From Patescibacteria group bacterium (GTDB lineage Bacteria; Patescibacteriota; Microgenomatia; UBA8517): a DNA stretch of 64,000 nt. The DNA lies in NCBI GenBank assembly GCA_038061225.1, contig JBBTZT010000003.1, positions 257,515-321,514 of the forward strand, read 5' to 3'. Both the position numbers and the translations under genes were made by a program. The notes beneath the pieces are model-generated. The model saw only the letters and a program-made list of their open reading frames with translations, ran no database searches and was not told where the DNA came from. Below, piece by piece: positions 1 through 64,000 of this stretch. Each line of letters begins with the position of its first letter. Position 1 is the stretch's first letter.

Positions 1-1
1 A

Positions 2-871
2 GATGAAACCAGAAGACAATTTCATTTAAAATTATGGAATATATATAACTTTTTTATTACATATGCCAATATGGATGCATGGCGTCCAGTACAAAGTACA
101 AAGTACAAAGTACAAAGTACTGATATCTTAGATAAATGGATACGGATACGATTAAATGAAACAATAAAAATTGTTACAGATAGTTTAGAAAAATTTGATC
201 CATATGCTTCAAGCAACGCGATTTATCAATTTGTTGATGATTTGTCCGTTTGGTATATTAGAAGATCAAGAGAAAGAAGAAACAATGATTTCTATCAGAC
301 TACATACTATGTGCTACTTACCACAAGCAAACTATTGGCTCCATTTACACCATTTATTTCTGAAATCATATATAAAAATTTAACAAAAGAAGAAAGTGTA
401 CATTTAGTAAGTTGGCCTCATACGAAGATATTAAGTGAGAATGATACAAAGATATTAAATGAAATGAAAATAGTTAGAGAAATTGTTGAGCGTGGCCACG
501 CTTTGAGAAAGGAAAATAATGTTCCTGTTAGACAACCTTTGTCAAAATTACAAATTACAAATACCAAATTTCAAATTGACCAATTAGAACAGATACTTCT
601 GGACGAACTAAATCTTAAATCTATAAAATATGATCAAAAAGAAAATAAATTAGATCTAGAAATAACACCAGAATTAAAAGAAGAAGCTGATACTAGGGAT
701 TTGGTTAGAAAAATACAAAATGCAAGGAAAGAAATAGGAGTTACACTTAATCAAAAAATAGTTGTTACTAACTCATGGTATCCATATAACAAAAAGTTAA
801 TTGAATTTTTAAAAAACAAGACTTTAGCTGTAGAATTAAAAACAGGTGAATTTAACGTAAATGAAGTTTGA
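2..871 (+). CDS. ileS: isoleucyl-tRNA synthetase, C-terminal (anticodon-binding) portion; 5' end lies outside the window
   Basis: The reading frame is open from base 2; the ORF track starts at internal Met 71. The translation ...KLWNIYNFFITYANMDAW... and LSVWYIRRSRERRNNDF match the class Ia aaRS (IleRS-type) anticodon-binding region. Confidence 0.7.
   Translation, partial: DETRRQFHLKLWNIYNFFITYANMDAWRPVQSTKYKVQSTDILDKWIRIRLNETIKIVTDSLEKFDPYASSNAIYQFVDDLSVWYIRRSRERRNNDFYQTTYYVLLTTSKLLAPFTPFISEIIYKNLTKEESVHLVSWPHTKILSENDTKILNEMKIVREIVERGHALRKENNVPVRQPLSKLQITNTKFQIDQLEQILLDELNLKSIKYDQKENKLDLEITPELKEEADTRDLVRKIQNARKEIGVTLNQKIVVTNSWYPYNKKLIEFLKNKTLAVELKTGEFNVNEV
88..120. repeat. heptanucleotide tandem repeat (AGTACAA x4 plus a partial copy) inside ileS, encoding VQSTKYKVQST
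   Basis: The run agtacaaagtacaaagtacaaagtacaaagtac is read directly from the sequence. Confidence 0.8.
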
Positions 872-1892
872 TGCATTTTTTCACATACCAATATTTTTAC
901 TTCTATTTTTTGGTTTTTTTATACTGAATTCTATTGCTCCATCTCTTTTTCCATCGTATTACTGGTATTTTGGTTTAAGTATTGTTGCATTTTTCTTTTT
1001 TTCTCTTTTTGATTTTGAAATTATTTCATCCTTTTCTAGATTTTTTTATATTATTAGTATTGTTTTACTTTTAATAACTTTAGTTATTGGTCAAGTTACA
1101 AGAGGAACTGTTCGCTGGATTCCGATTGGCTCAATTTCGCTACAACCATCAGAAATAGTAAGACCATTTTTACTTATCTTTTTTGCAAATTTTATTGCGG
1201 AGAAAAAATTTAATTTTAAAAGACTAATACAAATTTTATTATTAATGGCCTTGCCATTATTTTTAATTTTAATTCAGCCCTCACTTGGAGTTACTGCCCT
1301 CACCGCTATTGGTTTTTTTGGCCTATTTCTTGCAAGCGAGATTGAAAAGAAATATTTTTTGTATCTTATTCTAATAGCTAGTATTCTAGTGCCTAGTGCC
1401 TTTTTCTTTTTAGCTCCATATCAAAAAAATAGAATCACAACATTTTTAAATCCTTCAAGAGATCCGTTGGGGGCAGGGTATAATGCAATTCAATCAACTA
1501 TTTCAGTCGGTTCTGGAATGATGCTAGGAAGGGGCTTGGGAAAAGGAGTGGGAACTCAACTATCATTTCTTCCTGAACGTCATACTGATTTTATTTTTGC
1601 CTCTGTTGCTGAAGAAATGGGTTTTTTAGGAGCTGTAGTTTTACTTATTTTAACTTTATTTTTATTATATAGAATAATTTACTATTCAGAAAATTCAATT
1701 AATATTTCTGCTAGAATTTTTCTTTCTGGGCTTTTTTTGACTTTGTTTGTACAAACAGTAATTCATGTGGGTATGAATATGGGACTATTTCCAATTACAG
1801 GTGTTCCATATCCATTAGTTTCTGCAGGCGGTTCATCCCTTCTTGCTACTATGACTTCACTTGGTATTGTAATGGGGACAAAAAGAAGTTAA
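861..1892 (+). CDS. SEDS-family peptidoglycan polymerase (FtsW/RodA)
   Basis: Polytopic membrane protein. It has the motif LPERHTDFIFASVAEEMGFLGA and GSGMMLGRGLGKG typical of FtsW/RodA/SpoVE. Its start overlaps the ileS stop. Confidence 0.75.
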   Translation: MKFDAFFHIPIFLLLFFGFFILNSIAPSLFPSYYWYFGLSIVAFFFFSLFDFEIISSFSRFFYIISIVLLLITLVIGQVTRGTVRWIPIGSISLQPSEIVRPFLLIFFANFIAEKKFNFKRLIQILLLMALPLFLILIQPSLGVTALTAIGFFGLFLASEIEKKYFLYLILIASILVPSAFFFLAPYQKNRITTFLNPSRDPLGAGYNAIQSTISVGSGMMLGRGLGKGVGTQLSFLPERHTDFIFASVAEEMGFLGAVVLLILTLFLLYRIIYYSENSINISARIFLSGLFLTLFVQTVIHVGMNMGLFPITGVPYPLVSAGGSSLLATMTSLGIVMGTKRS

Positions 1893-1902
1893 AATACGCT
1901 CT

Positions 1903-2214
1903 ATGGATAAATTTGCAGTAATTAGAATTGGTGGAAAACAATATAGAGTTACTGAGGGCGAAGAAATTTTAGTTGACAAGTTGTCAGACTTAAAGAAAAT
2001 CACTCCAGAAGTTTTACTTTTTGTTGATGGTGATAAAGTAGAAGTAGGAACTCCTGTACTTACAAAAATAAAGGTTAAAATAAAAGTTATAACAGAAGTT
2101 GAAAAAGGAGAAAAAATTAGAGTGTTCAAGTACAAAGCAAAAAGCAGAGAAAGAAGACATGTGGGTTTTAGAGCCCAATTCACAAGACTTCTAGTTGAAA
2201 AGATATCAAACTAA
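1903..2214 (+). CDS. rplU: 50S ribosomal protein L21
   Basis: N-terminus MDKFAVIRIGGKQYRV; length 103 aa; followed by L27. Confidence 0.85.
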   Translation: MDKFAVIRIGGKQYRVTEGEEILVDKLSDLKKITPEVLLFVDGDKVEVGTPVLTKIKVKIKVITEVEKGEKIRVFKYKAKSRERRHVGFRAQFTRLLVEKISN

Positions 2215-2228
2215 TATTTTTTGATCTA

Positions 2229-2257
2229 TTGACAACTGTGAAAACCTAAGTTATATT
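2229..2257 (+). promoter_or_regulatory. sigma70-like promoter upstream of rpmA (TTGACA-17bp-TATATT)
   Basis: TTGACA at 2229-2234, a 17-nt spacer, TATATT at 2252-2257, then the rpmA start at 2268. Confidence 0.35.
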
Positions 2258-2267
2258 CTTTTTAGTT

Positions 2268-2519
2268 ATGTCAACACACAAAGCAGCAGGAAAAGCAAAA
2301 CAACATGTATCGCCAGCCGGTAAAAGGCTTGGTACTAAAGTTACTGCTATGCAAAAAGTAGCTTCAGGTGAAATACTAGTTCGCCAAAATGGAACAAAAA
2401 TTGGAGCAGGTAAAAATGTAAAAGTTGGTAGAGATCATACTTTGTACGCGGTGGCGTCGGGTGTTGTTGGGTTTACTACCAAACTAGGAAAGAAATTAGT
2501 TAATGTTGTTAAGAATTAA
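2268..2519 (+). CDS. rpmA: 50S ribosomal protein L27
   Basis: Contains GKRLGTK...IVRQNGTKIGAGKNV.VGRDHTLYA, the canonical L27 motifs. Confidence 0.9.
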   Translation: MSTHKAAGKAKQHVSPAGKRLGTKVTAMQKVASGEILVRQNGTKIGAGKNVKVGRDHTLYAVASGVVGFTTKLGKKLVNVVKN

Positions 2520-2587
2520 CCTAATTGCACTAATTGACCTAAATTAGAGTACTTAGAGTAATTAGAATAATTAGAAATTTTAAATAT

Positions 2588-3403
2588 ATGGCAGAAGAAG
2601 TAATACAACTTGATATAAATCAACTTCAACCAAATCCATTACAGCCACGTGGAGCTATTACTCCAGAAAGTTTAGTAGATCTTGTGGATTCTATAAGAGA
2701 ACATGGAATTTTAGAACCTTTAGTTATTGCTAAAACTCCAGCAGGATTTCAAATAATTGCAGGGGAGAGAAGATGGAGAGCAAGTAAACTTGCAGGTTTA
2801 ACCCATGTACCTGTAATTATTCGTGAGACAACTCCAAAAGGAATGCTTGAAATGGCAATTGTTGAAAACGTTCAAAGAGTTGATCTTAATGCACTTGACA
2901 GGGCCAAAGGTTTTGAAAGATTAATGGATGAGTTTGGTTTAACAACTTCAGAAGTTGCAGTTAGAATTGGAAAATCAGTTGCCTATGTTAGTAATTCTTT
3001 AAGGCTATTAACTTTACCAGATGCTTTAAAAGATGGACTTCTTTCAGGACTTATTTCTGAAGGTCATGCAAGAGCTTTAGCCGCAATCGACGATACCGAT
3101 TTGATGATTGAAGCCTATAAAATAATACTTCGTGAAAGTGGATCAGTCAGACGTGCAGAAGAATTAGCCAGAAGAATGAAAGCAGAACATAATGAAAAAA
3201 GAAAAGTCAATTTACCAAAGATGCATATAGTATCTGATGAAATAGACAAAATGAAATCTGACTTTGAGCGTGCATTAGGTGAGAAACATCAAGTAAAACT
3301 TGCAAGAAGTAGAAGAGAGACAAGGCTTACATTTATTTTAAAAGGATCACTTGATGAAACAGAAAATACACTTCAATTAATCTACAAAGCAGTAGCAAGC
3401 TAG
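2588..3403 (+). CDS. parB: ParB/Spo0J chromosome partitioning protein
   Basis: ParB box motifs GERRWRA and LVENVQR, plus an HTH region. Confidence 0.85.
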   Translation: MAEEVIQLDINQLQPNPLQPRGAITPESLVDLVDSIREHGILEPLVIAKTPAGFQIIAGERRWRASKLAGLTHVPVIIRETTPKGMLEMAIVENVQRVDLNALDRAKGFERLMDEFGLTTSEVAVRIGKSVAYVSNSLRLLTLPDALKDGLLSGLISEGHARALAAIDDTDLMIEAYKIILRESGSVRRAEELARRMKAEHNEKRKVNLPKMHIVSDEIDKMKSDFERALGEKHQVKLARSRRETRLTFILKGSLDETENTLQLIYKAVAS

Positions 3404-3413
3404 TGACTAATGA

Positions 3414-3956
3414 CTAGTAGCTAGGTTTTGAAACAAAACCAGAAAGTTTCATTGGCCAATAAATAATCCAAGCTTTTCCTGTAATTACTTTTTTGGTTAT
3501 TGGTCCCCACGCTCTTGAGTCTGAAGAATGTGATCTATTATCTCCCAGTACAAAATAATTTCCGTCAGGAACTTGATATTTTTCCTCTTCAGAGAGAAAA
3601 CTTCCAGGATATGAACTCATTTTTATATAATCTTCTTTTAATTCAATATCATTAACAAAAATTCTACCATTTATTAAAGTAATAGAATCTCCAGGTAGTC
3701 CAATTATCCTTTTTATAAATTCGTCTTCAGAAATTGGAGGTTTAAAAACAACAACATCACCTCTTTTGGGATTATCTTTATAATAGCTCACCTTTTCGGT
3801 TAAAAGATATTCGCCGTCTGGGAAATTTGGTTCCATTGAAGCCCCTTTAATTTTATGTGGTCTTAAAATTAATAAATAAACAATCAAAAATATTCCAACA
3901 GCTAGGACAATAACTTCCAAAATATCCATAAAAAAAGCACCAAGACGTTTAAACAT
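3414..3956 (-). CDS. lepB: signal peptidase I
   Basis: N-terminal TM, GASMEPNF (Ser box), KRIIGLPGD and VLGDNRSHSSDSR boxes. Confidence 0.85.
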   Translation of the reverse strand: MFKRLGAFFMDILEVIVLAVGIFLIVYLLILRPHKIKGASMEPNFPDGEYLLTEKVSYYKDNPKRGDVVVFKPPISEDEFIKRIIGLPGDSITLINGRIFVNDIELKEDYIKMSSYPGSFLSEEEKYQVPDGNYFVLGDNRSHSSDSRAWGPITKKVITGKAWIIYWPMKLSGFVSKPSY

Positions 3957-3961
3957 ACTGT

Positions 3962-5029
3962 TTATAATAGTATCACATCATGAGGACCACTCTCTACCAT
4001 TCCTTGTGCTGTGATTTGCACAAATTTAGCATTTTTCCACAAAGAATTAATGTCATTTGCCCCAGAATAACTAAAACCAGATCTTATATTGGCTGTTAAT
4101 TTTTCAATTAAAGCCGACAGTGATCCTTTATATGGAACAATTGATTCAACTCCCTCAATCTGTTTTATAGAATGAGCCTCTGTATCTTTTCTGTTAAATA
4201 ATGAATTTTTCTTTTTTTCAGCTAAGGATGTAGATGCGTTATAGACTTTATATTTTTTGCTGTTTCTTTTAACAAGTTTTCCAGGAGTTTCATCACAACC
4301 GGCAAAAATACCTCCTGCCATAATAGCAGATGCACCAGCTGCTAAACCTTTAACAATATCACCTGAAGTTTTTACACCACCATCTGCAATAATAAACTTT
4401 TTGTGGAGTCTTGCTACCCTTGCTGATTCAAGAATGGCTGTAATTTGGGGAACACCTGAACCTGTTTCAATTCTTGTTGTACAAATTGACCCTGGTCCTA
4501 TCCCGACTTTGACACAATCAGCTCCTGCTTTAAAAATAGCATCAGTTGCTTCATATGTTGCAGAATTTCCTGAAACTATGTCAACACTGTTTCCAAACAT
4601 TTGTTTTAATTTAATTGTTGCATCTAAATTTTTTTGCATATGGCCATGTGCTACATCTATAAACAAAATATCAACTCCTGCTTTAACCAAGGCGCTAGCG
4701 CGTTCAACTATTCCATTTCTGGCCCCAACTGCAGCTCCAACTAATACTTTTTCTAGTTTTACTTTTTTAACTTCGTCAGCTTGTAAATCAATTGGCATAA
4801 ACCTTGGAATTACACCAAGTCCGCCCAGTTTAGCCAGTGCAATTGCCATTTTAGAATCTGTGACGTCACTCATATTTGCAGAAATAAGAGGGATGTTTAA
4901 AGTGATTCGTGGACTAATTTTGGTTTCTAGCGAAATATCATTTCTGCTATTAATATTTGAGTATTGGGGTACTAAAAGAACATCATCATAAGACAAAGCT
5001 AGCGGTATGTTATATATATTTTTTGACAC
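3962..5029 (-). CDS. IMP dehydrogenase/GMP reductase family protein (no CBS pair)
   Basis: N-terminus ALSYDDVLLVP; catalytic loop GIGPGSICTTR; 355 aa. Confidence 0.75.
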   Translation of the reverse strand: MSKNIYNIPLALSYDDVLLVPQYSNINSRNDISLETKISPRITLNIPLISANMSDVTDSKMAIALAKLGGLGVIPRFMPIDLQADEVKKVKLEKVLVGAAVGARNGIVERASALVKAGVDILFIDVAHGHMQKNLDATIKLKQMFGNSVDIVSGNSATYEATDAIFKAGADCVKVGIGPGSICTTRIETGSGVPQITAILESARVARLHKKFIIADGGVKTSGDIVKGLAAGASAIMAGGIFAGCDETPGKLVKRNSKKYKVYNASTSLAEKKKNSLFNRKDTEAHSIKQIEGVESIVPYKGSLSALIEKLTANIRSGFSYSGANDINSLWKNAKFVQITAQGMVESGPHDVILL

Positions 5030-5115
5030 AACATGAATTACTTTAAATTAATATAGAACTCATGTCAATTCTATAAAAAACATTTCAAAAGTGGTATTAT
5101 TACTCTAATATACTG

Positions 5116-5187
5116 GGGCGCTTGGTCCAGTGGTAGGGCGCTTCGTTCACATCGAAGAGGTCGCAAGTTCAATTCTTGCAGCGCCCA
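5116..5187 (+). tRNA. tRNA-Val (anticodon CAC)
   Basis: Cloverleaf read by eye. Acceptor GGGCGCT/AGCGCCC, D-arm GGTCCAGTGGTAGG, anticodon stem CTTCG/CGAAG with loop TTCACAT, T-arm GCAAG-TTCAATT-CTTGC, discriminator A. No CCA is encoded. Confidence 0.8.
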
Positions 5188-5194
5188 CAAAAAA

Positions 5195-5419
5195 ATGACT
5201 AAAAGAAAAAAAAGAGAAAAAGGAATTTTGTTAGAAGAACATCCTAATAGACCTGGGTATCCTGATCTGATTGGACACAGACAATTAAGAATAATGAAAA
5301 TGGGTGTGGTAGTTCGTGGTAAAGGTATTATTGAATCTTTGGAGAACAGATTAAAAAGATCAAAAAAAGAATTAGGTCTTGATGTAGCAGATGATAATTT
5401 TGGAGAAAGACGGATATAA
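5195..5419 (+). CDS. small basic hypothetical protein
   Basis: 74-aa ORF immediately 3' of tRNA-Val; no recognisable motif. Confidence 0.3.
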   Translation: MTKRKKREKGILLEEHPNRPGYPDLIGHRQLRIMKMGVVVRGKGIIESLENRLKRSKKELGLDVADDNFGERRI

Positions 5420-5426
5420 TTGATTA

Positions 5427-5921
5427 ATGACAAGATTGGGAATTGTAAATTTAACACAAAGTATAACTGCAATAATTGCATTTATTTTTTTGACCTTGCA
5501 AATTTATTCAAATGCAAAAATATTTAAAATTTTAACTTATTTTTTTATTTTTATTCAACCAATTTTAATAATTATTTCTATTTACTTTTTATACGCCAGA
5601 TTTGACCCTTTTTATATGTACACAGATCTTTGTCTTCTTTGTGGTAAAAAATATGAATATGATATTAATTTTTTAAGAATTGCCTTCTATGCTGTTAGCT
5701 TTGCAGTTTTTGCTCCATATTTTAAAAATATAAACAATTGGTTTAAAACAAACTGGAAGTTATTAAGATATTTATATTATCTAGGTTTTTATTCACTTTC
5801 TATTTATTTATACAACACCAGCCCATTTAGCAACTCAAAATTATTTATTATATTATTTTATCTGGCTCAGGCAGTAGTCTTATACCAATTATTATTAGTA
5901 TTAAGAAAGAAGCAAGACTAA
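5427..5921 (+). CDS. hypothetical polytopic membrane protein
   Basis: 164-aa hydrophobic ORF. Its 3' end overlaps the convergent surface-protein gene, so the real extent is uncertain. Confidence 0.3.
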   Translation: MTRLGIVNLTQSITAIIAFIFLTLQIYSNAKIFKILTYFFIFIQPILIIISIYFLYARFDPFYMYTDLCLLCGKKYEYDINFLRIAFYAVSFAVFAPYFKNINNWFKTNWKLLRYLYYLGFYSLSIYLYNTSPFSNSKLFIILFYLAQAVVLYQLLLVLRKKQD

Positions 5922-8067
5922 TTAAAAAGATATCTATTTTATCTAAGTGTTTAACAATTGTTTTTACAGTTTCAGTTTTTGAACCAAGAACTTCCTTTTT
6001 TTCATCTTTCTTTTCTTCTTCTTGATCCTTGTAATATACATCTTGATAGATAATATATTTTTTAAAAATATCACTACCCAAAACTTGAACGTTATTATTT
6101 TGTGTACCGTTTGCAATTGGTGGACCAGCTTTTGATAAAGTTCTAAAAGTATGTTCACTACTTATAGATACAGGAGAACCTTCTGAAATAACTCTGTAAT
6201 AATAAAGAGTGCCACTACCAAGCCCTGTAATGGTTACTGAATGAGAAGTTACTTTTGAAGACTCATTGTATGTAGCTGTTGAAAATGCATATCCATAATT
6301 AGGAGCGCTTCCCAATGAATCATGCGAGACGGTGTCGTAAATAACTCTACTTGAAGAAAGTTTATCCGTAGTCCAAGTAATTGTAGCTGTTCCATAAGTT
6401 GATGAAACACCGTTTTCACCAGAAATAGTAGCTAGTACATCAACAGTGTTTGTTGCAGTTTCGCTATTTTCTTTTGTGTAAACAATATCATAGGTATCAG
6501 TACCATCAGATAGCAAAGTCTGACTGAAAGAATTTTGAGTAACAACACCATTAACATTATATAAATAACTCTCAAGAGTGTATTCTCCCGTACTTCCCTT
6601 AACTCTTAATTTATAATTAGCTGAATTTGGTTTTTCAAATAATAAAATAGAGAGTGGCTCGCCACTTTTATTATTTGGATCAGAAATATCATTTATAGGG
6701 TCTTCAGTAAAAGATGTTGCAATAACATTACCATTTGAATCAATAAGTTCCAAAGTAATACCACTACTTGCTACAAACATCATGTATGACAAATCAGAAT
6801 GGGTTGGAGAATATGAATTAATTGCAAGAAAAGAATTACCATATGAAGTTAGATCATTCCTGTCTGCATATCCTGGATCATTTATTGCATAAACTCCATT
6901 AAACAGCTTTCCTGTTGCAACTACAAAATGCCCTTCCTCTTTTAAAATTGCAGGACGATTATTATTTAATTCATTATCAAGATTATTTTCAGTTGCTGAT
7001 AATCTTTTATATTCAAGAGTCGGGGAAGAGGGAGAATCATTATTTTTTGTATATCTTGAAATAGCTAGCCAATTAATTAAACCATTTCCAATATATCCAT
7101 CAGATTGGCTTTTTAACCAAGTGTTTAATGCATCGGGCAATATATCATGTCCATGATATTTCAAAACCATTGATGCAGAGGTTAATACACACCCCCATTG
7201 TTTTATGGTTGTAACAGTATGGTCATATAGATTACCTTGCCATGGTTCAGAGTATTGCTTTAAACTTGGAACAGATAGAATAGGAATAATTGGAGTGGGA
7301 CTTGCAGTCGACGTTGCTGTCGCGGTGGCGGTTGCTGTTGGACTGGGTGTTGGGGATGGAGTAGAACTTGCAGTGGGAGTTGGAGTAGGCGTTGGAGTAG
7401 CTGATGGTGTTGCCGTAGGACTTGCAGTTGCAGTCGGCGCCGCAGTCGCATCCATTATCTCCGTCACCACCACATTATCAAACCAAACTTGAGATGGAGA
7501 TACTGCGCCAGCACCAACTCTTAATCCTATTTTACCTTCAAGTAATGGTGAATTTGCATCAGTATAGTCGATATAGAGTACATCATCTACGTATATTTTG
7601 TAATTATTGTTATTGGCAATAATTTTTATTTTATAATTTATATTATCAACAAAATTTCCAGAATTCGCGGTTAAATTTACAGATGATCCTGGAATATGCT
7701 TCTCTAAAGAAATATCATTTGTTGTCAGATGAATTCCGTATTTTGAATTTGACGCTGTATATCTAAACATTGCATTTTTATCCACACCTTGCTTACCTAA
7801 GAGCTCAAATTCATATATATAGTTTTTCCATAAGATATTTCCAGCGACCGACTCAGCACAACAGGTTGCATAAGTTGAACCATAGCGTTTACTGCCATCA
7901 ATTGTGTTCCAATCCCATGTACCACTGGTTGGTGTCCATTGAGATGTGTTAGTTTCAAAATCTTCCTCAAATAGTGAAGCTGAAACTAAAGGTGAATTGA
8001 AAATCACAATTGATGTACAATATACTAAAATAAATACCGAAACTATTAACTTTTTATAGTTAAGCAT
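5848..8067 (-). CDS. large cell-surface protein with several domains
   Basis: Domain order is signal peptide, LamG/ConA-like lectin domain, Thr/Pro-rich linker, peptidase C39-like papain-fold domain, Fn3-like domains, C-terminal TM anchor. Signal peptide is MLNYKKLIVSVFILVYCTSIVIFNSPLVSAS. The N-terminal jelly-roll-like region contains WFDNVVVTE. The C39-like core reads KQWGCVLTSASMVLKYHG. A YYYRV Fn3-like signature is present. The C-terminal hydrophobic anchor is IFLISLASFLILIIIGIRLL. Confidence 0.7.
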   Translation of the reverse strand: MLNYKKLIVSVFILVYCTSIVIFNSPLVSASLFEEDFETNTSQWTPTSGTWDWNTIDGSKRYGSTYATCCAESVAGNILWKNYIYEFELLGKQGVDKNAMFRYTASNSKYGIHLTTNDISLEKHIPGSSVNLTANSGNFVDNINYKIKIIANNNNYKIYVDDVLYIDYTDANSPLLEGKIGLRVGAGAVSPSQVWFDNVVVTEIMDATAAPTATASPTATPSATPTPTPTPTASSTPSPTPSPTATATATATSTASPTPIIPILSVPSLKQYSEPWQGNLYDHTVTTIKQWGCVLTSASMVLKYHGHDILPDALNTWLKSQSDGYIGNGLINWLAISRYTKNNDSPSSPTLEYKRLSATENNLDNELNNNRPAILKEEGHFVVATGKLFNGVYAINDPGYADRNDLTSYGNSFLAINSYSPTHSDLSYMMFVASSGITLELIDSNGNVIATSFTEDPINDISDPNNKSGEPLSILLFEKPNSANYKLRVKGSTGEYTLESYLYNVNGVVTQNSFSQTLLSDGTDTYDIVYTKENSETATNTVDVLATISGENGVSSTYGTATITWTTDKLSSSRVIYDTVSHDSLGSAPNYGYAFSTATYNESSKVTSHSVTITGLGSGTLYYYRVISEGSPVSISSEHTFRTLSKAGPPIANGTQNNNVQVLGSDIFKKYIIYQDVYYKDQEEEKKDEKKEVLGSKTETVKTIVKHLDKIDIFLISLASFLILIIIGIRLLPEPDKII
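7296..7452. repeat. low-complexity GC-rich repeat encoding the Thr/Pro/Ala/Ser linker of the surface protein
   Basis: GC-rich repetitive nucleotides (ggagtaggcgttggagtagctgatggtgttgccgtagga...) encode ATAAPTATASPTATPSATPTPTPTPTASSTPSPTPSPTATATATATSTASPTP on the minus strand. Confidence 0.6.
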
Positions 8068-8114
8068 TACAACTATAGTATTTATATTTATTATTTCTTT
8101 GTCAATAGTTATAT

Positions 8115-8762
8115 ATGAAAATTAATCAAAACACTTCCAAATTTTGGGGTAACAAGATTTTTGAACAATTTACAACAATCATCAAAAGTCCAATATACAA
8201 ACATAAATTAAAATTAGTTTTTAACGAAATTAAAAATGGAAAAGGTAATATTTTAGATGTTGGTGTCGGTTATGGGTTTATAGAAGATTTAATAGTTAAA
8301 AATAATCTCAATTTTAATATGAGTGGGTTAGATATTTCTAAACAAATAATTATTAATGCAAATAAAAAATACAGAGGTAAATTTATAGTTGGAAATATAA
8401 CAAAAATAAAATTCATTGATAACCAATTTGATTATGTTTTAGCGTTAGATATCTTAGAACATTTATCTTCTGAGGAATTAAATAAAGGATTAGGTGAGAT
8501 ATATAGAATTATGAAAAGCAATGGTAAATTAATTATTTCAGTTCCATTAAATGAAAATGATCATGATTCAAAACAAAATCATCATATACAAAAATTTAAT
8601 CTAGAAAAAATTATTAAAACACTAAAAAAATCAAATTTTTTGGTAACAAAAAAATATGAATTAATTTCTTACAAAAAATATTATTTTTTGAAAAACGTAA
8701 TTAATAGAATAGTAAAACTGTCAAAACCAAACCTTCTTATTTTAATTTGTAAAAAGGAATGA
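8115..8762 (+). CDS. class I SAM-dependent methyltransferase (type 11-like)
   Basis: Motif I ILDVGVGYGF, motif II-like DYVLALDILEHL, and SNGKLIISVP. Confidence 0.65.
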   Translation: MKINQNTSKFWGNKIFEQFTTIIKSPIYKHKLKLVFNEIKNGKGNILDVGVGYGFIEDLIVKNNLNFNMSGLDISKQIIINANKKYRGKFIVGNITKIKFIDNQFDYVLALDILEHLSSEELNKGLGEIYRIMKSNGKLIISVPLNENDHDSKQNHHIQKFNLEKIIKTLKKSNFLVTKKYELISYKKYYFLKNVINRIVKLSKPNLLILICKKE

Positions 8763-9574
8763 AAAACAGAAATATACTTTTCATAGCAAAACAAAAATGG
8801 CCACATATTGGTGGGGTGGAAAGGCATATTGAGGGGATAGCGAATAGGTTACAGGGGACAGATAACAAAGTAACAACAGTTTCTGAAGAGGATATAAAAC
8901 CACCGCACACTAAAATTTTAGGACTTTTATATATTTGGTATTGGTTATTTAAAAACAGACATTTAATAGCCACGTCAGACGTGGTGCATATACATGATGT
9001 TTTTATTTGGTATATACCTTTTAGGTTTATTTTTCCAAAGAAAAAAGTATATATAACTTTTCATGGATGGGAGGGAAAATGGCCACTCCCGATGTGGGCA
9101 ATATTAAACAAACGCGTTGCTAACTTTTTATGTAATGGCAGTATTGCAGTTGGTATATATATTGAGAAATGGTATGGAATAAAAGCTACATACACCACAT
9201 ACGGTGGTGTAGATATAAGATGTATGATCAAAGATGTAAGAAAAACAAAAAAAACAATTGTTTTTTTAGGTCGACAAGATAATGATACTGGAATAAAAGA
9301 ATTTAAAGAATGGCTATTAAAACAAGAAGTAAAATATTCAGTTAAATATATAACTAATAGTCTATACCCTGAAAAATATTTAAAAACTGCAGAGTATTGT
9401 GTTCCATCTGGTTATTTATCTTACCTTGAAGCAAAAAGTTTTGGATGTAAAATACTAACTTTTCCAAACAACCCATTAAAAATTGATTATTGGAAAGAAA
9501 TACAAAATATTAATAAAATTCCAACTTGGTCAGAAGTAGCTGATATTTATATAAAATTATGGCAAAACAACTAG
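8759..9574 (+). CDS. compact glycosyltransferase, GT1/GT4-like
   Basis: N-terminal NILFIAKQKWPHIGGVERHI and C-terminal SYLEAKSFGCKILTF (the E-x7-E-like GT1 motif). Confidence 0.5.
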   Translation: MKNRNILFIAKQKWPHIGGVERHIEGIANRLQGTDNKVTTVSEEDIKPPHTKILGLLYIWYWLFKNRHLIATSDVVHIHDVFIWYIPFRFIFPKKKVYITFHGWEGKWPLPMWAILNKRVANFLCNGSIAVGIYIEKWYGIKATYTTYGGVDIRCMIKDVRKTKKTIVFLGRQDNDTGIKEFKEWLLKQEVKYSVKYITNSLYPEKYLKTAEYCVPSGYLSYLEAKSFGCKILTFPNNPLKIDYWKEIQNINKIPTWSEVADIYIKLWQNN

Positions 9575-10425
9575 TTTCAGTTTGTATAACTACATATAAT
9601 GAAAAAGGGGAAGATATAAAAAAACTTCTCGATGCATTAAATAATCAAACATTAAAACCAGACGAGATTATCATAATTGATGCTAAAGACTACAATAACT
9701 GTAGTAGAAGTAAAGGCAGAAATATTGCAATCAAAAAAGCAAGAAATGAAATTATTGCCATAACTGATGCGGGTTGTGTACCACACAGGGATTGGCTAGA
9801 GGAAATTACAAAACCATATACCGAGGTGGCAAGGAGAAACCACATCGGGAGTGGGATTGTTATTGTCGTCGCTGGGGGATATACAATGGTTTTTAATAAT
9901 AATTTTGAAAAAGCAGAGAGTATTTTTCTAGGTGTCAATTCAAATAATATGGATGATGACTTCATGCCATCTGCAAGATCTATGGCTTTTACTAAGAGTA
10001 TGTGGAAAAAAGCAGGTGGTTTTCCTGAAAAAATGGGGGATACTGCAGAAGATACAGTTTTTAATATAAATCTAATAAAAGCTGGAGCAAAATTTGTAGT
10101 AGCTAAGGATGCTTTTGTGGATTGGCAAATGCCTAGAAAGATATCTGATTTTGGATTTAAGATATATAGATATGCAAAAGGGGATGCTATAAGTGCTATC
10201 TGGTGGCACCCAGTTAAAAAATGGCAAACACACAATCTTAAAATATTAACAATATTTGTAAGATATATATTATTTGCTATTTTCCCTTGGTTAATATTAT
10301 TTTATTTTTTTTACGCTTATATAAAAGCTGGCTTTTGGGGAATAGTGTTGCAATTTACCTCTGATATTAGTTGTATAATAGGTTTTAGTCATGGGATATT
10401 ACAAAAAAGCTTTAAAAGGTCTTAG
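9559..10425 (+). CDS. glycosyltransferase family 2
   Basis: VSVCITTYNE...DEIIIIDAKD (DxD) at the N-terminus; C-terminal TM segments. Confidence 0.75.
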   Translation: MAKQLVSVCITTYNEKGEDIKKLLDALNNQTLKPDEIIIIDAKDYNNCSRSKGRNIAIKKARNEIIAITDAGCVPHRDWLEEITKPYTEVARRNHIGSGIVIVVAGGYTMVFNNNFEKAESIFLGVNSNNMDDDFMPSARSMAFTKSMWKKAGGFPEKMGDTAEDTVFNINLIKAGAKFVVAKDAFVDWQMPRKISDFGFKIYRYAKGDAISAIWWHPVKKWQTHNLKILTIFVRYILFAIFPWLILFYFFYAYIKAGFWGIVLQFTSDISCIIGFSHGILQKSFKRS

Positions 10426-11620
10426 TTGGATGGGGGCGCTACGTGTGGTTACAAGGTCTCTTGCTTTTGTTAAAATCGCAATTTTAGCTCGTATTCTTTT
10501 ACCTGCTCAATTTGGAATTTATGGCATAGCCTCTTTGGTATTAGGTTTTCTTGAAACATTAACTGAAACTGGCATTAATATATTTTTAGTTCAACAACGC
10601 GAAAAGCTAGATGAATATATAGATTCTGCTTGGGTTGTTTCTATAATCCGTGGGTTTTTAATTTGTATCGCTATTTTAGTTTTTACTCCCACTATTGCTT
10701 CGTTTTTTAATACTCCTCAAGCATCATACATCCTATATCTTACATCACTTGTGCCACTAATCCGAGGGTTTATAAACCCTGCATGCATTAAATACCAAAA
10801 AAACTTGGAATTTAACAAGCTGTTTAAATACGATTCATTCATTTTTTTTGTTGATGCAGTATTTGCCATTTTTTTAGGAATAATTACAAAATCTGAAAAT
10901 AGTTTAGTTTATGCAATGATTATATCAACTTCTTTAGAAGTTGTTATGTCATTTATATATTTTAAACCAACACCAAAATTTGTTTTTCAAAAAGAAAAGA
11001 CACTAAAAGTAATAAATCGTGGTAAATGGATAACTGCTGCAGGAATTGCTAATTATTTATTTCAAAATTTAGATGATATTGTAGTAGGTAAAATATTAGG
11101 GGCAAACAGTCTAGGTATTTATCAACAAGCATATAAAATATCGACATTACCAGTCGCAGAAGTAGGAGAAGTTTTTAATAGAGTAACTTTTCCTATTTAT
11201 GTAAATTTGAAGGATGATCTAAAAAGGTTAAATCAGGCATTCTTAAAAACACTTTTAATTATTTGTTTATTTGTAATTCCATTTGGATTTTTAGTTTTTA
11301 AGTTTCCGCTAATAATAGTTAAATTTGTACTAGGAGATAATTGGATATCTGCGGTTCCTGTATTACAACTTTTGGCTATTTATGGAAGTATTAAGGCAAT
11401 ATCAAATTCATTTTTCTCGCTGTTTTTGGGAATAGATAAACAAGAAGTGGTTACGTATATTACATTAATAAGCACCCTTTGTTTAATTGTAATTTTGTAC
11501 CCATTAATTAAGATATTTGGTATTTTGGGTGCAGGTTATGCAACTATAATTTCGACCCTTTTTTCAATTCCATTATTACTAATATATTATGTTAAGTACT
11601 TTTACCCTAAACAAGCCTAA
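10391..11620 (+). CDS. polysaccharide biosynthesis protein / oligosaccharide flippase (Wzx-like, MOP superfamily)
   Basis: About 12-TM protein, 409 aa, with the pattern of a typical Wzx/RfbX family member. Confidence 0.65.
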   Translation: MGYYKKALKGLSWMGALRVVTRSLAFVKIAILARILLPAQFGIYGIASLVLGFLETLTETGINIFLVQQREKLDEYIDSAWVVSIIRGFLICIAILVFTPTIASFFNTPQASYILYLTSLVPLIRGFINPACIKYQKNLEFNKLFKYDSFIFFVDAVFAIFLGIITKSENSLVYAMIISTSLEVVMSFIYFKPTPKFVFQKEKTLKVINRGKWITAAGIANYLFQNLDDIVVGKILGANSLGIYQQAYKISTLPVAEVGEVFNRVTFPIYVNLKDDLKRLNQAFLKTLLIICLFVIPFGFLVFKFPLIIVKFVLGDNWISAVPVLQLLAIYGSIKAISNSFFSLFLGIDKQEVVTYITLISTLCLIVILYPLIKIFGILGAGYATIISTLFSIPLLLIYYVKYFYPKQA

Positions 11621-12110
11621 TATTATCGACTTCGCAGAAGCGAGAAACGACTTATTAAAAAAATCAAAGACTGACTGGGTTTTATTTTTGGATAGTGACG
11701 AGAAAATCGATAGTTACTATTTGAAACGCAAAAACTACTTTCTAGGTCAATATGTAGGAACAGACAAGATAATCAGACTTGTCAAAAAAGGAACAGGAAA
11801 ATTTGCTCGTGCAGTTCATGAGATTTGGATTCCTAATGAAAAACACAAAATTGGAATTATCAAAGAAAAAATAATTCATAATACTGCCGATAATTTAAGA
11901 GACTATATGAAAAAAATGAATTATTATAGTGATTTACATGCAAAAGAAAATTTAAAAGAAGGAAAAAGATCCACGCTATATAAAATTATATTTTTTCCAA
12001 TTGCAAAGTTTTTTGTTAGCTTAATAAAATCAAAACACATTGTTTTTAGTATAATGCAATCATTGCATTCATATCTTTCATGGACAAAATTATATTTTTT
12101 ACAGCACTAG
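11589..12110 (+). CDS. short glycosyltransferase family 2-like protein
   Basis: WVLFLDSDEKID (DxD-type motif); 173 aa; may be N-terminally truncated. Confidence 0.4.
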   Translation: MLSTFTLNKPNIIDFAEARNDLLKKSKTDWVLFLDSDEKIDSYYLKRKNYFLGQYVGTDKIIRLVKKGTGKFARAVHEIWIPNEKHKIGIIKEKIIHNTADNLRDYMKKMNYYSDLHAKENLKEGKRSTLYKIIFFPIAKFFVSLIKSKHIVFSIMQSLHSYLSWTKLYFLQH

Positions 12111-13123
12111 TATTATTTCCATTTGGACAGCTTATAAAAATTGGAATTTTTAATCTGTTTGACGCAGTTATTTTATTGCTTGCCATAATTACTTTTTTTA
12201 AAAAACCAAAATACCCAGAATGGTATAGATATTTTATTTATTTTATTTTAGCTTGTGTTTTTGGTTTAATTCTTAATTATTCACTATTAACTCTTAATTC
12301 AGTTTTGTATCTTATTCGTTTAGTTTCATATTCGTTTGTTGCAGTATATATTTCAAATTATTTCAGAAATCTTAAATCTTTAATCCTATATCTTATATCT
12401 ATTGCCTTCGCCTCAGCGATTTTTGGATGGGTGCAGTACATATTTTGGCCTGATTTAACTTCATTAAAATATTTAGGTTGGGATGACCACCTTCTTCGCA
12501 TGGTGGGAACATTTTTAGACCCCACTTATTTGGGACTAATTCTTGTACTAGGTGTTGTTCTTGTAGCTCAACTTAATCTTAAACTTATACTTTATTTTCT
12601 ACTCTCAAGTTTAGCATTTACTTATTCAAGATCTTCGTATTTAACAGTTAGTTTGTTTTTAATTTACAAAAAGAAATTTTTACCACTAATTATTTTTATA
12701 TTAATAATATTACTTTTACCAAAAAATATTGGAGAAGGTACAAATTTAACAAGAACCGTAAGTGGAAATAATAAATTAATAAATTATCAAGAAACTTGGC
12801 AAATTTTTAAAAAATCTCCTCTACTTGGAGTTGGATTTAACAATATCTGCAAAGCGCGTCAGAAGTATTTAGGTGATATGAATATTGATTCACATTCTTG
12901 TAGTGGATCTGATTCATCAATTTTATTTATTCTTGCAACAACTGGAATTGTTGGTCTAATATTATTTTTGAATTTTGTTCTACATGCGCCCAAATTATTA
13001 ATTCTTCACTATTCATTCATAATTGTGTTGATTCATAGTCTTTTTGCAAATAGCCTTTTCTATCCTCAGATTATGTTTTGGATGTTTGCACTTTTAGGAT
13101 TAGGGAGTAAAAGTAACAGTTAA
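12080..13123 (+). CDS. O-antigen ligase/polymerase-like membrane protein (Wzy_C family)
   Basis: Polytopic, with an AFTYSRSSYL loop motif characteristic of O-antigen ligase-like proteins. Confidence 0.55.
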   Translation: MDKIIFFTALVLFPFGQLIKIGIFNLFDAVILLLAIITFFKKPKYPEWYRYFIYFILACVFGLILNYSLLTLNSVLYLIRLVSYSFVAVYISNYFRNLKSLILYLISIAFASAIFGWVQYIFWPDLTSLKYLGWDDHLLRMVGTFLDPTYLGLILVLGVVLVAQLNLKLILYFLLSSLAFTYSRSSYLTVSLFLIYKKKFLPLIIFILIILLLPKNIGEGTNLTRTVSGNNKLINYQETWQIFKKSPLLGVGFNNICKARQKYLGDMNIDSHSCSGSDSSILFILATTGIVGLILFLNFVLHAPKLLILHYSFIIVLIHSLFANSLFYPQIMFWMFALLGLGSKSNS

Positions 13124-13813
13124 AGAAGTTGCTGTTTCATTTTTAGCAGGATCTGTTGCAACAATGTCAAATTTATTTTCTCCCTCAGATAATGTTGTAG
13201 CAAAGGAAAAAGAACCATCATCTTTAGTTGAAACAACTCTTCCATTTATTGTTAAATCTACTTTTTCATTGACTGTTCCCTTTATAGATAATTGTCTTTG
13301 GCCACTGCCAAAAAATTCTGCAGCGTCTGCTGGCGAACTTATTTCAAGAATTGGCTCTTCATTATCAAATACTATTTTATATGTTTTTGTTTGTACACTT
13401 TCATTATTTGAAGAGTCAATAGCTTTAGCATCAATTGAATTTTCACCATCATTTAAATTGAATATAAAACTAAATCGTCCATCACTGTTTGCTACTACTT
13501 CATCTGAATGGTTATTTGACCTAATAACAATTATCGCTCCATCTTCAGAAGTTCCTTCGATTTTAATACTTTCACTATTTGTAAATTCTGGAATTTGATC
13601 AAATTGAGGAGGAGCTGGGGGAGTAATATCGTTTATTTCCACAGGTTTGTCAGATTTTGCAACATCTCCAATAAATCCTGCAAATTTAACTAAAGTAGGT
13701 AAGCCAAAGAAAATAAGAAAAATTAGAGCTAGGATTGATAAAATAATATACCAATATGCTTTTTTAATATTTTTTCTTTCCTCAACCAATGCCAATCTTG
13801 AATATCTTTTCAT
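13100..13813 (-). CDS. membrane-anchored protein with tandem bacterial Ig-like domains
   Basis: N-terminal TM (YWYIILSILALIFLIFFGL) followed by two repeated beta-rich segments (DGRFSF..., DGSFSF...). Confidence 0.45.
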   Translation of the reverse strand: MKRYSRLALVEERKNIKKAYWYIILSILALIFLIFFGLPTLVKFAGFIGDVAKSDKPVEINDITPPAPPQFDQIPEFTNSESIKIEGTSEDGAIIVIRSNNHSDEVVANSDGRFSFIFNLNDGENSIDAKAIDSSNNESVQTKTYKIVFDNEEPILEISSPADAAEFFGSGQRQLSIKGTVNEKVDLTINGRVVSTKDDGSFSFATTLSEGENKFDIVATDPAKNETATSLTVTFTP

Positions 13814-13853
13814 CTGTCTATTATACTACATCATTACAAATCAAAAAATTTGA

Positions 13854-14216
13854 TTGATTGTGTATAATATATTTATGTCAGCAGAAGATATAAAGGTAAT
13901 TAATACTAGACGAGAAGCGGCATATGAATTTGTAAGAAAACATATAAAAGGTCGTGGGGGGGTAGGTTTTGGCGATATCGATCTTGATCCATTAGTGTTA
14001 GATACAATAGAAGTTGTTAGTAATCCTAAACAAATACAGACAAAAGAAGGGATTAAAACTGTTGTTCGTAAGTCAAGAATCATATTTTTATCAAATGGTG
14101 AAGTTGACATAATAGGTGGTGGTTTGAATGCACCAATTTCAGAAAAAGATGCAAATAGAATACTGGGTCGAAAATTGAAAACCCGTTTAACTAAGAGTTT
14201 TCATTTAAAAAAATGA
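13854..14216 (+). CDS. hypothetical protein (possible start at Met 13875)
   Basis: 120-aa ORF directly upstream of the Cas4-like nuclease gene; no recognisable motif. Confidence 0.35.
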   Translation: MIVYNIFMSAEDIKVINTRREAAYEFVRKHIKGRGGVGFGDIDLDPLVLDTIEVVSNPKQIQTKEGIKTVVRKSRIIFLSNGEVDIIGGGLNAPISEKDANRILGRKLKTRLTKSFHLKK

Positions 14217-14228
14217 TAAAATATCTTC

Positions 14229-15056
14229 ATGAGGGATAAATATAAAGCAGTTTGGGTCAGTCACTCTTCAATTTCTGATTTTTTAGCCTGTCCAAGGAGC
14301 TATTATCTTAGAAATGTATATAAAGATCCAAAAACTGGTCATAAAATTACTGTTACTTCTCCCGCACTTTCTTTAGGTTCTGCTGTTCATGAAGTTATTG
14401 AAGGATTGTCAGTTTTAGCTGTTGAAGATAGACTTAAAACACCACTTCTAAAAAAATTTGATATAGCTTGGCAAAAAGTTAGTGGCAAAGTTGGTGGATT
14501 TAAAGATAAAAAACAGGAAGATGAATTTAAAGAAAGAGGGAGAGAAATGCTTAAAAGAGTAGAAAGTCATCCTGGCCCAATTTTAAAAAAAGCAGTAAAA
14601 ATAGCTACTGATTTTTTACCAAATTATTATCTTTCAGAAGAAGATGATATAATTCTTTGTGGAAAAATTGATTGGCTTGAATATTTAGAAGATTCAGATT
14701 CAGTGCATATTATTGACTTTAAAACTGGAAAAAACGAAGAGAATGATGAATCATTACAACTCCCAATTTATTTACTTCTTGCAACAAACACACAAAATAG
14801 AAAAGTTGAAAAAGCTTCATATTGGTATATGAATAAATCTGACGATTTAGTAGAAAAAAGTCTTCCAAATATTGTGGATAGTAAAGATAAAGTGTTGACG
14901 GTTGCAAGAAGAATTAAACTAGCTCGTCAACTTAACCATTTTGTTTGTCCAACAAAAGGTTGTATGAAATGTAGACCATTAGAGCGAATTTTAAAAAGTG
15001 AGGGAGAAAAAGTAGGAGTATCTGACACAAAACAAGATATTTATATATTAGATTGA
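14229..15056 (+). CDS. Cas4-like / RecB-family PD-(D/E)XK nuclease with a 4-Cys (Fe-S) cluster
   Basis: N-terminal Cys in FLACPRSYYL; GKIDWLEY...VHIIDFKTGK (D...DxK); QLPIY (QxxxY); C-terminal CPTKGCMKC (C-x4-C-x2-C). Confidence 0.7.
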   Translation: MRDKYKAVWVSHSSISDFLACPRSYYLRNVYKDPKTGHKITVTSPALSLGSAVHEVIEGLSVLAVEDRLKTPLLKKFDIAWQKVSGKVGGFKDKKQEDEFKERGREMLKRVESHPGPILKKAVKIATDFLPNYYLSEEDDIILCGKIDWLEYLEDSDSVHIIDFKTGKNEENDESLQLPIYLLLATNTQNRKVEKASYWYMNKSDDLVEKSLPNIVDSKDKVLTVARRIKLARQLNHFVCPTKGCMKCRPLERILKSEGEKVGVSDTKQDIYILD

Positions 15057-15078
15057 TTAAAAATGGTATTATAAAAAC

Positions 15079-15780
15079 ATGTCATTGCTACCGTTTATAA
15101 AAGATGATGATTTTATATCAGAGGTAAAAAAAGTTTTAGAGGTGGATAAAAATGATTCAAGAAAAAACAAGTCAATAAGAAATTCTATAGACCCTTTTTC
15201 AGCAATATTTGATGCATCAATTCAAAGCATCCCGATTAATTTGTGGTTTGAACTTGAGGCTAGAAGACAATCTCAAAAAACCCTTCAAAATAAACTTGGA
15301 TTATTTCATCAGAATATATTAGGCCATGTAAGAGGGTGGATCAACTTAAATACTGGAAAGGTAGTTGATTTACTAAACACCAAAAAGAAGGTAATTGCTG
15401 AAGTTAAAAACAAATTTAACACAACTAAAGGTTCAGATAAAGTTCAAATTTATGATAACATCAAATTTTTATTAGATACAAAATACAAAGGATATGTTGG
15501 TTACTATGTTGAAGTGATACCACAAAATAAGAAAATGTACGATTCTGAATTTACTCCATCAGATAATAAGATCAAAAAAAGAAGACCAAGAAACAAAAAT
15601 ATTAGAATCATAGACGGATCCAGTTTCTATGACTTAGCTACAGGATATAATGACTCATTGTTTATGTTGTATATGGCAATACCAGAAGCTATTACAAAGA
15701 TATTAAAAATTCCTGTAATGAATATTCTAGGCAAGAACGAAATGCTAGAACTTTATAAAGAGGTATATCAAACAAAGTAA
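15079..15780 (+). CDS. putative Type II restriction endonuclease (PD-(D/E)XK-like)
   Basis: 233-aa ORF immediately upstream of a C5-MTase gene. Candidate catalytic motif VVDLL-x9-AEVKNK (D...ExK). No database match could be run. Confidence 0.45.
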   Translation: MSLLPFIKDDDFISEVKKVLEVDKNDSRKNKSIRNSIDPFSAIFDASIQSIPINLWFELEARRQSQKTLQNKLGLFHQNILGHVRGWINLNTGKVVDLLNTKKKVIAEVKNKFNTTKGSDKVQIYDNIKFLLDTKYKGYVGYYVEVIPQNKKMYDSEFTPSDNKIKKRRPRNKNIRIIDGSSFYDLATGYNDSLFMLYMAIPEAITKILKIPVMNILGKNEMLELYKEVYQTK

Positions 15781-15818
15781 CCATTGCATAATGTATTGGT
15801 TATTGATATATTTTATTC

Positions 15819-17114
15819 ATGGATAACTTGCTCACTGTTTCAGATGCGGCCGAATTGGTTGGAGTTTCTACCGATACAATTCGAAGATGGGAAAAGGTTG
15901 GACTTCTTAAATCTCATCGTTCGGAACATAATTATCGTCTTTTCAATTTTGAGGAAATTCAAAGAGTTAGAAATAAAATTAATGGTAGTGATCAGATTAA
16001 CAATTATAAAATTCTCAAAAGCAACAAAACGACTAAATATACAACAATAGAATTGTTTACAGGAGCTGGAGGTACAGCTTTAGGGTTAGAAAATGCAGGA
16101 TTAAAACATTTATTAAATGTTGAATTCGATAAAGATGCAATAAACACAATAAAAAATAATAAACCTGAATGGAACTTAATTGGTAACGATATTTCAGAAG
16201 TTGATTTTAATTCATGGAAAAATAAAGTTGACGTAGTCGAGGGTGGATTTCCATGCCAGTCTTTTAGTTACGCAGGAAAAGGGAAAGGATTCGGAGATAC
16301 TCGTGGTACTTTGTTTTTTGAATTCGCCCGTTGTGTTAAAGAAACAATGCCAAAAATAGCAATTGGTGAAAATGTTAAAGGTTTATTAAGACATGATAAT
16401 GGTAAAACATTATCTACTATGGTTAAAAAACTTCAAGATATTGGTTACAAAGTTGGTTATAAAGTTTTAAGGTCTCAATACCATGATGTACCACAGAAAC
16501 GAGAGAGATTGATAATTATTGGGATAAGAAATGATTTAAATATACCAATGTTAGTTCCAAGAGAAAAAGACTATTACATTTCTATAAAAGAGGCACTAAA
16601 AAATGTTCCTTTATCAAAAGGACAAAATTATCCTGAAAAGAAGAGAAAGGTTTTAGATTTGGTTCCTCCCGGAGGTTGTTGGAGAAATTTACCGCTTGAT
16701 ATTCAAAGAGAATATATGGGCGCTAGTTTTTATTTAGGTGGGGGTAAAACAGGAATGGCAAGAAGACTGTCTTTTGATGAGCCATCATTAACGCTTACTT
16801 GTTCTCCTGCCCAGAAGCAAACTGAAAGATGTCATCCCGTTGAAACAAGACCTTTTACCGTGCGTGAATATGCCAGAATACAAACTTTTCCTGACGATTG
16901 GGAATTTTGTGGTTCTTTGACTTCCCAGTATAAACAAATTGGAAATGCAGTCCCTGTTAACTTAGGTTTTCATATTGGGGAGGCTATAATTGCTATGTTA
17001 CAAAATAAGTATGATTTAAATGATATGGAAATAATCGAGCCTGTAATTTTAGAAAATAATGAAAATCATATATTAAGTAACAACTTTTTATATGTCCAAG
17101 AAAACATATTTTAA
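15819..17114 (+). CDS. DNA (cytosine-5)-methyltransferase with an N-terminal MerR-like HTH domain
   Basis: Motif I ELFTGAGGTALG, motif IV GGFPCQSFS, ENV, motif X QIGNAVPV. The N-terminus LLTVSDAAELVGVSTDTIRRWEKVGLL is a MerR/excisionase-type HTH. Confidence 0.9.
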   Translation: MDNLLTVSDAAELVGVSTDTIRRWEKVGLLKSHRSEHNYRLFNFEEIQRVRNKINGSDQINNYKILKSNKTTKYTTIELFTGAGGTALGLENAGLKHLLNVEFDKDAINTIKNNKPEWNLIGNDISEVDFNSWKNKVDVVEGGFPCQSFSYAGKGKGFGDTRGTLFFEFARCVKETMPKIAIGENVKGLLRHDNGKTLSTMVKKLQDIGYKVGYKVLRSQYHDVPQKRERLIIIGIRNDLNIPMLVPREKDYYISIKEALKNVPLSKGQNYPEKKRKVLDLVPPGGCWRNLPLDIQREYMGASFYLGGGKTGMARRLSFDEPSLTLTCSPAQKQTERCHPVETRPFTVREYARIQTFPDDWEFCGSLTSQYKQIGNAVPVNLGFHIGEAIIAMLQNKYDLNDMEIIEPVILENNENHILSNNFLYVQENIF

Positions 17115-17169
17115 AACAAGATATTTATGTCCTAAATTAATTATTTATATAATAATTTCCTTAGTATAA

Positions 17170-17395
17170 TTTGAGGACTTGGGCTCACAGCAACAGTATT
17201 GTCTGGATGTGGACATAATATTGGTCTAAGGGTGGTACCTGAGTGATGATTCCTGCCGATAATATTTTGGTGTTTTCTATTGGCTTGTCCAAGTCTCCAC
17301 GGCTGACAGATAATTCCCTCTGAAGATATTGTTTTTGCGGCACAGATGGTACACGCTGGATTTGTAGCATTTATTCTGTCTGGCATTTACTTATT
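17170..17395 (+). ncRNA. candidate structured ncRNA, possibly a reduced RNase P RNA (rnpB)
   Basis: A roughly 230-nt GC-rich segment in an AT-rich intergenic context, next to tRNA-Thr. It has blocks resembling RNase P conserved regions: GAGGACUUGGGCUCACAG (cf. GAGGAAAGUCCGGGCUCCAUAG), CUAAGGGUG (cf. GUAAGGGUG), and ACAGAUGG...CGCUGGAUUU (cf. ACAGAACCCGGCUUAU). The only ORF (81 aa, minus strand) has odd composition. Confidence 0.3.
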
Positions 17396-17510
17396 AAAGA
17401 TCATTATTAAATTTAATTCAATCCTATATTTAAATAAAATAAGATGTTAAGATTAGAATTGCGTCTCAGAAGAAATTAAGGATTAGATTGTACTATTTTC
17501 CATAATTTTG

Positions 17511-17581
17511 AGCTGGTGAGTGTAATCGAAACACTGTCGATGGTTTACGATACCACTGCTCTACCACTGAGCTACACCAGC
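17511..17581 (-). tRNA. tRNA-Thr (anticodon CGU)
   Basis: The reverse complement reads GCTGGTGTAGCTCAGTGGTAGAGCAGTGGTATCGTAAACCATCGACAGTGTTTCGATTACACTCACCAGC. Anticodon loop ATCGTAA; T-loop TTCGATT. Confidence 0.85.
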
Positions 17582-17597
17582 ATGAAGCAATTATATA

Positions 17598-18269
17598 TTA
17601 ATATCCAATGAATTTCTCTGTTCTAACATGATCTTCAGGTATTCTGAATTTTTCTAAAATATCTTCCATAGCATTGACAAAAGGTGGAGGACCAACAACC
17701 CAGAAAACAGAAGATATAGAGTGATCAGATATATAGTGATTAAGCGAATTTTTATCAAGATGACCTGAAACTGAGGTATCAATATAATCAATTTTTATAA
17801 AATTATTTTCTTTTTTCCACTTATCTAAATCTTTTTTGAATACAAACTCATTATCTGAATTTGAATAAATTAAATAAATATCTTTTTTTATTTTATTATC
17901 AATTATATTTTTAATCATTGCCCTAAATGGAGTAATTCCAATTCCACCAGCTATAAAGCAATTAATAGTTAATAATGAAGAATTAATAATTGGAAAGACA
18001 AAACTACCAAATGGTCCTCTGGCTTTTATAGTTGATCCAATTTGTAGTTTATTTAACAGCTTTTTAAATTTAGACTCTTTTCTAATTCTTGTAGTAACTT
18101 GAATAAATTTTTCGGTGGGAGATGAAGCAATTGTAAATTGTTTAGTAATTCCATCTAGTGTTAAATACAAATATTGCCCTGCTTGCCACGAGAGTTTTTC
18201 GTTTGCTGTAAAGAAAAAAGATTTTGTATCTTTAGCTTCATCCATCTTCTTGACAAGAGTTAGTTTCAT
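17598..18269 (-). CDS. FAD/NAD(P)-binding oxidoreductase, ferredoxin-NADP reductase family
   Basis: KQFTIASSP (RxYS-type FAD motif) and GGIGITPF (NAD-binding glycine motif). Confidence 0.6.
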   Translation of the reverse strand: MKLTLVKKMDEAKDTKSFFFTANEKLSWQAGQYLYLTLDGITKQFTIASSPTEKFIQVTTRIRKESKFKKLLNKLQIGSTIKARGPFGSFVFPIINSSLLTINCFIAGGIGITPFRAMIKNIIDNKIKKDIYLIYSNSDNEFVFKKDLDKWKKENNFIKIDYIDTSVSGHLDKNSLNHYISDHSISSVFWVVGPPPFVNAMEDILEKFRIPEDHVRTEKFIGY

Positions 18270-18325
18270 TAATATGATGATAGCATATGTGTTATAACTG
18301 TGGTTGTGATATTCCAGACGATAAT

Positions 18326-18460
18326 ATGGGTAAATCTGATGCTAAAGGAGCTTCTTTAACTGACGCTTCGTTTGAAAGTATGGCAAAGGAGTGGAGCATG
18401 ACAGTTGAGGAAACAAAGAAAAATGTATATAAACTTTTAAGAAAACAATTAGAGAAGTAA
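18326..18460 (+). CDS. possible small ORF (44 aa), below the ORF-track cutoff
   Basis: ATG at 18326 to TAA at 18458, encoding MGKSDAKGASLTDASFESMAKEWSMTVEETKKNVYKLLRKQLEK. No motif. Confidence 0.2.
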   Translation: MGKSDAKGASLTDASFESMAKEWSMTVEETKKNVYKLLRKQLEK

Positions 18461-18553
18461 CTATTTATCCTCTTTTTTAATCAAATTTTTATTTGGCCAA
18501 ACGATGTATAATAGTCTTATGCTGAATTTCATATAATATAATTATACACTAAA

Positions 18554-19585
18554 ATGTCAAACGTAATAAAATGCAAGAATTGTGGAACTGAAATAGATGT
18601 TGGAGAGCAATTGGCTCATGATATTAAAGAATCTGTTGTTCTTGAGGAAAGAAAAAAAGCACAAGAAGAAGTAGATATTGTACGACGAAAGTTCAATACT
18701 GATATGGGCAAGCTTCTTGACGAAATTAAAACTTTGCGTGAGAAAGATCAAATGAGAGATTTGGAAATGAAGAAAAAACTTCTAGAAAGTGAGGAAACAA
18801 TTAAAAATGATTTAAAAATTAAACTTGAAGATGAACATAGATTAAAAGATTTGGAAAATTATAAGAAAATGCAAGATGTTTTGAAAGCTAATGAAGAATT
18901 AAAAAGAAAATTAGAACAAGGATCACAACAAACACAAGGTGAAGTATTAGAACTAACTATAGAGAAAAAATTACGTCAGGATTATCCACAAGATGAAATA
19001 AAAGAAGTTAAAAAGGGAGTAAAAGGAGCTGATGTTATCCAAATTGTTATTGATAAAAAAGGGCAAAAATGTGGAAGCTTACTTTGGGAATCAAAAAATG
19101 CTAAGTGGAGTGAAACATGGATAACAAAACTTAAAGAAGATCAAAGACAGGCCAAGGCAGACCTAGCTATACTTGTCTCAGTTGATTTGCCAGAAGACAT
19201 TAAAGAAAAAGGAATTGGTTATAAAAACGGTATTTGGATATGTGGTGCAACTAATTTTAATCAACTGGCAATGTCTTTAAGATTTAATTTAGTTAATATT
19301 TACTATGAAAAACAAAACGCTGTAGGAGTAGATGAGAAAATGAAAGTACTATATGAGTATTTAACAGGAAATGAATTTAAACATAGAGTAGAGGGAATTG
19401 TGGAAGCTTTTGGAACACTTCAGGACGACATCGAAAGAGAAAAAAGGTGGTTTAGTGCAAAATGGGCAAGACAAGAAAAAGAAATTAGAAAAGTAATTGA
19501 TCATACACATGGAATGTATGGTGATCTTCAAGGTGTTACAGGTAGGGCACTTCCTGAAATAAAATCATTGGAATTAGAAGAATAA
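18554..19585 (+). CDS. DUF2130-like protein: N-terminal CxxC, long coiled coil, C-terminal restriction-endonuclease-like (PD-(D/E)XK-like) domain
   Basis: CKNCGTEI at the N-terminus; an E/K-rich heptad region about 100 aa long; C-terminal GADVIQIV...LLWESKNAKWS (D...ExK-like). Assigned to DUF2130 from memory of the family architecture. Confidence 0.45.
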   Translation: MSNVIKCKNCGTEIDVGEQLAHDIKESVVLEERKKAQEEVDIVRRKFNTDMGKLLDEIKTLREKDQMRDLEMKKKLLESEETIKNDLKIKLEDEHRLKDLENYKKMQDVLKANEELKRKLEQGSQQTQGEVLELTIEKKLRQDYPQDEIKEVKKGVKGADVIQIVIDKKGQKCGSLLWESKNAKWSETWITKLKEDQRQAKADLAILVSVDLPEDIKEKGIGYKNGIWICGATNFNQLAMSLRFNLVNIYYEKQNAVGVDEKMKVLYEYLTGNEFKHRVEGIVEAFGTLQDDIEREKRWFSAKWARQEKEIRKVIDHTHGMYGDLQGVTGRALPEIKSLELEE

Positions 19586-19627
19586 ACAACCTCTTGACTT
19601 CGGTTTTGATTGGGGTTAAATTAAATT

Positions 19628-20624
19628 ATGACAACTTCTAAAATTAAAATTCAAAATAATACTTTCAAAGAAGTGATGATTTACCAGACTCCAGACAAGA
19701 GTGTAAAAGTCGAGATTTATTTAAAGGATGAAAATTTATGGCTAACTCAGATTAGAATAGCTGAATTGTTTGGCGTTGAAAGAAGTGTTGTCACAAAGCA
19801 TTTAAAGAATATTTTTTATGAACGAGAGTTAGATTTAAAAAGCAATGTGCAAAAAATGCACATTGCTAAGTCTGATAAACCAGTTAAATACTATAATCTT
19901 AATGTAATTATTGCTGTTGGGTATAGAATCAACTCAATTAAGGCCACAAAATTTCGTATTTGGGCTACTCAAGTTTTAAAGGAATACATAGGACGATGAA
20001 AGATTAAAAGATCCTGATCAAATATTTGGTAAGGATTACTTTGAAGAGCAGCTCGCGAGAATCAGAAATATCCGTTCAAGCGAGAGAAGGATGTATCAAA
20101 AGATTACTGATATCTATGCAGAATGCAGTGCCGACTATGATCCAAATAGTGATATGACCAAAGACTTTTTTGCTACAGTTCAGAATAAACTGCATTTTGC
20201 TATTACTGGTCAAACCGCCGCAGAAATTATAGCTAAGAGAATTGGTAATAAAAAGTTAAATATGGGATTAACAAATTGGAAAAATGGACCAAAAGGCAAA
20301 ATTAGAGAAACTGATGTGGTAATTGCAAAGAATTATTTAAATGAAATAGAGCTGGATAAATTAAACAGAATTGTAACTGTTTACTTAGATTATGCAGATA
20401 TGATGGCAAAAGATAGGATTGTTATATATATGGAAGATTGGATCAAGAAACTGGATGCTTTTCTTAAATTTAGTGAGAAGGACATACTTTCAGATAATGG
20501 AAAAGTAAGTTATGAAGTTGCAGAACAATTGGCATTGGGAGAATATAAAAAGTTTAGAATTAAACAAGACAAAAATTATATCTCAGATTTTGATAGAGAA
20601 GTTAAAAAACTTTTAAAAAAATAG
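19628..20624 (+). pseudogene. rhuM: rhuM-family (virulence RhuM) gene disrupted by a frameshifting deletion
   Basis: ORF 19628-19999 carries the RhuM N-terminal part (...QIRIAELFGVERSVVTKHLKNIF...). ORF 20091-20624 carries the C-terminal part (YQKITDIYA...). The +1-frame translation of the gap (DDERLKDPDQIFGKDYFEEQLARIRNIRSSERR) is also RhuM. About 14 nt encoding IKGFVL appear to be missing at about 19990. Confidence 0.75.
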
Positions 20625-21064
20625 CAAAAACTAGAACTGGGATTCGAAAACTTGTTCTGTCTTATAACTCCTAACTTTAAGAATTTGAAGTGTTGGGTCA
20701 GTAACTTTATAGTCCGAGTTTTCTGCAACAAACAACCCGATTCCAATGTGCGGAATATAACCCAAATCTTTTCTGAAAAATGGAGCCAATATACCAGTAT
20801 AAAGCTTATCGTGAAGGGCAATCACAATGATCCCAAGATTTATCTAATCCTAGTAAATGAATTTTAAAAGACCTCTCATCTTTAACTTAATTATCGGTTT
20901 ATGTAAGTTTCTACTAATTTAGCCTTGAAGTTTCCTAATTCCTCATAATAGGTCACTTTTACCCCTTATTTACCTTCTTTTAACTATTGTTAACTAAGCA
21001 TTTTAGCTGTACAATTATGCATAATAGGAATTATCTAAAAGTAATACTTTTTTGACGACCAAAA

Positions 21065-21259
21065 ATGCCAAAAGACGATAAAAGGTTGCCGGAACTATTA
21101 ACCATTGCGCAGGTGGCGAAAATTCTTAATGTCCACCCGACTACGCTTAGGCGGTGGGATAAGAAAGGAAAGTTAAAAGCCATTCGTGTAGGCACGAGAC
21201 GCGGTGTTGGCGAAAGACGCTATCACCGAGAGGATATTATAAAGTTAATAACAAAGTAA
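21065..21259 (+). CDS. excisionase-family HTH DNA-binding protein (Xis/AlpA-like)
   Basis: LLTIAQVAKILNVHPTTLRRWDKKGKLKAIRVGTRRGVGERRYHREDI matches the excisionase-family HTH consensus. Confidence 0.75.
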   Translation: MPKDDKRLPELLTIAQVAKILNVHPTTLRRWDKKGKLKAIRVGTRRGVGERRYHREDIIKLITK

Positions 21260-21263
21260 ATTT

Positions 21264-24200
21264 ATGTATACGCCGAATAAATCAATTATTGATAATGATA
21301 AAATTAAGCTCTTTACAGAGTTAAAGAACATTCTTAATGACCAGCCTAGCAACTTTGACGTAGCTACCGGCTATTTTAATGTTGGAGGCTTCGAGTTAGT
21401 CGCCCAAGAAATAAAAAATGTCAAAAAGTTCAGATTATTACTTGGAAAGTCACCAAGTGTTGATGACAAGTTGGTACCGGATTTATTCGAGCCAGTAGCG
21501 TTTTATAAGACCAATCTTAAAGAAGACCTCGAAAACGAAGAATTTACCTCTAAAAAGTCTCAGGCGGTCAAAAACCTCATAGCTTTTCTTGAAAAGCAGG
21601 ATGTTGAAGTTAAACTACTGGAAAAACCCTTTCTTCATGGCAAGGCTTACATTTTTAATGATCTGGCTATCATTGGCTCTAGCAACTTCACTTATTCGGG
21701 ACTTGCCGGCAATACAGAATTAAACGCAGTGCTCATTGATCCGCACCCCGTTTATCTTAAAAAAGAATGGTTTGATAAGTTTTGGGAGCAAGCCCGCGAT
21801 TTTAAGCAAGAGCTTATTGAAATCCTCAAAAGCTCAAAGTTAGGTACAAGGGAATACTCGCCTTACGAAGTTTATATTAAAGCGCTCTATGAACTTCAAA
21901 AGAAAGAGCTGGAACCTACGGAAGCCCCCAGAAACGAGCGTTTGCCCGAAAGCGTAGTAGATTTAGCAACATTTCAAGAAGACGCGGTTAATCGTGTGTA
22001 CTCATCGCTCACCAACTATAATGGCGTCTTAGTTGCTGATTCTGTCGGTCTTGGTAAAACATGGATTGCAAAAAAAGTCATTGAGGACTTTGGTTTTTAT
22101 AGAAGACGTAAGTTCTTGGTTATATGTCCAGCTTCACTTCACCGAATGTGGCAAGCTGAGCTTAAAGACTTGGGTGTTTCAGAAAATATCATCCATCAAG
22201 AGTATTTAGGAGGAGAAGGCTTGGACTTTGAAGATTTAGAGAAACGCCATCAGATAAAGTTTGCCGATATCTCCCTCATTGTAATTGACGAGTCTCACAA
22301 CTTCAGAAATCCCATATCTAACCGCTATGAAAACCTTTTTTCACTTATAGAAAAAATTCGCTCATTCGGTAAAACCCCAAAGGTAATTTTAATGACTGCA
22401 ACTCCAATGAATAACACTATTTGGGACTTTTACTTTCAACTTATGCTTATTGGTCAAAACAATAAGCGCATGTTTATTAAGCAAGGAATTTTTGACTTGC
22501 AAAAAGAGTTTAGCAAAGCCCAGAAAGGAAATACCAACCACATTAACGATGTTTTGCAATCAATCTCCATTCGTAGAACACGCCAATATATTAGAGAAAA
22601 CTACAAAGATGCAAAATTCAAAACAGAGACAGGGGAATACAAAAAGATTGAATTCCCAGATAGAAAACTGGAAGAAGTACACTATTCTCTTGATAAAGCC
22701 TATGATGGCCTCTATGCCGAGATTTCGCGCAAGATAGAAGCCGATTTGACTCTTGCTTACTACAAACTCTCCGAGTACAAAGTATCCGAGAAAAAAGATT
22801 TAGTAGAAGTCCACAGAGGACAGGCTTTAGCCGGTATCTTCCAAACAGTTCTTCTAAAAAGATTGGAAAGTTCAGTCGAGGCATTTCGCAAAAGCGTTAA
22901 AAGCCACAAAGAGTTCTTGGGTGAATTTAAAAATGTTGTCCAGAAAGGGAAAATACTACGCAAAAAGTTCTTCCTAAAATACATAAACAGTTTAGATGAA
23001 TCAATCGAGGATATAGATGGCTTGGGAGACTTTGGTAATAGCTTGGAAGATATAGACCTTAAAGACTACGACAAAGAGAAGATGTTTGCTGATATTGACC
23101 AAGATATTAAGGTTTTTTCAACTATTTATGAAGATATAAAAAATATAGATGAAAGCCAAGATGCAAAACTTATTAAATTTAAGGAACATTTACTCAAAAA
23201 TCTTAAAGAGGAAAAAGCCGTTATCTTCTCCTACTACTCCGACACTGTTAAGTATGTCGCTCAAGCATTAGATAAAGATGAGGATTTTAAGAAAAAGTAT
23301 GGTAAGAAGATAGCTTTCATTACTGGTGCTAATTCTTCAAACGAGCGCCAGACTATTATTGAAGATTTCTTAAACGGCAAGACAAATGTTGTTATTTCAA
23401 CCGATATTCTCTCCGAAGGTCAAAACTTGCAACAAGCAAAAACAGTTACTAATTACGATTTACATTGGAATCCGGTGAGAATGATTCAAAGAGCGGGAAG
23501 AATTGACCGTATTGGTACCCCTTTCAAAGAAATTATTATCTATAACTTTTACCCAGAGGATGAGTTGGAATCGCTCCTTGATCTAGTAGAAACCTTACAG
23601 AAAAAAATTATGATGATTAACGATACCATTGGTCTTGACGCCTCTGTTTTAGGTGAGCAGATAAACCCTAAAGTATTTGGTATTATACGGGACTTAAAAA
23701 GTGAGGAAGAAGAAACGAAAGATAAGACAATGGAACTTTTGGAAGCCGAGCAGTTCGGAGGCGGAGAACTTTTCTTCCAGCCCCTGAAAAACTTTGGACT
23801 GGATAAACTCCCCGCGTTTGCCGATGGTTTGCCTCACGGAATACAAAGTGGACTAAAGAAGGGTTATAGAGGCATTTTCTTTTATTTCCAGTATGCAGAG
23901 GAGTATCACTTCTGGTACCTGTACGATTTAATTGACAAAGAATTTAAAACCAACAAGACAGAAATTTTAGACTTTATAGCCTGCAAGCAAGTTGAGCGTC
24001 GAGTTGTCCCCGAAGATTACGATGTTTATTCAGCTCACGATGAAGTAAAAAATCGTATTGCAGAGCTTTTTAATGAAACAAGGTTTGAGGTTGAAATGCG
24101 TACTCCCTCCGGTAAGAAAGAAAAGTTTTTAATTGATATGCGGGATGAATTGGAACATATAAAAACAGAGGTTTTGTTTGAAGAAGATCAAAAGGAGAGA

Positions 24201-24431
24201 ACAAAAATAGAAGAAATTGTTACTAAGATAAACGAGGTCAACTTTACTAAAAAGCGTTTGCAGTATTTAAGGCGTTCTTGGCAGGCTTACAAAAAATCAC
24301 ATCAGAACTGGCGAAAACTGGTTGCAGAGCTTGGTGACTTTTTAGCGGACAAGGTTGAAACACCAACAGAAATTATTGAGGAATTTAATGACAAGAAACT
24401 CAAACTTATTTGCGTTGATTATATTTCATGA
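21264..24431 (+). CDS. fusion of an N-terminal PLD-family (HKD) nuclease domain and an SNF2-family helicase
   Basis: PLD motif FLHGKAYIFNDLAIIGSSNFT (HxK..D..GSxN). SNF2 motifs LVADSVGLGKTW (I), VIDESHNFRN (II), LMTATPMNN (III), ISTDILSEGQNLQ (V) and NPVRMIQRAGRIDRIG (VI). Confidence 0.85.
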   Translation: MYTPNKSIIDNDKIKLFTELKNILNDQPSNFDVATGYFNVGGFELVAQEIKNVKKFRLLLGKSPSVDDKLVPDLFEPVAFYKTNLKEDLENEEFTSKKSQAVKNLIAFLEKQDVEVKLLEKPFLHGKAYIFNDLAIIGSSNFTYSGLAGNTELNAVLIDPHPVYLKKEWFDKFWEQARDFKQELIEILKSSKLGTREYSPYEVYIKALYELQKKELEPTEAPRNERLPESVVDLATFQEDAVNRVYSSLTNYNGVLVADSVGLGKTWIAKKVIEDFGFYRRRKFLVICPASLHRMWQAELKDLGVSENIIHQEYLGGEGLDFEDLEKRHQIKFADISLIVIDESHNFRNPISNRYENLFSLIEKIRSFGKTPKVILMTATPMNNTIWDFYFQLMLIGQNNKRMFIKQGIFDLQKEFSKAQKGNTNHINDVLQSISIRRTRQYIRENYKDAKFKTETGEYKKIEFPDRKLEEVHYSLDKAYDGLYAEISRKIEADLTLAYYKLSEYKVSEKKDLVEVHRGQALAGIFQTVLLKRLESSVEAFRKSVKSHKEFLGEFKNVVQKGKILRKKFFLKYINSLDESIEDIDGLGDFGNSLEDIDLKDYDKEKMFADIDQDIKVFSTIYEDIKNIDESQDAKLIKFKEHLLKNLKEEKAVIFSYYSDTVKYVAQALDKDEDFKKKYGKKIAFITGANSSNERQTIIEDFLNGKTNVVISTDILSEGQNLQQAKTVTNYDLHWNPVRMIQRAGRIDRIGTPFKEIIIYNFYPEDELESLLDLVETLQKKIMMINDTIGLDASVLGEQINPKVFGIIRDLKSEEEETKDKTMELLEAEQFGGGELFFQPLKNFGLDKLPAFADGLPHGIQSGLKKGYRGIFFYFQYAEEYHFWYLYDLIDKEFKTNKTEILDFIACKQVERRVVPEDYDVYSAHDEVKNRIAELFNETRFEVEMRTPSGKKEKFLIDMRDELEHIKTEVLFEEDQKERTKIEEIVTKINEVNFTKKRLQYLRRSWQAYKKSHQNWRKLVAELGDFLADKVETPTEIIEEFNDKKLKLICVDYIS

Positions 24432-24434
24432 GTT

Positions 24435-27400
24435 ATGGGAACAAATATAGACTTAGACGAATTTTTGCCAACAATGGATGCACCGGACAAGGTGTATCAA
24501 CTTTTCGAATCTCTTGGTTTTAAGGTACTCGATTCTCACCTCAAGACAAACCCGTCAGTTTATAACTTACCGGTCAAAGAAGCCGCATTAGTTGAGAAGA
24601 TTTATGCAGTCTCAAATTATGACCGCCGTTTTCAGATTCTTTTATTTAAACTCAAAGAGGAAAACAAAGAAGCAATCCGTACAATACCGGAGAAAATTTT
24701 ACGCGAGGTAGACTTCCCTTTCATTATCTTTACCCCAGATTTTAAGACTTACACTTTTACTCTTGTTGAAAAAGTCCGTGAGGGACCCGGAGAGTTCAAA
24801 CGCAAACTCACAAAACTTGTAGTTGATAGCAGTCAGCCCTATCACACGGACAAAGAAATACTAGGAAGCCTTGCGCTATCTGTTGATACCAAAAACCCCG
24901 TTGAGGTTTATAAAATGTTTCAAAGCGCTTTTAGCGTTGAGAAAGTCACTAAGAAATTCTTTACCGAATATCGGGAAGTTTTTGAAAGATTAGTAGGAGA
25001 AGTTACTAAGCAGAATAAGCACCTGAAATTTACGCTTTTTTCCAGAGATGCTTCTGTAGAAAACTTTGTCAAAATACTTTTAGGTCGTTTAATGTTTCTC
25101 TACTTTATACAAAAGAGGGGCTGGCTTAACTGCTTTGATGGTTGGGGTAGCGGAGATAAAAAGTTTCTCTATAATAAATTTCAAGAGGCAAAGAAAGAAA
25201 AGAAAAACTATTTTAAGGATTACCTCGAACCGCTTTTCTTTGACACTCTCAACAATCCCCGCCGCGATAAGCCAGATCAAGCAACACAGTTTGGCGGTAG
25301 AATCCCTTTCCTAAACGGAGGACTATTTGAACCAGAGTACGACTATCAAGATGTAAGAAATCACATACTTTTAGAAAACTCCACCTTTGATGATGTTTTC
25401 TCGGTTTTTGAGAAATATAACTTTACTGTTAAAGAGGATGAGCCGCTTGAAAAAGAAGTAGCCATTGACCCTGAAATGTTGGGTAAGGTTTTTGAAAATC
25501 TCTTGGAGGAAAACTTACGTAAAGGCAAGGGCACGTATTACACCCCTCGAGAAATCGTCCACTACATGTGCCATGAAAGCCTTATAAACTATCTGGCTTC
25601 CGAAGTTAGCCTAGATCAAGATGTGATAAGGAATTTCTTGGATCGTGAGCAGTCCCTAGAAAAGAAGGAAACTTTAAGTTCTGCTATAAGAGAGAAAGCA
25701 AAGGAAATAGACGAAAAATTAGCTGATATTAAGGTTTTAGACCCTGCCTGCGGTTCTGGCGCTTTCTTGGTTGGTATGCTCCACGAAGTTATAAATGCCC
25801 GCCTAAGTCTTAATCGGGAGCTTGGGCGCAGTCTCTCGGAGTATGAAGTTAAAAAAGCAACAATTCAAAATAATATCTATGGTGTAGATATTGACCCCGG
25901 AGCTTCTGAAATTGCCAAACTTCGTTTATGGTTGACACTTGTTGTTGACCACAATCTCTCCGAAATAGAACCGCTCCCTAATCTTGACTATAAAATTATG
26001 GTCGGTAATTCACTACTCGATGAATTTATGGGCGTAAAACTCTTTAATCCCGAGAACGCAAAAGCTCAAGCAAATGGTAAGAAAATGATTAGTCTTTTTG
26101 ACGAAGATTCACAAGTTTCACTCTTTGAAAATGATGATAAAAAAACAAGTGTCCTAAAAGCCTTGCAAGGGCTACATGCTTTATATTTCAAAGAGTCTGA
26201 CCCCGAAAAGAAGAAGCAAATTAGAACTCAAATAGACAAGATTGAGTTTGATCTTATCGAGGCAACTGTTAATGATGAAGTATCACAACTGGAAAGAAAA
26301 ACTAAAGGAATTGTTGAACCGTATTTGTCTCATGGTATAGGAATTCCAGCGAAAGAAGCGGAGAGAATTTCAAAACTAAGTTCTCAACAAGGACAGATTT
26401 TAGAAACTTTTAATGAGATAAAGAAAAGTAATGTTAAACCATTTTTCTTGTTTCAACTCCATTTCTCCGATGTTTTTGAAAAGAAAGGCGGGTTTGATAT
26501 TGTTATCGCAAACCCACCTTATATGAAAGAGAGAGATAATAAAAAGGTTTTTGAAATAGTCAATAATTCTAGTTTTGGTAAAAAGTATCATCAAGGGAAA
26601 ATGGATTACTGGTATTATTTCTTGCATAAAGCTATTGATATCACAAAAGATAACGGGTTCATCTCCTATATAACGTCTCGGTACTGGATAAATAGTTATG
26701 GTGCAAAAAAACTTATTGAAAGAGTTAATAAAGAGTTATCTTTTGTAAACTTCGTTGATATTGGTAAGTTGAAGGTATTTGATGAAGTAGCTGGCTACCA
26801 TATGATTGCTGTTTATAAAAAGACAGTAGATATTGATCTGTTTACTTATAAAAAACTTCAAAACGAAATTAGTGATATAAGTAAAAGTTCTAATACTGAA
26901 AACCTAGAAATAAAAACATTATCAAAGAAGGAAATATTTACTGATAATGACGAGATTATTTTGGAAACCGATGGTTTAAAATATGATAATGTTGTTTTAT
27001 TAGGTTCAATCGCAGATACCTCGGTTGGAGTTCAAGAATCCCCTGACAAAATTAATAGTAAGCTCCTTCTAAGTGCAAAGCGAACAGATATATCTGTTGG
27101 TGATGGTGTTTTTGTTTTATCGCAAAAAGAATTAGATAACCTACGGCTAAAAGAGATTGGCCGACTGCCAATAATTAAAAAATATTTAGACCCTAATGAT
27201 GTGTACCGTTATCGAGTTAGTTGGAAAAGTAAGTATCTCATTTATTCTGACAATAAAATTAAGGAGGACATTAAAAGTAACAAGGAATACATTAGTATCA
27301 AGAATCATTTAGACAAATTTAGAGAATTTATTTCCTCTTCAAACAAGCCTTACGGGTTACATAGATCACGCGACATAAAGTATTTTATAGAACCCAAGAT

Positions 27401-27827
27401 TATATTTAAAAATATGTTTATCATGCCCGATTTTACCTACGATGATAAAGGATACTTTTTTGGATTTTCTTTTTCTTCAATAATTCAAAAAGATAAAACT
27501 TTTGACTTGAAATACATTCTAGGTATTTTAAATTCAAAAGTTGCATTTAATTGGTTCCAAAAGAACGGAAAAAGAAGGGGTGCTGGGTTTGATATTGGTG
27601 TTGAAAAACTAAGGCTTTTTCCGATCAAGAAAATTACGCTCCAAGAACAAAAACCAATTATCGAAATTGTCGACAAACTTCTAGATATCACAAAAGATGG
27701 TGATTATTTACAAAACCCCACAAGGCAAACTCAAGTTAAAGACTACGAAAAGCAAATTGACCAGTTAGTTTATAAACTCTATGGCCTAACGCCGGAGGAA
27801 ATTTTAGTTGTGGAGGATCAAAAATGA
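24435..27827 (+). CDS. large gamma-class N6-adenine DNA methyltransferase with a C-terminal TRD-like region (type IIG/Eco57I-like, PglX/DrmMI-like)
   Basis: Motif I VLDPACGSGAFLVGM followed by motif IV VIANPPYMKE (gamma order). N-terminal helical region with ILLGRLMFLYFIQKRGWL. C-terminal YKLYGLTPEEILVVE, typical of the type IIG/PglX family. 1130 aa. Confidence 0.85.
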   Translation: MGTNIDLDEFLPTMDAPDKVYQLFESLGFKVLDSHLKTNPSVYNLPVKEAALVEKIYAVSNYDRRFQILLFKLKEENKEAIRTIPEKILREVDFPFIIFTPDFKTYTFTLVEKVREGPGEFKRKLTKLVVDSSQPYHTDKEILGSLALSVDTKNPVEVYKMFQSAFSVEKVTKKFFTEYREVFERLVGEVTKQNKHLKFTLFSRDASVENFVKILLGRLMFLYFIQKRGWLNCFDGWGSGDKKFLYNKFQEAKKEKKNYFKDYLEPLFFDTLNNPRRDKPDQATQFGGRIPFLNGGLFEPEYDYQDVRNHILLENSTFDDVFSVFEKYNFTVKEDEPLEKEVAIDPEMLGKVFENLLEENLRKGKGTYYTPREIVHYMCHESLINYLASEVSLDQDVIRNFLDREQSLEKKETLSSAIREKAKEIDEKLADIKVLDPACGSGAFLVGMLHEVINARLSLNRELGRSLSEYEVKKATIQNNIYGVDIDPGASEIAKLRLWLTLVVDHNLSEIEPLPNLDYKIMVGNSLLDEFMGVKLFNPENAKAQANGKKMISLFDEDSQVSLFENDDKKTSVLKALQGLHALYFKESDPEKKKQIRTQIDKIEFDLIEATVNDEVSQLERKTKGIVEPYLSHGIGIPAKEAERISKLSSQQGQILETFNEIKKSNVKPFFLFQLHFSDVFEKKGGFDIVIANPPYMKERDNKKVFEIVNNSSFGKKYHQGKMDYWYYFLHKAIDITKDNGFISYITSRYWINSYGAKKLIERVNKELSFVNFVDIGKLKVFDEVAGYHMIAVYKKTVDIDLFTYKKLQNEISDISKSSNTENLEIKTLSKKEIFTDNDEIILETDGLKYDNVVLLGSIADTSVGVQESPDKINSKLLLSAKRTDISVGDGVFVLSQKELDNLRLKEIGRLPIIKKYLDPNDVYRYRVSWKSKYLIYSDNKIKEDIKSNKEYISIKNHLDKFREFISSSNKPYGLHRSRDIKYFIEPKIIFKNMFIMPDFTYDDKGYFFGFSFSSIIQKDKTFDLKYILGILNSKVAFNWFQKNGKRRGAGFDIGVEKLRLFPIKKITLQEQKPIIEIVDKLLDITKDGDYLQNPTRQTQVKDYEKQIDQLVYKLYGLTPEEILVVEDQK

Positions 27828-28855
27828 AAGCAGCAGAAAAACCAAAATATGTTCAAGAAGCACGGAAGTTACTAACTTCAATTGACATTAACCATTTGAT
27901 TTCAAACCCTAATGACCTCAGGGAAATAGACAAAATTAATCGTCTAGTAGCTATTTTTACTAACTTTTCTTCCAATGATGGTCAAGAATTGAAAAGACTC
28001 TTTCAAGAATTTCAAGAGACAGGAAGACGTAGTACTAGTTCGGGAACTATCAAAAATAGAGCCGTAGATGTAATCCAATTTATTGGCCAGAAGATTGAAG
28101 AAATGGATATTTATGTTATAGAACCTGATGAGAAACCACTATTAGAGACGCTGGAAAAATTAAGAAAAATTCAAAAACTAATTCAGGAAGGTTTAGCTCG
28201 GAGTGATGAAAAAACACAAATTATACGGGAGGCTCAAGAAAAATCTAAGTTGTTTAAGGACGATATCTACAAAAGGAAAGCGGAAAAGCTTTCAAAACAG
28301 ACCGTTTGGTCAAAGCAGAGTCATGATGGTTTCGTGGCCGCAGATGAATATGGCCAATTAACTCCTTGGATAGAATTGCTTGAAGATTATTTGGGAGAAG
28401 AAAAGCTCTTAATAAGAGAAAAGGTTATTGAAGATACAACCCCGTATGAAGGAAGAAAATTTCTGAGGTCTATCTTAGAGAAGGCTAACAATGAAGTGGT
28501 TGTGGTTGATAATTTTCTTTCCCACGAGATTTTGGCAATTATTGAACCATATGTATTAAAGGGGGTAGGCTTTAGGTTACTGACACGACAGGCGCACAAT
28601 AGTAAATTTAGGAGTTTTACAGCTGATTATAAAGTCTTTAGACTTCAGCACCAAAATAAAATAGCCGCCAAGGAAAACAAAAAATGCCATGACCGCTTTG
28701 TGATGGTTGATGGTCATATCATATATCATTTCGGAGCCAGCTTAGTTGAATTGGGAAATACCTTATCTGTGGCTCATTTAATTGAAGATCAAAAAGAGAA
28801 AGATAAACTGTTATCTAAATTTACCGATTGGTGGGATACGGGAAAGGACGTTTAA
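27824..28855 (+). CDS. hypothetical protein with a C-terminal degenerate PLD-like (HxRxxxxD...GAS) domain
   Basis: C-terminal HDRFVMVDGHIIYHFGASLVELGN aligns with HxKx4Dx6GSxN but has K->R. Preceded by VVVVDNFLSHEILAIIE. The N-terminal 200 aa are helical and unknown. Its start overlaps the MTase stop by 4 nt. Confidence 0.45.
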   Translation: MKAAEKPKYVQEARKLLTSIDINHLISNPNDLREIDKINRLVAIFTNFSSNDGQELKRLFQEFQETGRRSTSSGTIKNRAVDVIQFIGQKIEEMDIYVIEPDEKPLLETLEKLRKIQKLIQEGLARSDEKTQIIREAQEKSKLFKDDIYKRKAEKLSKQTVWSKQSHDGFVAADEYGQLTPWIELLEDYLGEEKLLIREKVIEDTTPYEGRKFLRSILEKANNEVVVVDNFLSHEILAIIEPYVLKGVGFRLLTRQAHNSKFRSFTADYKVFRLQHQNKIAAKENKKCHDRFVMVDGHIIYHFGASLVELGNTLSVAHLIEDQKEKDKLLSKFTDWWDTGKDV

Positions 28856-28867
28856 GTTTTAATAATC

Positions 28868-30313
28868 ATGGATATTACAGATATCACTGGCTATACATTA
28901 AAAAATCTTAGCAAAATTAACATTGTTTTAGGGAAAAATGGTTGCGGTAAAAGCACACTGTTACGATCAGTTGAACAAGGTTTATCTTCGCAATCGCAGT
29001 CGTATGGAAAAACAAAATACATAACACCGGAAAGAGGAGGATCTCTTATTTATGAAGCTGGTATTGAACAGAGTTTAACAACCGATATAAATTGGCTTTC
29101 AGGTCAAAGGAGAAAAAATCAAGCTGTTGGTTTTAGACAACAAAGCGTAGCTCAGTATCGCAGACTTGAAACTTTGGTATTAAGAGAAATAGAAAAGGAA
29201 AAACGACAACAAAACGATTACACCTTCGACATTTATGTTAATAAAATCAACTCTTTGCTTGACAATATTGAAATAAAAAGACATGATATGACTTTCAAAA
29301 TATACCATAGAGGAACAATCAATGAATTAGGGGCAGAAGTAATCAGCAGTGGCGAAAGCGAACTGATTTCCTTGGGTATTGAATGTTTAATTTTTGGCAA
29401 AGAGTGTATTCCGGACAAAGAAAATATTTTATTTTTAGATGAGCCAGACGTACATTTACACCCAGATTTACAGGTTCGTTTAATGAATTTCCTAGAAGGT
29501 TTGGTTTCGGATAGTAACTTCAAAGTTTTAATTGCCACACACAGTACTGCTATTTTGGGAGCGTTGGAAACTTACACTGATACTCACTTGGCGTTTATGT
29601 CCTTTGAGCAGAAAGAGCTAAACTTTAGAGAAATTTCAGCAGTTTATAGAAAAGTTCTGCCCGTTTTTGGAGCACACCCCTTGTCTAATATTTTCAACGA
29701 AGCACCAATCTTACTTGTTGAAGGTGAGGATGACGAAAGAATTTGGCAACAAGCTGTCCGATCTTCTAATGGCACTATTAAATTATATCCCTGTTCTGTA
29801 GATAGTGTGAGTAATATAAACGATTTTGAACAGGAAGCAAAAGAGATTATTCAATCTGTTTATGACAAAGCCAAAGGTTATTCATTGAGAGATAAGGACA
29901 ATAACACTGAAGAAATCAATGATCTGCCGCCGATAATCAGAATGAGACTAGCATGCAGAAACTCGGAAAACCTTTTGCTTACGGACGAGGTACTTGGAGC
30001 ACTTAATATAACATGGGATCAACTTAAAGAGCGTATTGATATTTGGTTGAGTACCAATACACAACATCCTCACTTTTCGGTTATGAATGGGTTTAAGGAA
30101 GGCGGATACGATAGAAGAAACTTTGATATTAAAGAAGTGCGTAACGATTTAATGGGTGTTGTTGGAAGCGCAAAACCTTGGGAAGTTGTAGTGGGTCAAT
30201 CAATTTCAAGTCTGACTTGGGATGACAGTTCTAATTTTGAGGAAGATGGAAAAATTCTATCCTTTCTTGGACGAAAGATTACAGAAAATCTTATCCCTAA
30301 ATCGAGTAGATGA
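28868..30313 (+). CDS. OLD-family ATP-dependent endonuclease (AAA_21/ABC-type ATPase + TOPRIM)
   Basis: Walker A GKNGCGKSTLL; signature-like ISSGESEL; Walker B ILFLDEPDVHLHPD; TOPRIM-like ILLVEGEDDERIW with downstream acidic residues (VDSVSN). Confidence 0.75.
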   Translation: MDITDITGYTLKNLSKINIVLGKNGCGKSTLLRSVEQGLSSQSQSYGKTKYITPERGGSLIYEAGIEQSLTTDINWLSGQRRKNQAVGFRQQSVAQYRRLETLVLREIEKEKRQQNDYTFDIYVNKINSLLDNIEIKRHDMTFKIYHRGTINELGAEVISSGESELISLGIECLIFGKECIPDKENILFLDEPDVHLHPDLQVRLMNFLEGLVSDSNFKVLIATHSTAILGALETYTDTHLAFMSFEQKELNFREISAVYRKVLPVFGAHPLSNIFNEAPILLVEGEDDERIWQQAVRSSNGTIKLYPCSVDSVSNINDFEQEAKEIIQSVYDKAKGYSLRDKDNNTEEINDLPPIIRMRLACRNSENLLLTDEVLGALNITWDQLKERIDIWLSTNTQHPHFSVMNGFKEGGYDRRNFDIKEVRNDLMGVVGSAKPWEVVVGQSISSLTWDDSSNFEEDGKILSFLGRKITENLIPKSSR

Positions 30314-30358
30314 CATAAGGTTAAAGTAAAAGGGTTAAGGTTATTAACAAATTAGTAA

Positions 30359-31006
30359 ATGAATAACTTATTTATTTTCCAGTTACCTATAGATTTAGCC
30401 TCATCACTTACTGGAGGTGCTATTGGGTTAATATTAGCTTTTGGACTTTACCTTTTTGATAAGTCAATTAACCCCGACCTAGAAATACAGATAGCCGATC
30501 CGTCAAAACTATCATTGGCTCAAGGTGAATTTAAGTCTCTAAATTTAAAAATAATTAACAAAAAGAGAGACGGCATTTTACGATTTTTGAATAGATCAGC
30601 AACTCAAGTTAAGGTATTTCTTTACTTTTCAGACTTTTCTTCAAGAGTGCTTATGAATACAGTGATAGCTAGGTGGAACAATAGTCGAGAACCGCTAACT
30701 CCGGATTATAAAAATGTTGATCTTGGACTTGCTCTTACACACCCTAGAGAGGTTCTCGTACCTGGTGATGAAAATGAAATCTCTGTGGCTATTCGGAAAA
30801 AAGATAATAGATACTGCTTCCCTTTCAGCAACGAAAGCTACATATATCAAAGTAAAGACTTTGAGGTTCCTGGTTGGAAAATTGAAGATGATAAATTTGT
30901 CGTTACTGTGCGCATACAGTCAGCTGAAGTTGATAAAATGGGTGGCGTGTTTATTGTGCTAAATAAAAGTACATTAGAGCAGTTTAAGATCGAAAAAATA
31001 GGATAA
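30359..31006 (+). CDS. hypothetical membrane-anchored protein (single N-terminal TM)
   Basis: 215 aa; TM at about 17-33 (LTGGAIGLILAFGLYLF); no motif. Lies 45 bp downstream of the OLD-family gene. Confidence 0.4.
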   Translation: MNNLFIFQLPIDLASSLTGGAIGLILAFGLYLFDKSINPDLEIQIADPSKLSLAQGEFKSLNLKIINKKRDGILRFLNRSATQVKVFLYFSDFSSRVLMNTVIARWNNSREPLTPDYKNVDLGLALTHPREVLVPGDENEISVAIRKKDNRYCFPFSNESYIYQSKDFEVPGWKIEDDKFVVTVRIQSAEVDKMGGVFIVLNKSTLEQFKIEKIG

Positions 31007-31041
31007 TACTTTGGGATTATAAATTTTTGAATCATATTTAA

Positions 31042-31302
31042 ATGAAACGAATTGATGCATACGCACTCGCTAGATTTCTTATATTAGTTGCCTTGCTTAT
31101 TGGTGTCATCTATACGGGTTCTAAAATTGACACTCTTAGCAAGCGACTAGAAAGAATTGAGGCAAAACTTGGTGGTCCCGAAAAAATCGGTTGTAATGAG
31201 AAGGATTCTATCGAGAAAGTTCGCCAGTCTGTTGTCCGGATTGTAGGCGGAGAGGGCGAAGGTTCTGGTTTATCACCGTATGGAGCAGTGGACCGGATTT
31301 GA
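31042..31302 (+). CDS. small membrane protein; possible N-terminal remnant of a trypsin-like (HtrA-type) protease
   Basis: TM helix, then ...VRQSVVRIVGGEGEGSGL, resembling the start of an S1C protease domain. The ORF's last ~22 nt (including its stop codon) overlap the tRNA-Gly 3' end. Confidence 0.3.
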   Translation: MKRIDAYALARFLILVALLIGVIYTGSKIDTLSKRLERIEAKLGGPEKIGCNEKDSIEKVRQSVVRIVGGEGEGSGLSPYGAVDRI

Positions 31303-31355
31303 ACCGGCGACCTTCTGCTTGGGAAGCAGACATTCTACCGCTGAACTACCACTGC
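31281..31355 (-). tRNA. tRNA-Gly (anticodon CCC), CCA encoded
   Basis: The reverse complement reads GCAGTGGTAGTTCAGCGGTAGAATGTCTGCTTCCCAAGCAGAAGGTCGCCGGTTCAAATCCGGTCCACTGCTCCA. Confidence 0.85.
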
Positions 31356-31393
31356 GAATCTAGCAGCAGGGGATTTCAGAGGCCAAGCTTTGC

Positions 31394-31416
31394 TTATCGC
31401 TGAACTACCACTGCTG
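31394..31416. repeat. partial direct repeat of the tRNA-Gly 5' end (17 nt identical: GCAGTGGTAGTTCAGCG), about 40 bp upstream of the tRNA
   Basis: cgctgaactaccactgc occurs at 31339-31355 (in the tRNA) and again at 31397-31413. Confidence 0.6.
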
Positions 31417-31441
31417 GTAAATTCAGTTTAGTATATACCTC

Positions 31442-31885
31442 TTATCTAGGTAAAACCAATATATTTCCAGAGTGGATTATACTTGGGTTTAGCATGTTGT
31501 TTGCGTTTGCAATTTCTACCCATTTATAACCATCTCCATAAGCTCTAACAGCTATATCCCAAAGATTATCACCTTTAACAACTTCATATGTTGCTGTTGT
31601 TATGCTATCAACATTTGGAATAGTTAATTCTTGTCCTACTTCAATAATACTGGCATTGTCTAACTTGTTTTCAGTTGCAATTTCTACCCATTTAAACCCA
31701 TCACCATAATAAGTAACAGCAATGTTCCAAAGATTATCACCTTTAACAACTGTGTGAACTTTAGTTGAGATCTCAGTTGAATTTGAACCATTTAATAATT
31801 CTTGTGGAATTGTACCCCTGTCTGTTTTTAAGTATTTAACTACTAAAACACCAACAATAACTATGACAAAAAAACCTAAGACCAT
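31442..31885 (-). CDS. LysM domain protein (2 LysM repeats, N-terminal TM)
   Basis: Two copies of the pattern YxVVKGDNLWxIAVxxYGDGxKWVEIAxxN...I.xGxxLxxP. Confidence 0.8.
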   Translation of the reverse strand: MVLGFFVIVIVGVLVVKYLKTDRGTIPQELLNGSNSTEISTKVHTVVKGDNLWNIAVTYYGDGFKWVEIATENKLDNASIIEVGQELTIPNVDSITTATYEVVKGDNLWDIAVRAYGDGYKWVEIANANNMLNPSIIHSGNILVLPR

Positions 31886-32077
31886 GCTAATAGATGACTC
31901 ATTGAGTTTTATAGTTTTTAGAAGTTTTTTTAAGTTAAAATTTTTGATTGTTATTCACCACCCTTCGCTTTAAGCTTCGGAGTGGCAGGCCCCCTTACTT
32001 GACAACCGCAATTTATACCAGAAGCTAATTGAAGTCAAGAGGGTTTTAATGTAAAATTGACAAGTAAAGTTTTTGCT

Positions 32078-32154
32078 GGGGTCGTAGCTCAATTGGTTAG
32101 AGCGCTTCCCTGTCACGGAAGAGGTTGCGAGTTCGAGTCTCGTCGATCCCGCCA
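32078..32154 (+). tRNA. tRNA-Asp (anticodon GUC), CCA encoded
   Basis: GGGGTCGTAGCTCAATTGGTTAGAGCGCTTCCCTGTCACGGAAGAGGTTGCGAGTTCGAGTCTCGTCGATCCCGCCA. Confidence 0.85.
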
Positions 32155-32238
32155 AGAACTTTAGAAACAAAAAATTGTATTCCAGATAGTAGATCATCAG
32201 TGAAAAGATAAAATATCAGAAGGTGCAAAATTATCTTA

Positions 32239-32493
32239 TTGCATTTAACTTATGTTTATTTTATATTATTCATAATAATGTCAGAAGCAACTGCAAATAC
32301 AAATAAACTTACCGAGTCAGCACAGGATGAGGCTTTAAATAGACCGGTTATTGGCGCAACTCAAGATGGGAACAGACAAAAAAAGTTGAATGAGGAAATA
32401 GGTTTAAATCCTGATGTGATTAAAGCGAAAGAATTGTTAAATCAAGGTAAAATTAGTATTGAAGAATTTGAAAGATTAACAAAAAAGAAGTAA
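32239..32493 (+). CDS. small hypothetical protein with an SHOCT-like C-terminus
   Basis: C-terminal LLNQGKISIEEFERLTKKK resembles the short C-terminal SHOCT motif. Confidence 0.3.
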   Translation: MHLTYVYFILFIIMSEATANTNKLTESAQDEALNRPVIGATQDGNRQKKLNEEIGLNPDVIKAKELLNQGKISIEEFERLTKKK

Positions 32494-32504
32494 AGTTGAT
32501 TTAA

Positions 32505-34232
32505 ATGACTAATCTTCAAATTGCAGAGTTACTTAGAAATGTTGCAGCTAGTTATCAACACAAGCAAAGCTTGAAATCAGAATTTGAAAAAGACCCAAAC
32601 AAATACAGATTTCAAATTATTGCCTACAATCGTGCAGCTGACTCTGTTGAGCATGCAACTTCTGAACTTAAAGATCTTTGGGATGATGGAAAACTAGATG
32701 AAGTTCCCAGTATAGGAGTTTCAATTGCAAAACATTTGGATGAGATATTTATAACAGGAAAATCTACTCATTTTGAAAAAATAATGAAAGGAATTTCTAA
32801 TGAAGCATTTCGTTTAACAGCACTTTCAGGTGTAGGTTTAAAAACGGCTATGAAAATGCTTCAAGAACTTACAAAGAGCGAAATTAAACAAAAATTGATA
32901 GAAGCTGATAAATTAATTAATAAAGTCAAAAGACATTTACTTCCTTATGCTGAATCTGTAGCCTCTGAGGTCACAGAATGGCTTTCTAAGTGCCCTGAAA
33001 TAGAAAAGATAGATGTGCTCGGTTCTCTTCGCAGAAAAACAGCCACAGTAGGGGATATAGATATATTGGCTTCGCCAAAATTTTCAATTAACAATTTTCA
33101 ATTTTCAAGTAAACAAATAATAGAATATTTTATCAAATACCCCAAAGCTCAAAAAATTATTGAAGCTGGTGAGCATACGGCTTCAATTTTACTTCCTTCA
33201 AATGTTCAAGTTGATTTATTAGTTATGAATCCTGAAAGTTATGGATCAGCCCTACAACATTTTACAGGTAGTAAATTCCACAATATAGCTCTTCGTGAAC
33301 ATGCACTAAAAAATGGATTTTCTCTTTCAGAATATGGAATAAAAAGTGTAAAAAACGAAAAGACAAATATTAAATTTAAAACAGAACAGGAATTATATAA
33401 ATTTTTAAAAATGGATTACGTTGAACCTGAGTTACGTGAAGATACAGGAGAAATTGAAGCGGCGATAAATCAAAAGTTACCCAAACTAACAAAGTTAGAT
33501 GATATTAAAGCAGATTTACAAATTCATTCTGATTTTGATATTCAAACCTCACATGATTTAGGTATAGATTCGATGGAAAAAATAATTGAGAAGGGTAGAG
33601 AATTAGGTTATGAATATATAGCCTTTACAGAACATAACCCAAGTAAGAAAGGACATAATGAAAAACAAGTTGAAGAATTGCTAAAAAGAAAGCGTGAAAG
33701 AATTGACCAACTAAATTACTCGCGTGAAAAGAGAATACCTTTTGTATTCAATAGCCTCGAAATAGATATAAATAAAGATGGTAGTTTACCAATATCTGTG
33801 AAAGGTTTAGAAACATTAGATTTTGCACTTGTTTCCGTTCATTCTGTATTTGATCTCTCAAGAAATGAAATGACAAAAAGAGTACTTAATGCACTCTCCT
33901 ACCCCAAAGTTAAAATTTTTGCCCACCCAACTGCAAGAAAGATAAATGAAAGAGAAGGGGTTGAACTTGATTGGCCTAAAATTTTAAACCTCTGTCTGCA
34001 AAAGAATATATGGCTAGAAATTAATGCTGATCCAATGCGTTTAGATTTACCTGACGTATTAGTCCGTGATGCTGTGAAACGTGGTGTGAAATTAACATTA
34101 GGAACTGACACTCATGAAGTTTCTATGATGGATAATATGAAATATGGAGTTAATGTTGCAAGACGTGGTTGGTGTGAGAAAAAAGATATAATAAATACTT
34201 TAAACTTGAAAGAATTTAAAGAAATGATATGA
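32505..34232 (+). CDS. polX: DNA polymerase X family protein with a C-terminal PHP domain
   Basis: Pol-beta-like NT motif GSLRRKTATVGDIDILA; HhH regions; PHP HSDFDIQTSHD...FTEHN. Confidence 0.8.
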   Translation: MTNLQIAELLRNVAASYQHKQSLKSEFEKDPNKYRFQIIAYNRAADSVEHATSELKDLWDDGKLDEVPSIGVSIAKHLDEIFITGKSTHFEKIMKGISNEAFRLTALSGVGLKTAMKMLQELTKSEIKQKLIEADKLINKVKRHLLPYAESVASEVTEWLSKCPEIEKIDVLGSLRRKTATVGDIDILASPKFSINNFQFSSKQIIEYFIKYPKAQKIIEAGEHTASILLPSNVQVDLLVMNPESYGSALQHFTGSKFHNIALREHALKNGFSLSEYGIKSVKNEKTNIKFKTEQELYKFLKMDYVEPELREDTGEIEAAINQKLPKLTKLDDIKADLQIHSDFDIQTSHDLGIDSMEKIIEKGRELGYEYIAFTEHNPSKKGHNEKQVEELLKRKRERIDQLNYSREKRIPFVFNSLEIDINKDGSLPISVKGLETLDFALVSVHSVFDLSRNEMTKRVLNALSYPKVKIFAHPTARKINEREGVELDWPKILNLCLQKNIWLEINADPMRLDLPDVLVRDAVKRGVKLTLGTDTHEVSMMDNMKYGVNVARRGWCEKKDIINTLNLKEFKEMI

Positions 34233-34259
34233 TGAAAATTGAAAGAAGGTGATTAATAT

Positions 34260-34820
34260 ATGAATTTAACAATATTGTTATTAATAGTTTTAGTAGTACT
34301 TATAGGTTGGCTAATTTCTGTTTATAATTTTTTTGTATCAAGTAAAGCTAGAATTAAGGCTTCAATACAAGAAATAGGAAATCAACTAAAAAGACAGGCT
34401 GATTTAATCCCAAATCTTGAAAGTAGTGTTAAAGGATATTTAACTCACGAGAAAGGTATTCTTGAAATGTTATCAGAAGCTAGAAAATTGGTTGCTAAAG
34501 GACAAGATGCATCAAAACAGATTTCTGAGGTTTTATCAGGGCTTAAAATAATAGTTGAAAGTAATCCTGAACTCAAAGCAAATACAGTTGTTTCTGATTT
34601 AATGGGTGAACTTAGAGATACTGCAGACAAAGTAATGTATGCTACACGCCTTATGATTGATCTTACTGCAGACTATAATGTCAAAAGAGTTTCAGTTCCG
34701 TCAAACATTGTTGCAAACATGTTTAAGTTTGATGAACTTAAAGGACTTGAAACAGCTACAGAAGGTGAACATCTAAAAGTAAGCGCAGATGAAATGAAAT
34801 CAACTAAAATTAATCTTTGA
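34260..34820 (+). CDS. lemA: LemA family protein
   Basis: N-terminal TM plus the conserved LemA core (RIKASIQEIGNQLKRQADLIPNL...). Confidence 0.75.
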   Translation: MNLTILLLIVLVVLIGWLISVYNFFVSSKARIKASIQEIGNQLKRQADLIPNLESSVKGYLTHEKGILEMLSEARKLVAKGQDASKQISEVLSGLKIIVESNPELKANTVVSDLMGELRDTADKVMYATRLMIDLTADYNVKRVSVPSNIVANMFKFDELKGLETATEGEHLKVSADEMKSTKINL

Positions 34821-34863
34821 TTAATTTATGCACAGATAAATCTTTAAAAAGATATGTTATAAT

Positions 34864-35085
34864 TTGGGTATGTCAAAAACAGACTTGAAAGCTATGGTGT
34901 GGAAAGAAGAAAATTGGTTCGTGGCCAAAGCTCTTGGCCTGGAAGTTGCTAGTCAAGGTAAAACTAGAAAGGAGGCAATTAAAAATCTTCAAGAGGCAGT
35001 TGATTTGTTATTAGAAAATGAGGATTTAAAAATTCCAAACTATTTTGTACCAAATAATCCTCAAATAAGAGCCATATATGCCTAA
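34864..35085 (+). CDS. HicB-like antitoxin (UPF0150)
   Basis: WFVAKALGLEVASQGKTRKEAIKNLQEAVDLLLE resembles the HicB/UPF0150 fold. It overlaps the next gene by 8 nt. Confidence 0.55.
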   Translation: MGMSKTDLKAMVWKEENWFVAKALGLEVASQGKTRKEAIKNLQEAVDLLLENEDLKIPNYFVPNNPQIRAIYA

Positions 35086-35302
35086 ATTATATAATTCAAG
35101 AGAAACGGTGAAAGCATTTCAAAGAGCTAAATTCGTTAAAATAGTACAAAAAGGAAGTCATCTTAAAATGCGAGGGTTTTGGAATGGTAAAATTCAAACT
35201 ATAATTATTCCAATGCATAAACAAATTGCTTTTGGAACATTTCAAAGCATTTTAAACCAAGCCGGAATGTCAAAATTAGAATTTGAACAATTTTTAAAAT
35301 AA
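35078..35302 (+). CDS. HicA-like mRNA interferase toxin (YcfA family)
   Basis: KVVKAFQRAKFVKIVQKGSHLKM matches the HicA consensus (...GW...RQKGSH..F). Confidence 0.6.
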   Translation: MPKLYNSRETVKAFQRAKFVKIVQKGSHLKMRGFWNGKIQTIIIPMHKQIAFGTFQSILNQAGMSKLEFEQFLK

Positions 35303-35305
35303 ATT

Positions 35306-36238
35306 ATGCAAAATATATATGAGATTGGGCAAAGTAATAAGATTAAGAGTGGTTTAATAACTGCTTTGTTTTTCATATTCTCTGTTATTGCTATTTATTT
35401 TATATCTCAGGCTATTGGTTATTATAATGGCTATGAAACAGGTGGTTTAGGCTATGTTGGAATTGCATTAATATTTTCAGGAATTTCAACTTTTGTAAGT
35501 TATTATTATTCAGACAAAATAGTTTTAAAAATTTCTGGGGCTAGAGTTGCCAATTCTAAAGAAGATAGACTTTTTACTTCAGTTGCTGAAAATTTGTGTA
35601 TTGGTGCAGGTTTACCAAAGCCAAAATTATATGTTATAGAAGATTCTGCTCCAAACGCTTTTGCTACAGGACGAGATCCAGAACATGCAGTAATTTGTGC
35701 TACAACAGGACTTTTAGATAAATTAAGCCGTACAGAACTTGAAGGGGTTATTGCTCACGAATTAACACATATTAGAAATTATGATATTCGTTTAATGAGT
35801 ATAGTTTCTGTCATGGTCGGTTTAATAGCCCTTCTTGGTGATTGGTTCTTTAGAGTAAGAATGTTTGGAGGTGGAAATCGTCGAGACAATGATAATAATC
35901 AATTGGGTGCAATAATAATGATTGTCGGGATATTGTTTGCAATACTTTCTCCAATTATTGCAACGCTCATACAACTTGCAATTTCAAGGAGACGAGAATT
36001 TATGGCAGATGCTGGATCGGTTGAAATTACAAGACAACCGCAAGGATTAATAACAGCTTTAGAAAAAATATCAAAAGACACTGAACCACTTGAAGCTGCA
36101 AATAAAGCTACGGCTCATCTTTATATAGTAAACCCCTTTAAAGGTGGTATTAAAGGGTCTGTTAATACATTTGCAAATTTGTTTAATACTCACCCACCTC
36201 TAACGGAAAGAATTGCAACTCTTCAAAAAATGTCTTAA
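35306..36238 (+). CDS. htpX: zinc metalloprotease HtpX (M48 family)
   Basis: HELTHIRNYD (HExxH), four TM segments, and a C-terminal EF.AD motif. Confidence 0.8.
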   Translation: MQNIYEIGQSNKIKSGLITALFFIFSVIAIYFISQAIGYYNGYETGGLGYVGIALIFSGISTFVSYYYSDKIVLKISGARVANSKEDRLFTSVAENLCIGAGLPKPKLYVIEDSAPNAFATGRDPEHAVICATTGLLDKLSRTELEGVIAHELTHIRNYDIRLMSIVSVMVGLIALLGDWFFRVRMFGGGNRRDNDNNQLGAIIMIVGILFAILSPIIATLIQLAISRRREFMADAGSVEITRQPQGLITALEKISKDTEPLEAANKATAHLYIVNPFKGGIKGSVNTFANLFNTHPPLTERIATLQKMS

Positions 36239-36256
36239 CAATAGTATGATATTCAT

Positions 36257-36529
36257 ATGGCTAGATTAACTAAAAAGGATGTAATTCATGTTGCTGAGCT
36301 TTCAAATCTTAAACTCACAGACAGTGAGATAAAGAAATTTCTTCCACAATTAACTAAAATTGTGGAATTTGTAGGATCTTTAACTGAAGTTAATACAGAA
36401 AATATAGAACCCACAAGTCAAACAACAGGACTTACCAATGTGGTTCGTGAAGACAGAGTGATTAGTGAAAACATGTTGACACAAGAAGATTATTTTAAAG
36501 TTCCAGCAATTCTTACTGAACGAACATGA
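36257..36529 (+). CDS. gatC: Asp/Glu-tRNA amidotransferase subunit C
   Basis: 90 aa with the GatC pattern (VAELSNLKLTDSEIKKF...); located upstream of gatA. Confidence 0.8.
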   Translation: MARLTKKDVIHVAELSNLKLTDSEIKKFLPQLTKIVEFVGSLTEVNTENIEPTSQTTGLTNVVREDRVISENMLTQEDYFKVPAILTERT

Positions 36530-37902
36530 AGACACCTTTAACTATTAAAGAAACACAAGAAGGATTAAAAGCAAAAAAATTTTCTGCTGTAGAACTAGTT
36601 GATTCATATCTTGCTCAAATTAATAAATATAATAAGGAATTTAATATATTTTTAACTGTCACTGAAGAACAGGCATACAAAAAGGCAAAAGAGATAGACA
36701 GATCAAATTTTCAAAGCCCACTCTCAGGTGTAGTAGTTTCGTACAAAGATATATTTTTAACCAAAGATGTAAGAACTACAGCTGGCTCAAAAATACTTGA
36801 AAGTTATATACCTCCATACTCTGCAACATCAGTTAATAGAATTGAAGCTGCTGGTGCAATCCCAATTGGAAAATTAAATTGTGACGCATTTGCTCATGGA
36901 TCAAGCGGAGAAAATTCTGATTTTGGAGTAACTAAAAACCCTTGGAATAAAGAGTATGTCACAGGTGGGTCTTCAAGTGGCCCTGCGGGTGCAGTTAGCG
37001 CTAATATGTCACTTGTTTCACTTGGTAGTGACACTGGTGGATCAACAAGGCAACCTGCAAATTTTTGTAATTTAGTAGGTCTTAAACCAACTTATGGCGC
37101 TATATCTCGTTATGGAGTCATAGCAATGTCTTCATCTTTAGATACAGTTGGTACATTTACACACACCGTAGGTGACATGGAAATAATGTACGACGTACTA
37201 AGAGGTGAAGATGGATTTGATGGAAATGTTAAAAACTTTGTAAAACCAGAGATAAAAAAGAGATTTAAATTAGGAATAGCTAAAGAATATTTTATAGATG
37301 GACTTGATGCTGAAGTTGAAAAAATGATTTTTGAAGTTAAAAAAACCTATGAAAAAATGGGGATTGAAGTTGTTGAAATATCACTTCCCCATACAAAATA
37401 TATGGTTCCAGTCTATTACATAATTCAGCCAGCCGAAGTATCAAGTAATTTGGGAAGATTTGATGGAATAAGATATGGAAATAATAGAAATAGTTTTGGC
37501 GAGGAAGCAAAACGAAGAATAATGCTTGGTAGTTATATACTCTCAGCTGGTTACTATGATGAATATTATGAAAAAGCTATGAAAGTTAGAACTAAAATAA
37601 TTAATGATTTTGATGAAGCTTTTAAAACAGTTGATGCGATTATTTCGCCTGTTTCTCCAACACCTCCATTTAAACTTGGTGAGAATACTAAAGATCCTTT
37701 AAAAATGTATTTAGAAGATGTTTATACAACTACTGCAAATTTAGTAGGTATACCATCATTAGCATTACCATCAACATTTTCTACGTCAGGCCTTCCTATT
37801 GGTTTCCAAATCATGGGGCCAAGGTTTTCTGAACATGCACTTTTTGAATTAGGAAGAAAATATCATCAAGAAATAGATTACAAACCCAAAATCGCATTAT
37901 GA
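36526..37902 (+). CDS. gatA: Asp/Glu-tRNA amidotransferase subunit A (amidase)
   Basis: Amidase signature GGSSSGPAGAVSANMSLVSLGSDTGGSTRQPA. Confidence 0.9.
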   Translation: MKTPLTIKETQEGLKAKKFSAVELVDSYLAQINKYNKEFNIFLTVTEEQAYKKAKEIDRSNFQSPLSGVVVSYKDIFLTKDVRTTAGSKILESYIPPYSATSVNRIEAAGAIPIGKLNCDAFAHGSSGENSDFGVTKNPWNKEYVTGGSSSGPAGAVSANMSLVSLGSDTGGSTRQPANFCNLVGLKPTYGAISRYGVIAMSSSLDTVGTFTHTVGDMEIMYDVLRGEDGFDGNVKNFVKPEIKKRFKLGIAKEYFIDGLDAEVEKMIFEVKKTYEKMGIEVVEISLPHTKYMVPVYYIIQPAEVSSNLGRFDGIRYGNNRNSFGEEAKRRIMLGSYILSAGYYDEYYEKAMKVRTKIINDFDEAFKTVDAIISPVSPTPPFKLGENTKDPLKMYLEDVYTTTANLVGIPSLALPSTFSTSGLPIGFQIMGPRFSEHALFELGRKYHQEIDYKPKIAL

Positions 37903-39182
37903 TTTACCAAATTATTATTGGCCTTGAAATACATATAGAGCCAAATACAAAATCTAAAATGTTTTGTGGTTGTCAAGAGGATCATTTTGGTGCAAAACCC
38001 AATACTCAAACTTGCCCAATTTGTTTAGGTTTACCAGGAGCTCTCCCAATTGCAAACAGTGAAGCAATTAAAAAAACAATGCAGTTGGGATTGGCGCTTG
38101 GATCTAATATTTCAAAAATAAGTAAATTCTATAGGAAACATTATTTTTATCCAGATTTAGCAAAAAGCTATCAAATTAGTCAAAAAGACAACCCATTTTG
38201 TATTGGCGGAAGTTTAATGGGTAAAAAGATAAACCATATTCACTTGGAAGAAGATGCAGGTAAATTAATCCATTCTAAAGATGAGTCACTTATTGATTTT
38301 AATAGATCAGGTTGCGCATTAATTGAAATGGTTACAGAACCAGTATTCCATGATATCTCTGAAGTTATGTCTTTTGTAAAAGAACTTCAGCTGGTTGTTA
38401 GATACTTAGATATTAGCAATGCTGACATGGAAAAAGGAACAATGAGACTTGAAGCCAACATCTCACTTTCTACTAGTGAAAAATTACCCAACTACAAAGT
38501 TGAATTAAAAAATATTAATTCGTTTAAATTTTTAGAGAAAGCAATTAAAACAGAAATTGAGCGTCAAACTAATGCGCTTAACAGCGGCCAGAAGCTGGCT
38601 CAAGAAACTAGAGGCTATGACGAAAAAACAAAAACTACATTCTCTCAAAGAACAAAAGCAGACTCAGACGATTATAGATATTTTCCAGAACCAGATATTA
38701 CTCCAATTGAGATTCCCGGATCAATGATCCTAGATCTAAGATCTAGGATACCAGAACTGCCAGAACAGAAACGCAAAAGATTTGCAGAGAAATATAAACT
38801 ATCTTCAGATTATATAAATATTTTAGTTTCTGATTTAGAAAGAGCAAATTATTTTGAAAAGGCCTGCAGTTTAAGTAAAGAATATAAAACTATTGCAAAT
38901 TTAATAATTAACAAAAATTTTGATAAAGAATATCCTGAACCTGCTGGACTTGTAAAAAAGATTTATGATTTAGGATCTAAGATGTATGAGTCAGCAAAAG
39001 TAACAAAAAATGCAGTAGAGAAAGTATTGATAGATAATCCTGATATTGTAACAAGTTATAAAAATGGTAAAGGTCAAGTAATTGGATTTTTAATAGGCCA
39101 AGTGCAAAAGAAATTAAAAGGGAAAGGAAATCCTAAACTTGTTAATGATAAAATAGTAGAATTGATTAGAAAGAATTTTTAA
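37899..39182 (+). CDS. gatB: Asp/Glu-tRNA amidotransferase subunit B
   Basis: N-terminal IGLEIHIE...CGC...CPICLGLPGALP. Confidence 0.9.
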   Translation: MIYQIIIGLEIHIEPNTKSKMFCGCQEDHFGAKPNTQTCPICLGLPGALPIANSEAIKKTMQLGLALGSNISKISKFYRKHYFYPDLAKSYQISQKDNPFCIGGSLMGKKINHIHLEEDAGKLIHSKDESLIDFNRSGCALIEMVTEPVFHDISEVMSFVKELQLVVRYLDISNADMEKGTMRLEANISLSTSEKLPNYKVELKNINSFKFLEKAIKTEIERQTNALNSGQKLAQETRGYDEKTKTTFSQRTKADSDDYRYFPEPDITPIEIPGSMILDLRSRIPELPEQKRKRFAEKYKLSSDYINILVSDLERANYFEKACSLSKEYKTIANLIINKNFDKEYPEPAGLVKKIYDLGSKMYESAKVTKNAVEKVLIDNPDIVTSYKNGKGQVIGFLIGQVQKKLKGKGNPKLVNDKIVELIRKNF

Positions 39183-39186
39183 AAAA

Positions 39187-39828
39187 ATGGCTGATATAAA
39201 TGTTGACTACATACATGGTATAGCCAATAAAGTTAATGATCGATTTGGCAATATCAGAGATGAATCCGGCAAGAAAATTCTTGAGACAAAAAATGGCACT
39301 TCAATTATAAGTGATTACGAAGACGCAGAACGAGATAAGGATCTATCCTCAAGAGATCCATTAACAAACCTTCATAATAGAAGATATCTCGAGGATATTG
39401 TTTCAAATGATGTTCGCAATAGGAGAACTGATTTTGGAATTTTATTAATAGATATTGATCATTTTAAATCTGTAAATGACATCTATGGTCACCATATTGG
39501 AGATGAAGTATTAAAAGCTGTTGCGTCAGAGATACAAAACGTCACAAGACCTGGTGACTTAGCTGTTAGATACGGTGGAGAGGAATTTGTAATTTATTTA
39601 ACTAGAATTAAGGACAGATTGAGTTTAGAAGCAGCTGCAGAAAGAGTTAGAGAAAACGTTGAAAATGTTGATTTTAAAAAATATGGATTAAAAAATTGCA
39701 CGATAAGCGTAGGGGGTACATTATTTTCACCTATTAAAGACCAGAGTTGGAAAAACGTGGTAAGCAGGGCGGATAAATTAATGTATGAAGCAAAGACTAC
39801 TGGTCGAAATAAAGTTGTTGTGGCATAA
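39187..39828 (+). CDS. GGDEF-domain diguanylate cyclase (stand-alone, no sensor domain)
   Basis: DPLTNLHNRRY, LIDIDHFKSVNDIYGH, RYGGEEFVI. Confidence 0.8.
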   Translation: MADINVDYIHGIANKVNDRFGNIRDESGKKILETKNGTSIISDYEDAERDKDLSSRDPLTNLHNRRYLEDIVSNDVRNRRTDFGILLIDIDHFKSVNDIYGHHIGDEVLKAVASEIQNVTRPGDLAVRYGGEEFVIYLTRIKDRLSLEAAAERVRENVENVDFKKYGLKNCTISVGGTLFSPIKDQSWKNVVSRADKLMYEAKTTGRNKVVVA

Positions 39829-39836
39829 TTTGTTTA

Positions 39837-42800
39837 ATGACTAAATTTGTTCATCTTCATAATCACACAGAATATTCGCTTCTTGATGGACTTTCACGAA
39901 TAAAAAGATTGTTTACATATGTAAGAGAAAACAATATGGATGCAATTGCTATAACAGATCATGGCGCTATGTATGGTGCTATTGAATTTTTTAAAGAGGG
40001 AAAAAGACAAGAAGTTAAACCAATAATAGGTCTTGAAGGTTATGTAACTCGTGATATGAAGGAAAAAATTAAGGATAATTATCACATTACTCTGCTTGCT
40101 AAAAACTATCAAGGTTATAAAAATTTAATGGAATTAACTTCAATTGCTCATATTGAAGGCTATTATTATAGACCAAGATTTACAAAAGAAATATTAAAAG
40201 AACATTCAAAAGGAATTATTTGTTTTTCGGGTTGTCCACAAGCTGAAATACCTCAATTTTTAATAGACGGAAATTTTAAAGAAGCAAAAAAACTTACCCA
40301 GTGGTACGCAGATTGTTTTAAAGATGATTTTTATATTGAACTACAAAGACATAATTATGGGAAAATACTACCAACAATTTCAGATCAAGCTTTGCATGCC
40401 TCACTTTCTGAAATTGAAAAAAATTGTAATAAAATTGAGGAAGGTGTAATTAAATTAAGCAGAACATTAGGTATTCCACTAGTTGCTACTAACGATTGTC
40501 ATTATATTAGAAAAGAAGATGCCGAGGCGCAAGATGCATTAGTTTGTATAGCAACAGGCAAAAATGTCTCTGACATAAAAAGATTAAGATACGTCGATAA
40601 TCCCGATTTCTATGTTAAAACTCCCGATGAAATGGAAGAAATATTTAATGACCTTCCTGATGCTATAGAAAACACAGTCAAAATTGCAGATAAATGTAAT
40701 CTTGAAATTCCATTAGGTTCTTGGTCATTCCCAAAATTTAATCTACCTAAAGGAAAAACAGATGCTGTGTATTTAGAAGAACTTGTAGCTAAAATTCTTC
40801 CTGAAAAGATTGAAAAAATAACTAAAGAAATAAAAGAAAGAATTAATTATGAATTAAATATTATAAACACCAAAGGTTATGCCCCTTACTTCTTAATAGT
40901 GATGGATATGGTTAATTGGTGTCTTGAAAATGGTATCATAACAAACACCAGAGGTTCTGCTGCAGGTTCTCTTGTGTCATATGTTTTAGGAATTACTACA
41001 GTTAATCCACTAACATACAACTTACCTTTTGAAAGGTTTTTAAACCCATACAGACCTTCTCCACCTGACATTGATTTTGATATATCAGATAATAGACGAG
41101 AAGATGTTATTAAGTATATAACTGATACATATGGAGTAGAAAAAGTTGCTCAAGTTTGTACTTTTGGCAGAATGCTTGCTAAAGCTGCTGTTAGAGATAT
41201 TGCAAGAGTTCTAGGTTACCCATATGCAACGGGAGATAAAATTGCAAAACTTATTCCACTTGGAAGCCAAGGTTTTGCTATGACAATGGAAAGAGCATTA
41301 AGTGAAACTCCTGATTTAAAAACTCTCTATGAAAATGATGCTGATACTAAAAAAATAATAGATCTAGCTATAGGAGTTGAAGGTAATGCAAGACATCTAT
41401 CGGTCCATGCTGCGGGAGTCGTTGTAGCTCCAACTAAATTAACAGATTTCGCGCCAATACAAAAAGAACCATCTGGAGAAAAAGTCATTACTCAATATGA
41501 AATGCATGCTTGTGAAGACGTGGGTTTAATCAAATTTGACGTACTGGGAATAAGAAATTTATCAATTTTGGGTAATGCTATAAAAATAGTTAAGGATACT
41601 AAAGGTGTTGATATTAATTTACAAAAAATTGACATTCACAATAAAAAAACATTTGAAATGTTATCTCGCGGCGAAACAATGGGGACATTTCAACTTAATG
41701 GTTCTGGTATGACTAAATTTTTAAAAGAACTAAAACCTACTAGAGTTGAAGATATTATGGCAATGGTAGCTTTATACCGTCCTGGTCCTTTGGCTGTTAT
41801 TCCAGAATATATATCTCGCAAAAATAATCCAAAACTTGTTAAATATTTAGATCCTAGAATGGAAAAGTTCTTGAACATGTCATATGGTTTAATTGTTTAT
41901 CAAGATGATCTATTATTCTGTGCTATTGATCTTGCTGGTTATTCGTGGGAAGAAGCGGATAAATTTAGAAAAGCGGTTGGTAAAAAAATACCTGAAGAGA
42001 TGGCTGCTCAGAAAGATAAATTTATAAAAGGAATTGTTGAAAATGGCCAAACAAAAAAATTTGCTGAAGAATTATGGATGTTATTTGAACCATTTCAATC
42101 ATATGGATTTAACAAAGCTCATGCTGCTTCGTATGGGATGGTAGCTTACTATACAGCTTATATGAAGGCAAACTATCCAGTTGAATATATGAATGCGTTG
42201 TTAACTGCAGAGAGCTCAGATTCTGTTAAAGTAAGCCAAGCTGTCCATGAATGTAGAAGGATGGGTATTGGAGTTTTCCCTCCTGATATAAATGAAAGTC
42301 AAACAGATTTTACTATTATAAATAAGCAGAGCTTGCCACTTCGTGGTAAAAGAGATATTCGTTTTGGACTTTCAGCTATTAAAAATGTTGGTGCTATAGC
42401 AATTGAAGCTATACTTGATGTTAGAAAAGCAGGTTTATTCCTATCTTTTACTGATTTTGTAAACCGTGTTGATGGCCGAAAAGTAAATAAAAGAGTTTTA
42501 GAGAGTCTAATTAAAGTAGGGGCAATGGAAAAGTTTGGTAAAAAGACTGCCTTACTATCTGCAATGGATATGATTAAGGCAAAACTTTCTAAATCAAAAG
42601 ATAATAATGGTCAGTCAGGTTTATTTTCAGAAGAAGATGAATCTAAGATTTCAGCTTTTGTTTCAGATTCTTCTCTAATTGATAACTCAATTGATGATTT
42701 TACGGACGAGGAAAGAGAAAACTTTGAGAGGCAACTTCTTGGTTTTTCAATATCTGCAAAACCAATAAATGAATTACTTGATCCTTTAGAAAATAATACG

Positions 42801-43109
42801 ACACATAAAATATTTGAACTTAATCCTGAAGAACAAAGGGGTAAAACAGTCAAAATTGCAGCTATAATTCGTGAAGCTAGAGTAATTTTAACCAAGAAAA
42901 ATAATTCCGAAATGGCTTTTGTTAAAGCTGAAGATACTACTGGAGTTGTTGATATGGTAGTTTTCCCCAAGATTTATCAAGATGTTAAAAACTTACTAGT
43001 TGATGGAAAAGTGGTTTTAATAACTGGAAAAGTTGAATCCAGAGAAGATGAAATTTCATTTATCGCAGAGCGTATAGAACTTGTAGAAACTATGGTTGAG
43101 AGTAAATAG
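39837..43109 (+). CDS. dnaE: DNA polymerase III alpha subunit
   Basis: PHP N-terminus FVHLHNHTEYSLLDG; polymerase core; OB fold; 1090 aa. Confidence 0.9.
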   Translation: MTKFVHLHNHTEYSLLDGLSRIKRLFTYVRENNMDAIAITDHGAMYGAIEFFKEGKRQEVKPIIGLEGYVTRDMKEKIKDNYHITLLAKNYQGYKNLMELTSIAHIEGYYYRPRFTKEILKEHSKGIICFSGCPQAEIPQFLIDGNFKEAKKLTQWYADCFKDDFYIELQRHNYGKILPTISDQALHASLSEIEKNCNKIEEGVIKLSRTLGIPLVATNDCHYIRKEDAEAQDALVCIATGKNVSDIKRLRYVDNPDFYVKTPDEMEEIFNDLPDAIENTVKIADKCNLEIPLGSWSFPKFNLPKGKTDAVYLEELVAKILPEKIEKITKEIKERINYELNIINTKGYAPYFLIVMDMVNWCLENGIITNTRGSAAGSLVSYVLGITTVNPLTYNLPFERFLNPYRPSPPDIDFDISDNRREDVIKYITDTYGVEKVAQVCTFGRMLAKAAVRDIARVLGYPYATGDKIAKLIPLGSQGFAMTMERALSETPDLKTLYENDADTKKIIDLAIGVEGNARHLSVHAAGVVVAPTKLTDFAPIQKEPSGEKVITQYEMHACEDVGLIKFDVLGIRNLSILGNAIKIVKDTKGVDINLQKIDIHNKKTFEMLSRGETMGTFQLNGSGMTKFLKELKPTRVEDIMAMVALYRPGPLAVIPEYISRKNNPKLVKYLDPRMEKFLNMSYGLIVYQDDLLFCAIDLAGYSWEEADKFRKAVGKKIPEEMAAQKDKFIKGIVENGQTKKFAEELWMLFEPFQSYGFNKAHAASYGMVAYYTAYMKANYPVEYMNALLTAESSDSVKVSQAVHECRRMGIGVFPPDINESQTDFTIINKQSLPLRGKRDIRFGLSAIKNVGAIAIEAILDVRKAGLFLSFTDFVNRVDGRKVNKRVLESLIKVGAMEKFGKKTALLSAMDMIKAKLSKSKDNNGQSGLFSEEDESKISAFVSDSSLIDNSIDDFTDEERENFERQLLGFSISAKPINELLDPLENNTTHKIFELNPEEQRGKTVKIAAIIREARVILTKKNNSEMAFVKAEDTTGVVDMVVFPKIYQDVKNLLVDGKVVLITGKVESREDEISFIAERIELVETMVESK

Positions 43110-43133
43110 ATTTTAATATATAATACTTCTCAA

Positions 43134-43493
43134 ATGGCATTAAGAATTAAACACAAAGAAATAGAATTTGGTGTTGGGGATAAAATAAAAGTCTTCCAGA
43201 AAATCAAAGAGGGTGAAAAAACTAGAATTGCTTTTTTTGAGGGTATGGTTTTATCTATTAGTGGCAGGGAGGATAGAAAAATGTTTACTGTTAGAAGAAT
43301 TGGTGAAGCAGCAATTGGCATAGAAAGAATCTTTCCAATTTCCTTACCTACAATTGAAAAAATAGAAGTTATTAAAAAAGGTACAATGGGAGTAAATCGT
43401 GCCAAGTTATATTACACCAGAGATAAATCCACAAAAGAAATAGATAAAATATATTCAAGATCCAAAAGAAAAGAATTATCTAAAAAGAAATGA
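43134..43493 (+). CDS. rplS: 50S ribosomal protein L19
   Basis: FGVGDKIKV....EGEKTRIAFFEGMVLS..G....FTVRR. Confidence 0.9.
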   Translation: MALRIKHKEIEFGVGDKIKVFQKIKEGEKTRIAFFEGMVLSISGREDRKMFTVRRIGEAAIGIERIFPISLPTIEKIEVIKKGTMGVNRAKLYYTRDKSTKEIDKIYSRSKRKELSKKK

Positions 43494-44008
43494 TAATTTT
43501 AGGAATTGATCCTGGGACAGCAACTACTGGTTTTGGTTGTATTGAAGTAACAGATATTTCAGCCATTTCAGGCAATGGTCTTCGTGTCGTTGAATGGGGC
43601 TTAATTGAAACAAACAAAGAACTTCTCAAAGAAGAACGTCTAGAAATTATCTACGAAAAAACTTTAAAATTGATAGAAAAATTTTCACCTGATGCTTTTA
43701 TTTTTGAAAAAGTGTTTTTTGCTAATAATGCAAAAACTGTAATTGCTGTTGGACAAGCACAGGGTGTAATGCTCTTGGCTGCAAGAAAATTAAATATATT
43801 TGTAGCTGAGTATGCACCTGGGACAATTAAGAAAATGATTACAGGTAGTGGTAGGGCAAATAAAAAAGAAGTACAAATTCATGTCAGAAAAATTTTAGGT
43901 AAAAAGATAAAAAGTAAAAAAGGTAAAAAAACTCATTTTGACAATGCGGTCGATGCTCTAGCAATAGCTATGACACATGCAATGAAAATTTATGGAAAAG
44001 ATGTTTAA
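43490..44008 (+). CDS. ruvC: Holliday junction resolvase RuvC
   Basis: IILGIDPGTATTGFG and a C-terminal AVDALAIA. Confidence 0.85.
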   Translation: MIILGIDPGTATTGFGCIEVTDISAISGNGLRVVEWGLIETNKELLKEERLEIIYEKTLKLIEKFSPDAFIFEKVFFANNAKTVIAVGQAQGVMLLAARKLNIFVAEYAPGTIKKMITGSGRANKKEVQIHVRKILGKKIKSKKGKKTHFDNAVDALAIAMTHAMKIYGKDV

Positions 44009-44267
44009 AATTGGAAAAGTAATTAATTATTATGAAAAAATTGGAATCACTATTGTTAAACTTAGTGCTCCTCTTTCAGTTGGAGATAAAATAAAGTTTT
44101 ACAAAGATGGTGAGTTAATTTTATATCAACAAATTGAAAGAATTATTATGAATCAAAAAAATATTCCCTTCGCAAATTCTAAAGATGTGGTAGCATTAGT
44201 TTTAGATGAAAAAGTACAAAAAGGGTCAGAAGTCTACAAAACAGGTCAGTTGGGAACTAGCTCCTGA
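43992..44267 (+). CDS. hypothetical small protein
   Basis: 91-aa ORF; no motif. Confidence 0.3.
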   Translation: MEKMFKIGKVINYYEKIGITIVKLSAPLSVGDKIKFYKDGELILYQQIERIIMNQKNIPFANSKDVVALVLDEKVQKGSEVYKTGQLGTSS

Positions 44268-44634
44268 TATAGAAACAAGAACTCAGAAATTAATTAAGGC
44301 GTTAGAACTTGAATGGCTTTCATATGGCAGAATTTTCTATTATAGATCAATAAATTCAAAGGCCAGAGCTTATGCTCGCGCATGGGGACTGCCAAGACTT
44401 TGGCAAAGAACCCTAAATGTTGAACCTGCCTATATTGTAGAGGTTATTTCTGAACATTTTGATTCGCTATCTCTAAAAGAACAAGATAAAGTATTACTTC
44501 ACGAATTGACACATATTCCAAGAAATTTCTCAGGTGCGCTTGTGGCTCATACTAGACACAAAAAAGGGAGTTTCCATGATAAACTGGATTTATTAATAGA
44601 AAAATACCATGCGGATAATAATATTACACGGTGA
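44206..44634 (+). CDS. putative zinc metallopeptidase (HExxH; SprT/DUF45-like)
   Basis: VLLHELTHIP...H (HExxH...H). The annotated start overlaps the upstream ORF, so the true start is uncertain. Confidence 0.4.
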   Translation: MKKYKKGQKSTKQVSWELAPDIETRTQKLIKALELEWLSYGRIFYYRSINSKARAYARAWGLPRLWQRTLNVEPAYIVEVISEHFDSLSLKEQDKVLLHELTHIPRNFSGALVAHTRHKKGSFHDKLDLLIEKYHADNNITR

Positions 44635-45160
44635 TGATGTAGTAAAAAGTTACGACAGACTTCAAAAGTTTGTCGGAGAGGCGAAACACCGATCATGGAA
44701 GATTACAGAATTTAGTTTAGAAGAAGTTACTAATCAAAGTCTCTTTGGCGAAGAATCCTTTTACGTGCTTCACGATTATAAAATATTAACTAAGAAAATT
44801 TTAGAAAAACTACAGAAATATTCTGGTAATCTAATCGTTTATAACCAAGGAAAAATTCCTGCACCAACTTTAAAGAATTTAGGAGCAAATAAAATTGAAT
44901 TGTTTGAACTACCACAGTTATTATGGAAATTCTTGGATAATATGACAATAATGGGTCTTCATGAGCTTATTAAATCACAAGCGGTTGAATATATATTAGC
45001 TATGATGGCTTGGAAATTTAAACAAAACTACCTTAAAAACTCATCAGAAAAAAATGCTAAATTAATTTCAGATCTTGCAGAAATAGATATTAAATCTAAG
45101 ACCGGAAAAGCAGATTTACTATTATCCCTTGACTTATTACTCTCAAAAAAGTTAGTATAA
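44609..45160 (+). CDS. possible DNA polymerase III delta subunit-like protein (short)
   Basis: N-terminal MRIIILHGDD..... resembles the HolA N-terminal domain. Low confidence. Confidence 0.3.
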   Translation: MRIIILHGDDVVKSYDRLQKFVGEAKHRSWKITEFSLEEVTNQSLFGEESFYVLHDYKILTKKILEKLQKYSGNLIVYNQGKIPAPTLKNLGANKIELFELPQLLWKFLDNMTIMGLHELIKSQAVEYILAMMAWKFKQNYLKNSSEKNAKLISDLAEIDIKSKTGKADLLLSLDLLLSKKLV

Positions 45161-46543
45161 ATGACTATTATGATTGACCCATCAATTTTCAGAGATTATG
45201 ACATTAGAGCAATAATTCCTACTCAACTTGACCAAGAAGGCGTGAGACGAATTGCAAAAGCTATTGTTAAAATATTCACGCCAAAAACAATGCAAGTTGG
45301 TCGCGACATGAGGGTTTCTTCTCCTGAATTTCAGAAAATTTTTATAGATACTGTCATCGATTGCGGTGTAAGTGTAGTTGATCTGGGACTTATATCAACT
45401 GATATGTTGTATTTTGCCTCAGGTAAATATGACGAAGATATGTCTATTACTTTGAGTGCGTCTCATAATCCACCTGAATATAACGGAATGAAAATAGTTA
45501 AAAAAGGTGCAGTGGCCGTAAGTGGTCAAAGTGGAATTTACGATATTAGAGATCTAGTAATGTCTGATGATAAATTAAATTTTAATAAAACGACTAAAGG
45601 ACAATTGACACAACGCAATGTAATAAACGAGTATGTAAATCATGTATTAAGTTTTATTGATGTTTCTAAAATGAAGCCATTTAATGTTGTAGTTGATACA
45701 GGTAATGGAATGGCTGGCTATTTTATGCCCTTTTTTGAGGAAAAGTTACCATGGAAGGTGGCAAGATTGTTTTATGAATTAGATGGAACTTTTCCAAATC
45801 ATACTCCAAGCCCAATAGAACTTAAAAATATGCAAGATGTTATAAATAAAGTTAACGAAACTAAAGCTGATGTGGGTATGGCATTCGATGGGGATGGAGA
45901 TAGAGTATTCTTAGTTGATGAAACGGGTAGATATATCACTGGAACTTTGATGACGGCAATGATTGCTGAAAATCTATCTATAAAACATCCTGGACAAAAA
46001 ATATTATATAACGCCGTGATAGGTAGAATTGTTCCAGAAATTATTAAAAAATACGGAGGAGACCCGATGCGTGTGCGTGTTGGACACACTTTGATTAAAG
46101 AAGATATGAGAAAATATAACGGCTTGTTTTGCGGTGAACATTCGGGACACTATTTTTTTAGGGATAACTATTTTGCGGATTCGGCAATTATTGCAGCGTT
46201 ATTAGTTTTAGAACTAATGTCTGTAAAGAATAAGAAACTTTCCGAGGTGATAGATGAATATAATAAATATTCTGCATTACAGAGCGAAATTAATTTTGTA
46301 GTTGCAGAGAAAGAAGATGTGATGAAAAAAATTGAAGCAAGGTATAAAAATGATGCAAAATCTATTGACTGGCTTGATGGAGTAAGTATTTGGTTTGATG
46401 ATTGGTGGTTTAATGTCAGACAATCAAACACAGAACCCTTATTAAGATTAAATGTTGAAGCTGATAACGATAAACTATTAGAAGAAAAAACCAAAGAATT
46501 AATAACCTCTATAGAATCTTTGGGAGGAAAAGAGAAAGTATAA
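45161..46543 (+). CDS. phosphoglucomutase/phosphomannomutase family protein
   Basis: Active-site loop TLSASHNPPEYNGMK; metal loop FDGDGDR. Confidence 0.85.
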   Translation: MTIMIDPSIFRDYDIRAIIPTQLDQEGVRRIAKAIVKIFTPKTMQVGRDMRVSSPEFQKIFIDTVIDCGVSVVDLGLISTDMLYFASGKYDEDMSITLSASHNPPEYNGMKIVKKGAVAVSGQSGIYDIRDLVMSDDKLNFNKTTKGQLTQRNVINEYVNHVLSFIDVSKMKPFNVVVDTGNGMAGYFMPFFEEKLPWKVARLFYELDGTFPNHTPSPIELKNMQDVINKVNETKADVGMAFDGDGDRVFLVDETGRYITGTLMTAMIAENLSIKHPGQKILYNAVIGRIVPEIIKKYGGDPMRVRVGHTLIKEDMRKYNGLFCGEHSGHYFFRDNYFADSAIIAALLVLELMSVKNKKLSEVIDEYNKYSALQSEINFVVAEKEDVMKKIEARYKNDAKSIDWLDGVSIWFDDWWFNVRQSNTEPLLRLNVEADNDKLLEEKTKELITSIESLGGKEKV

Positions 46544-47307
46544 TGGACATATTAGGATTTAAAAAATTTTCCGAAAATTTAACTCTTCAGGCGGGAAAGG
46601 TTCTTTTAGATTATCAAAATAAGTTTAAAATAGTCAATCAAAAAGATATCCAGGATATCGCAACTTCGGCAGATATTGCTTCAGAGGAATATATTATTAC
46701 AACTATACTGACTAAATATCCAACACATGGAATTATCTCAGAAGAAAAAGGAGGTATAAATACCGAATCAGAATATAAATGGATAATTGATCCTCTTGAT
46801 GGAACAAAAGAATATGTTCGTGGTATACCTCAATGGAATTGTTCAATCGTTTTACAATTCAAAAACGAAACTATTGTAGCTTGTGTCTATCGCCCGTATG
46901 AAAATGTGATGTATTCTGCAGGCAAAAGTTTAGGAAGTTTCAAAAACGGAGAAAATATCTATGTCTCAGATATTAACAATCTAGAGAATTCTTTTATCTA
47001 TTGCTATATTCCATCTTTTAAAAGAAATCAGGATAAATATGATTGGGCATTTGGTAAGTTAAAAGAAATTGGTAAAAAATCGTATAGATTAAGAGCTTTG
47101 GCAGATGAAAACACTGCTCTTTGTTGGTTGGCTTCGGGCGGGTGTGAAGCATATTTAAATTTATCCAATCCTCCAAAAGATCATGATATTTTACCTGGAC
47201 TTTTTATTGCAAAAGAAGCAGGGGCATTTAATTCAGTTAATGAAATTCCATTAGTTGTTGCAAATAGTGAAGATGTATATAATGAAATTTATAAGATACT
47301 TAAATGA
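46543..47307 (+). CDS. inositol monophosphatase family protein
   Basis: WIIDPLDGTKEY motif. Confidence 0.8.
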   Translation: MDILGFKKFSENLTLQAGKVLLDYQNKFKIVNQKDIQDIATSADIASEEYIITTILTKYPTHGIISEEKGGINTESEYKWIIDPLDGTKEYVRGIPQWNCSIVLQFKNETIVACVYRPYENVMYSAGKSLGSFKNGENIYVSDINNLENSFIYCYIPSFKRNQDKYDWAFGKLKEIGKKSYRLRALADENTALCWLASGGCEAYLNLSNPPKDHDILPGLFIAKEAGAFNSVNEIPLVVANSEDVYNEIYKILK

Positions 47308-47329
47308 ATTTAAGTGAAGATTATACAAA

Positions 47330-47758
47330 ATGACAAAAGACACAGCTAAATTTTTAGTTAAACCTTATGTTTTAAAAGTTGAAAAACCATGGGGTTATGA
47401 GTTAATTTTAACAAATGAGAACTCAAAAAAAATTACAAGTAAAATTTTGCACGTAAATAGCGGTAAAAGAATTAGTCTTCAGTATCATGATAATAAAGAA
47501 GAAGCAATTACACTAATTTCAGGCAGTTCAATTTTGCACATTGAGAACGGTTTAGGTGAAGTCGTCAAAATTAATATGGAATTAAATAAAGGCTATCTAA
47601 TTTTACCTTTTCAAATTCATAGGTTTGAAGCTATAACAGATAGTCAGTTAATTGAAAGCTCAACAGCTGAAAGTGGTAATACATATAGACTTGAAGATGA
47701 TTACAGTCGAGGAACAGAAACAGATGACGATCGTAATACTTCAAGAAAAAAAGCCTAA
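47330..47758 (+). CDS. cupin-domain protein (mannose-6-phosphate isomerase type II-like)
   Basis: EKPWGYE...ISLQYHDNKEEAITLISG. Confidence 0.55.
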   Translation: MTKDTAKFLVKPYVLKVEKPWGYELILTNENSKKITSKILHVNSGKRISLQYHDNKEEAITLISGSSILHIENGLGEVVKINMELNKGYLILPFQIHRFEAITDSQLIESSTAESGNTYRLEDDYSRGTETDDDRNTSRKKA

Positions 47759-48182
47759 AAACATGAAATTAAATACTGCTCAGTTCAAGACACTTTCAAA
47801 AGTTTGTAGTGACATCGCAAAGACTATAATAATAGCTGTCATATTAGGCCAAGGTGTAATCGGTCAAACCTCAGAAGTAATCAGATATCAATTGGTTTTT
47901 TCATGGACTTTCATATCGACATTTCTTTTAATATTAGCTATGATGTTAGATAGACATATAAAAGTATGAACAATGAAAATTTAATTATTGGCTTAAATAC
48001 TGGTTTTTTAGCTGTTGCTATATTTGGTGTGTTTATTGCAATTTTATATTATGTCGATGCAAGATCTAGGATTAAAAGTAATAAATAAATATGGAATGGA
48101 ATGTTACAACATCAACCAGTGCAATAGTATTAACAGTTTTTATAGGTTTATTAATAATTTTATTTGCAAATAAAAAATAAAT

Positions 48183-50486
48183 ATGTCTACACTGCCCCTA
48201 GTAATTGATTTTAAGGATATTGATAAAGATTCAACCTCTCTTGTTGGAGGAAAGGGAGCAAATTTAGGAGAAATGGTAAAAGCAGGTTTTCCTGTGCCTA
48301 ATGGTTTTGCAGTTACTGTTCCCTCATATGAATTGTTTTTGAAAGAAAATAATATAGCTTCTAAAATCTATGAAATTTTAGAAATTACCAATGTAGAAGA
48401 TCCTGCTCAGCTTGAAGAGGCATCTAAAAAGATTCAAAAAATAATAAACACCTCCAAATTCCCAGAATCTGTTTTTAGTGAATTAATTAAATCATATAAA
48501 AAATTGTCAGGCAGATTTTCAAAAGCATTAGTTGCAGTAAGATCATCAGCCACAGCAGAAGATTTACCTGGAATGAGTTTTGCGGGTCAACAAGCTACTT
48601 TTTTAAATGTTAAAGGTGAAGCTAACTTGCAAGTTGCAGTTCGTCAGTGTTGGGCATCACTATTTACACCCCGTGCAATTTATTACAGGAATAGCAATAA
48701 AATCCAAATTGAAAAGGTTGGTATCTCAGTTATTGTTCAAAAAATGGTACAAAGTGAAGTTTCAGGAATTATGTTTTCAATTGACCCAATAACAAACAGA
48801 AAAGACAGAATAATAATTGATGCTGTTTGGGGACTTGGTGAAATGATTGTTCAAGGAAGTTATATTCCAGATCATTATGTAGTGCAAAAAGAAACTTTTG
48901 CAATTCTTTCAAAAGAAGTAAATGATCAGAAAATGCAATATATTAAAAAAGGAAATGAAACAAAAGAGATTGCAGTTCCTAAGAAAAATATAGCAAAAAT
49001 TAAACTTTCTGAAGATCAAATTATATCTCTAGCTAAATTATCTCAGAAACTACAAGATCACTACTATTTTCCACAAGATACTGAATGGGCATTAGAAAAA
49101 GGGAAATTATATATAGTTCAAACAAGACCAGTAACAACAATAGGCCGTGTAAATCCTAAATCAGAAATCCTACCGCGTAGCGGGTTACCTAATCCTAAAT
49201 CTGAATCGGTTATGCCGATTCTTAAGGGAATCCCAGCTTCTCCTGGAATTGGAACTGGAACTGTTAAAATTTTACGATCGCCGAAGGAAATTGATAAAAT
49301 TTCAAAAGGTGATGTATTGGTAGCTCCAATGACATCTCCTGATTATGTTCCTGCTATGAAGAAAGCAACAGCAATTGTTACAAATGAAGGTGGAATGACA
49401 AGCCATGCCGCTATTGTTTCTCGCGAAATGGGAATCCCTTGTGTTGTTGGTACTAAAGATGCTACTAAAATTCTAAAAGATGGAGATGTTATCACTGTAA
49501 ATGGAACAAATGGGGAAATATATCAGGGTGGAATTAAGAACGAAGAATTAAGAATTAAGAATCAACCCGTAACCCACAACTCGTCACCAAAAAACTACAA
49601 AACTGCTACCAAATTGTATGTCAACCTTGCCGAACCTGATAGAGCAAAAGAGGTATCTAAAATGAATGTTGATGGAGTTGGACTTCTTCGCGCTGAATTT
49701 ATGATAGCTGATATTGGAATGCATCCAAAAGAAGCAATTAAACGTAAAACTCAACATCTTTTCATTGATAAAATGGTTGACAAATTAACTATCTTTTGTG
49801 AAGCTTTTTATCCTCGTCAAATTGTTTACCGTGCCACTGACTTTAAAACGAACGAGTATCGAAGTCTTGAAGGTGGAAAACATTGGGAACCATCTGAATC
49901 AAACCCGATGTTAGGTTTTCGTGGCGCATTTAGATACATCAATGATCCTGAAGTGTTTAACTTAGAATTACAAGCAATTAAAATTGTTAGGCAAAAATAT
50001 CCAAACTTACAGATAATGATACCTTTTGTTAGAAGTCCTGATGAACTAAGAAGAGTTAGAAGACTTATAGAATCTCAAGGACTTTTTGATGACCCACATT
50101 TTAAATTATGGATGATGGTTGAAATTCCTGTAAATATTATTATGATTGAAGAATTTATAAAAGTAGGTATTGATGGCATTTCAATCGGCTCAAATGATTT
50201 AACTATGTTAATGCAAGGAACAGACAGAGATAATTCAACAGTGGCAACAGCTTTTAATGAAATGAGCCCTGAAGTTCTGTGGGCTATTAAAAAAGTTATT
50301 AAAGCCTGTAATAAACATGGTGTTACATCATCAATTTGTGGACAAGCTGCAAGCAGTTACAATGAAATGATAGAAATACTTGTTAAGGCAGGTATAACAT
50401 CAATCTCTGTTAATCCTGACGCAGTTACAAGAGTTAGAAAGGAGATATATGATCAAGAGAATATGGTCGCGAGAAATATTAGATAG
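48183..50486 (+). CDS. ppsA: phosphoenolpyruvate synthase (pyruvate, water dikinase)
   Basis: ATP-grasp N-terminal region; phospho-His domain GGMTSHAAIVSREMGIPCVVG; PEP-utilising C-terminal domain; 767 aa. Confidence 0.85.
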   Translation: MSTLPLVIDFKDIDKDSTSLVGGKGANLGEMVKAGFPVPNGFAVTVPSYELFLKENNIASKIYEILEITNVEDPAQLEEASKKIQKIINTSKFPESVFSELIKSYKKLSGRFSKALVAVRSSATAEDLPGMSFAGQQATFLNVKGEANLQVAVRQCWASLFTPRAIYYRNSNKIQIEKVGISVIVQKMVQSEVSGIMFSIDPITNRKDRIIIDAVWGLGEMIVQGSYIPDHYVVQKETFAILSKEVNDQKMQYIKKGNETKEIAVPKKNIAKIKLSEDQIISLAKLSQKLQDHYYFPQDTEWALEKGKLYIVQTRPVTTIGRVNPKSEILPRSGLPNPKSESVMPILKGIPASPGIGTGTVKILRSPKEIDKISKGDVLVAPMTSPDYVPAMKKATAIVTNEGGMTSHAAIVSREMGIPCVVGTKDATKILKDGDVITVNGTNGEIYQGGIKNEELRIKNQPVTHNSSPKNYKTATKLYVNLAEPDRAKEVSKMNVDGVGLLRAEFMIADIGMHPKEAIKRKTQHLFIDKMVDKLTIFCEAFYPRQIVYRATDFKTNEYRSLEGGKHWEPSESNPMLGFRGAFRYINDPEVFNLELQAIKIVRQKYPNLQIMIPFVRSPDELRRVRRLIESQGLFDDPHFKLWMMVEIPVNIIMIEEFIKVGIDGISIGSNDLTMLMQGTDRDNSTVATAFNEMSPEVLWAIKKVIKACNKHGVTSSICGQAASSYNEMIEILVKAGITSISVNPDAVTRVRKEIYDQENMVARNIR

Positions 50487-51711
50487 TCGTGGCATTCCTA
50501 CTGTTGAATGTTATTGTCAATTAGATGATGGTAGATTTGCCACGGCCTCAGTTCCTGCCGGAACTTCCATGGGATCTCATGAAGCCTTAGAACTTAGAGA
50601 TAAAGATAATGATAGATATCGTGGAGAGGGGGTTCTAAAAGCTTGTGAAAATATAAATACAATCTTGGGCCCTGCAATTGTTGGTATGGATCCTACACAA
50701 CAAATTGAAATTGATAAAAAACTAATTTCCTTAGATGGAACTGAAAATAAATCAAAATATGGAGCTAATGCCATACTTGCCATTTCAATTGTTGTTTGTA
50801 AAGTAGCTGCTATTTCTCAATCCAAAGCTCTTTACGCATGGATAAACGAATTAGCAGTTCAAAAAGGAATAGCAAAAGGAATAAAAACGCCTACACCTCT
50901 TTTAAACATGATAAACGGAGGATTGCATGGCGCTGGGAATCTTGATTTTCAGGAATTTTGGGTGATTCCTGCAACTAACAAAAAATTTTCTGATGGACTT
51001 CAAATGGGAGTAGAAATTTACCAAACCATAGGAGATAACTTAACTCGCCGTGGTGCAATTCATTCTGTGGGTCATGAAGGTGGGTATGCCCCAAATTTAT
51101 TTACAAATGCAGATGCATTTGAAGTCTTTGTAGAGTCAGTTAGACAAACAAATTATTCCCTAGGTAGAGATGTTTTTTTGGGTCTTGATGTGGCTGCCAA
51201 TAGTTTCTACAGAGATGGTGATTATACAATTCGTGATAGATCTTCATCCTTAACTGATGATCAATTACTGGATTATTACAAAGAACTCATTGGCTCATAT
51301 AAATTAGCAATACTTGAAGATCCTTTTCAGGAAGACGCCTGGGATTCATGGAAAAAAATATACAACGAACTTAAGGGTACTGCAATTATTGTAGGAGATG
51401 ATATTTTAGTAACAAATCCTAAAAGATTGCAAAAAGCAATTGAAGAAAAGGCATGTAATGGTGCAGTTATTAAACCTAACCAAATTGGGACAATATCTGA
51501 AACTTTAGACGTAGTTAAAATGGCAAAAGATGCTGGTTGGAAACTAATAACTTCACATAGGTCAGGGGAAACAAATGATACTTTCATCGCCGACTTTGCA
51601 GTAGGAATTGCTTCAGACTATGCTAAATTTGGAGCTCCAGCTAGAGGTGAACGAATAGCAAAATACAATAGATTAACTGCAATTGAAATAGAATTAGATT
51701 ATTTTAAATGA
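50449..51711 (+). CDS. eno: enolase
   Basis: REILDSRGIPTVE N-terminus; SHRSGETNDTFIADFAVG. Confidence 0.9.
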   Translation: MIKRIWSREILDSRGIPTVECYCQLDDGRFATASVPAGTSMGSHEALELRDKDNDRYRGEGVLKACENINTILGPAIVGMDPTQQIEIDKKLISLDGTENKSKYGANAILAISIVVCKVAAISQSKALYAWINELAVQKGIAKGIKTPTPLLNMINGGLHGAGNLDFQEFWVIPATNKKFSDGLQMGVEIYQTIGDNLTRRGAIHSVGHEGGYAPNLFTNADAFEVFVESVRQTNYSLGRDVFLGLDVAANSFYRDGDYTIRDRSSSLTDDQLLDYYKELIGSYKLAILEDPFQEDAWDSWKKIYNELKGTAIIVGDDILVTNPKRLQKAIEEKACNGAVIKPNQIGTISETLDVVKMAKDAGWKLITSHRSGETNDTFIADFAVGIASDYAKFGAPARGERIAKYNRLTAIEIELDYFK

Positions 51712-53354
51712 TAGCTAAGTTTGTGATTTTAGCAGTTTTAGATGGATGGGGTATTTCAGCACCATCTGCAGGTAATGCCATTTCTTTAGCCAACACTATA
51801 AACATCAATAGATATATGGCAGGTTACCCCCACACAGAACTAAGTGCTTCCGGGGAATCTGTTGGTTTACCTCATGGTGAAGCAGGTAATACAGAAACAG
51901 GACATTTAAATTTAGGAGCTGGAAGAATTGTCTATCAAGATTTGATGAGAATAAATATGTCGATAGCTGATGGTCTATTTTTTAATAATCAAATACTTCT
52001 TGATGCGATTAATCATGCTAAAGAAAATAATTCTAATTTGCATTTGATGGGTTTAATTGGTGCTGGTGGTGTTCATTCAAATATGGAACATTTATTTGCA
52101 CTTATTCAACTTTGCAGTAGAAATAATTTTAATAGAGTTTTCTTGCATCTTTTTACAGACGGGAGAGATTCACCGCCATCTGCAGCAAAAATATATATAC
52201 AAAGAGTCAGAGAAGTAATAAAAAGAGAAAATGTAGGTCAAATAGCTTCAATTATGGGTAGATACTGGGCAATGGATAGAGATCATAGATGGAATAGAAC
52301 AGCTAAAGCATATTTTGCCCTAACTAATGGTGTTGGCAATTTAGTTAAAACACCAGAGGAAGCAATTGAAGCTTCATATTCAAATGGAAAAACTGATGAA
52401 TTCATTGATCCCGCACTGATCTGCGATCAGACGGGTAAACCTGTTTCAATAATTAAAGACAATGATGCTGTTATATTTTTTAACTTTAGAATAGATAGAC
52501 CAAGGCAACTTTCAAGAGCTTTTGTATATAGTGATATAAATAAAGCAGAAGAGGAACAATCATTTGATCCATTTTTAGTTAAATATAAAAAGAAACATCT
52601 AGTAGTACAAATGCCACAAGCTGTTACTTTTGATAGACCACAAAAATTAAAGAATTTATTTTTTGCCACAATGACGCAATATGAAAAATCTCTTATAGAT
52701 GAAGGTGCAAAAGTTGTTTTTGAACCTGAAGTTGTAGATATGCCATTAGGACGTGTGATATCTGAGGCTGGATACAAACAATTAAGAGTAGCAGAGAGTG
52801 AAAAAGAACGTTTTGTAACATTTTATTTTAATGGGCAACAAGAAATTCCTATGGAAATGGAGGAAAGATTAATTGTTCCCTCACCTAAGATTGCAACCTA
52901 TGATTTAAAACCTGAGATGAGTTCGATTGAATTAACAGACAGTTTGCTTTCAAAGCTTAAAACTTTTGAAGATTATAAATTTATATTAATAAATTATGCG
53001 GCACCTGACATGGTGGGTCATACAGGAAATATTGGATCTGCGGTTAAGGCCTGTGAGACTGTTGATGAATGTATTGCTCGTCTTGCTAATTTTGCTTTGG
53101 CTTATGACGGAGCTTTAATAATAACAGCTGATCATGGGAATTGTGAACAAATGATTAATAATCAAACAGGTCAAATTGAAACAGAACATAGTAGTAACCC
53201 AGTGCCATTAATTATTGTTTATAAAGAATTTATGGGAAATGCACAAACACTTGCTTCGGGAGTTCTAGCTGATGTTGCCCCAACTGTTTTAAAATTGTTA
53301 GAACTGCAAGTTCCAACAGAAATGACAGGCAGAAGTTTAGTATTTTCGGATTAA
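51708..53354 (+). CDS. gpmI: 2,3-bisphosphoglycerate-independent phosphoglycerate mutase
   Basis: 548 aa; iPGM pattern (ILDGWG..., ITADHGN). Confidence 0.85.
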   Translation: MIAKFVILAVLDGWGISAPSAGNAISLANTININRYMAGYPHTELSASGESVGLPHGEAGNTETGHLNLGAGRIVYQDLMRINMSIADGLFFNNQILLDAINHAKENNSNLHLMGLIGAGGVHSNMEHLFALIQLCSRNNFNRVFLHLFTDGRDSPPSAAKIYIQRVREVIKRENVGQIASIMGRYWAMDRDHRWNRTAKAYFALTNGVGNLVKTPEEAIEASYSNGKTDEFIDPALICDQTGKPVSIIKDNDAVIFFNFRIDRPRQLSRAFVYSDINKAEEEQSFDPFLVKYKKKHLVVQMPQAVTFDRPQKLKNLFFATMTQYEKSLIDEGAKVVFEPEVVDMPLGRVISEAGYKQLRVAESEKERFVTFYFNGQQEIPMEMEERLIVPSPKIATYDLKPEMSSIELTDSLLSKLKTFEDYKFILINYAAPDMVGHTGNIGSAVKACETVDECIARLANFALAYDGALIITADHGNCEQMINNQTGQIETEHSSNPVPLIIVYKEFMGNAQTLASGVLADVAPTVLKLLELQVPTEMTGRSLVFSD

Positions 53355-53963
53355 ACCTACTACACGACCTTGAATGGTAACTTCTTTGGCAAAAATAGGG
53401 GACATAGCAGCATTCGCAGGTTCAAGCCTAATTCTTGTTGCCTCTTTGAAGTATCGTTTTAGGGTTGCCATGCCGTTTCTTAAAAGAGCGACTACTATCT
53501 CTCCATTATTTGCAGTTTCTGTTTGTTCACAGATTACAAAATCACCATCATTTATATGATCTTCAATCATTGATAATCCGCGAACTTGTAAAACATAAAC
53601 CCTTTTTTTACCCGAAGCAAAATTTGGTGGAATTGACATGTGTGCATTTGGATCAATCAGAGGTTCAATTGGTTGACCTGCTGCAATGTAACCCAATATT
53701 GGTACAGTTATACCTTCATTATTGATACTAATATCAGTTGTTAATTCCATTTTGCGAAGCCTGCCAGAAGTTCTTTTCAGAAGTCCTTTTTCAACAAGTC
53801 CCTGTACATGTTCATGAACAGTTGCAAGTGAATTAACTCCAATTGCGTTTGCTATATCACGTAGTGTTGGGGCAAAACCTGTATTTTGAATTGATTGTTT
53901 AATAAAATCAAGTATTTGTGCTTGTCTTCTATAAATTACAGGGGCTGAATTAATCTTTGACAT
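53337..53963 (-). CDS. lexA: LexA repressor (S24 peptidase)
   Basis: N-terminal winged HTH; cleavage site AAG in YIAAGQP; GLSMIEDHINDGDFV (Ser); a Lys is downstream. Confidence 0.85.
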   Translation of the reverse strand: MSKINSAPVIYRRQAQILDFIKQSIQNTGFAPTLRDIANAIGVNSLATVHEHVQGLVEKGLLKRTSGRLRKMELTTDISINNEGITVPILGYIAAGQPIEPLIDPNAHMSIPPNFASGKKRVYVLQVRGLSMIEDHINDGDFVICEQTETANNGEIVVALLRNGMATLKRYFKEATRIRLEPANAAMSPIFAKEVTIQGRVVGLIRKY

Positions 53964-54024
53964 GATTACATATTACGAATAGTAACCGAATAAGTCAACT
54001 ATATCTTTCTGATATAATATATCC

Positions 54025-55989
54025 ATGGATTTCAAACTTGTTACAGACCACACACCCATTCCTGAACAACAAAAGGCGATTGACAAACTTGTCGAAAATA
54101 TTAACAACAATGTTAAATATCAAACTCTTTTGGGTGTTACTGGAAGTGGAAAAACATTTACTGTTGCTAATGTAATAGAAAAATTACAACGTCCTACTTT
54201 AATAATTTCTCATAATAAAACACTTGCTGCTCAACTTTATCAAGAGATGAGAGATTTATTTCCCCAAAACGCTGTTTCCTATTTTGTTTCATATTATGAT
54301 TATTATCAACCTGAAAGCTATCTTCCTTCAACTGATACATATATTGAAAAAGATTCTGCAATCAATGAGTTAATAGATAAACTGAGACTTGCTGCAACAA
54401 CCAATCTTTTAACCAGAAAAGATACAATAGTTGTAGCTTCAGTATCTTGTATTTATAACATAGGTTCTCCAAATGAATATGGAAAATTTGCATTTGAATT
54501 TGTATCAGGTATGAAAGTTACAAGAAAACAAATAATTGATAGACTTTTGGATTTACAATATGAAAGAAATGAATTTGAGTTTAAAAGAGGAACATTTAGA
54601 ATAAGAGGAGAAACAATTGATGTTTATCCAGCCTACACAGACGAGGCAGTTCGTATTGAACTAGATACGGAAAAAATCAAAAAAGTCAGTTCGATCCATT
54701 CAGTTACTGGAGCACTAATCACTAATCACCAGTCATCATTCACTTTATACCCAGCCAAGCATTTTATAGCTGACCCTAAAACACATAAAAAGGCGTTTGA
54801 AGATATCAAACGCGATCTAAAATTTAGGATCGAAGATTTAAGAAAACAAAACAAGTTACTCGAAGCTCAAAGATTATCACAACGTGTTACATATGATTTG
54901 GAAATGATTAAAGAGATAGGCTATGTTAAAGGAATTGAGAATTATTCAAGATATTTTGATGGAAGAAAAGCAGGAGATGCACCATTCACACTTCTAGATT
55001 ACTTTAAAGATTATTTAGTTATTGTTGATGAAAGCCATATTACTTTTCCTCAAATAAGAGGAATGTATGCAGGTGATTTTTCAAGGAAATCAACACTTAT
55101 TGATTATGGATTTAGGCTTCCTTCAGCTCTTGATAACAGACCACTTAAATTTGATGAATTTATGAGAAGAATTCCAAACTTTTTAGCGCTTAGCGCCACA
55201 CCAGATGAATGGGAACTATCACTTTCTGGAGGAGATATAGTCGAGCAACTATTAAGACCGACAGGAATCCCTGATCCTAAAGTTGTTGTTAAACCTACTA
55301 CACATCAAATTGCAGATGTTATAAGTGAAATTAAGAAAGAAGTAAAAGAAAAAAGAAGAATTCTAGTAACCACATTAACAAAGAAAACCGCAGAAGACTT
55401 GTCTAGCTATTTAGAAGAACAAGGCTTGAAAGTTGCATATCTTCATTCAGATGTTAAAACTTTAGATAGAACAGATATTTTAGATAATTTGAGAAATGGT
55501 AAATATGATGTACTAGTAGGTATTAATCTTCTAAGAGAAGGTTTAGATCTTCCTGAGGTTGGTCTAGTCGCAATTCTAGATGCTGATAAAGAAGGCTTCC
55601 TCAGAAGTCAAACTTCTCTGATTCAAACAATGGGACGAGCTGCAAGACATGTTAAAGGTAGAGTTATTATGTATGCTGATCGAATCACAGGATCAATGGA
55701 AAGAGCTCTAAGTGAGGTTAAGAGACGTAGAAAATATCAACTAGCAATGAATAAAAAATATAAAATTACACCTAAATCAATTACTAAACCTGTTCGCAAA
55801 AGATTAATAGATAAACCAACAGAAGACCCTGTGATAAAGATGATGACTGAACTTAACATAGAAAGCTTGACTCCAATGGATAAAAAGATACTTATTAAAA
55901 ATCTACAAAAAGAAATGGTTATAGCTGCCAGTGAATTAAACTTTGAACTAGCTATAGAAATACGAGAAAAAATAGCAAAGCTAAAATAA
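54025..55989 (+). CDS. uvrB: excinuclease ABC subunit B
   Basis: GVTGSGKTF; helicase motifs; a C-terminal UVR-like segment (ELNFELAIEIREKIAKL). Confidence 0.9.
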   Translation: MDFKLVTDHTPIPEQQKAIDKLVENINNNVKYQTLLGVTGSGKTFTVANVIEKLQRPTLIISHNKTLAAQLYQEMRDLFPQNAVSYFVSYYDYYQPESYLPSTDTYIEKDSAINELIDKLRLAATTNLLTRKDTIVVASVSCIYNIGSPNEYGKFAFEFVSGMKVTRKQIIDRLLDLQYERNEFEFKRGTFRIRGETIDVYPAYTDEAVRIELDTEKIKKVSSIHSVTGALITNHQSSFTLYPAKHFIADPKTHKKAFEDIKRDLKFRIEDLRKQNKLLEAQRLSQRVTYDLEMIKEIGYVKGIENYSRYFDGRKAGDAPFTLLDYFKDYLVIVDESHITFPQIRGMYAGDFSRKSTLIDYGFRLPSALDNRPLKFDEFMRRIPNFLALSATPDEWELSLSGGDIVEQLLRPTGIPDPKVVVKPTTHQIADVISEIKKEVKEKRRILVTTLTKKTAEDLSSYLEEQGLKVAYLHSDVKTLDRTDILDNLRNGKYDVLVGINLLREGLDLPEVGLVAILDADKEGFLRSQTSLIQTMGRAARHVKGRVIMYADRITGSMERALSEVKRRRKYQLAMNKKYKITPKSITKPVRKRLIDKPTEDPVIKMMTELNIESLTPMDKKILIKNLQKEMVIAASELNFELAIEIREKIAKLK

Positions 55990-56707
55990 TTCTATACCAA
56001 CCAAAGATATTGAAGTTATTGGTTTGCACAAATTTAATTAGCCATTTAATTACTATATAGGCTGTTACAAAACTTCCAAGAAAGCCCACGGCTAATAGTC
56101 TACTGTCTACAGCAGACCAAGCAGAAACATCTGACTTTGCAAAATCTAATACAGTAGCACCCAGCATTGTAGGAATTGCTAAAAAAAATGAAAACTCTGT
56201 TGCATCTTTTCTATTCATGCCAACTACCATACCTCCAAATATTGTTGCAAAAGCACGGGAAACACCAGGAATCATGGAGAGGACTTGGAAAAGACCAACT
56301 AAAACAAAGCTTTTAGCCGTTAGCTGTTGGCTATTAGCTTTATGAAAATGTTCGAACAAGAGCATGACAATCCCACCAATTAGTAAACTTAAAATAACGA
56401 CTAAAGAATTACCAATCAAGTACATCTTGATGTACTTATAGAAAAATAATCCAAAAATTGCAGATGGCAAGAAAGCGATAATTATATTTTTCCACAATTC
56501 AAAATTGCTAAGCAATTTTGTGAAATAAATTACAATTACGGCTAAAATTGCACCAAGCTGAATAATAATTTCAAAAGACTTTACAAATTCAGTTTGTTGT
56601 ATATGAAGTAAATTACTTGTAAGTATCAAATGTCCAGTAGAGGAAATAGGTAAAAATTCTGTTATTCCCTCAACGACTGATAACAGTAATGTCTGAATTA
56701 GATTCAT
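55952..56707 (-). CDS. uppP: undecaprenyl-diphosphate phosphatase
   Basis: EGITEFLPISSTGHL N-terminal motif; polytopic. Confidence 0.85.
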   Translation of the reverse strand: MNLIQTLLLSVVEGITEFLPISSTGHLILTSNLLHIQQTEFVKSFEIIIQLGAILAVIVIYFTKLLSNFELWKNIIIAFLPSAIFGLFFYKYIKMYLIGNSLVVILSLLIGGIVMLLFEHFHKANSQQLTAKSFVLVGLFQVLSMIPGVSRAFATIFGGMVVGMNRKDATEFSFFLAIPTMLGATVLDFAKSDVSAWSAVDSRLLAVGFLGSFVTAYIVIKWLIKFVQTNNFNIFGWYRIILALLFFLVFL

Positions 56708-56726
56708 GCTGTATAATTGTACATCG

Positions 56727-59549
56727 ATGAACGATTATATTAAAGTTTCTGGTGCCCGTCAGCATAATTTAAAAAATGTTAATTTGAATATTCCCAAAAA
56801 TAAATTAACTGTTTTAACAGGTGTTTCCGGTAGTGGCAAAAGTTCATTTGCTTTTGACACACTATATGCAGAAGGTCAAAGAAGATATGTAGAAAGTCTG
56901 TCAACTTATGCAAGACAATTTTTAGGTATTATGGAAAAACCTGATGTTGATTCAATCACAGGTTTATCTCCCGCAATTTCAATAGATCAAAAAACAACTT
57001 CAAAAAATCCAAGATCAACCGTTGGGACAGTAACTGAAATATATGATTATTTAAGACTTCTTTTTGCCAGAGTCGGTCATCCCCATTGTCCAATTTGCGG
57101 AACTGAAATATCAATACAAACCTTAGAAGAAATAGTAAACAAAATTATGTTACTTAAGGGTAGATTTTATATACTTGCCCCAGTTGTAAAAGATAGAAAA
57201 GGAGAATTTAATGCACTTTTTGATAACCTAATATCAAAAGGGTATGCAAGAATAAGAATTGACGGTGTATATAAAGAATTACATGATGATTTTGCTTTAA
57301 TAAATGAACAAGCTTCGCTTATAAAAACTAATAAACACATGATTGATGTGGTAATAGACAAATTTACTATAGATACCTTAAAGGGTCAGACCCTTAAAGG
57401 TAGGTTGTTTGATTCTGTATCTCAAGCCTTAAAACTTGCTGATGGTTATGTAATATTGTCTGAGATCAAGGACGCCTCATTCGTGATCCCTGATTATCCA
57501 AAGGAATATGTGGATCATCTTTTTTCTGAGAAGTTTTCTTGTCCAAATGATAATATTAGTCTCCCAGAAGTAGAGCCTCGCAGTTTTTCTTTTAACTCAC
57601 CCCATGGAGCATGCCCGTCTTGTACAGGGTTGGGTAAATTATTAAAAGTAGTTCCAGAACTTATTTTTTCAGAAGGTTTATCAATTATGGAAGGTGCTAT
57701 TTTGCCATTTTCATCAATGTTTGAAAGAGAGACGTGGTATTCACAAAAAATATTAAAACTGTGTCAAGAAAATAATATCAATATACATATTCCATTTAAT
57801 AATTTATCTATTGAATCCAAAAAAATATTACAAAATAATGTAGTTCACACAATTGAATATCGGTACAAAAAAACTGAGTCAGAATATGTAAAAACAGAAT
57901 TTGAAAAATATATGAGAGAAAAAGTTTGTGAATCTTGTAATGGATTAAGACTTAAAAAAGAAAGTTTGGCTATAACAATAAATAGTGAATCAATATCAAA
58001 AGTTACCAGTAATTCGGTTAAAACAATGATTTCTTGGGCTAGTAAATTAGAACAAACTTTAAACAAAAGAGAAATTTCTATTGCAAAACTTATAATAAAT
58101 GAGATTTTAGGAAGATTGAATTTCCTAAAATCTGTAGGCCTTGAATATTTAACTCTGGACAGAGTTGCAGGAACACTTTCAGGTGGTGAGGCTCAAAGAA
58201 TAAGACTAGCTAGTCAAATAGGATCAGGATTAACTGGAGTTTTATATGTTTTAGATGAACCAACCATTGGACTTCATCAAAAAGATAATCAAAAATTAAT
58301 AGATACACTAAAACACTTAAGAGATTTAGGAAATACTGTAGTAGTTGTAGAGCATGATCAAGAAATGATGAAGGAAAGTGATTTTTTGGCTGATTTTGGT
58401 CCTGGAGCAGGAAAACAAGGTGGTCAACTTGTAGCTTGTGGCACACCAAAGCAAGTTATGAATAACCCAAAATCAATTACTGGACAATATTTAAGTGGGA
58501 GAAAAAAAATTTCCAATTTTCAATTTTCAATTTTTAATCAATTTTCAAATCACAATTTAACAATTTATGGAGCAAAGCAATTTAATTTAAAAAATATAAA
58601 CGTAGAATTTCCACTCGGAAAATTAATTTGTATTACAGGTGTTTCAGGTAGTGGTAAATCAACACTTCTGGTTGAAACTGTCTATCCTGCATTACAACAA
58701 GAATTTAATAATTTTTACAAGGGTGATGTCGGGGCTCATTCTAGAATAGAAGGTATTCATAATAGCTTCGGTGTTTCCATCGTAGACAAAGTAATTTTAA
58801 TTGATCAATCTCCAATAGGTAGAACCCCTAGAAGCAATCCTGCAACATATACTGGCTTATTTGATCCAGTCAGAGATGTTTTTGCTTTAACCAGAGAAGC
58901 AAAAATTCAAGGATACAAAAAAGGGCAATTTTCATTTAATTTAAAAGGGGGAAGATGTGAAGTCTGTGAAGGACAAGGACAAAGCAAAATTGAAATGCAA
59001 TTTATGCCTGATATTTGGATAAATTGTGAAGTTTGTCAAGGCAAACGATATAATTCTCAAACTTTAGAAGTTCTTTATAAAGGTAAAAATATTTCTGATA
59101 TTTTAGACTTAACAATTAATGAAGCGCTAGATTTCTTTAACTCACACCCTAAAATATATGAAAAACTTGACACCCTGCAAAGCGTGGGCTTAGGTTATAT
59201 GCAACTAGGTCAACCTGCCACACAACTTTCAGGAGGAGAGGCTCAAAGAGTAAAACTAGCTACAGAATTATCAAAAAAACAAACAGCTAAAACTTTCTAT
59301 ATCTTAGATGAACCTACAACAGGACTTCATTTTGCAGATATTGAAAAATTATTAAAAGTATTAAGACTTTTGGTTTCAAAAGGAAATACTGTTTGTGTTA
59401 TTGAACATAATTTGGATGTAATTAAAAATTCTGATTGGATAATTGATTTGGGGCCAAAAGGTGGGGATGAAGGCGGAGAAGTAATTGCAGTAGGAACTCC
59501 AAAAGATATCAAAAATAACAAAAATTCAGTTACAGGAAGATATCTTTAA
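56727..59549 (+). CDS. uvrA: excinuclease ABC subunit A
   Basis: Likely start is MNDYIKVSGARQHNLKNV (Met 56727, inside ORF 56706). Two ABC modules with zinc-finger CxxC pairs. Confidence 0.9.
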   Translation: MNDYIKVSGARQHNLKNVNLNIPKNKLTVLTGVSGSGKSSFAFDTLYAEGQRRYVESLSTYARQFLGIMEKPDVDSITGLSPAISIDQKTTSKNPRSTVGTVTEIYDYLRLLFARVGHPHCPICGTEISIQTLEEIVNKIMLLKGRFYILAPVVKDRKGEFNALFDNLISKGYARIRIDGVYKELHDDFALINEQASLIKTNKHMIDVVIDKFTIDTLKGQTLKGRLFDSVSQALKLADGYVILSEIKDASFVIPDYPKEYVDHLFSEKFSCPNDNISLPEVEPRSFSFNSPHGACPSCTGLGKLLKVVPELIFSEGLSIMEGAILPFSSMFERETWYSQKILKLCQENNINIHIPFNNLSIESKKILQNNVVHTIEYRYKKTESEYVKTEFEKYMREKVCESCNGLRLKKESLAITINSESISKVTSNSVKTMISWASKLEQTLNKREISIAKLIINEILGRLNFLKSVGLEYLTLDRVAGTLSGGEAQRIRLASQIGSGLTGVLYVLDEPTIGLHQKDNQKLIDTLKHLRDLGNTVVVVEHDQEMMKESDFLADFGPGAGKQGGQLVACGTPKQVMNNPKSITGQYLSGRKKISNFQFSIFNQFSNHNLTIYGAKQFNLKNINVEFPLGKLICITGVSGSGKSTLLVETVYPALQQEFNNFYKGDVGAHSRIEGIHNSFGVSIVDKVILIDQSPIGRTPRSNPATYTGLFDPVRDVFALTREAKIQGYKKGQFSFNLKGGRCEVCEGQGQSKIEMQFMPDIWINCEVCQGKRYNSQTLEVLYKGKNISDILDLTINEALDFFNSHPKIYEKLDTLQSVGLGYMQLGQPATQLSGGEAQRVKLATELSKKQTAKTFYILDEPTTGLHFADIEKLLKVLRLLVSKGNTVCVIEHNLDVIKNSDWIIDLGPKGGDEGGEVIAVGTPKDIKNNKNSVTGRYL

Positions 59550-59580
59550 TTCCAATTTATTATGCTGTTATACTTATACC

Positions 59581-61407
59581 ATGAATCGATTTAATATATT
59601 CTTTATTTCTTTATTTTTACTTTTTTTTAGTACCTTTAGCTCTGTAAAGGCTGCCAATGAATTTAACACTGATTTTGATGTAACTTATAGAGTTAAAGAA
59701 AGTGGTATTACTGAAGTTAACAACAAAATAACTCTAACTAATGTATTTAGCAATTTATATGCAACCTCCTATTCAATAGTACTTGATAATATAAATCCAA
59801 CAAATATAAAAGCATATGATGAAAAGGGGCCACTGGAAATTATTAAAAATGTTTCTGACAAAACAATTTCATTACAAGTAAAATTTATAAATCCCGTTGT
59901 AGGAAAAGATAAATCAAGGGTTTTTTGGGTTAGTTTTGAAGAAGCCTCATTTGCCATTAGAACAGGTGAAGTATGGGAAGTTTCAATTCCAAGACTGTCT
60001 GAAGATGCTAAGTTTGCAAGCTATTATATAAGTCTTGAAGTACCCGAGAGTTTTGGTCAAGAAGCATATATCTCACCAACTCCAAGAGATACTTTTAAAT
60101 TAGACGGTCTACTAAAATATAAATTTAATAAGGAAGATGTACAAAAAACTGGTATAACTGCAGGATTTGGTCAATTCCAAGTTTTTAGTTTTAATTTAAA
60201 TTATCATTTAGAGAACCCATTGAGCAAAGATTCAATAACCGAAATAACACTTCCCCCTGATACAGCTTTTCAAAAAGTCTACTATTCTAATTTAAATCCG
60301 AGACCAACTGACATGAGCGTTGATAGTGATGGAAATTGGATTGGACAATTTAATTTAAAACCAAGAGAAAGAATAGATGTAACAGCTAGTGGTTATGTAC
60401 AAATCTTTGCAAGCCAACGACCATATCCAAGACCAACACAAGATACATTAAATGAAAACCTGCTTGAACAAACATATTGGGAAACAAAAAATCCAATTAT
60501 TATAGACGAGGCAAAGAATCTTAAAACTGCAAAGGGAATATATGATTTTGTTTCTACTAAATTAAAATATGATTATGAAAGAGTTAAACCAAACGTCGAG
60601 AGATTAGGAGCTGTAAATGCTTTAAACAACCCTAATTCTGCTATTTGTATGGAGTTTACTGATTTGTTTATCGCGCTTGCGCGTGCTGCTGGAATACCAG
60701 CTCGTGAAGTAAATGGTTTTGCCTATACAGAAAATCCAAAAATTCAACCATTATCTCTTGTTAATGATGTTTTACATGCATGGCCTGAATACTATGATTA
60801 CGAAAAAGGTGTGTGGATTCCTGTTGATCCTACTTGGGCATCAACCACAGGAGGTGTTGATTATTTTAATAAACTCGACCTTAGACATTTTACTTTTGTA
60901 ATACATGGAAAAAGTTCTACTCTACCATATCCGGCAGGATCATATAAATTAGGATCAAACCCACAAAAAGATGTTTTTGTATCTTTTGGATCATTACCAA
61001 CAGAAAGGATCTCAAGAATAACAATTAAGGTAAATCTTTCAAAATGGATACCTCTCGTTGCCAACAAGTTAGATATAGCAATAAGTAACTCTGGACCTAG
61101 CGCAATTTATAATATTGTGCCAAAAGTCTATTTTGATGGAGTAGATATTAAATCAAATAATTCCTTTGATATATTAATGCCTTTTCAAACATATAAAACG
61201 TATATTGATATTCCATTTTCATTTTTAGCTACAAAAACCCCAGAAAAAGTTAGAATAATAATCGAGGGAGAAGAAGTAGTGGTTAATACAAATAAAACTC
61301 ATGTTATTATTTATAATCTCCTTTTTATATTTGCCGTTTCAATTATTGTATTATTAACAATACTTATTAAATTAAAGAAATGGAAATTTCCAAAGCTAAA
61401 TTTTTAA
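59581..61407 (+). CDS. secreted/membrane-anchored transglutaminase-like domain protein
   Basis: Signal peptide; transglutaminase-like core NSAICMEFTDLFIALARAAGIPAR with downstream H/D; C-terminal TM. Confidence 0.65.
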   Translation: MNRFNIFFISLFLLFFSTFSSVKAANEFNTDFDVTYRVKESGITEVNNKITLTNVFSNLYATSYSIVLDNINPTNIKAYDEKGPLEIIKNVSDKTISLQVKFINPVVGKDKSRVFWVSFEEASFAIRTGEVWEVSIPRLSEDAKFASYYISLEVPESFGQEAYISPTPRDTFKLDGLLKYKFNKEDVQKTGITAGFGQFQVFSFNLNYHLENPLSKDSITEITLPPDTAFQKVYYSNLNPRPTDMSVDSDGNWIGQFNLKPRERIDVTASGYVQIFASQRPYPRPTQDTLNENLLEQTYWETKNPIIIDEAKNLKTAKGIYDFVSTKLKYDYERVKPNVERLGAVNALNNPNSAICMEFTDLFIALARAAGIPAREVNGFAYTENPKIQPLSLVNDVLHAWPEYYDYEKGVWIPVDPTWASTTGGVDYFNKLDLRHFTFVIHGKSSTLPYPAGSYKLGSNPQKDVFVSFGSLPTERISRITIKVNLSKWIPLVANKLDIAISNSGPSAIYNIVPKVYFDGVDIKSNNSFDILMPFQTYKTYIDIPFSFLATKTPEKVRIIIEGEEVVVNTNKTHVIIYNLLFIFAVSIIVLLTILIKLKKWKFPKLNF

Positions 61408-62630
61408 AAATACCACAAAGCGCTGGAGTTTACACCTTTTGGAAAAGTGAAATTCCCATCTATATAGGTAAATCAGTAAACCTCAAGTCACGCCTTAATA
61501 GTTATCTTTCGCTTGATCTTGGAATAAAAACAGCACAGATGGTGAATGAAGCTAACTCTGTTACATATATTCAAGTAACTTCTGACTTGGAGGCATTGTT
61601 ACTTGAATCATCGCTTATAAAGCGATATAAACCAAAATACAATATAGTTTTAAAAGATGATAAACACGCTTTATATATTGTTATAACTAAAGAGGAGTTT
61701 CCAAGAGTACTTACATCTCGTAAAACTGGTGATTACGGTCCTTTTCCAAATAGCACCAATGTTAAAACAATTTTAAAAATATTAAGAAAAATTTTTCCTT
61801 ACTCTGACCACAAATTAGGTAAAAAACCATGTTTTTATAGCTATCTAGGATTATGTAATCCTTGTCCAAACACAGGATTAAATAGAACTATATATTTAAA
61901 AAACATTAAAAATATTAAACTTGTGCTTTCTAGAAAGTTTAATGTTGTTAGAAAAAACTTAGAAAAAGAAATGAAAAATTTATCAAAATTGGAAAAATAC
62001 GAAGAAGCAAAAATAGTCAGAGACAAAATACGATCACTCGATTATATTACTCAACAAAAAATAGACACGCAACAATTTTTAGAAAATCCAAATTTAGTAG
62101 AAGACATTAGAAATTTGGAAATCGAAAATTTAAAAACAAAATTAAATGAAAATTGTAAATTGCAAATTGTAAATTTACAGCGTATTGAGTGTTATGATAT
62201 TTCTCATTTGTCAGGAGCTGGCGCGACAGCTTCAATGGTTGTCTTAATTAATGGAGAAAAAGAAAATAGTGAATATAGACATTTTAAAGTTAATCAAAAA
62301 AATGGTCAGAGTGATTATGACTCAATGCGGGAAATTGCAAGGCGTCGCGTCAAAACAACTTGGAATAGACCAGATTTAATAATTGTCGATGGGGGATTGG
62401 GACAAGTCAAGATTTTTGATGAAGAATTTAGGAAATTAAAAGAATTTAGTAAATTTAATATTTTAGTCGTTGGTATAGCCAAAAATCCAGATAGATTAGT
62501 ATTTTCAGATGGAACTAAAATGAAGTTGCAAGGTGAGACCTTGCAACTTGTTAGTAGAATTCGAGATGAAGCTCACAGGTTTGCAAGAAGATATCATCAT
62601 TTACTTTTATCGAAAAGTTTACTACACTAA
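61380..62630 (+). CDS. uvrC: excinuclease ABC subunit C, compact form without the C-terminal (HhH)2 domain
   Basis: GIY-YIG (GVYTFWK...IYIGKSVNLKSRLNSY); Cys-rich CFYSYLGLCNPC; UvrBC-like segment; RNase H-like endonuclease region (ECYDISH, VDGGLGQ, RDEAHRFA). Confidence 0.75.
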   Translation: MEISKAKFLKIPQSAGVYTFWKSEIPIYIGKSVNLKSRLNSYLSLDLGIKTAQMVNEANSVTYIQVTSDLEALLLESSLIKRYKPKYNIVLKDDKHALYIVITKEEFPRVLTSRKTGDYGPFPNSTNVKTILKILRKIFPYSDHKLGKKPCFYSYLGLCNPCPNTGLNRTIYLKNIKNIKLVLSRKFNVVRKNLEKEMKNLSKLEKYEEAKIVRDKIRSLDYITQQKIDTQQFLENPNLVEDIRNLEIENLKTKLNENCKLQIVNLQRIECYDISHLSGAGATASMVVLINGEKENSEYRHFKVNQKNGQSDYDSMREIARRRVKTTWNRPDLIIVDGGLGQVKIFDEEFRKLKEFSKFNILVVGIAKNPDRLVFSDGTKMKLQGETLQLVSRIRDEAHRFARRYHHLLLSKSLLH

Positions 62631-62637
62631 ATATTAT

Positions 62638-63039
62638 ATGAAACGAATTTTAAGACATTTTGTAATTGATTCTGTTTCTATATTTTTAGTTTCTTCAATT
62701 GCCTCAGGCATGATTTTTGATAGAGGAATAGAAACACTTCTAATGACTGGTTTAGGATTAACGATAGCCTCTTTAATTGCAAAACCTGTTATTAATATAT
62801 TACTTTTACCCGTTAATTTAATTACTTTTGGTCTTTTTCGTTGGGTTTCAGCAGTAGCTGTTTTATATATTGTTACTTTAGTCGTGCCTGGATTTCATAT
62901 AATTAATTTTAATTATGCAGGGTATAGCAATCTTTGGTTTGATCTTCCTGCTATTGCATTTAGCGGTTTCTTGGCCTATCTTGCCTTTTCATTTTTACAC
63001 TCTATTATCTCATCCTTCATTTACTGGCTAGTTAAGTAG
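62638..63039 (+). CDS. hypothetical small polytopic membrane protein
   Basis: Start moved to Met 62638, just after the uvrC stop; 3-4 TM segments. Confidence 0.4.
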   Translation: MKRILRHFVIDSVSIFLVSSIASGMIFDRGIETLLMTGLGLTIASLIAKPVINILLLPVNLITFGLFRWVSAVAVLYIVTLVVPGFHIINFNYAGYSNLWFDLPAIAFSGFLAYLAFSFLHSIISSFIYWLVK

Positions 63040-63060
63040 CTAATCTGATATAATTAACTA

Positions 63061-63267
63061 ATGAAAGAAATAGTACAAGTAACTCAATCATTAAGTGCAA
63101 TATTATTAATAATATTTGTTCTTCTTCAGGTGAGAGGCGCTGGTTTTTCTAGAAGCTCAAATTCTTCTAGTTTTACAAGACGTGGAATAGAAAAATTAGT
63201 ATTTAGATTAACCTTTGTGGTTACTGCGTTATTTTTGGCAATGTCAGCCTTATCGTTATTTCTTTAA
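63061..63267 (+). CDS. secG: preprotein translocase subunit SecG-like
   Basis: 68 aa, two TM segments with a QVRGAGFS loop resembling the SecG GxG loop. Confidence 0.5.
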   Translation: MKEIVQVTQSLSAILLIIFVLLQVRGAGFSRSSNSSSFTRRGIEKLVFRLTFVVTALFLAMSALSLFL

Positions 63268-63277
63268 ATATCAAAAT

Positions 63278-64000
63278 ATGTCACTTCGATATATATATAG
63301 ATTAATACAAGCCTTTGTTAAAAGGTTTAAAGCAATTATATTTTTAGGTGTTATTTTGGGTATTATTTCGTTTTTATTTTTAACATTTCTATTACCAGAT
63401 ATAGTTTCTACTAAAATCAAAATTGGAATTGTTGGTAGATATACAGTAGATAAACTTCCTGAGGTGATATCAGCTAAAATTTCTGGTGGTTTAACTAAAA
63501 TTGATGAAAGTGGCAATGTTATTCCAAACATTGCCAGATCATGGGAAACATTAGATGGGGGTAAAACTTGGATTTTCAATTTAGATCAAAACATAGTTTG
63601 GCAAGATGGTAAAACAATAACTAGTAATGAAATAAACTATGAATTTAACGATGCAGTTATAGAAAAACCAACTACTGACCAAATTAAATTTATTCTTGAT
63701 AGTCAATTTTCTGCTTTTCCTATTATTCTAACTAAACCATTATATAAAAAGGGTTTACTCGGAGTTGGTGAGTATAAAGTCAAAAACATATCTCTAACAG
63801 GTGGCTACGTCCAAAATATTACTCTGATAAACAATAAAAAAGATAAATTAATATATAAATTTTATCCAACAGAAGATAGGTTGATTCTTGGTTTTAAGTT
63901 AGGAGAAATTGATGTAATTGATAAATTACAAGACATCAGTAAATTTGAAAATTGGGACAAAATTAAAATTGATCAAGATATTGGCTGGAATAATTTTGTA
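63278..64000 (+). CDS. partial (3'-truncated) extracellular solute-binding protein, possibly ABC family 5 (peptide/nickel)
   Basis: ATG at 63278 with an open frame to the window end. Signal anchor ...IIFLGVILGIISFLFL; the rest is compatible with an SBP. Confidence 0.35.
   Translation, partial: MSLRYIYRLIQAFVKRFKAIIFLGVILGIISFLFLTFLLPDIVSTKIKIGIVGRYTVDKLPEVISAKISGGLTKIDESGNVIPNIARSWETLDGGKTWIFNLDQNIVWQDGKTITSNEINYEFNDAVIEKPTTDQIKFILDSQFSAFPIILTKPLYKKGLLGVGEYKVKNISLTGGYVQNITLINNKKDKLIYKFYPTEDRLILGFKLGEIDVIDKLQDISKFENWDKIKIDQDIGWNNFV

Follow-up and report, generated by a model that had tools for sequence, protein, structure and literature searches.

The window is the whole stretch of DNA that was analysed, 64,000 nucleotides from a groundwater CPR bacterium. 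The open reading frame at 24435-27827 (+) encodes a DNA methyltransferase (MTase) of 1130 aa, the length given in the earlier note, and lies in a co-directional gene cluster with the following features.

21065-21259, + strand: HTH_17/MerR-type DNA-binding protein, 64 aa (Pfam HTH_17 5.8e-13, MerR 1.4e-10); gene called in the source contig
21264-24431, + strand: PLD(HKD)-SNF2 fusion protein, 1055 aa (Pfam PLDc_2, SNF2-rel_dom, ResIII, Helicase_C)
24435-24839, + strand: MTase N-terminal domain, aa 1-135; predicted restriction-endonuclease-like alpha/beta fold, conserved catalytic constellation absent
24615-24656, + strand: MTase aa 61-74, hairpin N-Y-D-R-R-F-Q-I-L-L-F-K-L-K, weakly aligned (hhalign) as collinear with MmeI D70-x9-E80-x-K82
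24732-24776, + strand: MTase aa 100-114, TPDFKTYTFTLVEKV, strand-turn-strand element, predicted to be non-catalytic
24840-25454, + strand: MTase helical domain, aa ~136-340, homologous to the helical spacer of MmeI and to the N-domains of PglX and HsdM
25512-26834, + strand: gamma-class N6-adenine DNA methyltransferase core, aa ~360-800, with a coiled insertion (Pfam and motifs)
27180-27626, + strand: TaqI_C-type target-recognition domain (TRD), aa 916-1064 (Pfam TaqI_C 7.3e-15)
27824-28855, + strand: 343-aa protein whose C-terminal domain is weakly PLD-like (HDRFVMVD...GASL; Pfam PLDc_2 at E 0.0034, under the cut-off; PADLOC PDC-S05 8.5e-21)
28868-30313, + strand: ABC/OLD-type ATPase, 481 aa (AAA_15/AAA_21; AriA/PtuA/GajA-like), from Pfam and PADLOC domain profile matches

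The HTH gene ends 4 nt 5' of the PLD-SNF2 gene, and its product is possibly the regulator of the operon. At the other end the start of the 343-aa gene overlaps the MTase stop by 4 nt, a gap of 12 nt precedes the ATPase gene, and the cluster also includes a 215-aa protein. The surroundings form a defence island with an Eco47II-type RM system, RhuM and an ABC/OLD-type ATPase, and tRNA genes lie on the flanks. A promoter and terminator scan of 20.4-31.6 kb gave signals at chance level.

The gene directly upstream of the MTase encodes a PLD nuclease fused to an SNF2 translocase, as had been noted earlier. The motifs of this protein are intact (HGK at aa 125, GSSN at aa 138, GLGKT at aa 262 and DESH at aa 342). 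PADLOC matches it to C3a139 'HKD+Snf2' (1.2e-55) and DrmD (8.5e-44), and to HmaA in the motor region only. Its NCBIfam matches fall far under the cut-offs, the top one being 'phospholipD_antiphage' (NF042964; E 5.6e-54, 184 bits versus 1100), and DrmD reaching 179 bits versus 610. The closest solved relative is the Sulfolobus SNF2/Rad54 motor 1Z63, and RapA is among the matches. Its predicted role is that of an effector which translocates dsDNA with ATP and acts as a nuclease.

In its domain order the 1130-aa protein is built like a Type IIG/IIL enzyme, with a nuclease-fold domain followed by a helical domain of the MmeI/PglX/HsdM type, a gamma N6-adenine MTase domain and a TaqI_C domain. The gamma-MTase core described earlier is borne out; it starts after about aa 360 and carries YYTP at 368, DPACGSG at 436 and NPPY at 693, with Pfam matches to Eco57I (3.8e-30), MmeI_Mtase and N6_Mtase, and PDB sequence matches to the MTase regions of CamA, PglX and MmeI. 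The gamma-class core and the C-terminal TRD are present in one polypeptide, and a helical spacer separates the nuclease-fold and MTase domains, as expected of Type IIG/IIL. The description of some 330 N-terminal residues as MmeI/PglX-like is borne out for aa ~136-340 alone, where Pfam MmeI_hel matches with E 0.008 in the query and 8e-5 in the best of its relatives. The resemblance to PglX is confined to the helical domain; the NCBIfam model BREX_1_MTaseX scores 118 on the query versus a cut-off of 500, and the PADLOC match to DrmMI is 1.2e-28.

Structure prediction of the N-terminus (AF2), a check proposed in the earlier note, gave a nuclease-like alpha/beta fold resembling the nuclease domains of DrdV and BpuSI. 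The Pfam MmeI_N match is absent in the query, PADLOC has no match within aa 1-150, and the family profile searched against PDB sequences left the N-domain unmatched, with MmeI found only at E 0.17 over the helical motif. When N-domain-only alignments of the query's clade (clade A) and the sister clade (clade B) were compared by hhalign with an MmeI-family alignment of 120 homologues, the matches were non-collinear, with probabilities of 4-7%, so that homology of aa 1-135 to MmeI_N is not demonstrable by sequence.

The earlier note had taken TPDFKTYTFTLVEKV for the only PD-(D/E)XK-like stretch in this region. The stretch is indeed at aa 100-114, but aa 1-340 hold 10 matches to D-x(8-30)-[DE]xK, against 8.4 +/- 4.1 in shuffled sequences, and D-x9-EK turns up in 18% of shuffles, so the motif is no better than chance. 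The AF2 model places D102 in the turn between strands 94-100 and 105-117, and E112 and K113 10 residues into the second strand, a geometry that precludes one shared site. Among clade A representatives D102 is found in 28/32, E112 in 18/32 and K113 in 10/32. In a low-confidence alignment the stretch pairs with MmeI 'CDFQRFRL', C-terminal to the catalytic motif, not with D70-x9-E80-x-K82. On alignment and model together, the "PD...EK" element is not a catalytic relic, being of chance frequency, unconserved and wrong in geometry. The argument that this motif is dead because it is shifted from the MmeI pattern is not supported, given the turn position and poor conservation of TPD...EK, while the conclusion that the nuclease is dead stands on other grounds.

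Two sets of positions are more pertinent. The segment collinear with the MmeI motif, in a weak mapping based on a low-probability hhalign profile alignment and the order of secondary-structure elements, is aa 61-74, in which the query has N61...K72-L-K74, with K72 in place of the MmeI glutamate and N61 in place of the aspartate. Among the clade A sequences 19/32 have E at position 72 and 14/32 have K at position 74, and E-x-K occurs in some relatives. The full D-x9-ExK triad is present in one of 32 clade A and none of 81 clade B sequences; the catalytic triad alignment, also proposed earlier, revealed no conserved D-x9-ExK. The second set is Q67/D93/E112/V114 in the query versus the conserved D67/D93/(D/E)112/(K/R)114 of the sister clade, where D67/D93/(D/E)112 are found in 67 of 81 sequences and all four positions in 48. 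D93 and E112 are cross-strand neighbours in the AF2 model. As a canonical PD...ExK on adjacent strands, D93...E112 was rejected for the query's clade, since only 4 of 32 representatives have D93 and the place of the lysine is taken by V114, leaving none on the E112 face. In the sister clade the pair is a plausible PD...ExK, and the N-domain there could be a still-active nuclease, in which case the 'outsourcing' of cleavage would be lineage-specific rather than a family trait. In the query neither set is recognisable as an active site, in agreement with the earlier view that the N-terminus is probably catalytically dead, and the domain is best read as a nuclease fold that has lost any recognisable active site.

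MmeI-type enzymes cleave alone, without ATP or a helicase partner. It is quite unlikely that the methylase is likewise a self-sufficient Type IIG/IIL enzyme, cutting with its N-domain through a non-canonical site, such as D93/E112 with a basic residue, beside an unrelated PLD-SNF2 neighbour such as a SauUSI-like Type IV enzyme. The DrdV/BpuSI-like fold, the proximity of D93 and E112 in the model and the residues kept in the sister clade fit such an enzyme, as does the PADLOC REase_MTase_IIG match (E 1e-106), although this match covers aa 149 onward only and leaves the N-domain outside. The rarity of D93 and the incomplete conservation of E112 in the query's own clade, and the valine on the E112 face, speak against it. 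A Type IV role for the neighbour is disfavoured since Pfam recognises no modified-base reader domain in PLD-SNF2. The gene synteny and co-variation described below would also be unexpected for two independent systems.

In a capped scan, at least 561 of 600 genome stretches encode relatives. Among 80 related loci from different species of bacteria and archaea, 62 have a PLD-SNF2 homologue on the same strand, which lies upstream in 53 and downstream in 9, and is adjacent in 37. Of the remaining 18, 16 lie near a contig end, about 4 kb or less from the MTase ORF on one side or both; the partner is missing despite more than 4 kb on both sides in only 2 loci. The same pairing occurs in 4 metagenomic relatives and, among cultured organisms, on plasmids of Nostoc, Deinococcus and Lactococcus. 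Nearly all partners have the motor fused to an intact HKD motif of the nuclease type. PLD-SNF2 is a well supported, conserved partner of the methylase. The central idea of the earlier note, that cleavage is outsourced to this neighbour, gains good support from the synteny, the intact PLD and ATPase motifs and the MANTIS MtsC/MtsD precedent.

The similarity of the MTase N-domain (aa 1-135) tracks that of helicase aa 801-1055 across 60 loci (Spearman 0.84, p 3.5e-17), a comparison of few clade A with many clade B loci that are phylogenetically non-independent and give many tied scores of zero. In the same loci the helical, MTase and TRD parts show negative correlations with the helicase (-0.36 to -0.51), implying that the N-domain and the helicase are co-inherited while the methylase body is exchanged. 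The co-variation suggests a docking interface between the N-domain and the helicase C-terminal region, and the N-domain is proposed to be a docking module for the helicase. A different role for the pair, with an orphan, epigenetic methylase and an SNF2 protein acting as a repair or transcription-associated remodeller devoid of restriction function, is very improbable. SNF2 proteins such as RapA do have housekeeping roles, and RapA was matched here, but a housekeeping function sits poorly with the defence-island setting, with the nuclease motif retained by nearly all partners, and with the presence of the pair on plasmids, in Lactococcus beside a TRD-inverting recombinase.

The downstream genes behave differently from the pair. 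Homologues are absent from 79 of the 80 related loci for the 343-aa gene, from 79 for the 481-aa gene and from all 80 for the 215-aa gene, and all three are missing from a 93% identical locus (L014) with 5 kb of downstream sequence. The single related locus with a 343-aa-like gene (L082) has it between the helicase and the MTase. Elsewhere the same position is filled by unrelated genes (DUF262, RelA/SpoT-like, Schlafen/AlbA_2 and DUF5131), a pattern in keeping with variable cassettes, embedded or accessory. The 343-aa and ATPase genes, tried as conserved parts of the system, were rejected because they are missing from related loci; on this comparison they are accessory or embedded modules and not conserved partners. 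These counts weigh against the possibility that the functional unit is the whole cluster (HTH, PLD-SNF2, MTase, 343-aa, ABC/OLD-type ATPase and 215-aa proteins), related to Hma, MADS or BREX, with the second ATPase loading or regulating the methylase. The tight gene spacing, the gene order in L082, weak PADLOC matches to mad2 and mad3 and the requirement of MANTIS for a second ATPase to load its methylase would agree with such a unit, which is nonetheless unlikely, as Pfam, PADLOC and NCBIfam searches found no DUF499, DUF3780, PglZ or DUF1998.

The evidence points, with moderate confidence, to 21264-24431 and 24435-27827 as a restriction-modification-like defence system of two components that depends on ATP and may be under the control of the HTH gene at 21065-21259. 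The methylase would recognise a short, probably asymmetric site and methylate host DNA. On unmodified DNA it would recruit or license PLD-SNF2, the likely contact being that of the degenerate N-domain with the helicase C-terminal region. The motor would then move along dsDNA, powered by ATP. Cleavage would come from two motor protomers whose single HKD motifs join in a common PLD active site, as in BfiI, SauUSI and MtsD. The analysis shows the domain content, the intact motifs, the loss of catalytic residues, the conserved synteny and the co-variation of the two proteins; that they touch, that one recruits the other, that the motor translocates and that dimerisation or collision triggers cleavage is inferred. 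The two-gene unit may be incomplete or reliant on downstream genes, as MANTIS, DISARM and ARMADA need further components.

The proposed pair resembles the modules of several known systems minus their extra components (DrmAB, a YprA-type helicase, DUF499/MtsB). DISARM class 1 (DrmD + DrmMI + DrmA/B/C) and ARMADA (ArmA + ArmB + YprA-type helicase) likewise combine an Snf2-type helicase with a large PglX/IIG-type adenine methylase, but neither DrmA (DEAD helicase), DrmB (DUF1998) nor a YprA-type helicase is found in the operon and its flanks, and the PLD nuclease of DISARM is separate (DrmC), whereas that of the query is fused to the Snf2 protein. In MANTIS/Gao_RL (BREX-related type 2) a methylase also marks self DNA and a separate effector carries an N-terminal PLD and an SF2 helicase; the MANTIS effector has the same domain order as PLD-SNF2, although the query stays far below the cut-off of NF042964. 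MtsD is a dimer sharing one PLD site, and MtsC/MtsD is a solved precedent for an MTase with a trans-acting PLD-helicase. The MANTIS methylase, however, is alpha-class with an internal TRD and without a nuclease-fold N-domain, while the query is gamma-class and has one; the DUF499 AAA+ ATPase MtsA and the small MtsB were not found at the locus (Pfam, PADLOC, NCBIfam), and the 481-aa ATPase is of the ABC/OLD type (AAA_15/21), unlike the DUF499 ATPase. BREX PglX lacks the alpha/beta nuclease-fold domain that precedes the helices in the query, and BrxA/BrxB/BrxC/PglY, PglZ and BrxL are absent among the query's neighbours. Hma (HmaABC) has an Snf2 helicase with a C-terminal PD-(D/E)XK nuclease, a methylase and a DUF499-type ATPase, in contrast to the N-terminal PLD nuclease here. 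The MmeI-family Type IIL/IIG enzymes (MmeI 5HR4, DrdV 7LO5) have the D-x9-ExK triad that the query lacks and no significant sequence similarity to its N-domain.

Standard annotation files what is probably a two-protein ATP-driven RM system as a single-protein enzyme. In its widest form the proposal is tentative and somewhat short of an even chance: PLD-SNF2 and the methylase would be a self-sufficient, widespread class of ATP-dependent RM systems, with members in hundreds of species of bacteria and archaea, CPR included, and called 'Type IIG' in databases. In this class the relic nuclease fold would serve as the adaptor through which a translocating PLD nuclease is docked and licensed, and adaptor and helicase C-terminus would pass together from one methylase body to another. 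If true, many single-protein 'Type IIG' genes of REBASE-model or PADLOC annotation would be the recognition and modification half of a motor-driven two-protein system. The helicase-methylase defence group (DISARM, ARMADA, BREX-3, MANTIS) would have its smallest member in this pair, which would thus be tractable for studying how unmodified DNA passes from a methylase to a translocating PLD nuclease. It would also be a clear example of a dead nuclease fold retained as a protein-protein adaptor.

The idea itself dates from 2018, when it was put forward in silico for a lactococcal plasmid. On L. lactis pLd8 (orf33/orf34) a protein with PLD, SNF2 and Helicase_C domains adjoins an Eco57I/TaqI_C methylase without a recognised restriction domain, and the authors inferred that the PLD protein supplies cleavage (van Mastrigt 2018, PMC6098607). 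Loci with the same PLD-SNF2/'Type IIG' gene pair also appear in an in silico survey of inversions (Milman 2023, PMC9881135). A literature search for a named system with this exact pair returned in-silico mentions only, and found no experimental test of the pLd8 or Milman 2023 examples. The present analysis contributes the comparative evidence of synteny and co-variation and the correction of the relevant residues. The lactococcal locus has an invertible TRD cassette, whereas the query locus is without one, and the N-terminal ~200 aa of the lactococcal methylase and its helicase (1233 aa) diverge in sequence from the query pair. The co-directional two-gene architecture of orf33/34 is nevertheless the same as that described here, and it is also seen on Lactococcus pJM1F.

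The methylase lies on a contig from a Hainich groundwater metagenome, in a group of six closely packed genes on one strand (21065-31006) identified by gene calls and Pfam:

21065-21259, + strand, HTH protein of 64 aa, first gene of the cluster
21264-24431, + strand, PLD-SNF2 protein (the helicase) of 1055 aa, second gene
24435-27827, + strand, methylase of 1130 aa, third gene
27824-28855, + strand, 343-aa protein, its start overlapping the methylase stop
28868-30313, + strand, ABC/OLD-type ATPase of 481 aa, fifth gene
30359-31006, + strand, 215-aa protein, last gene

The methylase has Eco57I, MmeI_Mtase, N6_Mtase and TaqI_C domains in Pfam and the motifs YYTP (aa 368), DPACGSG (aa 436) and NPPY (aa 693). 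The nuclease-type HKD motif of the helicase is intact (HGK at aa 125, GSSN at aa 138), and the protein also has the motor motifs GLGKT (aa 262) and DESH (aa 342). The pair is most likely a two-protein ATP-dependent restriction-modification system, a reading that draws here on the domains present, their intact motifs, synteny and co-variation. The methylase would read and mark the site; an unmodified site would recruit the PLD-SNF2 protein, which would then translocate DNA, and by analogy with BfiI, SauUSI and MtsD cleavage might occur when a pair of protomers together make up one PLD site. The earlier note had proposed a methylase/PLD-helicase system of this kind, and that outline stands, but its argument from the nuclease-like motif is wrong.

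The AF2 model of the N-terminal 340 residues (94 homologues) is confident (pLDDT 88.5) and places an alpha/beta domain at aa 1-135 (strands 53-62, 66-73, 94-100, 105-117 and 120-131; helices 17-26 and 78-88), followed by a helical domain. By sequence, this N-domain has no match in Pfam, PADLOC or PDB, and its profile-profile comparison with the MmeI-family alignment is not significant. Domains of the same type (clade A) occur in only 46 clusters in a search of 1.84 billion representatives, and all credible matches place them at the N-terminus of a protein of ~950-1300 aa or of a fragment of such a protein. The D-x9-EK string (D102, E112, K113) is indeed located at aa 100-114 of the methylase, as claimed, but it is not the only PD-(D/E)XK-like stretch: the segment contains 10 generic D-x(8-30)-[DE]xK matches against 8.4 ± 4.1 expected from shuffles, and D-x9-EK turns up in 18% of shuffles of the same segment, so that there is nothing unique or unusual about it. 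The model puts D102 in the turn joining strands 94-100 and 105-117, and E112 and K113 ten residues along strand 105-117, with K113 facing the opposite side from E112. Among 32 aligned sequences (the query and 31 representatives of the 46-cluster search), D102 is kept in 28, probably for a structural reason, E112 in 18 and K113 in 10.

The architecture is like that of MmeI, but the defining MmeI nuclease triad is absent from the query. In a collinear alignment of low confidence, the string falls on MmeI 'CDFQRFRL', past the catalytic motif, and MmeI E80-M-K82 falls on query K72-L-K74. At aligned position 72, E is found in 19/32 sequences, with K two residues further in 14/32; the complete D-x9-E-x-K occurs in one, and the query itself has N61, K72 and K74. 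Most homologues found with aa 1-340 have another N-domain, that of the sister clade B (consensus ...KDAALVAF..PD..DWRFSxVKM(E/D)YK...), which, in query numbering, conserves D67, D93, (D/E)112 and (K/R)114; 48 of 81 sequences have the complete set and 67 have the three acids. Strand pairing would cluster these residues in space, and they may form a real nuclease site of non-MmeI type. Such a site would put two nucleases in one system, since PLD-SNF2 is a partner of clade B methylases as well. At these four positions the query reads Q67, D93, E112 and V114, and its N-domain is without a plausible active site under the MmeI-collinear and the clade B mapping alike. The PADLOC REase_MTase_IIG model PDLC03596 rests on clade B, whose N-domain it matches with E 3e-55; it does not match the query N-domain. 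The clade B domain (e.g. P0085, P0067 and P0060; loci L009-L011) also keeps an R-x-x-Q-R-N helix.

Scanning a single genome for each species gave at least 561 relatives. Among the best 80 loci, 62 have a same-strand PLD-SNF2 homologue (53 upstream, 9 downstream; 37 adjacent), and H-A-K...GSSN is present in all partner sequences listed. In 16 of the 18 loci without it, the MTase ORF has a contig end no more than ~4 kb away on one or both sides; L069 and L072 alone lack the helicase despite ample flanks. The pairing also occurs in metagenomic relatives from both clades and on plasmids of cultured Nostoc, Deinococcus radiophilus and Lactococcus cremoris, sometimes with unrelated genes embedded between the two. 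In Nostoc pANSO36A (5810-7610) these are two unknown genes, and in Deinococcus pRadio5 (12286-15196) DUF262/GmrSD-like and weak RelA/SpoT-like genes, which fits the view in the literature that defence genes lie nested within larger systems. In L. cremoris pJM1F (8715-10182), an inverted 263-aa TaqI_C-only gene and an Mpi-family invertase follow the methylase; this looks like a recognition-domain shufflon, which could switch the specificity of the pair. Homologous methylase genes are often two ORFs (L005, L009, L010, L011, L030, L046, L047, L062, L064, L077 and L093), which could reflect long-read contig assembly error, decay or phase variation.

Both proteins were split into parts and each part scored over 60 loci. 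N-domain similarity tracks that of helicase aa 801-1055 (Spearman 0.84, p 3.5e-17), a signal that depends on the contrast between a few related clade A loci and about 50 from clade B, whereas the helical, MTase and TRD parts of the methylase correlate negatively with the same helicase region. The N-domain and helicase are thus inherited jointly and the methylase body is swapped. The query itself combines a clade A N-domain and helicase, yet its methylase body is nearer clade B (e.g. L037, L017 and L053). Such joint travel would be expected if the two parts formed a docking interface.

The helicase-methylase pair resembles those of DISARM class 1 (DrmD/DrmMI) and ARMADA (ArmA/ArmB); neither DrmAB nor a YprA-type helicase is present in the window. 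MANTIS is a functional analogue that also has a separate PLD-SF2 effector, but with other partners and another methylase class. The helicase family appears in a list of type III CRISPR-associated clusters as 'C3a139 HKD+Snf2'. The same gene pair was described in L. lactis pLd8, where the authors inferred from the lack of a restriction domain in the 'Type IIG' methylase that the PLD protein supplies cleavage (van Mastrigt 2018, PMC6098607), and appeared again among inversion-carrying loci (Milman 2023, PMC9881135); our literature search found no experimental study of it. Among known defences that combine methylation with a helicase-nuclease, the system is a minimal variant, noted earlier in silico.

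The 343-aa, 481-aa and 215-aa genes are treated as an accessory or embedded cassette because they are not conserved among the best 80 loci, including that of the closest genome, a Candidatus Woesebacteria (CPR) MAG with 93% identity over aa 1-340. The stretch 27824-30313, absent from this Woesebacteria locus, has the look of a two-gene module of its own, embedded downstream of the methylase. The 343-aa protein has a PLD-like C-terminal domain ('HDRFVMVD...GASL', HxR) and matches the PADLOC candidate PDC-S05 models, whose N-terminal portions match nearby RhuM fragments as well; the 481-aa ATPase is AriA/PtuA/GajA-like with no Toprim match. The RhuM-family gene (19628-20624) is split into ORFs of 123 and 177 aa, the first matching the N-terminal and the second the C-terminal portion of the Pfam model, and a frameshift has probably made it a pseudogene; directly upstream lies a DUF2130 gene (18554-19585). 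The island is bracketed by tRNA-Thr (17510-17581) and tRNA-Gly (31281-31355), both on the minus strand, and the rise in GC content to 0.37-0.38 at 22-26 kb, against ~0.30 in the rest, suggests horizontal acquisition. Upstream is a second restriction-modification system (14229-17114) with a PDDEXK_1 protein, an Eco47II-family endonuclease and a C5-cytosine methylase bearing an N-terminal MerR-type HTH. The source contig annotation also has a DUF7387/HicA-toxin pair (34870-35302) between LemA and an M48 peptidase.

Follow-up and report, generated by a model that had tools for sequence, protein, structure and literature searches.

A 343-aa protein with an altered PLD motif is encoded directly behind an HKD-SNF2 helicase gene and an N6-adenine methyltransferase (MTase) gene in the window, the stretch of 64,000 nucleotides of Patescibacteria DNA that we analysed. 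In its motif the usual Lys is replaced by Arg, which raises the question whether the protein is a nuclease and how it relates to the helicase and the MTase. A sequence-only reading had offered two answers, a DrmC-like accessory nuclease or an inactive paralogue that pairs with the HKD domain of the SNF2 protein. Our analysis suggests that it is an accessory defence protein and probably a nuclease. We give an even chance to the fuller explanation, in which it is a plug-in accessory effector of a restriction-modification-like island, namely a PLD nuclease that is translationally coupled and carried on a mobile cassette.

The gene, its operon and known defence systems

The 343-aa open reading frame and its translation are real, and so is the translational coupling to the MTase, as the sequence-only reading had claimed. 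The ATG of the target gene (27824-27826) overlaps the TGA stop codon of the MTase gene (27825-27827) as ATGA. It is preceded by a GGAGGA Shine-Dalgarno sequence (27812-27817), and the next gene starts 12 nt past the target stop codon. A protein from a Patescibacteria MAG (P0001) is 100% identical to the target and is annotated as 'hypothetical'. All three modules of the protein are under purifying selection (dN/dS 0.06-0.22; 0.08-0.13 for the PLD module). Since the N module combines a dS of 0.6 to >2 with a dN/dS of 0.1-0.2, selection acts on it at the protein level, and we rejected the idea that its DNA conservation is a pure recombination artefact. Pfam, NCBIfam and PHROGs hold no usable family for the target or the N module. 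The sole match, Pfam PLDc_2 (PF13091), reached 17.7 bits (E=0.0034) and stayed below the gathering threshold of 27 bits, which counts against our main reading.

Table 1. Features of the island and of the target gene in the window.
Feature	Position	Strand	Basis
tRNA-Thr, left edge of the higher-GC island with the operon	17510..17581	-	
N-terminal HKD (PLD) nuclease fused to SNF2 helicase	21264..24431	+	H124-G-K126...GSSN intact
Type IIG-like N6-adenine MTase with TaqI_C specificity domain, 1130 aa	24435..27827	+	NPPY at aa 693
MTase gene 3' end (protein tail ...QLVYKLYGLTPEEILVVEDQK), DNA-conserved with the cassette; holds the Shine-Dalgarno sequence	27738..27823	+	blastn
Target gene (343-aa protein; N handle, helical M module, HxR PLD-fold domain)	27824..28855	+	ORF and translation
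N module (aa 1-100), four-helix bundle 'handle', 60-80% identical on proteins with other effector domains	27824..28123	+	
M module (aa 101-200), helical linker; P0020 and P0083 have it too, with another C-terminus	28124..28423	+	
C-terminal PLD-fold domain, HxR subfamily (aa about 205-343)	28436..28852	+	
First beta strand of the PLD fold, VVVVDNFL, with near-invariant D229	28493..28516	+	strand aa 224-231 in model
Signature motif H289-x-R291-x4-D296-x7-G304-x-S306-x4-G311	28688..28756	+	invariant in orthologues and family alignment
OLD-family-like ABC ATPase with TOPRIM-like C-terminus	28868..30313	+	Walker A GKNGCGKS, 'LLVEGEDDE'
215-aa single-pass membrane protein with beta-rich domain	30359..31006	+	sequence inspection
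tRNA-Gly, right edge of the island	31281..31355	-	

The island is bounded by two tRNA genes (Table 1), and beyond the tRNA-Gly gene lie housekeeping genes for PolX, LemA and an M48 peptidase. The SNF2 protein matches PLDc_2 (4.5e-11), SNF2-rel_dom and Helicase_C in Pfam and C3a139 'HKD+Snf2' in PADLOC (1.2e-55); it is predicted to be the host system's own nuclease-motor. The MTase matches Eco57I (3.8e-30), TaqI_C and MmeI_Mtase in Pfam and REase_MTase_IIG in PADLOC (1e-106). Judged by these genes, the host operon is a restriction-modification-like minimal HKD-SNF2 + MTase system. The ABC ATPase, with matches to AAA_15 and AAA_21 in Pfam and to AriAB, ATPase-Toprim, Old and GajA in PADLOC, is probably a neighbouring, separate embedded defence gene. 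Defence genes are often embedded in methylation-based systems (bioRxiv 10.1101/2024.01.29.577857).

The operon shares an MtsD-like HKD+SNF2 protein and an N6-adenine MTase with the MANTIS/Gao_RL/type-2 BREX-related systems. The MANTIS components are the DUF499 ATPase MtsA, the DUF3780 protein MtsB, the MTase MtsC and the PLD-SNF2 protein MtsD (PMC12839542; bioRxiv 10.64898/2026.09.23.753747). Since Pfam found neither DUF499 nor DUF3780 in the island, whose ATPase belongs to the ABC/OLD type (AAA_15/AAA_21), we rejected a full MANTIS/Gao_RL identity. Genes 3 and 4 of the operon are instead the HxR-PLD protein and the OLD-like ABC ATPase, and no MANTIS component described so far corresponds to the target. 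We likewise rejected an identity as Hma/type-1 BR, in which the MTase is of the m5C type, the helicase carries a PD-(D/E)XK REase at its C-terminus and DUF499 is present. In the operon, the helicase has an N-terminal HKD domain, the MTase is of the N6-adenine type (NPPY) and DUF499 is missing.

DISARM was the other system to be weighed, with the target as a DrmC orthologue and the operon as a reduced class 1 DISARM. DrmC is, like the target, a small PLD-fold accessory protein beside an SNF2 helicase and an adenine MTase, and the SNF2 protein and the MTase of the window score on the DrmD and DrmMI models, respectively. However, the DrmD score is 179 against an NCBIfam cut-off of 610, and the NCBIfam matches of the MTase include no DISARM methyltransferase model. 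The target carries HxR and not HKD and matches no DrmC model, neither in PADLOC at E<=0.01 nor in NCBIfam. Pfam and PADLOC searches over the genes at 18554-31006 and the larger ORFs to 36238 found no DrmA and no DrmB (DUF1998). With DrmA and DrmB absent and no similarity to DrmC, DISARM membership is refuted, and we consider a DrmC orthologue almost certainly the wrong description. The role of an accessory nuclease proposed in the sequence-only reading is still plausible, but the likeness to DrmC did not survive, as the PADLOC matches of the target are limited to PDC-S05 and a weak one to MkoC.

The PLD-fold domain and its HxR motif

A Foldseek search with the AF2 model of the target, which is based on a shallow alignment of 19 sequences and has a mean pLDDT of 79, retrieved PLD folds with a probability of 1.0, among them Nuc, Zucchini, NucT and PLDs. 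This bears out the PLD fold suspected from the sequence. The model has the alpha/beta fold with the motif-bearing strand-loop that defines the superfamily, and within the segment VVVVDNFLSHE, which had been read as a typical upstream strand, aa 224-231 are indeed predicted to form one. Its Asp229 is conserved in 99% of the domain family.

The canonical catalytic motif is HxKx4Dx6G(S/T)xN, while the target has HxRx4Dx7GxS (H289-D-R291-F-V-M-V-D296, seven residues, G304-A-S306-L...G311). The motif had been described as HxKx4Dx6GSxN with a single Lys-to-Arg change; the H, R and D positions are present, but the spacer is seven residues and not six, and GxS takes the place of GSxN. His289, Asp290, Arg291, Phe292, Asp296, Gly304, Ser306, Leu307 and Gly311 are invariant in 18 full-length orthologues and one distant relative. 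Among the best 149 of at least 811 domain-family clusters at 50% identity, the motif positions H, R, D, G, S and G vary little or not at all, HxRx4D is kept in 148, and none has Lys at the position of the Arg (0/149). Asn312 of 'ELGN' is not conserved in the domain family. In terms of sequence, the HxR PLD domain is a large distinct branch of the PLD fold with Arg replacing the usual Lys.

The closest catalytic relatives are the single-HKD nucleases Nuc, NucT and Zucchini. The profile of the HxR family finds Nuc at E=1e-4, with HDRFIIID aligned onto HDKVIIVD of Nuc, and 25 of 109 family members match Pfam PLDc_2. Like these nucleases, the target has one motif per chain with His and Asp at the same motif positions, and a single PLD motif per chain implies a dimeric composite site. 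It differs from them in the Arg that replaces the phosphate-binding Lys, in a spacer longer by one residue, in GxS for GSxN and in two extra N-terminal helical modules.

The same Lys-to-Arg change occurs in another defence-associated HKD domain, the 'HRD' variant of BrxL-HKD from type 1 BREX, which was proposed to be an active auxiliary endoDNase (Rakesh & Krishnan, NAR 2026, PMC12839542). The architectures differ. In BrxL the HRD domain is part of a fusion with the AAA+ protein, and in the target the domain sits on a four-helix handle. Pfam and NCBIfam give no BrxL family match for the target. A tblastn search of a plasmid collection with the HxR domain returned six weak matches, all of them RhuM/ORF6N proteins and none annotated as BrxL.

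The domain may, however, be a pseudo-enzyme, whose His/Arg/Ser pocket binds a phosphate-bearing ligand (DNA at an end or along the backbone, a nucleotide, a signalling molecule). The protein would then sense for, regulate or scaffold the neighbouring restriction machinery. Replacing Lys by Arg in the HKD motif is the usual way to abolish catalysis in canonical PLDs (PLD1 K898R). The altered GSxN of the target, not conserved in the family either, counts against our main reading, and so does the presence, in the top structural matches, of PLD folds that are non-catalytic, namely FAM83A/B (DUF1669), the C-domain of TrmB/TrmBL2 and MIT_C of MITD1, to which the sequence similarity is marginal (E 0.004-0.025). 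MITD1 and TrmB resemble the target in joining a helical or DNA-binding N-terminus to a PLD-like C-terminus, and some members of the HxR family show a TrmB-like architecture, with a winged-helix-like N-terminus before the PLD-like domain, as judged by eye from the sequences. Four of 109 family members match Pfam MIT_C, and HMMER weakly aligned 'IHDREIRF' of MITD1, with its HDR tripeptide, onto the family motif (E=0.015). Therefore, retention of His and Arg is no proof of catalysis.

On the other hand, FAM83, TrmB and MITD1 are eukaryotic or archaeal regulators and not defence-island genes. A conserved His/Asp/Ser set is not a known feature of these non-catalytic folds, nor is a conserved nucleophilic His one of FAM83 and TrmB, whereas H, D, G and S are invariant here. 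The target also has no other candidate effector domain if its PLD domain merely binds, and its sister proteins with the same N-terminus bear bona fide enzymatic effectors (TIR, HNH and LmuA-like). We regard a pseudo-enzyme as less probable than the active nuclease.

Weak similarity to MIT_C and the phospholipases within the PLD superfamily also bring a lipid substrate to mind. Like classical PLDs and MITD1, the domain would then act on membrane phospholipid by binding or hydrolysing it, and would cause membrane damage in abortive infection, possibly together with the 215-aa membrane protein. The latter has no match in the family libraries, and its blastp homologues follow target orthologues at two further loci (L008_1797-2465, 3.6e-15; L006_12617-13312, 3e-9). 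It recurs in three of six orthologue loci but is absent from the other three (L001, L042 and L046), and we found no membrane-targeting feature in the target. The best catalytic structural matches belong to the Nuc/NucT/Zucchini nuclease clade. Moreover, the HxR domain elsewhere lies C-terminal to DNA-binding N-termini (ORF6N, RhuM, Rha and winged-helix-like). These observations make a lipid-directed effector unlikely and are in line with the nuclease reading.

Proteins of this kind fall into the PADLOC candidate PDC-S05, which comprises ORF6N/RhuM-type proteins in RM, BREX and DISARM loci and is a heterogeneous, unvalidated bin. Only the C-terminal domain of the target matches its models (PDLC04869, 8.5e-21; PDLC04879, 9e-19). 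The target and the PDC-S05 proteins are both embedded in methylation-based defence loci; however, by Pfam the target lacks the ORF6N/RhuM N-terminus and has the four-helix handle of the CPR and the M module instead. Literature searches on ORF6N/RhuM-PLD proteins gave nothing specific.

A shared N-terminal handle and the probable mobility of the cassette

Residues 1-200 are helical in the model, as had been expected from the sequence, but they can be assigned further than was then thought. Residues 1-100 form a handle that is common to other effectors, and residues 101-200 are a separate helical module. The handle was found in Patescibacteria (CPR) only, where it also precedes a TIR domain (Pfam, 6e-10), an HNH domain of the CBASS SAVED-HNH type (PADLOC, 7e-28) and an LmuA-like nuclease domain (3e-6). 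A literature search for such a handle domain found nothing specific.

Genes with the N handle are co-directional with, and located at the 3' end of, restriction operons of three classes. These are HKD-SNF2+MTase operons (the window, L004, L006, L028, L033, L039, L042 and L046), Type I operons (L009, L029 and L052) and Type III operons (L022, L070 and L073). The ABC ATPase adjoins an N-handle gene only in the window, L022 and L075, and small PD-(D/E)XK-like proteins are encoded in L042 and L046.

This distribution bears on the pairing proposed in the sequence-only reading, in which the HxR domain heterodimerises with the N-terminal HKD domain of the SNF2 protein (21264-24431) and forms or regulates a composite site. 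One PLD half-site is present on each protein of the same operon, and HKD-SNF2+MTase genes lie upstream of the target orthologue in four of six distinct contexts. However, we observed no co-variation. Target orthologues are 69-80% identical across loci, whereas the SNF2 proteins of these loci share only 28-33% and the adjacent SNF2 and MTase proteins together 28-37%. At L001, a 70%-identical orthologue is found in a locus without SNF2 or MTase, and at L004, L028, L033 and L039 the N handle with non-PLD effectors fills the operon slot of the target. The HxR domain is spread over hundreds of unrelated contexts, most of them without HKD-SNF2. An hhalign comparison of the HxR family with the HKD domain of the SNF2 protein gave a non-significant probability of 2.9%; the two domains are remotely alike and, by this comparison, are not close paralogues. 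The related HKD-helicase MtsD is a homodimer that forms a single PLD active site (bioRxiv 10.64898/2026.09.23.753747). We consider the pairing very unlikely.

The conservation of the target (69-80%) next to that of SNF2 and MTase (28-37%) points to a mobile plug-in effector and not to a co-evolved partner of the SNF2 HKD domain. At the DNA level, the homology detected by blastn starts at 27738 within the MTase gene (82% for L006 and 73% for L004), although the MTases themselves are only about 27-30% identical, and it is limited by the MTase tail on one side and the target stop codon on the other. Some N-module genes (L025, L027, L046 and L033) lack a complete MTase gene immediately before them but are still preceded by the same remnant of the MTase tail. 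The MTase 3' tail is likely the recombination junction. Two of the six distinct orthologue contexts, L001 and L008, showed no SNF2 or MTase, which counts against our main reading; L008 offers little upstream sequence to inspect, and the MTase tail is absent there. We also found no conserved obligate partner gene or trigger across the orthologue loci, and this counts against it as well.

A candidate back-up nuclease

We propose that two copies of the PLD domain dimerise into one active site, by analogy with Nuc, BfiI and MtsD. In this site His289 would be the nucleophile, and Arg291 would bind the phosphate in place of the usual Lys. The predicted reaction is the cleavage of phosphodiester bonds, with DNA as the most likely substrate, and the handle would have a binding or sensing role. 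Translational coupling would ensure co-expression with the N6-adenine MTase, and the target may serve as a second, back-up nuclease. HKD nucleases act as effectors, including back-up effectors, in BREX-related systems (PMC12839542). The cassette would have recombined into divergent host systems and would not be a co-evolved subunit of any.

A broader proposal is more tentative, and we hold it to be possible but not probable. Here the four-helix N module defines an undescribed Patescibacteria-specific family of plug-in effectors that couples swappable killing domains (HxR-PLD, TIR, HNH and LmuA-like) to HKD-SNF2+MTase, Type I and Type III systems, with cassettes exchanged by recombination in the MTase 3' tail and with HxR as an active nuclease that uses Arg in the place of a Lys on which every characterised member of the superfamily depends.

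PLD accessory nucleases and embedded defence genes are familiar ideas, and our results put forward a candidate without establishing how it works. An inactive HxR domain would make the protein a case of a pseudo-nuclease that acts as a sensor in defence. If the domain is active, the rule of the indispensable HKD lysine would need revising, and the PLD superfamily would have a new catalytic solution. A function would then be assigned to at least 811 sequence clusters that now carry the labels 'hypothetical', 'RhuM' or 'ORF6N', and perhaps also to the HRD domains found in about a third of BrxL proteins. The MTase-tail footprint suggests a route by which such cassettes move. To the genome-reduced CPR bacteria, one handle combined with exchangeable TIR, HNH, REase and PLD domains seems to offer an economical means of adding a second-line effector to their restriction systems.

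The HxR protein and its operon

The 343-codon ORF of the HxR protein (HxR being the Arg variant of the PLD HKD motif) is real and was correctly spotted in the sequence-only reading. The coupling to the MTase gene proposed in that reading holds: the start codon and the TGA stop of the preceding 1130-aa ORF share the sequence ATGA, with a GGAGGA box 6 nt before the start, and 12 nt separate its stop codon from the start of the next ORF. An identical protein, annotated solely as 'hypothetical protein', was found in a Patescibacteria MAG (P0001). The N handle (aa 1-100), the M module (aa 101-200) and the PLD-fold domain (aa ~205-343) are all under purifying selection (dN/dS 0.06-0.22, dS 0.6 to above 2). 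The operon lies in an island bordered by two tRNA genes, with housekeeping genes beyond. Its GC content is mostly 0.35-0.39 from ~21 kb to the right edge and ~0.30 in the flanks and the leftmost part.

Features of the island and its borders (positions in the window)
Feature	Position	Strand	Evidence or remark
tRNA-Thr	17510-17581		island border
RhuM-family gene split into two ORFs	19628-19999; 20091-20624	+	Virulence_RhuM profile positions 11-56 in one ORF, 94-249 in the other
HKD-SNF2 helicase-nuclease	21264-24431		PADLOC C3a139 'HKD+Snf2', 1.2e-55; H124-G-K126...GSSN intact
Type IIG-like N6-adenine MTase	24435-27827		Eco57I, MmeI_Mtase, TaqI_C; NPPY
HxR protein	27824-28855	+	ORF, HxR motif
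OLD-like ABC ATPase	28868-30313	+	TOPRIM-like 'VEGEDDE' motif
215-aa single-pass membrane protein	30359-31006	+	no family matches
86-aa ORF	31042-31302		overlaps tRNA-Gly; probably spurious
tRNA-Gly	31281-31355		island border

The SNF2 and MTase pair resembles the MtsC/MtsD half of the MANTIS / Gao_RL / type-2 BREX-related systems, but the operon lacks their DUF499 ATPase and DUF3780. An Hma identity was rejected (Hma has an m5C MTase, a C-terminal REase and DUF499). DISARM was rejected as well, since neither DrmA nor DrmB is present and the HxR protein has no DrmC match, and the earlier suggestion of a DrmC-like nuclease is not supported.

The ABC ATPase (481 aa, Walker A GKNGCGKS, TOPRIM-like 'LLVEGEDDERIW' motif) resembles a single-gene defence module of the OLD/GajA/AriA kind that has been inserted between the HxR protein and the membrane protein. 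In L022 a related ATPase lies before the N-handle gene, in L075 after it. Proteins of 215-231 aa that combine a single N-terminal transmembrane helix with a beta-rich domain, and for which no family match was found, are encoded in the window, in L008 (1797-2465) and in L006 (12617-13312); they lie downstream of HxR protein orthologues in three of six loci, and the Type I operon of L009 contains similar ones (221 and 231 aa). The split RhuM gene just upstream of the operon is likely a pseudogene; in other organisms the HxR PLD domain carries RhuM/ORF6N N-termini.

The PLD fold and the HxR clade

An alignment of 18 orthologues plus a distant relative gave an AlphaFold2 model with a mean pLDDT of 79 and values of 84-93 across most of the C-terminal domain. 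Foldseek matched this model to TrmBL2, MITD1, Nuc, Zucchini, FAM83B, NucT and classical PLDs, each with probability 1.0, which bears out the PLD fold put forward earlier. Judged from sequence, the evidence is weaker for the protein alone (Pfam PLDc_2 17.7 bits against a threshold of 27; PADLOC MkoC 7e-4) and clear at the family level. At E<=1e-3, aa 185-343 retrieved 811 related representative clusters in an exhaustive phmmer search. The family profile matches the endonuclease Nuc (1byr, E=1e-4), with HdRfiiiD aligned on HDKVIIVD, and 25 of 109 members match PLDc_2. Source names are 'hypothetical', 'RhuM family' or 'ORF6N domain-containing', and we found no solved structure of any member. The unvalidated PADLOC candidate PDC-S05 already bins this domain (E=8.5e-21).

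The C-terminal motif reads H289-D-R291-FVMV-D296-GHIIYHF-G304-A-S306-L-VEL-G311. The Lys to Arg change had been taken as the sole departure from the PLD signature HxKx4Dx6GSxN; it is real, but the spacer also has 7 residues instead of 6, and 'GxS' takes the place of 'GSxN'. The H/R/D positions are kept in homologues. Since HxRx4D is present in 148 of the 149 best representatives, Lys occupies the Arg position in none of them, and D229, H289, R291, D296, G304, S306, G311 and W337 are 90-100% conserved, HxR is a fixed signature of a large clade and not the decay of a single copy.

Outside this lineage the domain follows ORF6N, RhuM, Rha, AbiTii or DUF2321 domains, or N-termini which by eye look winged-helix-like; the commonest N-terminus is an unannotated helical region of ~100 aa. 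The MIT_C domain of human MITD1 (PDB 4a5z/2ymb) is non-catalytic, membrane-binding and PLD-like, and HMMER aligned its 'IHDREIRF...IGRGL' onto HDRFIIID...GASL of the family alignment (A3) at E=0.015. Along with the 4 of 109 members that match MIT_C, the alignment is a hint that MIT_C and the bacterial HxR clade may be evolutionarily linked.

A shared N handle and a probable mobile cassette

The most informative result is the modularity of the N-terminal half. The homologue search returned 18 full-length orthologues (69-86% identity) and about 60 further proteins of 430-520 aa which share only the first 100 residues (60-80% identity). Among 85 matches, N-B-C2 was the main architecture (45), followed by the N-M-PLD type of our protein (19), N-TIR-C2 (7), N-Mrr-C2 (5), N-HNH-C2 (4), PLD only (P0084 and P0085), M-containing mosaics (N-M-B-Cend and M-B-Cend, 2 in all) and a single N-B-Cend. 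By their matches to TIR_2 (6e-10), HNH of the CBASS SAVED-HNH type (7e-28) and an LmuA-like nuclease (3e-6), the domains inserted behind the handle are recognised defence effectors. The N module is a high-confidence up-down four-helix bundle in both predicted models, it resembles generic FAT/HPt-type bundles only, and no Pfam family matched it. The first 200 residues had been called helical and unassignable; they still lack a Pfam family for the N module, but they are modular and the handle recurs on other effectors.

In species-representative genomes and metagenomes, all N-handle loci found came from Patescibacteria/CPR MAGs or from MAGs labelled as uncultured. Several in L024-L032 are labelled 'uncultured Gammaproteobacteria' or 'Pseudomonadales' (binchicken co-assemblies); one is the same contig as a locus of typical CPR-like gene content, so bins may have been mislabelled or chimeric. 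In L036 (9895-10959), after the closest metagenomic N module (84% identity), there is a gap and then an HNH+C2 ORF starting ~650 nt later; the arrangement resembles an N-HNH-C2 gene that has been frameshifted or rearranged.

We surveyed 58 loci beyond the window. N-handle genes stand at the 3' end of operons in the same orientation, whether HKD-SNF2+MTase (L004, L006, L028, L033, L039, L042, L046 and fragments), Type I (L009, L029, L052) or Type III (L022, L070, L073); other defence settings include GmrSD, Schlafen and a reverse transcriptase. The N-M-PLD type follows HKD-SNF2+MTase in four of six distinct contexts. At L008 there is no MTase tail and little sequence upstream, and at L001 a deaminase and a 322-aa protein precede the orthologue.

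In the L001 region (7632-13201) the orthologue (P0014, 70% identity) is flanked by recombinase genes, and neither SNF2 nor MTase occurs nearby. Upstream are a BtrH_N/YobF_C protein, the cytidine-deaminase-like protein and the 322-aa protein, whose 'GVGPATVWYLL' motif is like that of HhH glycosylases; the set may form another kind of module based on DNA modification. Directly downstream of the orthologues in L046 (10330-10950) and L042 (7803-8345) we observed small PD-(D/E)XK nuclease-like proteins with a common N-terminus (MRES..L..YLK.H.Y.P.RI...SPDFE), the latter fused to an HsdS fragment.

Across the four HKD-SNF2+MTase loci with the HxR protein, it is 69-80% identical, SNF2 28-33% and the MTase 28-37%. 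Between the window and L006, DNA homology (82%) begins at 27738, so that the last 86 nt before the HxR start, at the MTase 3' end, are included, and ends exactly at the HxR stop codon; with L004 it covers 27738-28181 only, from the MTase tail through the N module to about residue 19 of M. The conserved tail of ~60-86 nt (27738-27823 in the window) encodes the MTase C-terminus ...QLVYKLYGLTPEEIxIVE. Tail DNA also precedes N-handle genes that lack an intact MTase gene immediately before them (L025, L027, L046, L033), and is absent from the Type I and Type III contexts. We infer that the tail is a recombination junction or footprint, and it may serve as a handle for swapping 3'-appended effector genes. 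From these comparisons the HxR protein would be a cassette, not a co-evolved subunit.

Predicted activity and role

The best-supported reading, to which we give an even chance, is an accessory nuclease effector dimerising through its single PLD domain. It is based on the fold, the invariant pocket, a slot equal to that of TIR/HNH/REase effectors, and the DNA-binding modules that accompany the domain in other proteins. The protein would be co-translated with the MTase, and two chains would each give H289, R291, D296 and S306 to one pocket. Whether it is an active phosphodiesterase, as predicted, is close to a coin toss.

The main doubt is chemical. In canonical PLDs the Lys to Arg change (K898R) is the textbook inactivating mutation, non-catalytic PLD folds account for several of the top structural matches, and the HDR tripeptide of MITD1 aligns with the family motif. 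The same points favour a pseudo-enzyme that binds and does not cleave; we consider this about half as likely as an active enzyme. A lipid-directed role, or pairing with the HKD domain of SNF2 as the sequence-only reading proposed, takes what these two leave. Pairing is weakened because the protein does not co-vary with SNF2, contexts without SNF2 exist, and the related MtsD has a homodimeric PLD site (bioRxiv 10.64898/2026.09.23.753747).

For a nuclease effector there is one literature precedent of Lys to Arg in a defence HKD domain, the 'HRD' BrxL-HKD variants, whose activity was proposed by the authors and not demonstrated there (PMC12839542); the likeness to our protein is at the motif level. 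Extra defence genes embedded in methylation-based systems are documented (bioRxiv 10.1101/2024.01.29.577857). The HxR protein is a PLD-fold protein from an HxR clade without characterised members; carried on a CPR-specific modular handle, it plugs into restriction operons at their end.

Follow-up and report, generated by a model that had tools for sequence, protein, structure and literature searches.

We describe here a single polypeptide of the OLD/PARIS superfamily, 481 amino acids in length, which is encoded in the tail of a restriction-modification (R-M) system within the window (the whole 64,000-nucleotide stretch of Patescibacteria DNA analyzed here), and which we consider likely to be a self-contained anti-phage module that operates without a partner, its role being assigned by analogy. 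The protein probably joins a minimal ABC ATPase to a TOPRIM-like, putative nuclease domain, as suggested by motif, profile and structure-model comparisons, and the function that we consider most likely is that of a single-gene, PARIS-like back-up defense. Single-chain ATPase-TOPRIM proteins are recurring and poorly understood components of phage defense, and whether such a chain defends alone, and what switches it, is an open question in the field (PMC10568477). The gene for the 481-aa protein has the behavior of a mobile cassette and lies 3′ of or within R-M operons of many types.

The features of the locus are collected in Table 1. The GC content is 0.35–0.39 at 21–31 kb and ~0.31 in the rest of the window, and the tRNA-Gly(ccc) gene lies 275 nt beyond the gene for a 215-aa transmembrane (TM) protein, in agreement with the proposal of the earlier note that this is the end of an island. 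The host defense system comprises a 1055-aa PLD (HKD) and SNF2 helicase, which matches the HmaA and DrmD models of PADLOC, and a type IIG restriction/methylase (1130 aa; Eco57I/MmeI type), followed by a 343-aa protein with a weakly PLD-like C-terminal domain (Pfam PLDc_2, 0.0034). Only 12 nt separate the gene for this last protein from the ATPase gene, and the co-oriented TM gene begins after a further gap of 45 nt, a spacing that is retained in L055 and L056, two contigs 99% identical to the window which also carry the helicase/type IIG arrangement, the ATPase gene and the TM gene. Promoter and terminator scans of the locus gave signals no better than those of shuffled sequence, and the operon structure is thus read from the short gaps only.

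Table 1. Positions, strands and supporting evidence for the genes and other features of the locus in the window
Feature	Position	Strand	Basis
PLD-SNF2 helicase + type IIG host defense system	21264..27827	+	Pfam, PADLOC, NCBIfam
343-aa gene, PDC-S05-like, upstream neighbor	27824..28855	+	PADLOC candidate PDC-S05, 8.5e-21
Indel with ATPase gene, 1.49 kb, approximate limits	28862..30352	+	Junction alignment vs L038
481-aa ATPase gene	28868-30313	+	ORF list
ATPase half, residues 1-237	28868..29578	+	Pfam AAA_15/AAA_21, motifs
C-terminal half, residues 238-481	29579..30310	+	AF2 secondary structure, invariant residues
215-aa TM gene	30359-31006	+	ORF list
tRNA-Gly(ccc), island-end marker	31281-31355	-	tRNA + GC profile

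Both open reading frames and the motif strings quoted in the earlier note were recovered in place on the plus strand, with LGKNGCGKSTLL at residues 21–32, LFLDEPDVHLHPD at residues 188–200 and LLVEGEDDE at residues 282–290 of the 481-aa protein, and these motifs are not a product of chance, as they are invariant among homologs down to 34% identity. The set of motifs expected of an ABC-type ATPase (Walker A, signature, Walker B and H-loop) is complete in the N-terminal half, which contains Walker A GKNGCGKS (K28), a PERGG motif, the signature SSGESE (160–165), Walker B LFLDEPD (D191, E192) and the H-loop ATHS (H225), and the Pfam matches to AAA_15 (1.7e-16) and AAA_21 (1.4e-15) are confined to the N-terminal 230 residues. 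In the AF2 model, this half spans ~235 residues, of which residues 53–130 are taken up by a short insert that is partly of low confidence and has a single helix of 22 residues; the model shows neither a long coiled coil nor IS1/IS2-type inserts in the ATPase half, and a dimerization insert of the class 1 type is either absent or shrunk to ~60 residues.

The C-terminal half contains a conserved linker, LPxFGAHPLS, and is modeled with higher confidence than the protein as a whole (pLDDT ~90 as compared to 82.9). AF2 places here a TOPRIM-like β-α core (β281–284, α287–299, β307–310, α314–331, β337–341 and β356–360), followed by a helical domain at residues 366–475. E285, D288, D342, D344 and E367 are invariant across 32 diverse members of the family, with E285 directly after strand 1 and the D342xD344 pair after strand 3, an order that fits TOPRIM, and these five residues parallel the acidic set E26/D30/D88/E90/E122 of AriB (PMC11464382). 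The top Foldseek matches of the model are likewise proteins in which ATPase and TOPRIM domains are combined, namely retron Eco8 OLD (7.9e-9) and GajA (2e-8 to 5e-8, 456–466 alignment columns).

Judged from profile matches that are all sub-threshold, the TOPRIM-like half is nearest to AriB/DUF4435 of PARIS and not to classical OLD or GajA. With the C-terminal half alone, the PADLOC models for AriB and AriAB match 15 of 20 homologs (best 1.2e-4) and 12 of 20 (best 4.9e-5), respectively, which is consistent but weak, and with the whole 481-aa protein the best PADLOC model is AriAB (2.6e-22, 77 bits), in a match that spans the domain junction. Pfam DUF4435 matches the protein itself at 16.1 bits (E 0.0096, cut-off 27) and 14 of 20 homologs, the best at E 0.0025, and so stays below the Pfam cut-off in every family member tested; Rousset et al. 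2022 detect PARIS by DUF4435 (PF14491) at ≥27 bits, a rule of which the protein falls short. On the C-terminal half, no curated family model reached its own threshold. When the PDB was searched by sequence, the 481-aa protein retrieved AriA, the closest solved chain, and other ABC ATPases, and no TOPRIM chain was found there with either the whole protein or the profiles A3 and A6, both of the C-terminal half. An hhalign comparison with a Gloeobacter-type ATPase family of 550–600 aa gave a match of 99.3% (E 3e-20) that covers 344 columns, begins at Walker A, extends past the TOPRIM core and stops near residue 392, leaving the helical domain unaligned; PF14491 is carried by five of the 120 members listed of that family. 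Among the weaker genome matches, six AAA_15 proteins of 600 aa were considered as bridges to AriAB and set aside, as they lack DUF4435.

The same comparisons bear on whether this could be a classical class 1 OLD protein of the P2 Old or Thermus OLD type, that is, a nonspecific DNA exo/endonuclease or a tRNA nuclease responding to, for example, RecBCD inhibition, with no special relation to PARIS or R-M. By context, class 1 is defined by the presence of ATPase and TOPRIM in one chain encoded by a single gene, as here (PMC10568477), the PADLOC Old model matches the whole protein at 2e-13, and OLD-type proteins are found among the Foldseek matches. However, neither the Old nor the GajA model of PADLOC matches the C-terminal half in any of 20 homologs, and Pfam OLD-like_TOPRIM (PF20469) is seen in just 3 of 20, at E 0.07 or worse. 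Furthermore, while P2 Old, Thermus scotoductus OLD and Vibrio cholerae OLD also have no dedicated partner, class 1 proteins possess an OLD-type TOPRIM signature and an inserted dimerization domain that are both absent here (the latter missing or reduced to the ~60 residues noted above), and the 481-aa protein is ~50–100 residues shorter, which bears out the earlier remark that it is short for this class. Class 1 genes are also described as isolated, away from other defense genes (PMC10568477), whereas nesting in R-M operons recurs in the 481-aa family. Taking these points together, we regard a class 1 identity as improbable. Of the assignment to OLD/GajA/AriAB-type nucleases made in the earlier note, the combination of an ABC ATPase with a TOPRIM-like domain thus stands, with the putative nuclease half now placed closest to AriB/DUF4435 by PADLOC; the HMM classification that the note had suggested, with its AriB/AriAB matches and no Old or GajA match on the C-terminal half, points to a merged-PARIS-like protein and not to class 1 or 2 OLD.

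Merged PARIS (single-gene AriAB, class 4 of the OLD family) resembles the 481-aa protein both in its probable architecture, with an AAA_15/AAA_21 ABC ATPase followed by a DUF4435-type TOPRIM domain with the acidic pattern E / D / DxD(E) / E, and in genomic logic, as both are located beside systems that are targeted by anti-restriction proteins. The two differ in size, however, with 694 positions in the AriAB profile compared to 481 aa here, and in the PARIS ATPase AriA the IS1/IS2 coiled-coil inserts, from which the 481-aa ATPase is free, build the hexamer and its trigger-binding pores. PARIS responds to the anti-restriction proteins Ocr and Ptr1/2, upon which it cuts tRNA-Lys/Thr/Asn. A further parallel is HEC-04, a single-gene ABC ATPase-TOPRIM protein that is embedded in a defense system and protects against phage, for which Walker A K62 and TOPRIM E319/D375/D377 are needed (bioRxiv 10.1101/2024.01.29.577857); the spacing of those residues is given as the same as that of K28, E285, D342 and D344, with an offset of 34. 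The HEC-04 TOPRIM domain has been likened to the OLD type (BpOLD), whereas that of the 481-aa protein is nearest to AriB. The PADLOC HEC-04 model is, in addition, not among the best 25 of the 143 models that match the 481-aa protein (the lowest of these at ~42 bits), nor among the matches of the C-terminal half, and the 481-aa protein thus belongs to a different sequence family.

A similar embedding is seen in PrrC/RloC and AbiL (RloAB), in which an ABC-type ATPase is coupled to a nuclease within hsd operons, and in the case of PrrC the nuclease is unleashed once a phage protein disables the R-M enzyme. PrrC, however, has a different anticodon-nuclease domain, AbiL consists of two genes with an RloB-type TOPRIM, and no sequence match to either was seen. 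GajA of Gabija (OLD class 2) and the effector of retron Eco8 (class 3), the top Foldseek matches, have the same two-domain order, but GajA needs GajB and the Eco8 effector needs a reverse transcriptase with msDNA, none of which is found here. No UvrD-type gene adjoins the ATPase gene in the window or at any locus examined, and no separate DUF4435 gene adjoins it in the window, as the earlier note had said of both for the window; no gene near the ATPase at the loci examined has a reverse-transcriptase domain, and the NCBIfam retron Eco8 effector model gives the 481-aa protein 45 bits against a cut-off of 250. L041 does carry a UvrD gene, at a distance of 6 kb and on the opposite strand.

The ATPase has more than 1793 homologs, and its family, with 297 representatives at 50% identity and a fixed architecture, is patchy and horizontally scattered over ~ten phyla. 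Its neighborhoods were sampled at ~30 loci outside the lineage of the window. The gene is found inside or 3′ of type I, II, IIS, III and IIG R-M operons, co-oriented and with upstream gaps of ≤13 nt, and is solitary elsewhere; examples include a C5 methyltransferase/Vsr locus (L039), a type III Mod-ATPase-Res operon (L041), an HsdM-HsdS-ATPase-GmrSD-HsdR operon (L012), an AlwI system (L057) and a HinfI system (L058), in addition to the type IIG system of the window and L055. At many loci beyond the candidate-phyla clade, the neighbors are housekeeping genes, so that the link to R-M is frequent, not obligatory. There is no conserved neighbor in 19 full-length loci from many phyla, and no conserved partner gene emerged when the ORFs of 33 loci were compared all-against-all by BLASTP, when the 215-aa profile was run with hmmsearch, or when Pfam counts were pooled over 89 neighbors.

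This distribution also makes it very unlikely that the ATPase forms, as an integral subunit, a single machine resembling Hma or DISARM with the PLD-SNF2 helicase and type IIG methylase encoded upstream. The apparent co-transcription across the short upstream gap, with a terminator signal not above the shuffled background, the HmaA and DrmD matches of the helicase, and the retention of the arrangement in L055/L056 would all fit such a subunit, but ATPases of 54–80% identity accompany type I, II, IIS and III systems unrelated to this one, or occur without any, and homologs of the helicase, the methylase or the 343-aa protein are not found beside the ATPase outside the lineage of the window.

Slightly less probable again is that the C-terminal domain is not a nuclease, and that the protein is an ABC-type ATPase with a housekeeping or regulatory role (for example, a DNA-binding protein of the RecF/SMC kind) that is found in variable regions by chance. 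The C-terminal half has neither an above-threshold curated model nor a PDB match by sequence, and some loci offer housekeeping neighbors alone, as would be expected in that case. Against this, the acidic residues are invariant at TOPRIM positions, the sub-threshold AriB/DUF4435 matches are consistent family-wide, and the family is distributed patchily over its phyla and representatives; in E. coli, 28 of 5426 genomes have a homolog, which stands by itself between yfgI and guaA, beside an integrase fragment. The accession of this homolog, WP_000868467.1, is not mentioned in the literature searched. Neither the ATPase gene nor the 215-aa gene looks phage-borne: in phage collections, the ATPase has one weak INPHARED match and five matches at or near predicted provirus edges, and the 215-aa protein has none.

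Returning to the preferred reading of a partner-free, single-gene defense, the ABC ATPase would serve as sensor and switch and the DUF4435-type TOPRIM domain as a metal-dependent nuclease effector. In analogy to PARIS, PrrC and HEC-04, the ATPase may hold the nuclease in check until it meets a phage cue, most plausibly an anti-restriction protein or some other indication that the neighboring R-M system has been disabled. An ATP-dependent rearrangement would then free the TOPRIM site, which could cut host tRNA, as do AriB and P2 Old, or DNA, as does GajA, so that translation or replication would halt and the infection would abort. The release mechanism of PARIS cannot apply in its literal form to a fused protein. 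The family is small and sharply bounded, and its minimal ATPase makes it a simple case in which to study the gating of a fused TOPRIM nuclease. The gene is nested in five classes of R-M operon, and the family has a member in a tractable host, E. coli, which could be used to test the idea of a back-up role when phages disable restriction.

The 215-aa product is a membrane-anchored β-sandwich protein. It has one hydrophobic helix (residues 13–36) and no match in Pfam, PADLOC or NCBIfam, as expected from its earlier description as a single-TM protein without a known domain, and it constitutes an undescribed family of its own that is tied to candidate-phyla R-M systems. This family has just 23 homologs, all from candidate-phyla bacteria, which trail or sit within other R-M systems without the ATPase; in all, the family is associated with at least seven different R-M systems. 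In L038, a 349-aa gene (7955–9004; product 75% identical to the 343-aa protein of the window) is contiguous with a 215-aa gene (product 95% identical), with an overlap of 4 nt and no ATPase gene, and from this contiguity the ATPase gene amounts to an indel of 1.49 kb that separates the 343-aa gene of the window from the 215-aa gene. Co-occurrence of the two genes is limited to the window and L055/L056: hmmsearch found no 215-aa homolog at ATPase loci outside the lineage of the window, even where the ATPases are 78–80% identical (L039, L057 and L058), and no ATPase is found at 215-aa loci outside that lineage. The 215-aa gene is thus a separate, R-M-associated accessory gene and not a partner of the ATPase.

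These observations dispose of the proposal in the earlier note that the TM protein is the partner of the ATPase in a two-gene abortive-infection module, for which the note had itself named conservation of the neighborhood as a check, and we consider such a system, with the ATPase-nuclease as sensor and the membrane protein as co-effector or anchor, to be the least probable explanation of all: the two genes are adjacent and co-oriented in the window, L055 and L056, and TM proteins are common as effectors of defense systems (PMC9122126), but the two families differ vastly in size (>1793 vs 23 homologs), the TM gene is absent at all ATPase loci examined outside the lineage, and the ATPase is absent at every other TM-gene locus, including L038, where the TM gene abuts the 349-aa gene. 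A plausible mis-annotation is thereby corrected, as the downstream TM protein lies outside the module.

A more tentative idea, which we consider rather unlikely, is that the tail of this one restriction system carries two independent "guard" genes, with a minimal, autoinhibited ATPase-TOPRIM protein that monitors the integrity of the R-M system and, next to it, a new family of membrane-tethered β-sandwich proteins, which could provide envelope-level defense or act as an R-M accessory, for example by excluding incoming DNA or localizing restriction at the point of entry. If this were true, the sensing of anti-restriction proteins would be common to R-M operons in general, including those in the reduced genomes of candidate phyla, and an ATPase-TOPRIM protein without the AriA scaffold may be a mechanistically distinct form of PARIS-type immunity.

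Finally, P0143, in which the N-terminus of an ATPase seemed to be joined to a portion of the 215-aa protein, comes from a contig of 923 nt, carries a different ATPase and was treated as a chimera or an unrelated recombinant.

The five genes at 21264-31006 of the window form an uninterrupted run on the plus strand, with a GC content of 0.35-0.39 over 21-31 kb vs ~0.31 for the remaining window. Both open reading frames singled out in the earlier note, encoding a 481-aa ATPase and a 215-aa protein with one TM helix, lie where it placed them, all the strings it quoted are present, and the run ends near a tRNA-Gly(ccc) gene, which lies 275 nt farther on. The 481-aa protein is identical to a database record from a Patescibacteria genome, annotated "AAA family ATPase".

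Coordinates of features in the window and at comparison loci
Sequence	Feature	Positions	Strand
Window	Eco47II-type endonuclease + MerR-fused C5 cytosine methylase	15079-17114	
Window	tRNA-Thr	17510-17581	
Window	DUF2130 gene	18554-19585	
Window	RhuM-family gene, two ORFs	19628-19999, 20091-20624	
Window	PLD/HKD + SNF2 helicase, 1055 aa	21264-24431	+
Window	Type IIG restriction-methylase, Eco57I/MmeI type, 1130 aa	24435-27827	+
Window	343-aa protein	27824-28855	+
Window	481-aa ATPase	28868-30313	+
Window	215-aa protein	30359-31006	+
Window	86-aa ORF	31042-31302	
Window	tRNA-Gly(ccc)	31281-31355	-
Window	17-nt direct repeat, two copies	31339-31355, 31398-31414	
L036	LexA gene	6798-7442	
L038	349-aa protein	7955-9004	
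L049	LexA gene	2704-3354	
L054 (E. coli UPEC132, NZ_CP040456.1)	489-aa homologue	11965-13434	
L055	Type IIG methylase, 1053 aa	3799-6960	
L064 (Rhizobium plasmid pRL11)	611-aa "ATP-binding protein"	2164-3999	

AAA_15/AAA_21 are the sole Pfam domains of the 481-aa protein (residues 1-230), and all ABC ATPase motifs (Walker A K28, SSGESE, Walker B D191-E192 and H-loop H225) show no variation among 65 close homologues, nor among 20 that reach down to 34% identity; judged by its sequence, the ABC ATPase is catalytically complete. In the AF2 model (pLDDT 82.9) the ABC ATPase is minimal, its insert at residues 53-130 being short and partly of low confidence, and a long coiled coil is absent. The C-terminal half, modeled with a pLDDT of ~90, opens with a beta-alpha-beta-alpha-beta-beta core (strand 281-284, helix 287-299, strand 307-310, helix 314-331, strands 337-341 and 356-360), followed by a helical domain. 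The TOPRIM signature is a Glu straight after strand 1 plus a DxD that follows strand 3, and E285, G286, D288, P308, S339, D342, D344 and E367 are invariant across 32 diverse C-terminal halves. The full acidic set of the 481-aa protein parallels E26/D30/D88/E90/E122, the acidic set of AriB (PMC11464382). The earlier reading as an ATPase-TOPRIM protein is supported by the Pfam domains and the invariant Glu and DxD at TOPRIM positions, and is refined to PARIS-like: an ABC ATPase is joined in one chain to a domain with a conserved acidic site and predicted TOPRIM topology.

HMM classification supports the assignment to the OLD/PARIS superfamily: for the full-length protein, PADLOC ranks AriAB, the fused PARIS protein, first (2.6e-22, with the match spanning the domain junction). 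It does not support an Old or GajA identity: the C-terminal half alone matches AriB in 15 of 20 homologues and AriAB in 12, and Old or GajA in none. Among these 20, Pfam DUF4435 is detected in 14, always under cut-off, and OLD-like_TOPRIM in three (E 0.07 or worse). A 544-aa Gloeobacter plasmid protein aligns by BLASTP (2e-13) from Walker B past the TOPRIM core, and a precomputed DUF4435 match is present in five of the 120 members listed for its family. When the profiles of the two families are compared, the match has a probability of 99.3% (E 3e-20, 344 columns) and pairs VEGEDDE with VVEG, SLRDxD with LLDRD and ENLLL with IENFLL. Because of the AriAB/AriB matches and this Gloeobacter-family bridge, we place the 481-aa family, from sequence, with the merged DUF4435-type ATPase-nucleases, as a compact relative. 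It nevertheless falls outside PARIS as formally defined, since DUF4435 is sub-threshold and the AriA coiled-coil inserts are missing. Judged by their defining features, HEC-04, class 1 OLD, Gabija and retron effectors do not fit it either. When 1.84 billion representatives were searched, the C-terminal half retrieved just 297 proteins, nearly all of 470-500 aa with this domain at the same position; by these sequence criteria the family is small, sharply bounded and fixed in architecture. The ATPase adds a new family to a known type of defence protein. Four homologues of 786-1153 aa (P0171, P0222, P0239 and P0267) carry the same domain farther along the chain, which may reflect fusion to additional N-terminal domains.

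The proposal that the ATPase and the TM protein form a two-gene abortive-infection module at the island end is refuted. At L038, a protein 75% identical to the 343-aa protein is encoded by a gene overlapping by 4 nt the start of a 215-aa gene, whose product is 95% identical to that of the window, where the same junction is split by ~1.49 kb holding the ATPase gene. As the L038 junction is contiguous, the ATPase and 215-aa genes of the window are adjacent because a cassette sits between the 343-aa and 215-aa genes. The ATPase gene is mobile as a single unit. Outside the window's lineage, the ATPase is never found beside 215-aa homologues. The neighbourhood of the 215-aa gene, whose conservation the earlier note proposed to check, is there that of other R-M modules.

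This TM beta-sandwich family comprises 23 homologues, in candidate-phyla bacteria only, always immediately 3' of, or inside, R-M systems of differing types: N6_N4 methylase, DUF6996/6997, 215-aa homologue (L034); LexA, methylase, HNH, homologue, TopA (L036); type I, GmrSD, 349 aa, homologue (L038); EcoRI-type methylase, GmrSD/HNH, 111 aa, homologue (L042); methylase, DpnII, homologue (L050); and HSDR_N_2/N6 methylase (648 aa in L049), NYN (position taken by a 104-aa ORF in L047), homologue, HsdS-like gene (456 aa in L046, split in L049) at L049, L045 and L046/47. This R-M-associated accessory gene is previously undescribed and makes a small, unexplained side finding. The LexA genes of L036 and L049, 66% identical, lie directly 5' of two different R-M systems, both with the 215-aa homologue 3'; these loci may represent a conserved hotspot bounded by lexA.

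Across 19 full-length ATPase loci from about ten phyla, we found neither a conserved neighbour nor a 215-aa homologue. The gene is often nested operonically in R-M systems: the closer relatives, from candidate-phyla bacteria, are repeatedly co-oriented inside R-M operons with upstream gaps of ≤13 nt, as in C5 methylase, 346 aa, Vsr, ATPase (L039, 78% identical to that of the window); type III Mod, ATPase, Res (L041, 66%); HsdM, HsdS, ATPase, GmrSD, HsdR (L012, 54%); AlwI system, ATPase (L057, 80%); HinfI system, ATPase (L058, 79%); and PLD-SNF2, type IIG, 343 aa, ATPase (window, L055 and L056, 99-100%). Neighbours at other loci are AbiJ-like, T5orf172, RelA/SpoT, RhuM, integrase or plain housekeeping genes. 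The E. coli homologue WP_000868467.1 (489 aa) aligns with 97% of the query at 35% identity. Of 5426 complete genomes, 28 carry it, as a lone gene in the yfgI/guaA interval next to an integrase fragment and a response regulator; it offers a handy experimental model. We note that the different 611-aa protein of L064, matching query residues 157-317, lies between a C5 methylase/hypothetical pair and Vsr, a type II R-M nesting as in L039.

Taken together, we consider it probable that the ATPase gene works by itself as an ATPase-nuclease defence module, which would act as an autonomous back-up. PrrC becomes active when its host R-M enzyme is knocked out by a phage protein. In PARIS it is AriA that detects the anti-restriction protein Ocr, upon which AriB is released and cleaves tRNA (PMC11464382, PMC12409363). 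HEC-04 is a lone ATPase-TOPRIM fusion housed in another system; it can defend, and both active sites are needed for this (bioRxiv 10.1101/2024.01.29.577857). That our ATPase senses anti-restriction proteins is a more doubtful, if possible, extension. Because a fused protein is unable to release its nuclease, activation would be expected to proceed through an ATP-driven intramolecular or dimer rearrangement instead of subunit release, and the substrate of the putative nuclease could be tRNA or DNA.

Defence genes are abundant over the entire 15-31 kb of the window, with a second R-M system, of Eco47II type, adjoining tRNA-Thr, followed by the DUF2130 gene and, just 5' of the helicase/methylase system, a broken RhuM-family gene, probably a pseudogene. 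The type IIG methylase differs in length between the window and L055, on otherwise near-identical contigs, which suggests a variable region, perhaps one for specificity. Via a weakly PLD-like C-terminal domain, the 343-aa protein hits PDC-S05, a single-gene candidate of PADLOC (8.5e-21). The 86-aa ORF, N-terminally hydrophobic, lies on the strand opposite tRNA-Gly and overlaps it; it has no family match, is called a partial gene in L055/L056 and is probably spurious. Finally, the exact repeat CGCTGAACTACCACTGC forms the 5' part of tRNA-Gly(ccc) and occurs again 43 nt past the tRNA, with no second copy of the tRNA 3' part within the window, and may be a recombination scar at the island boundary.
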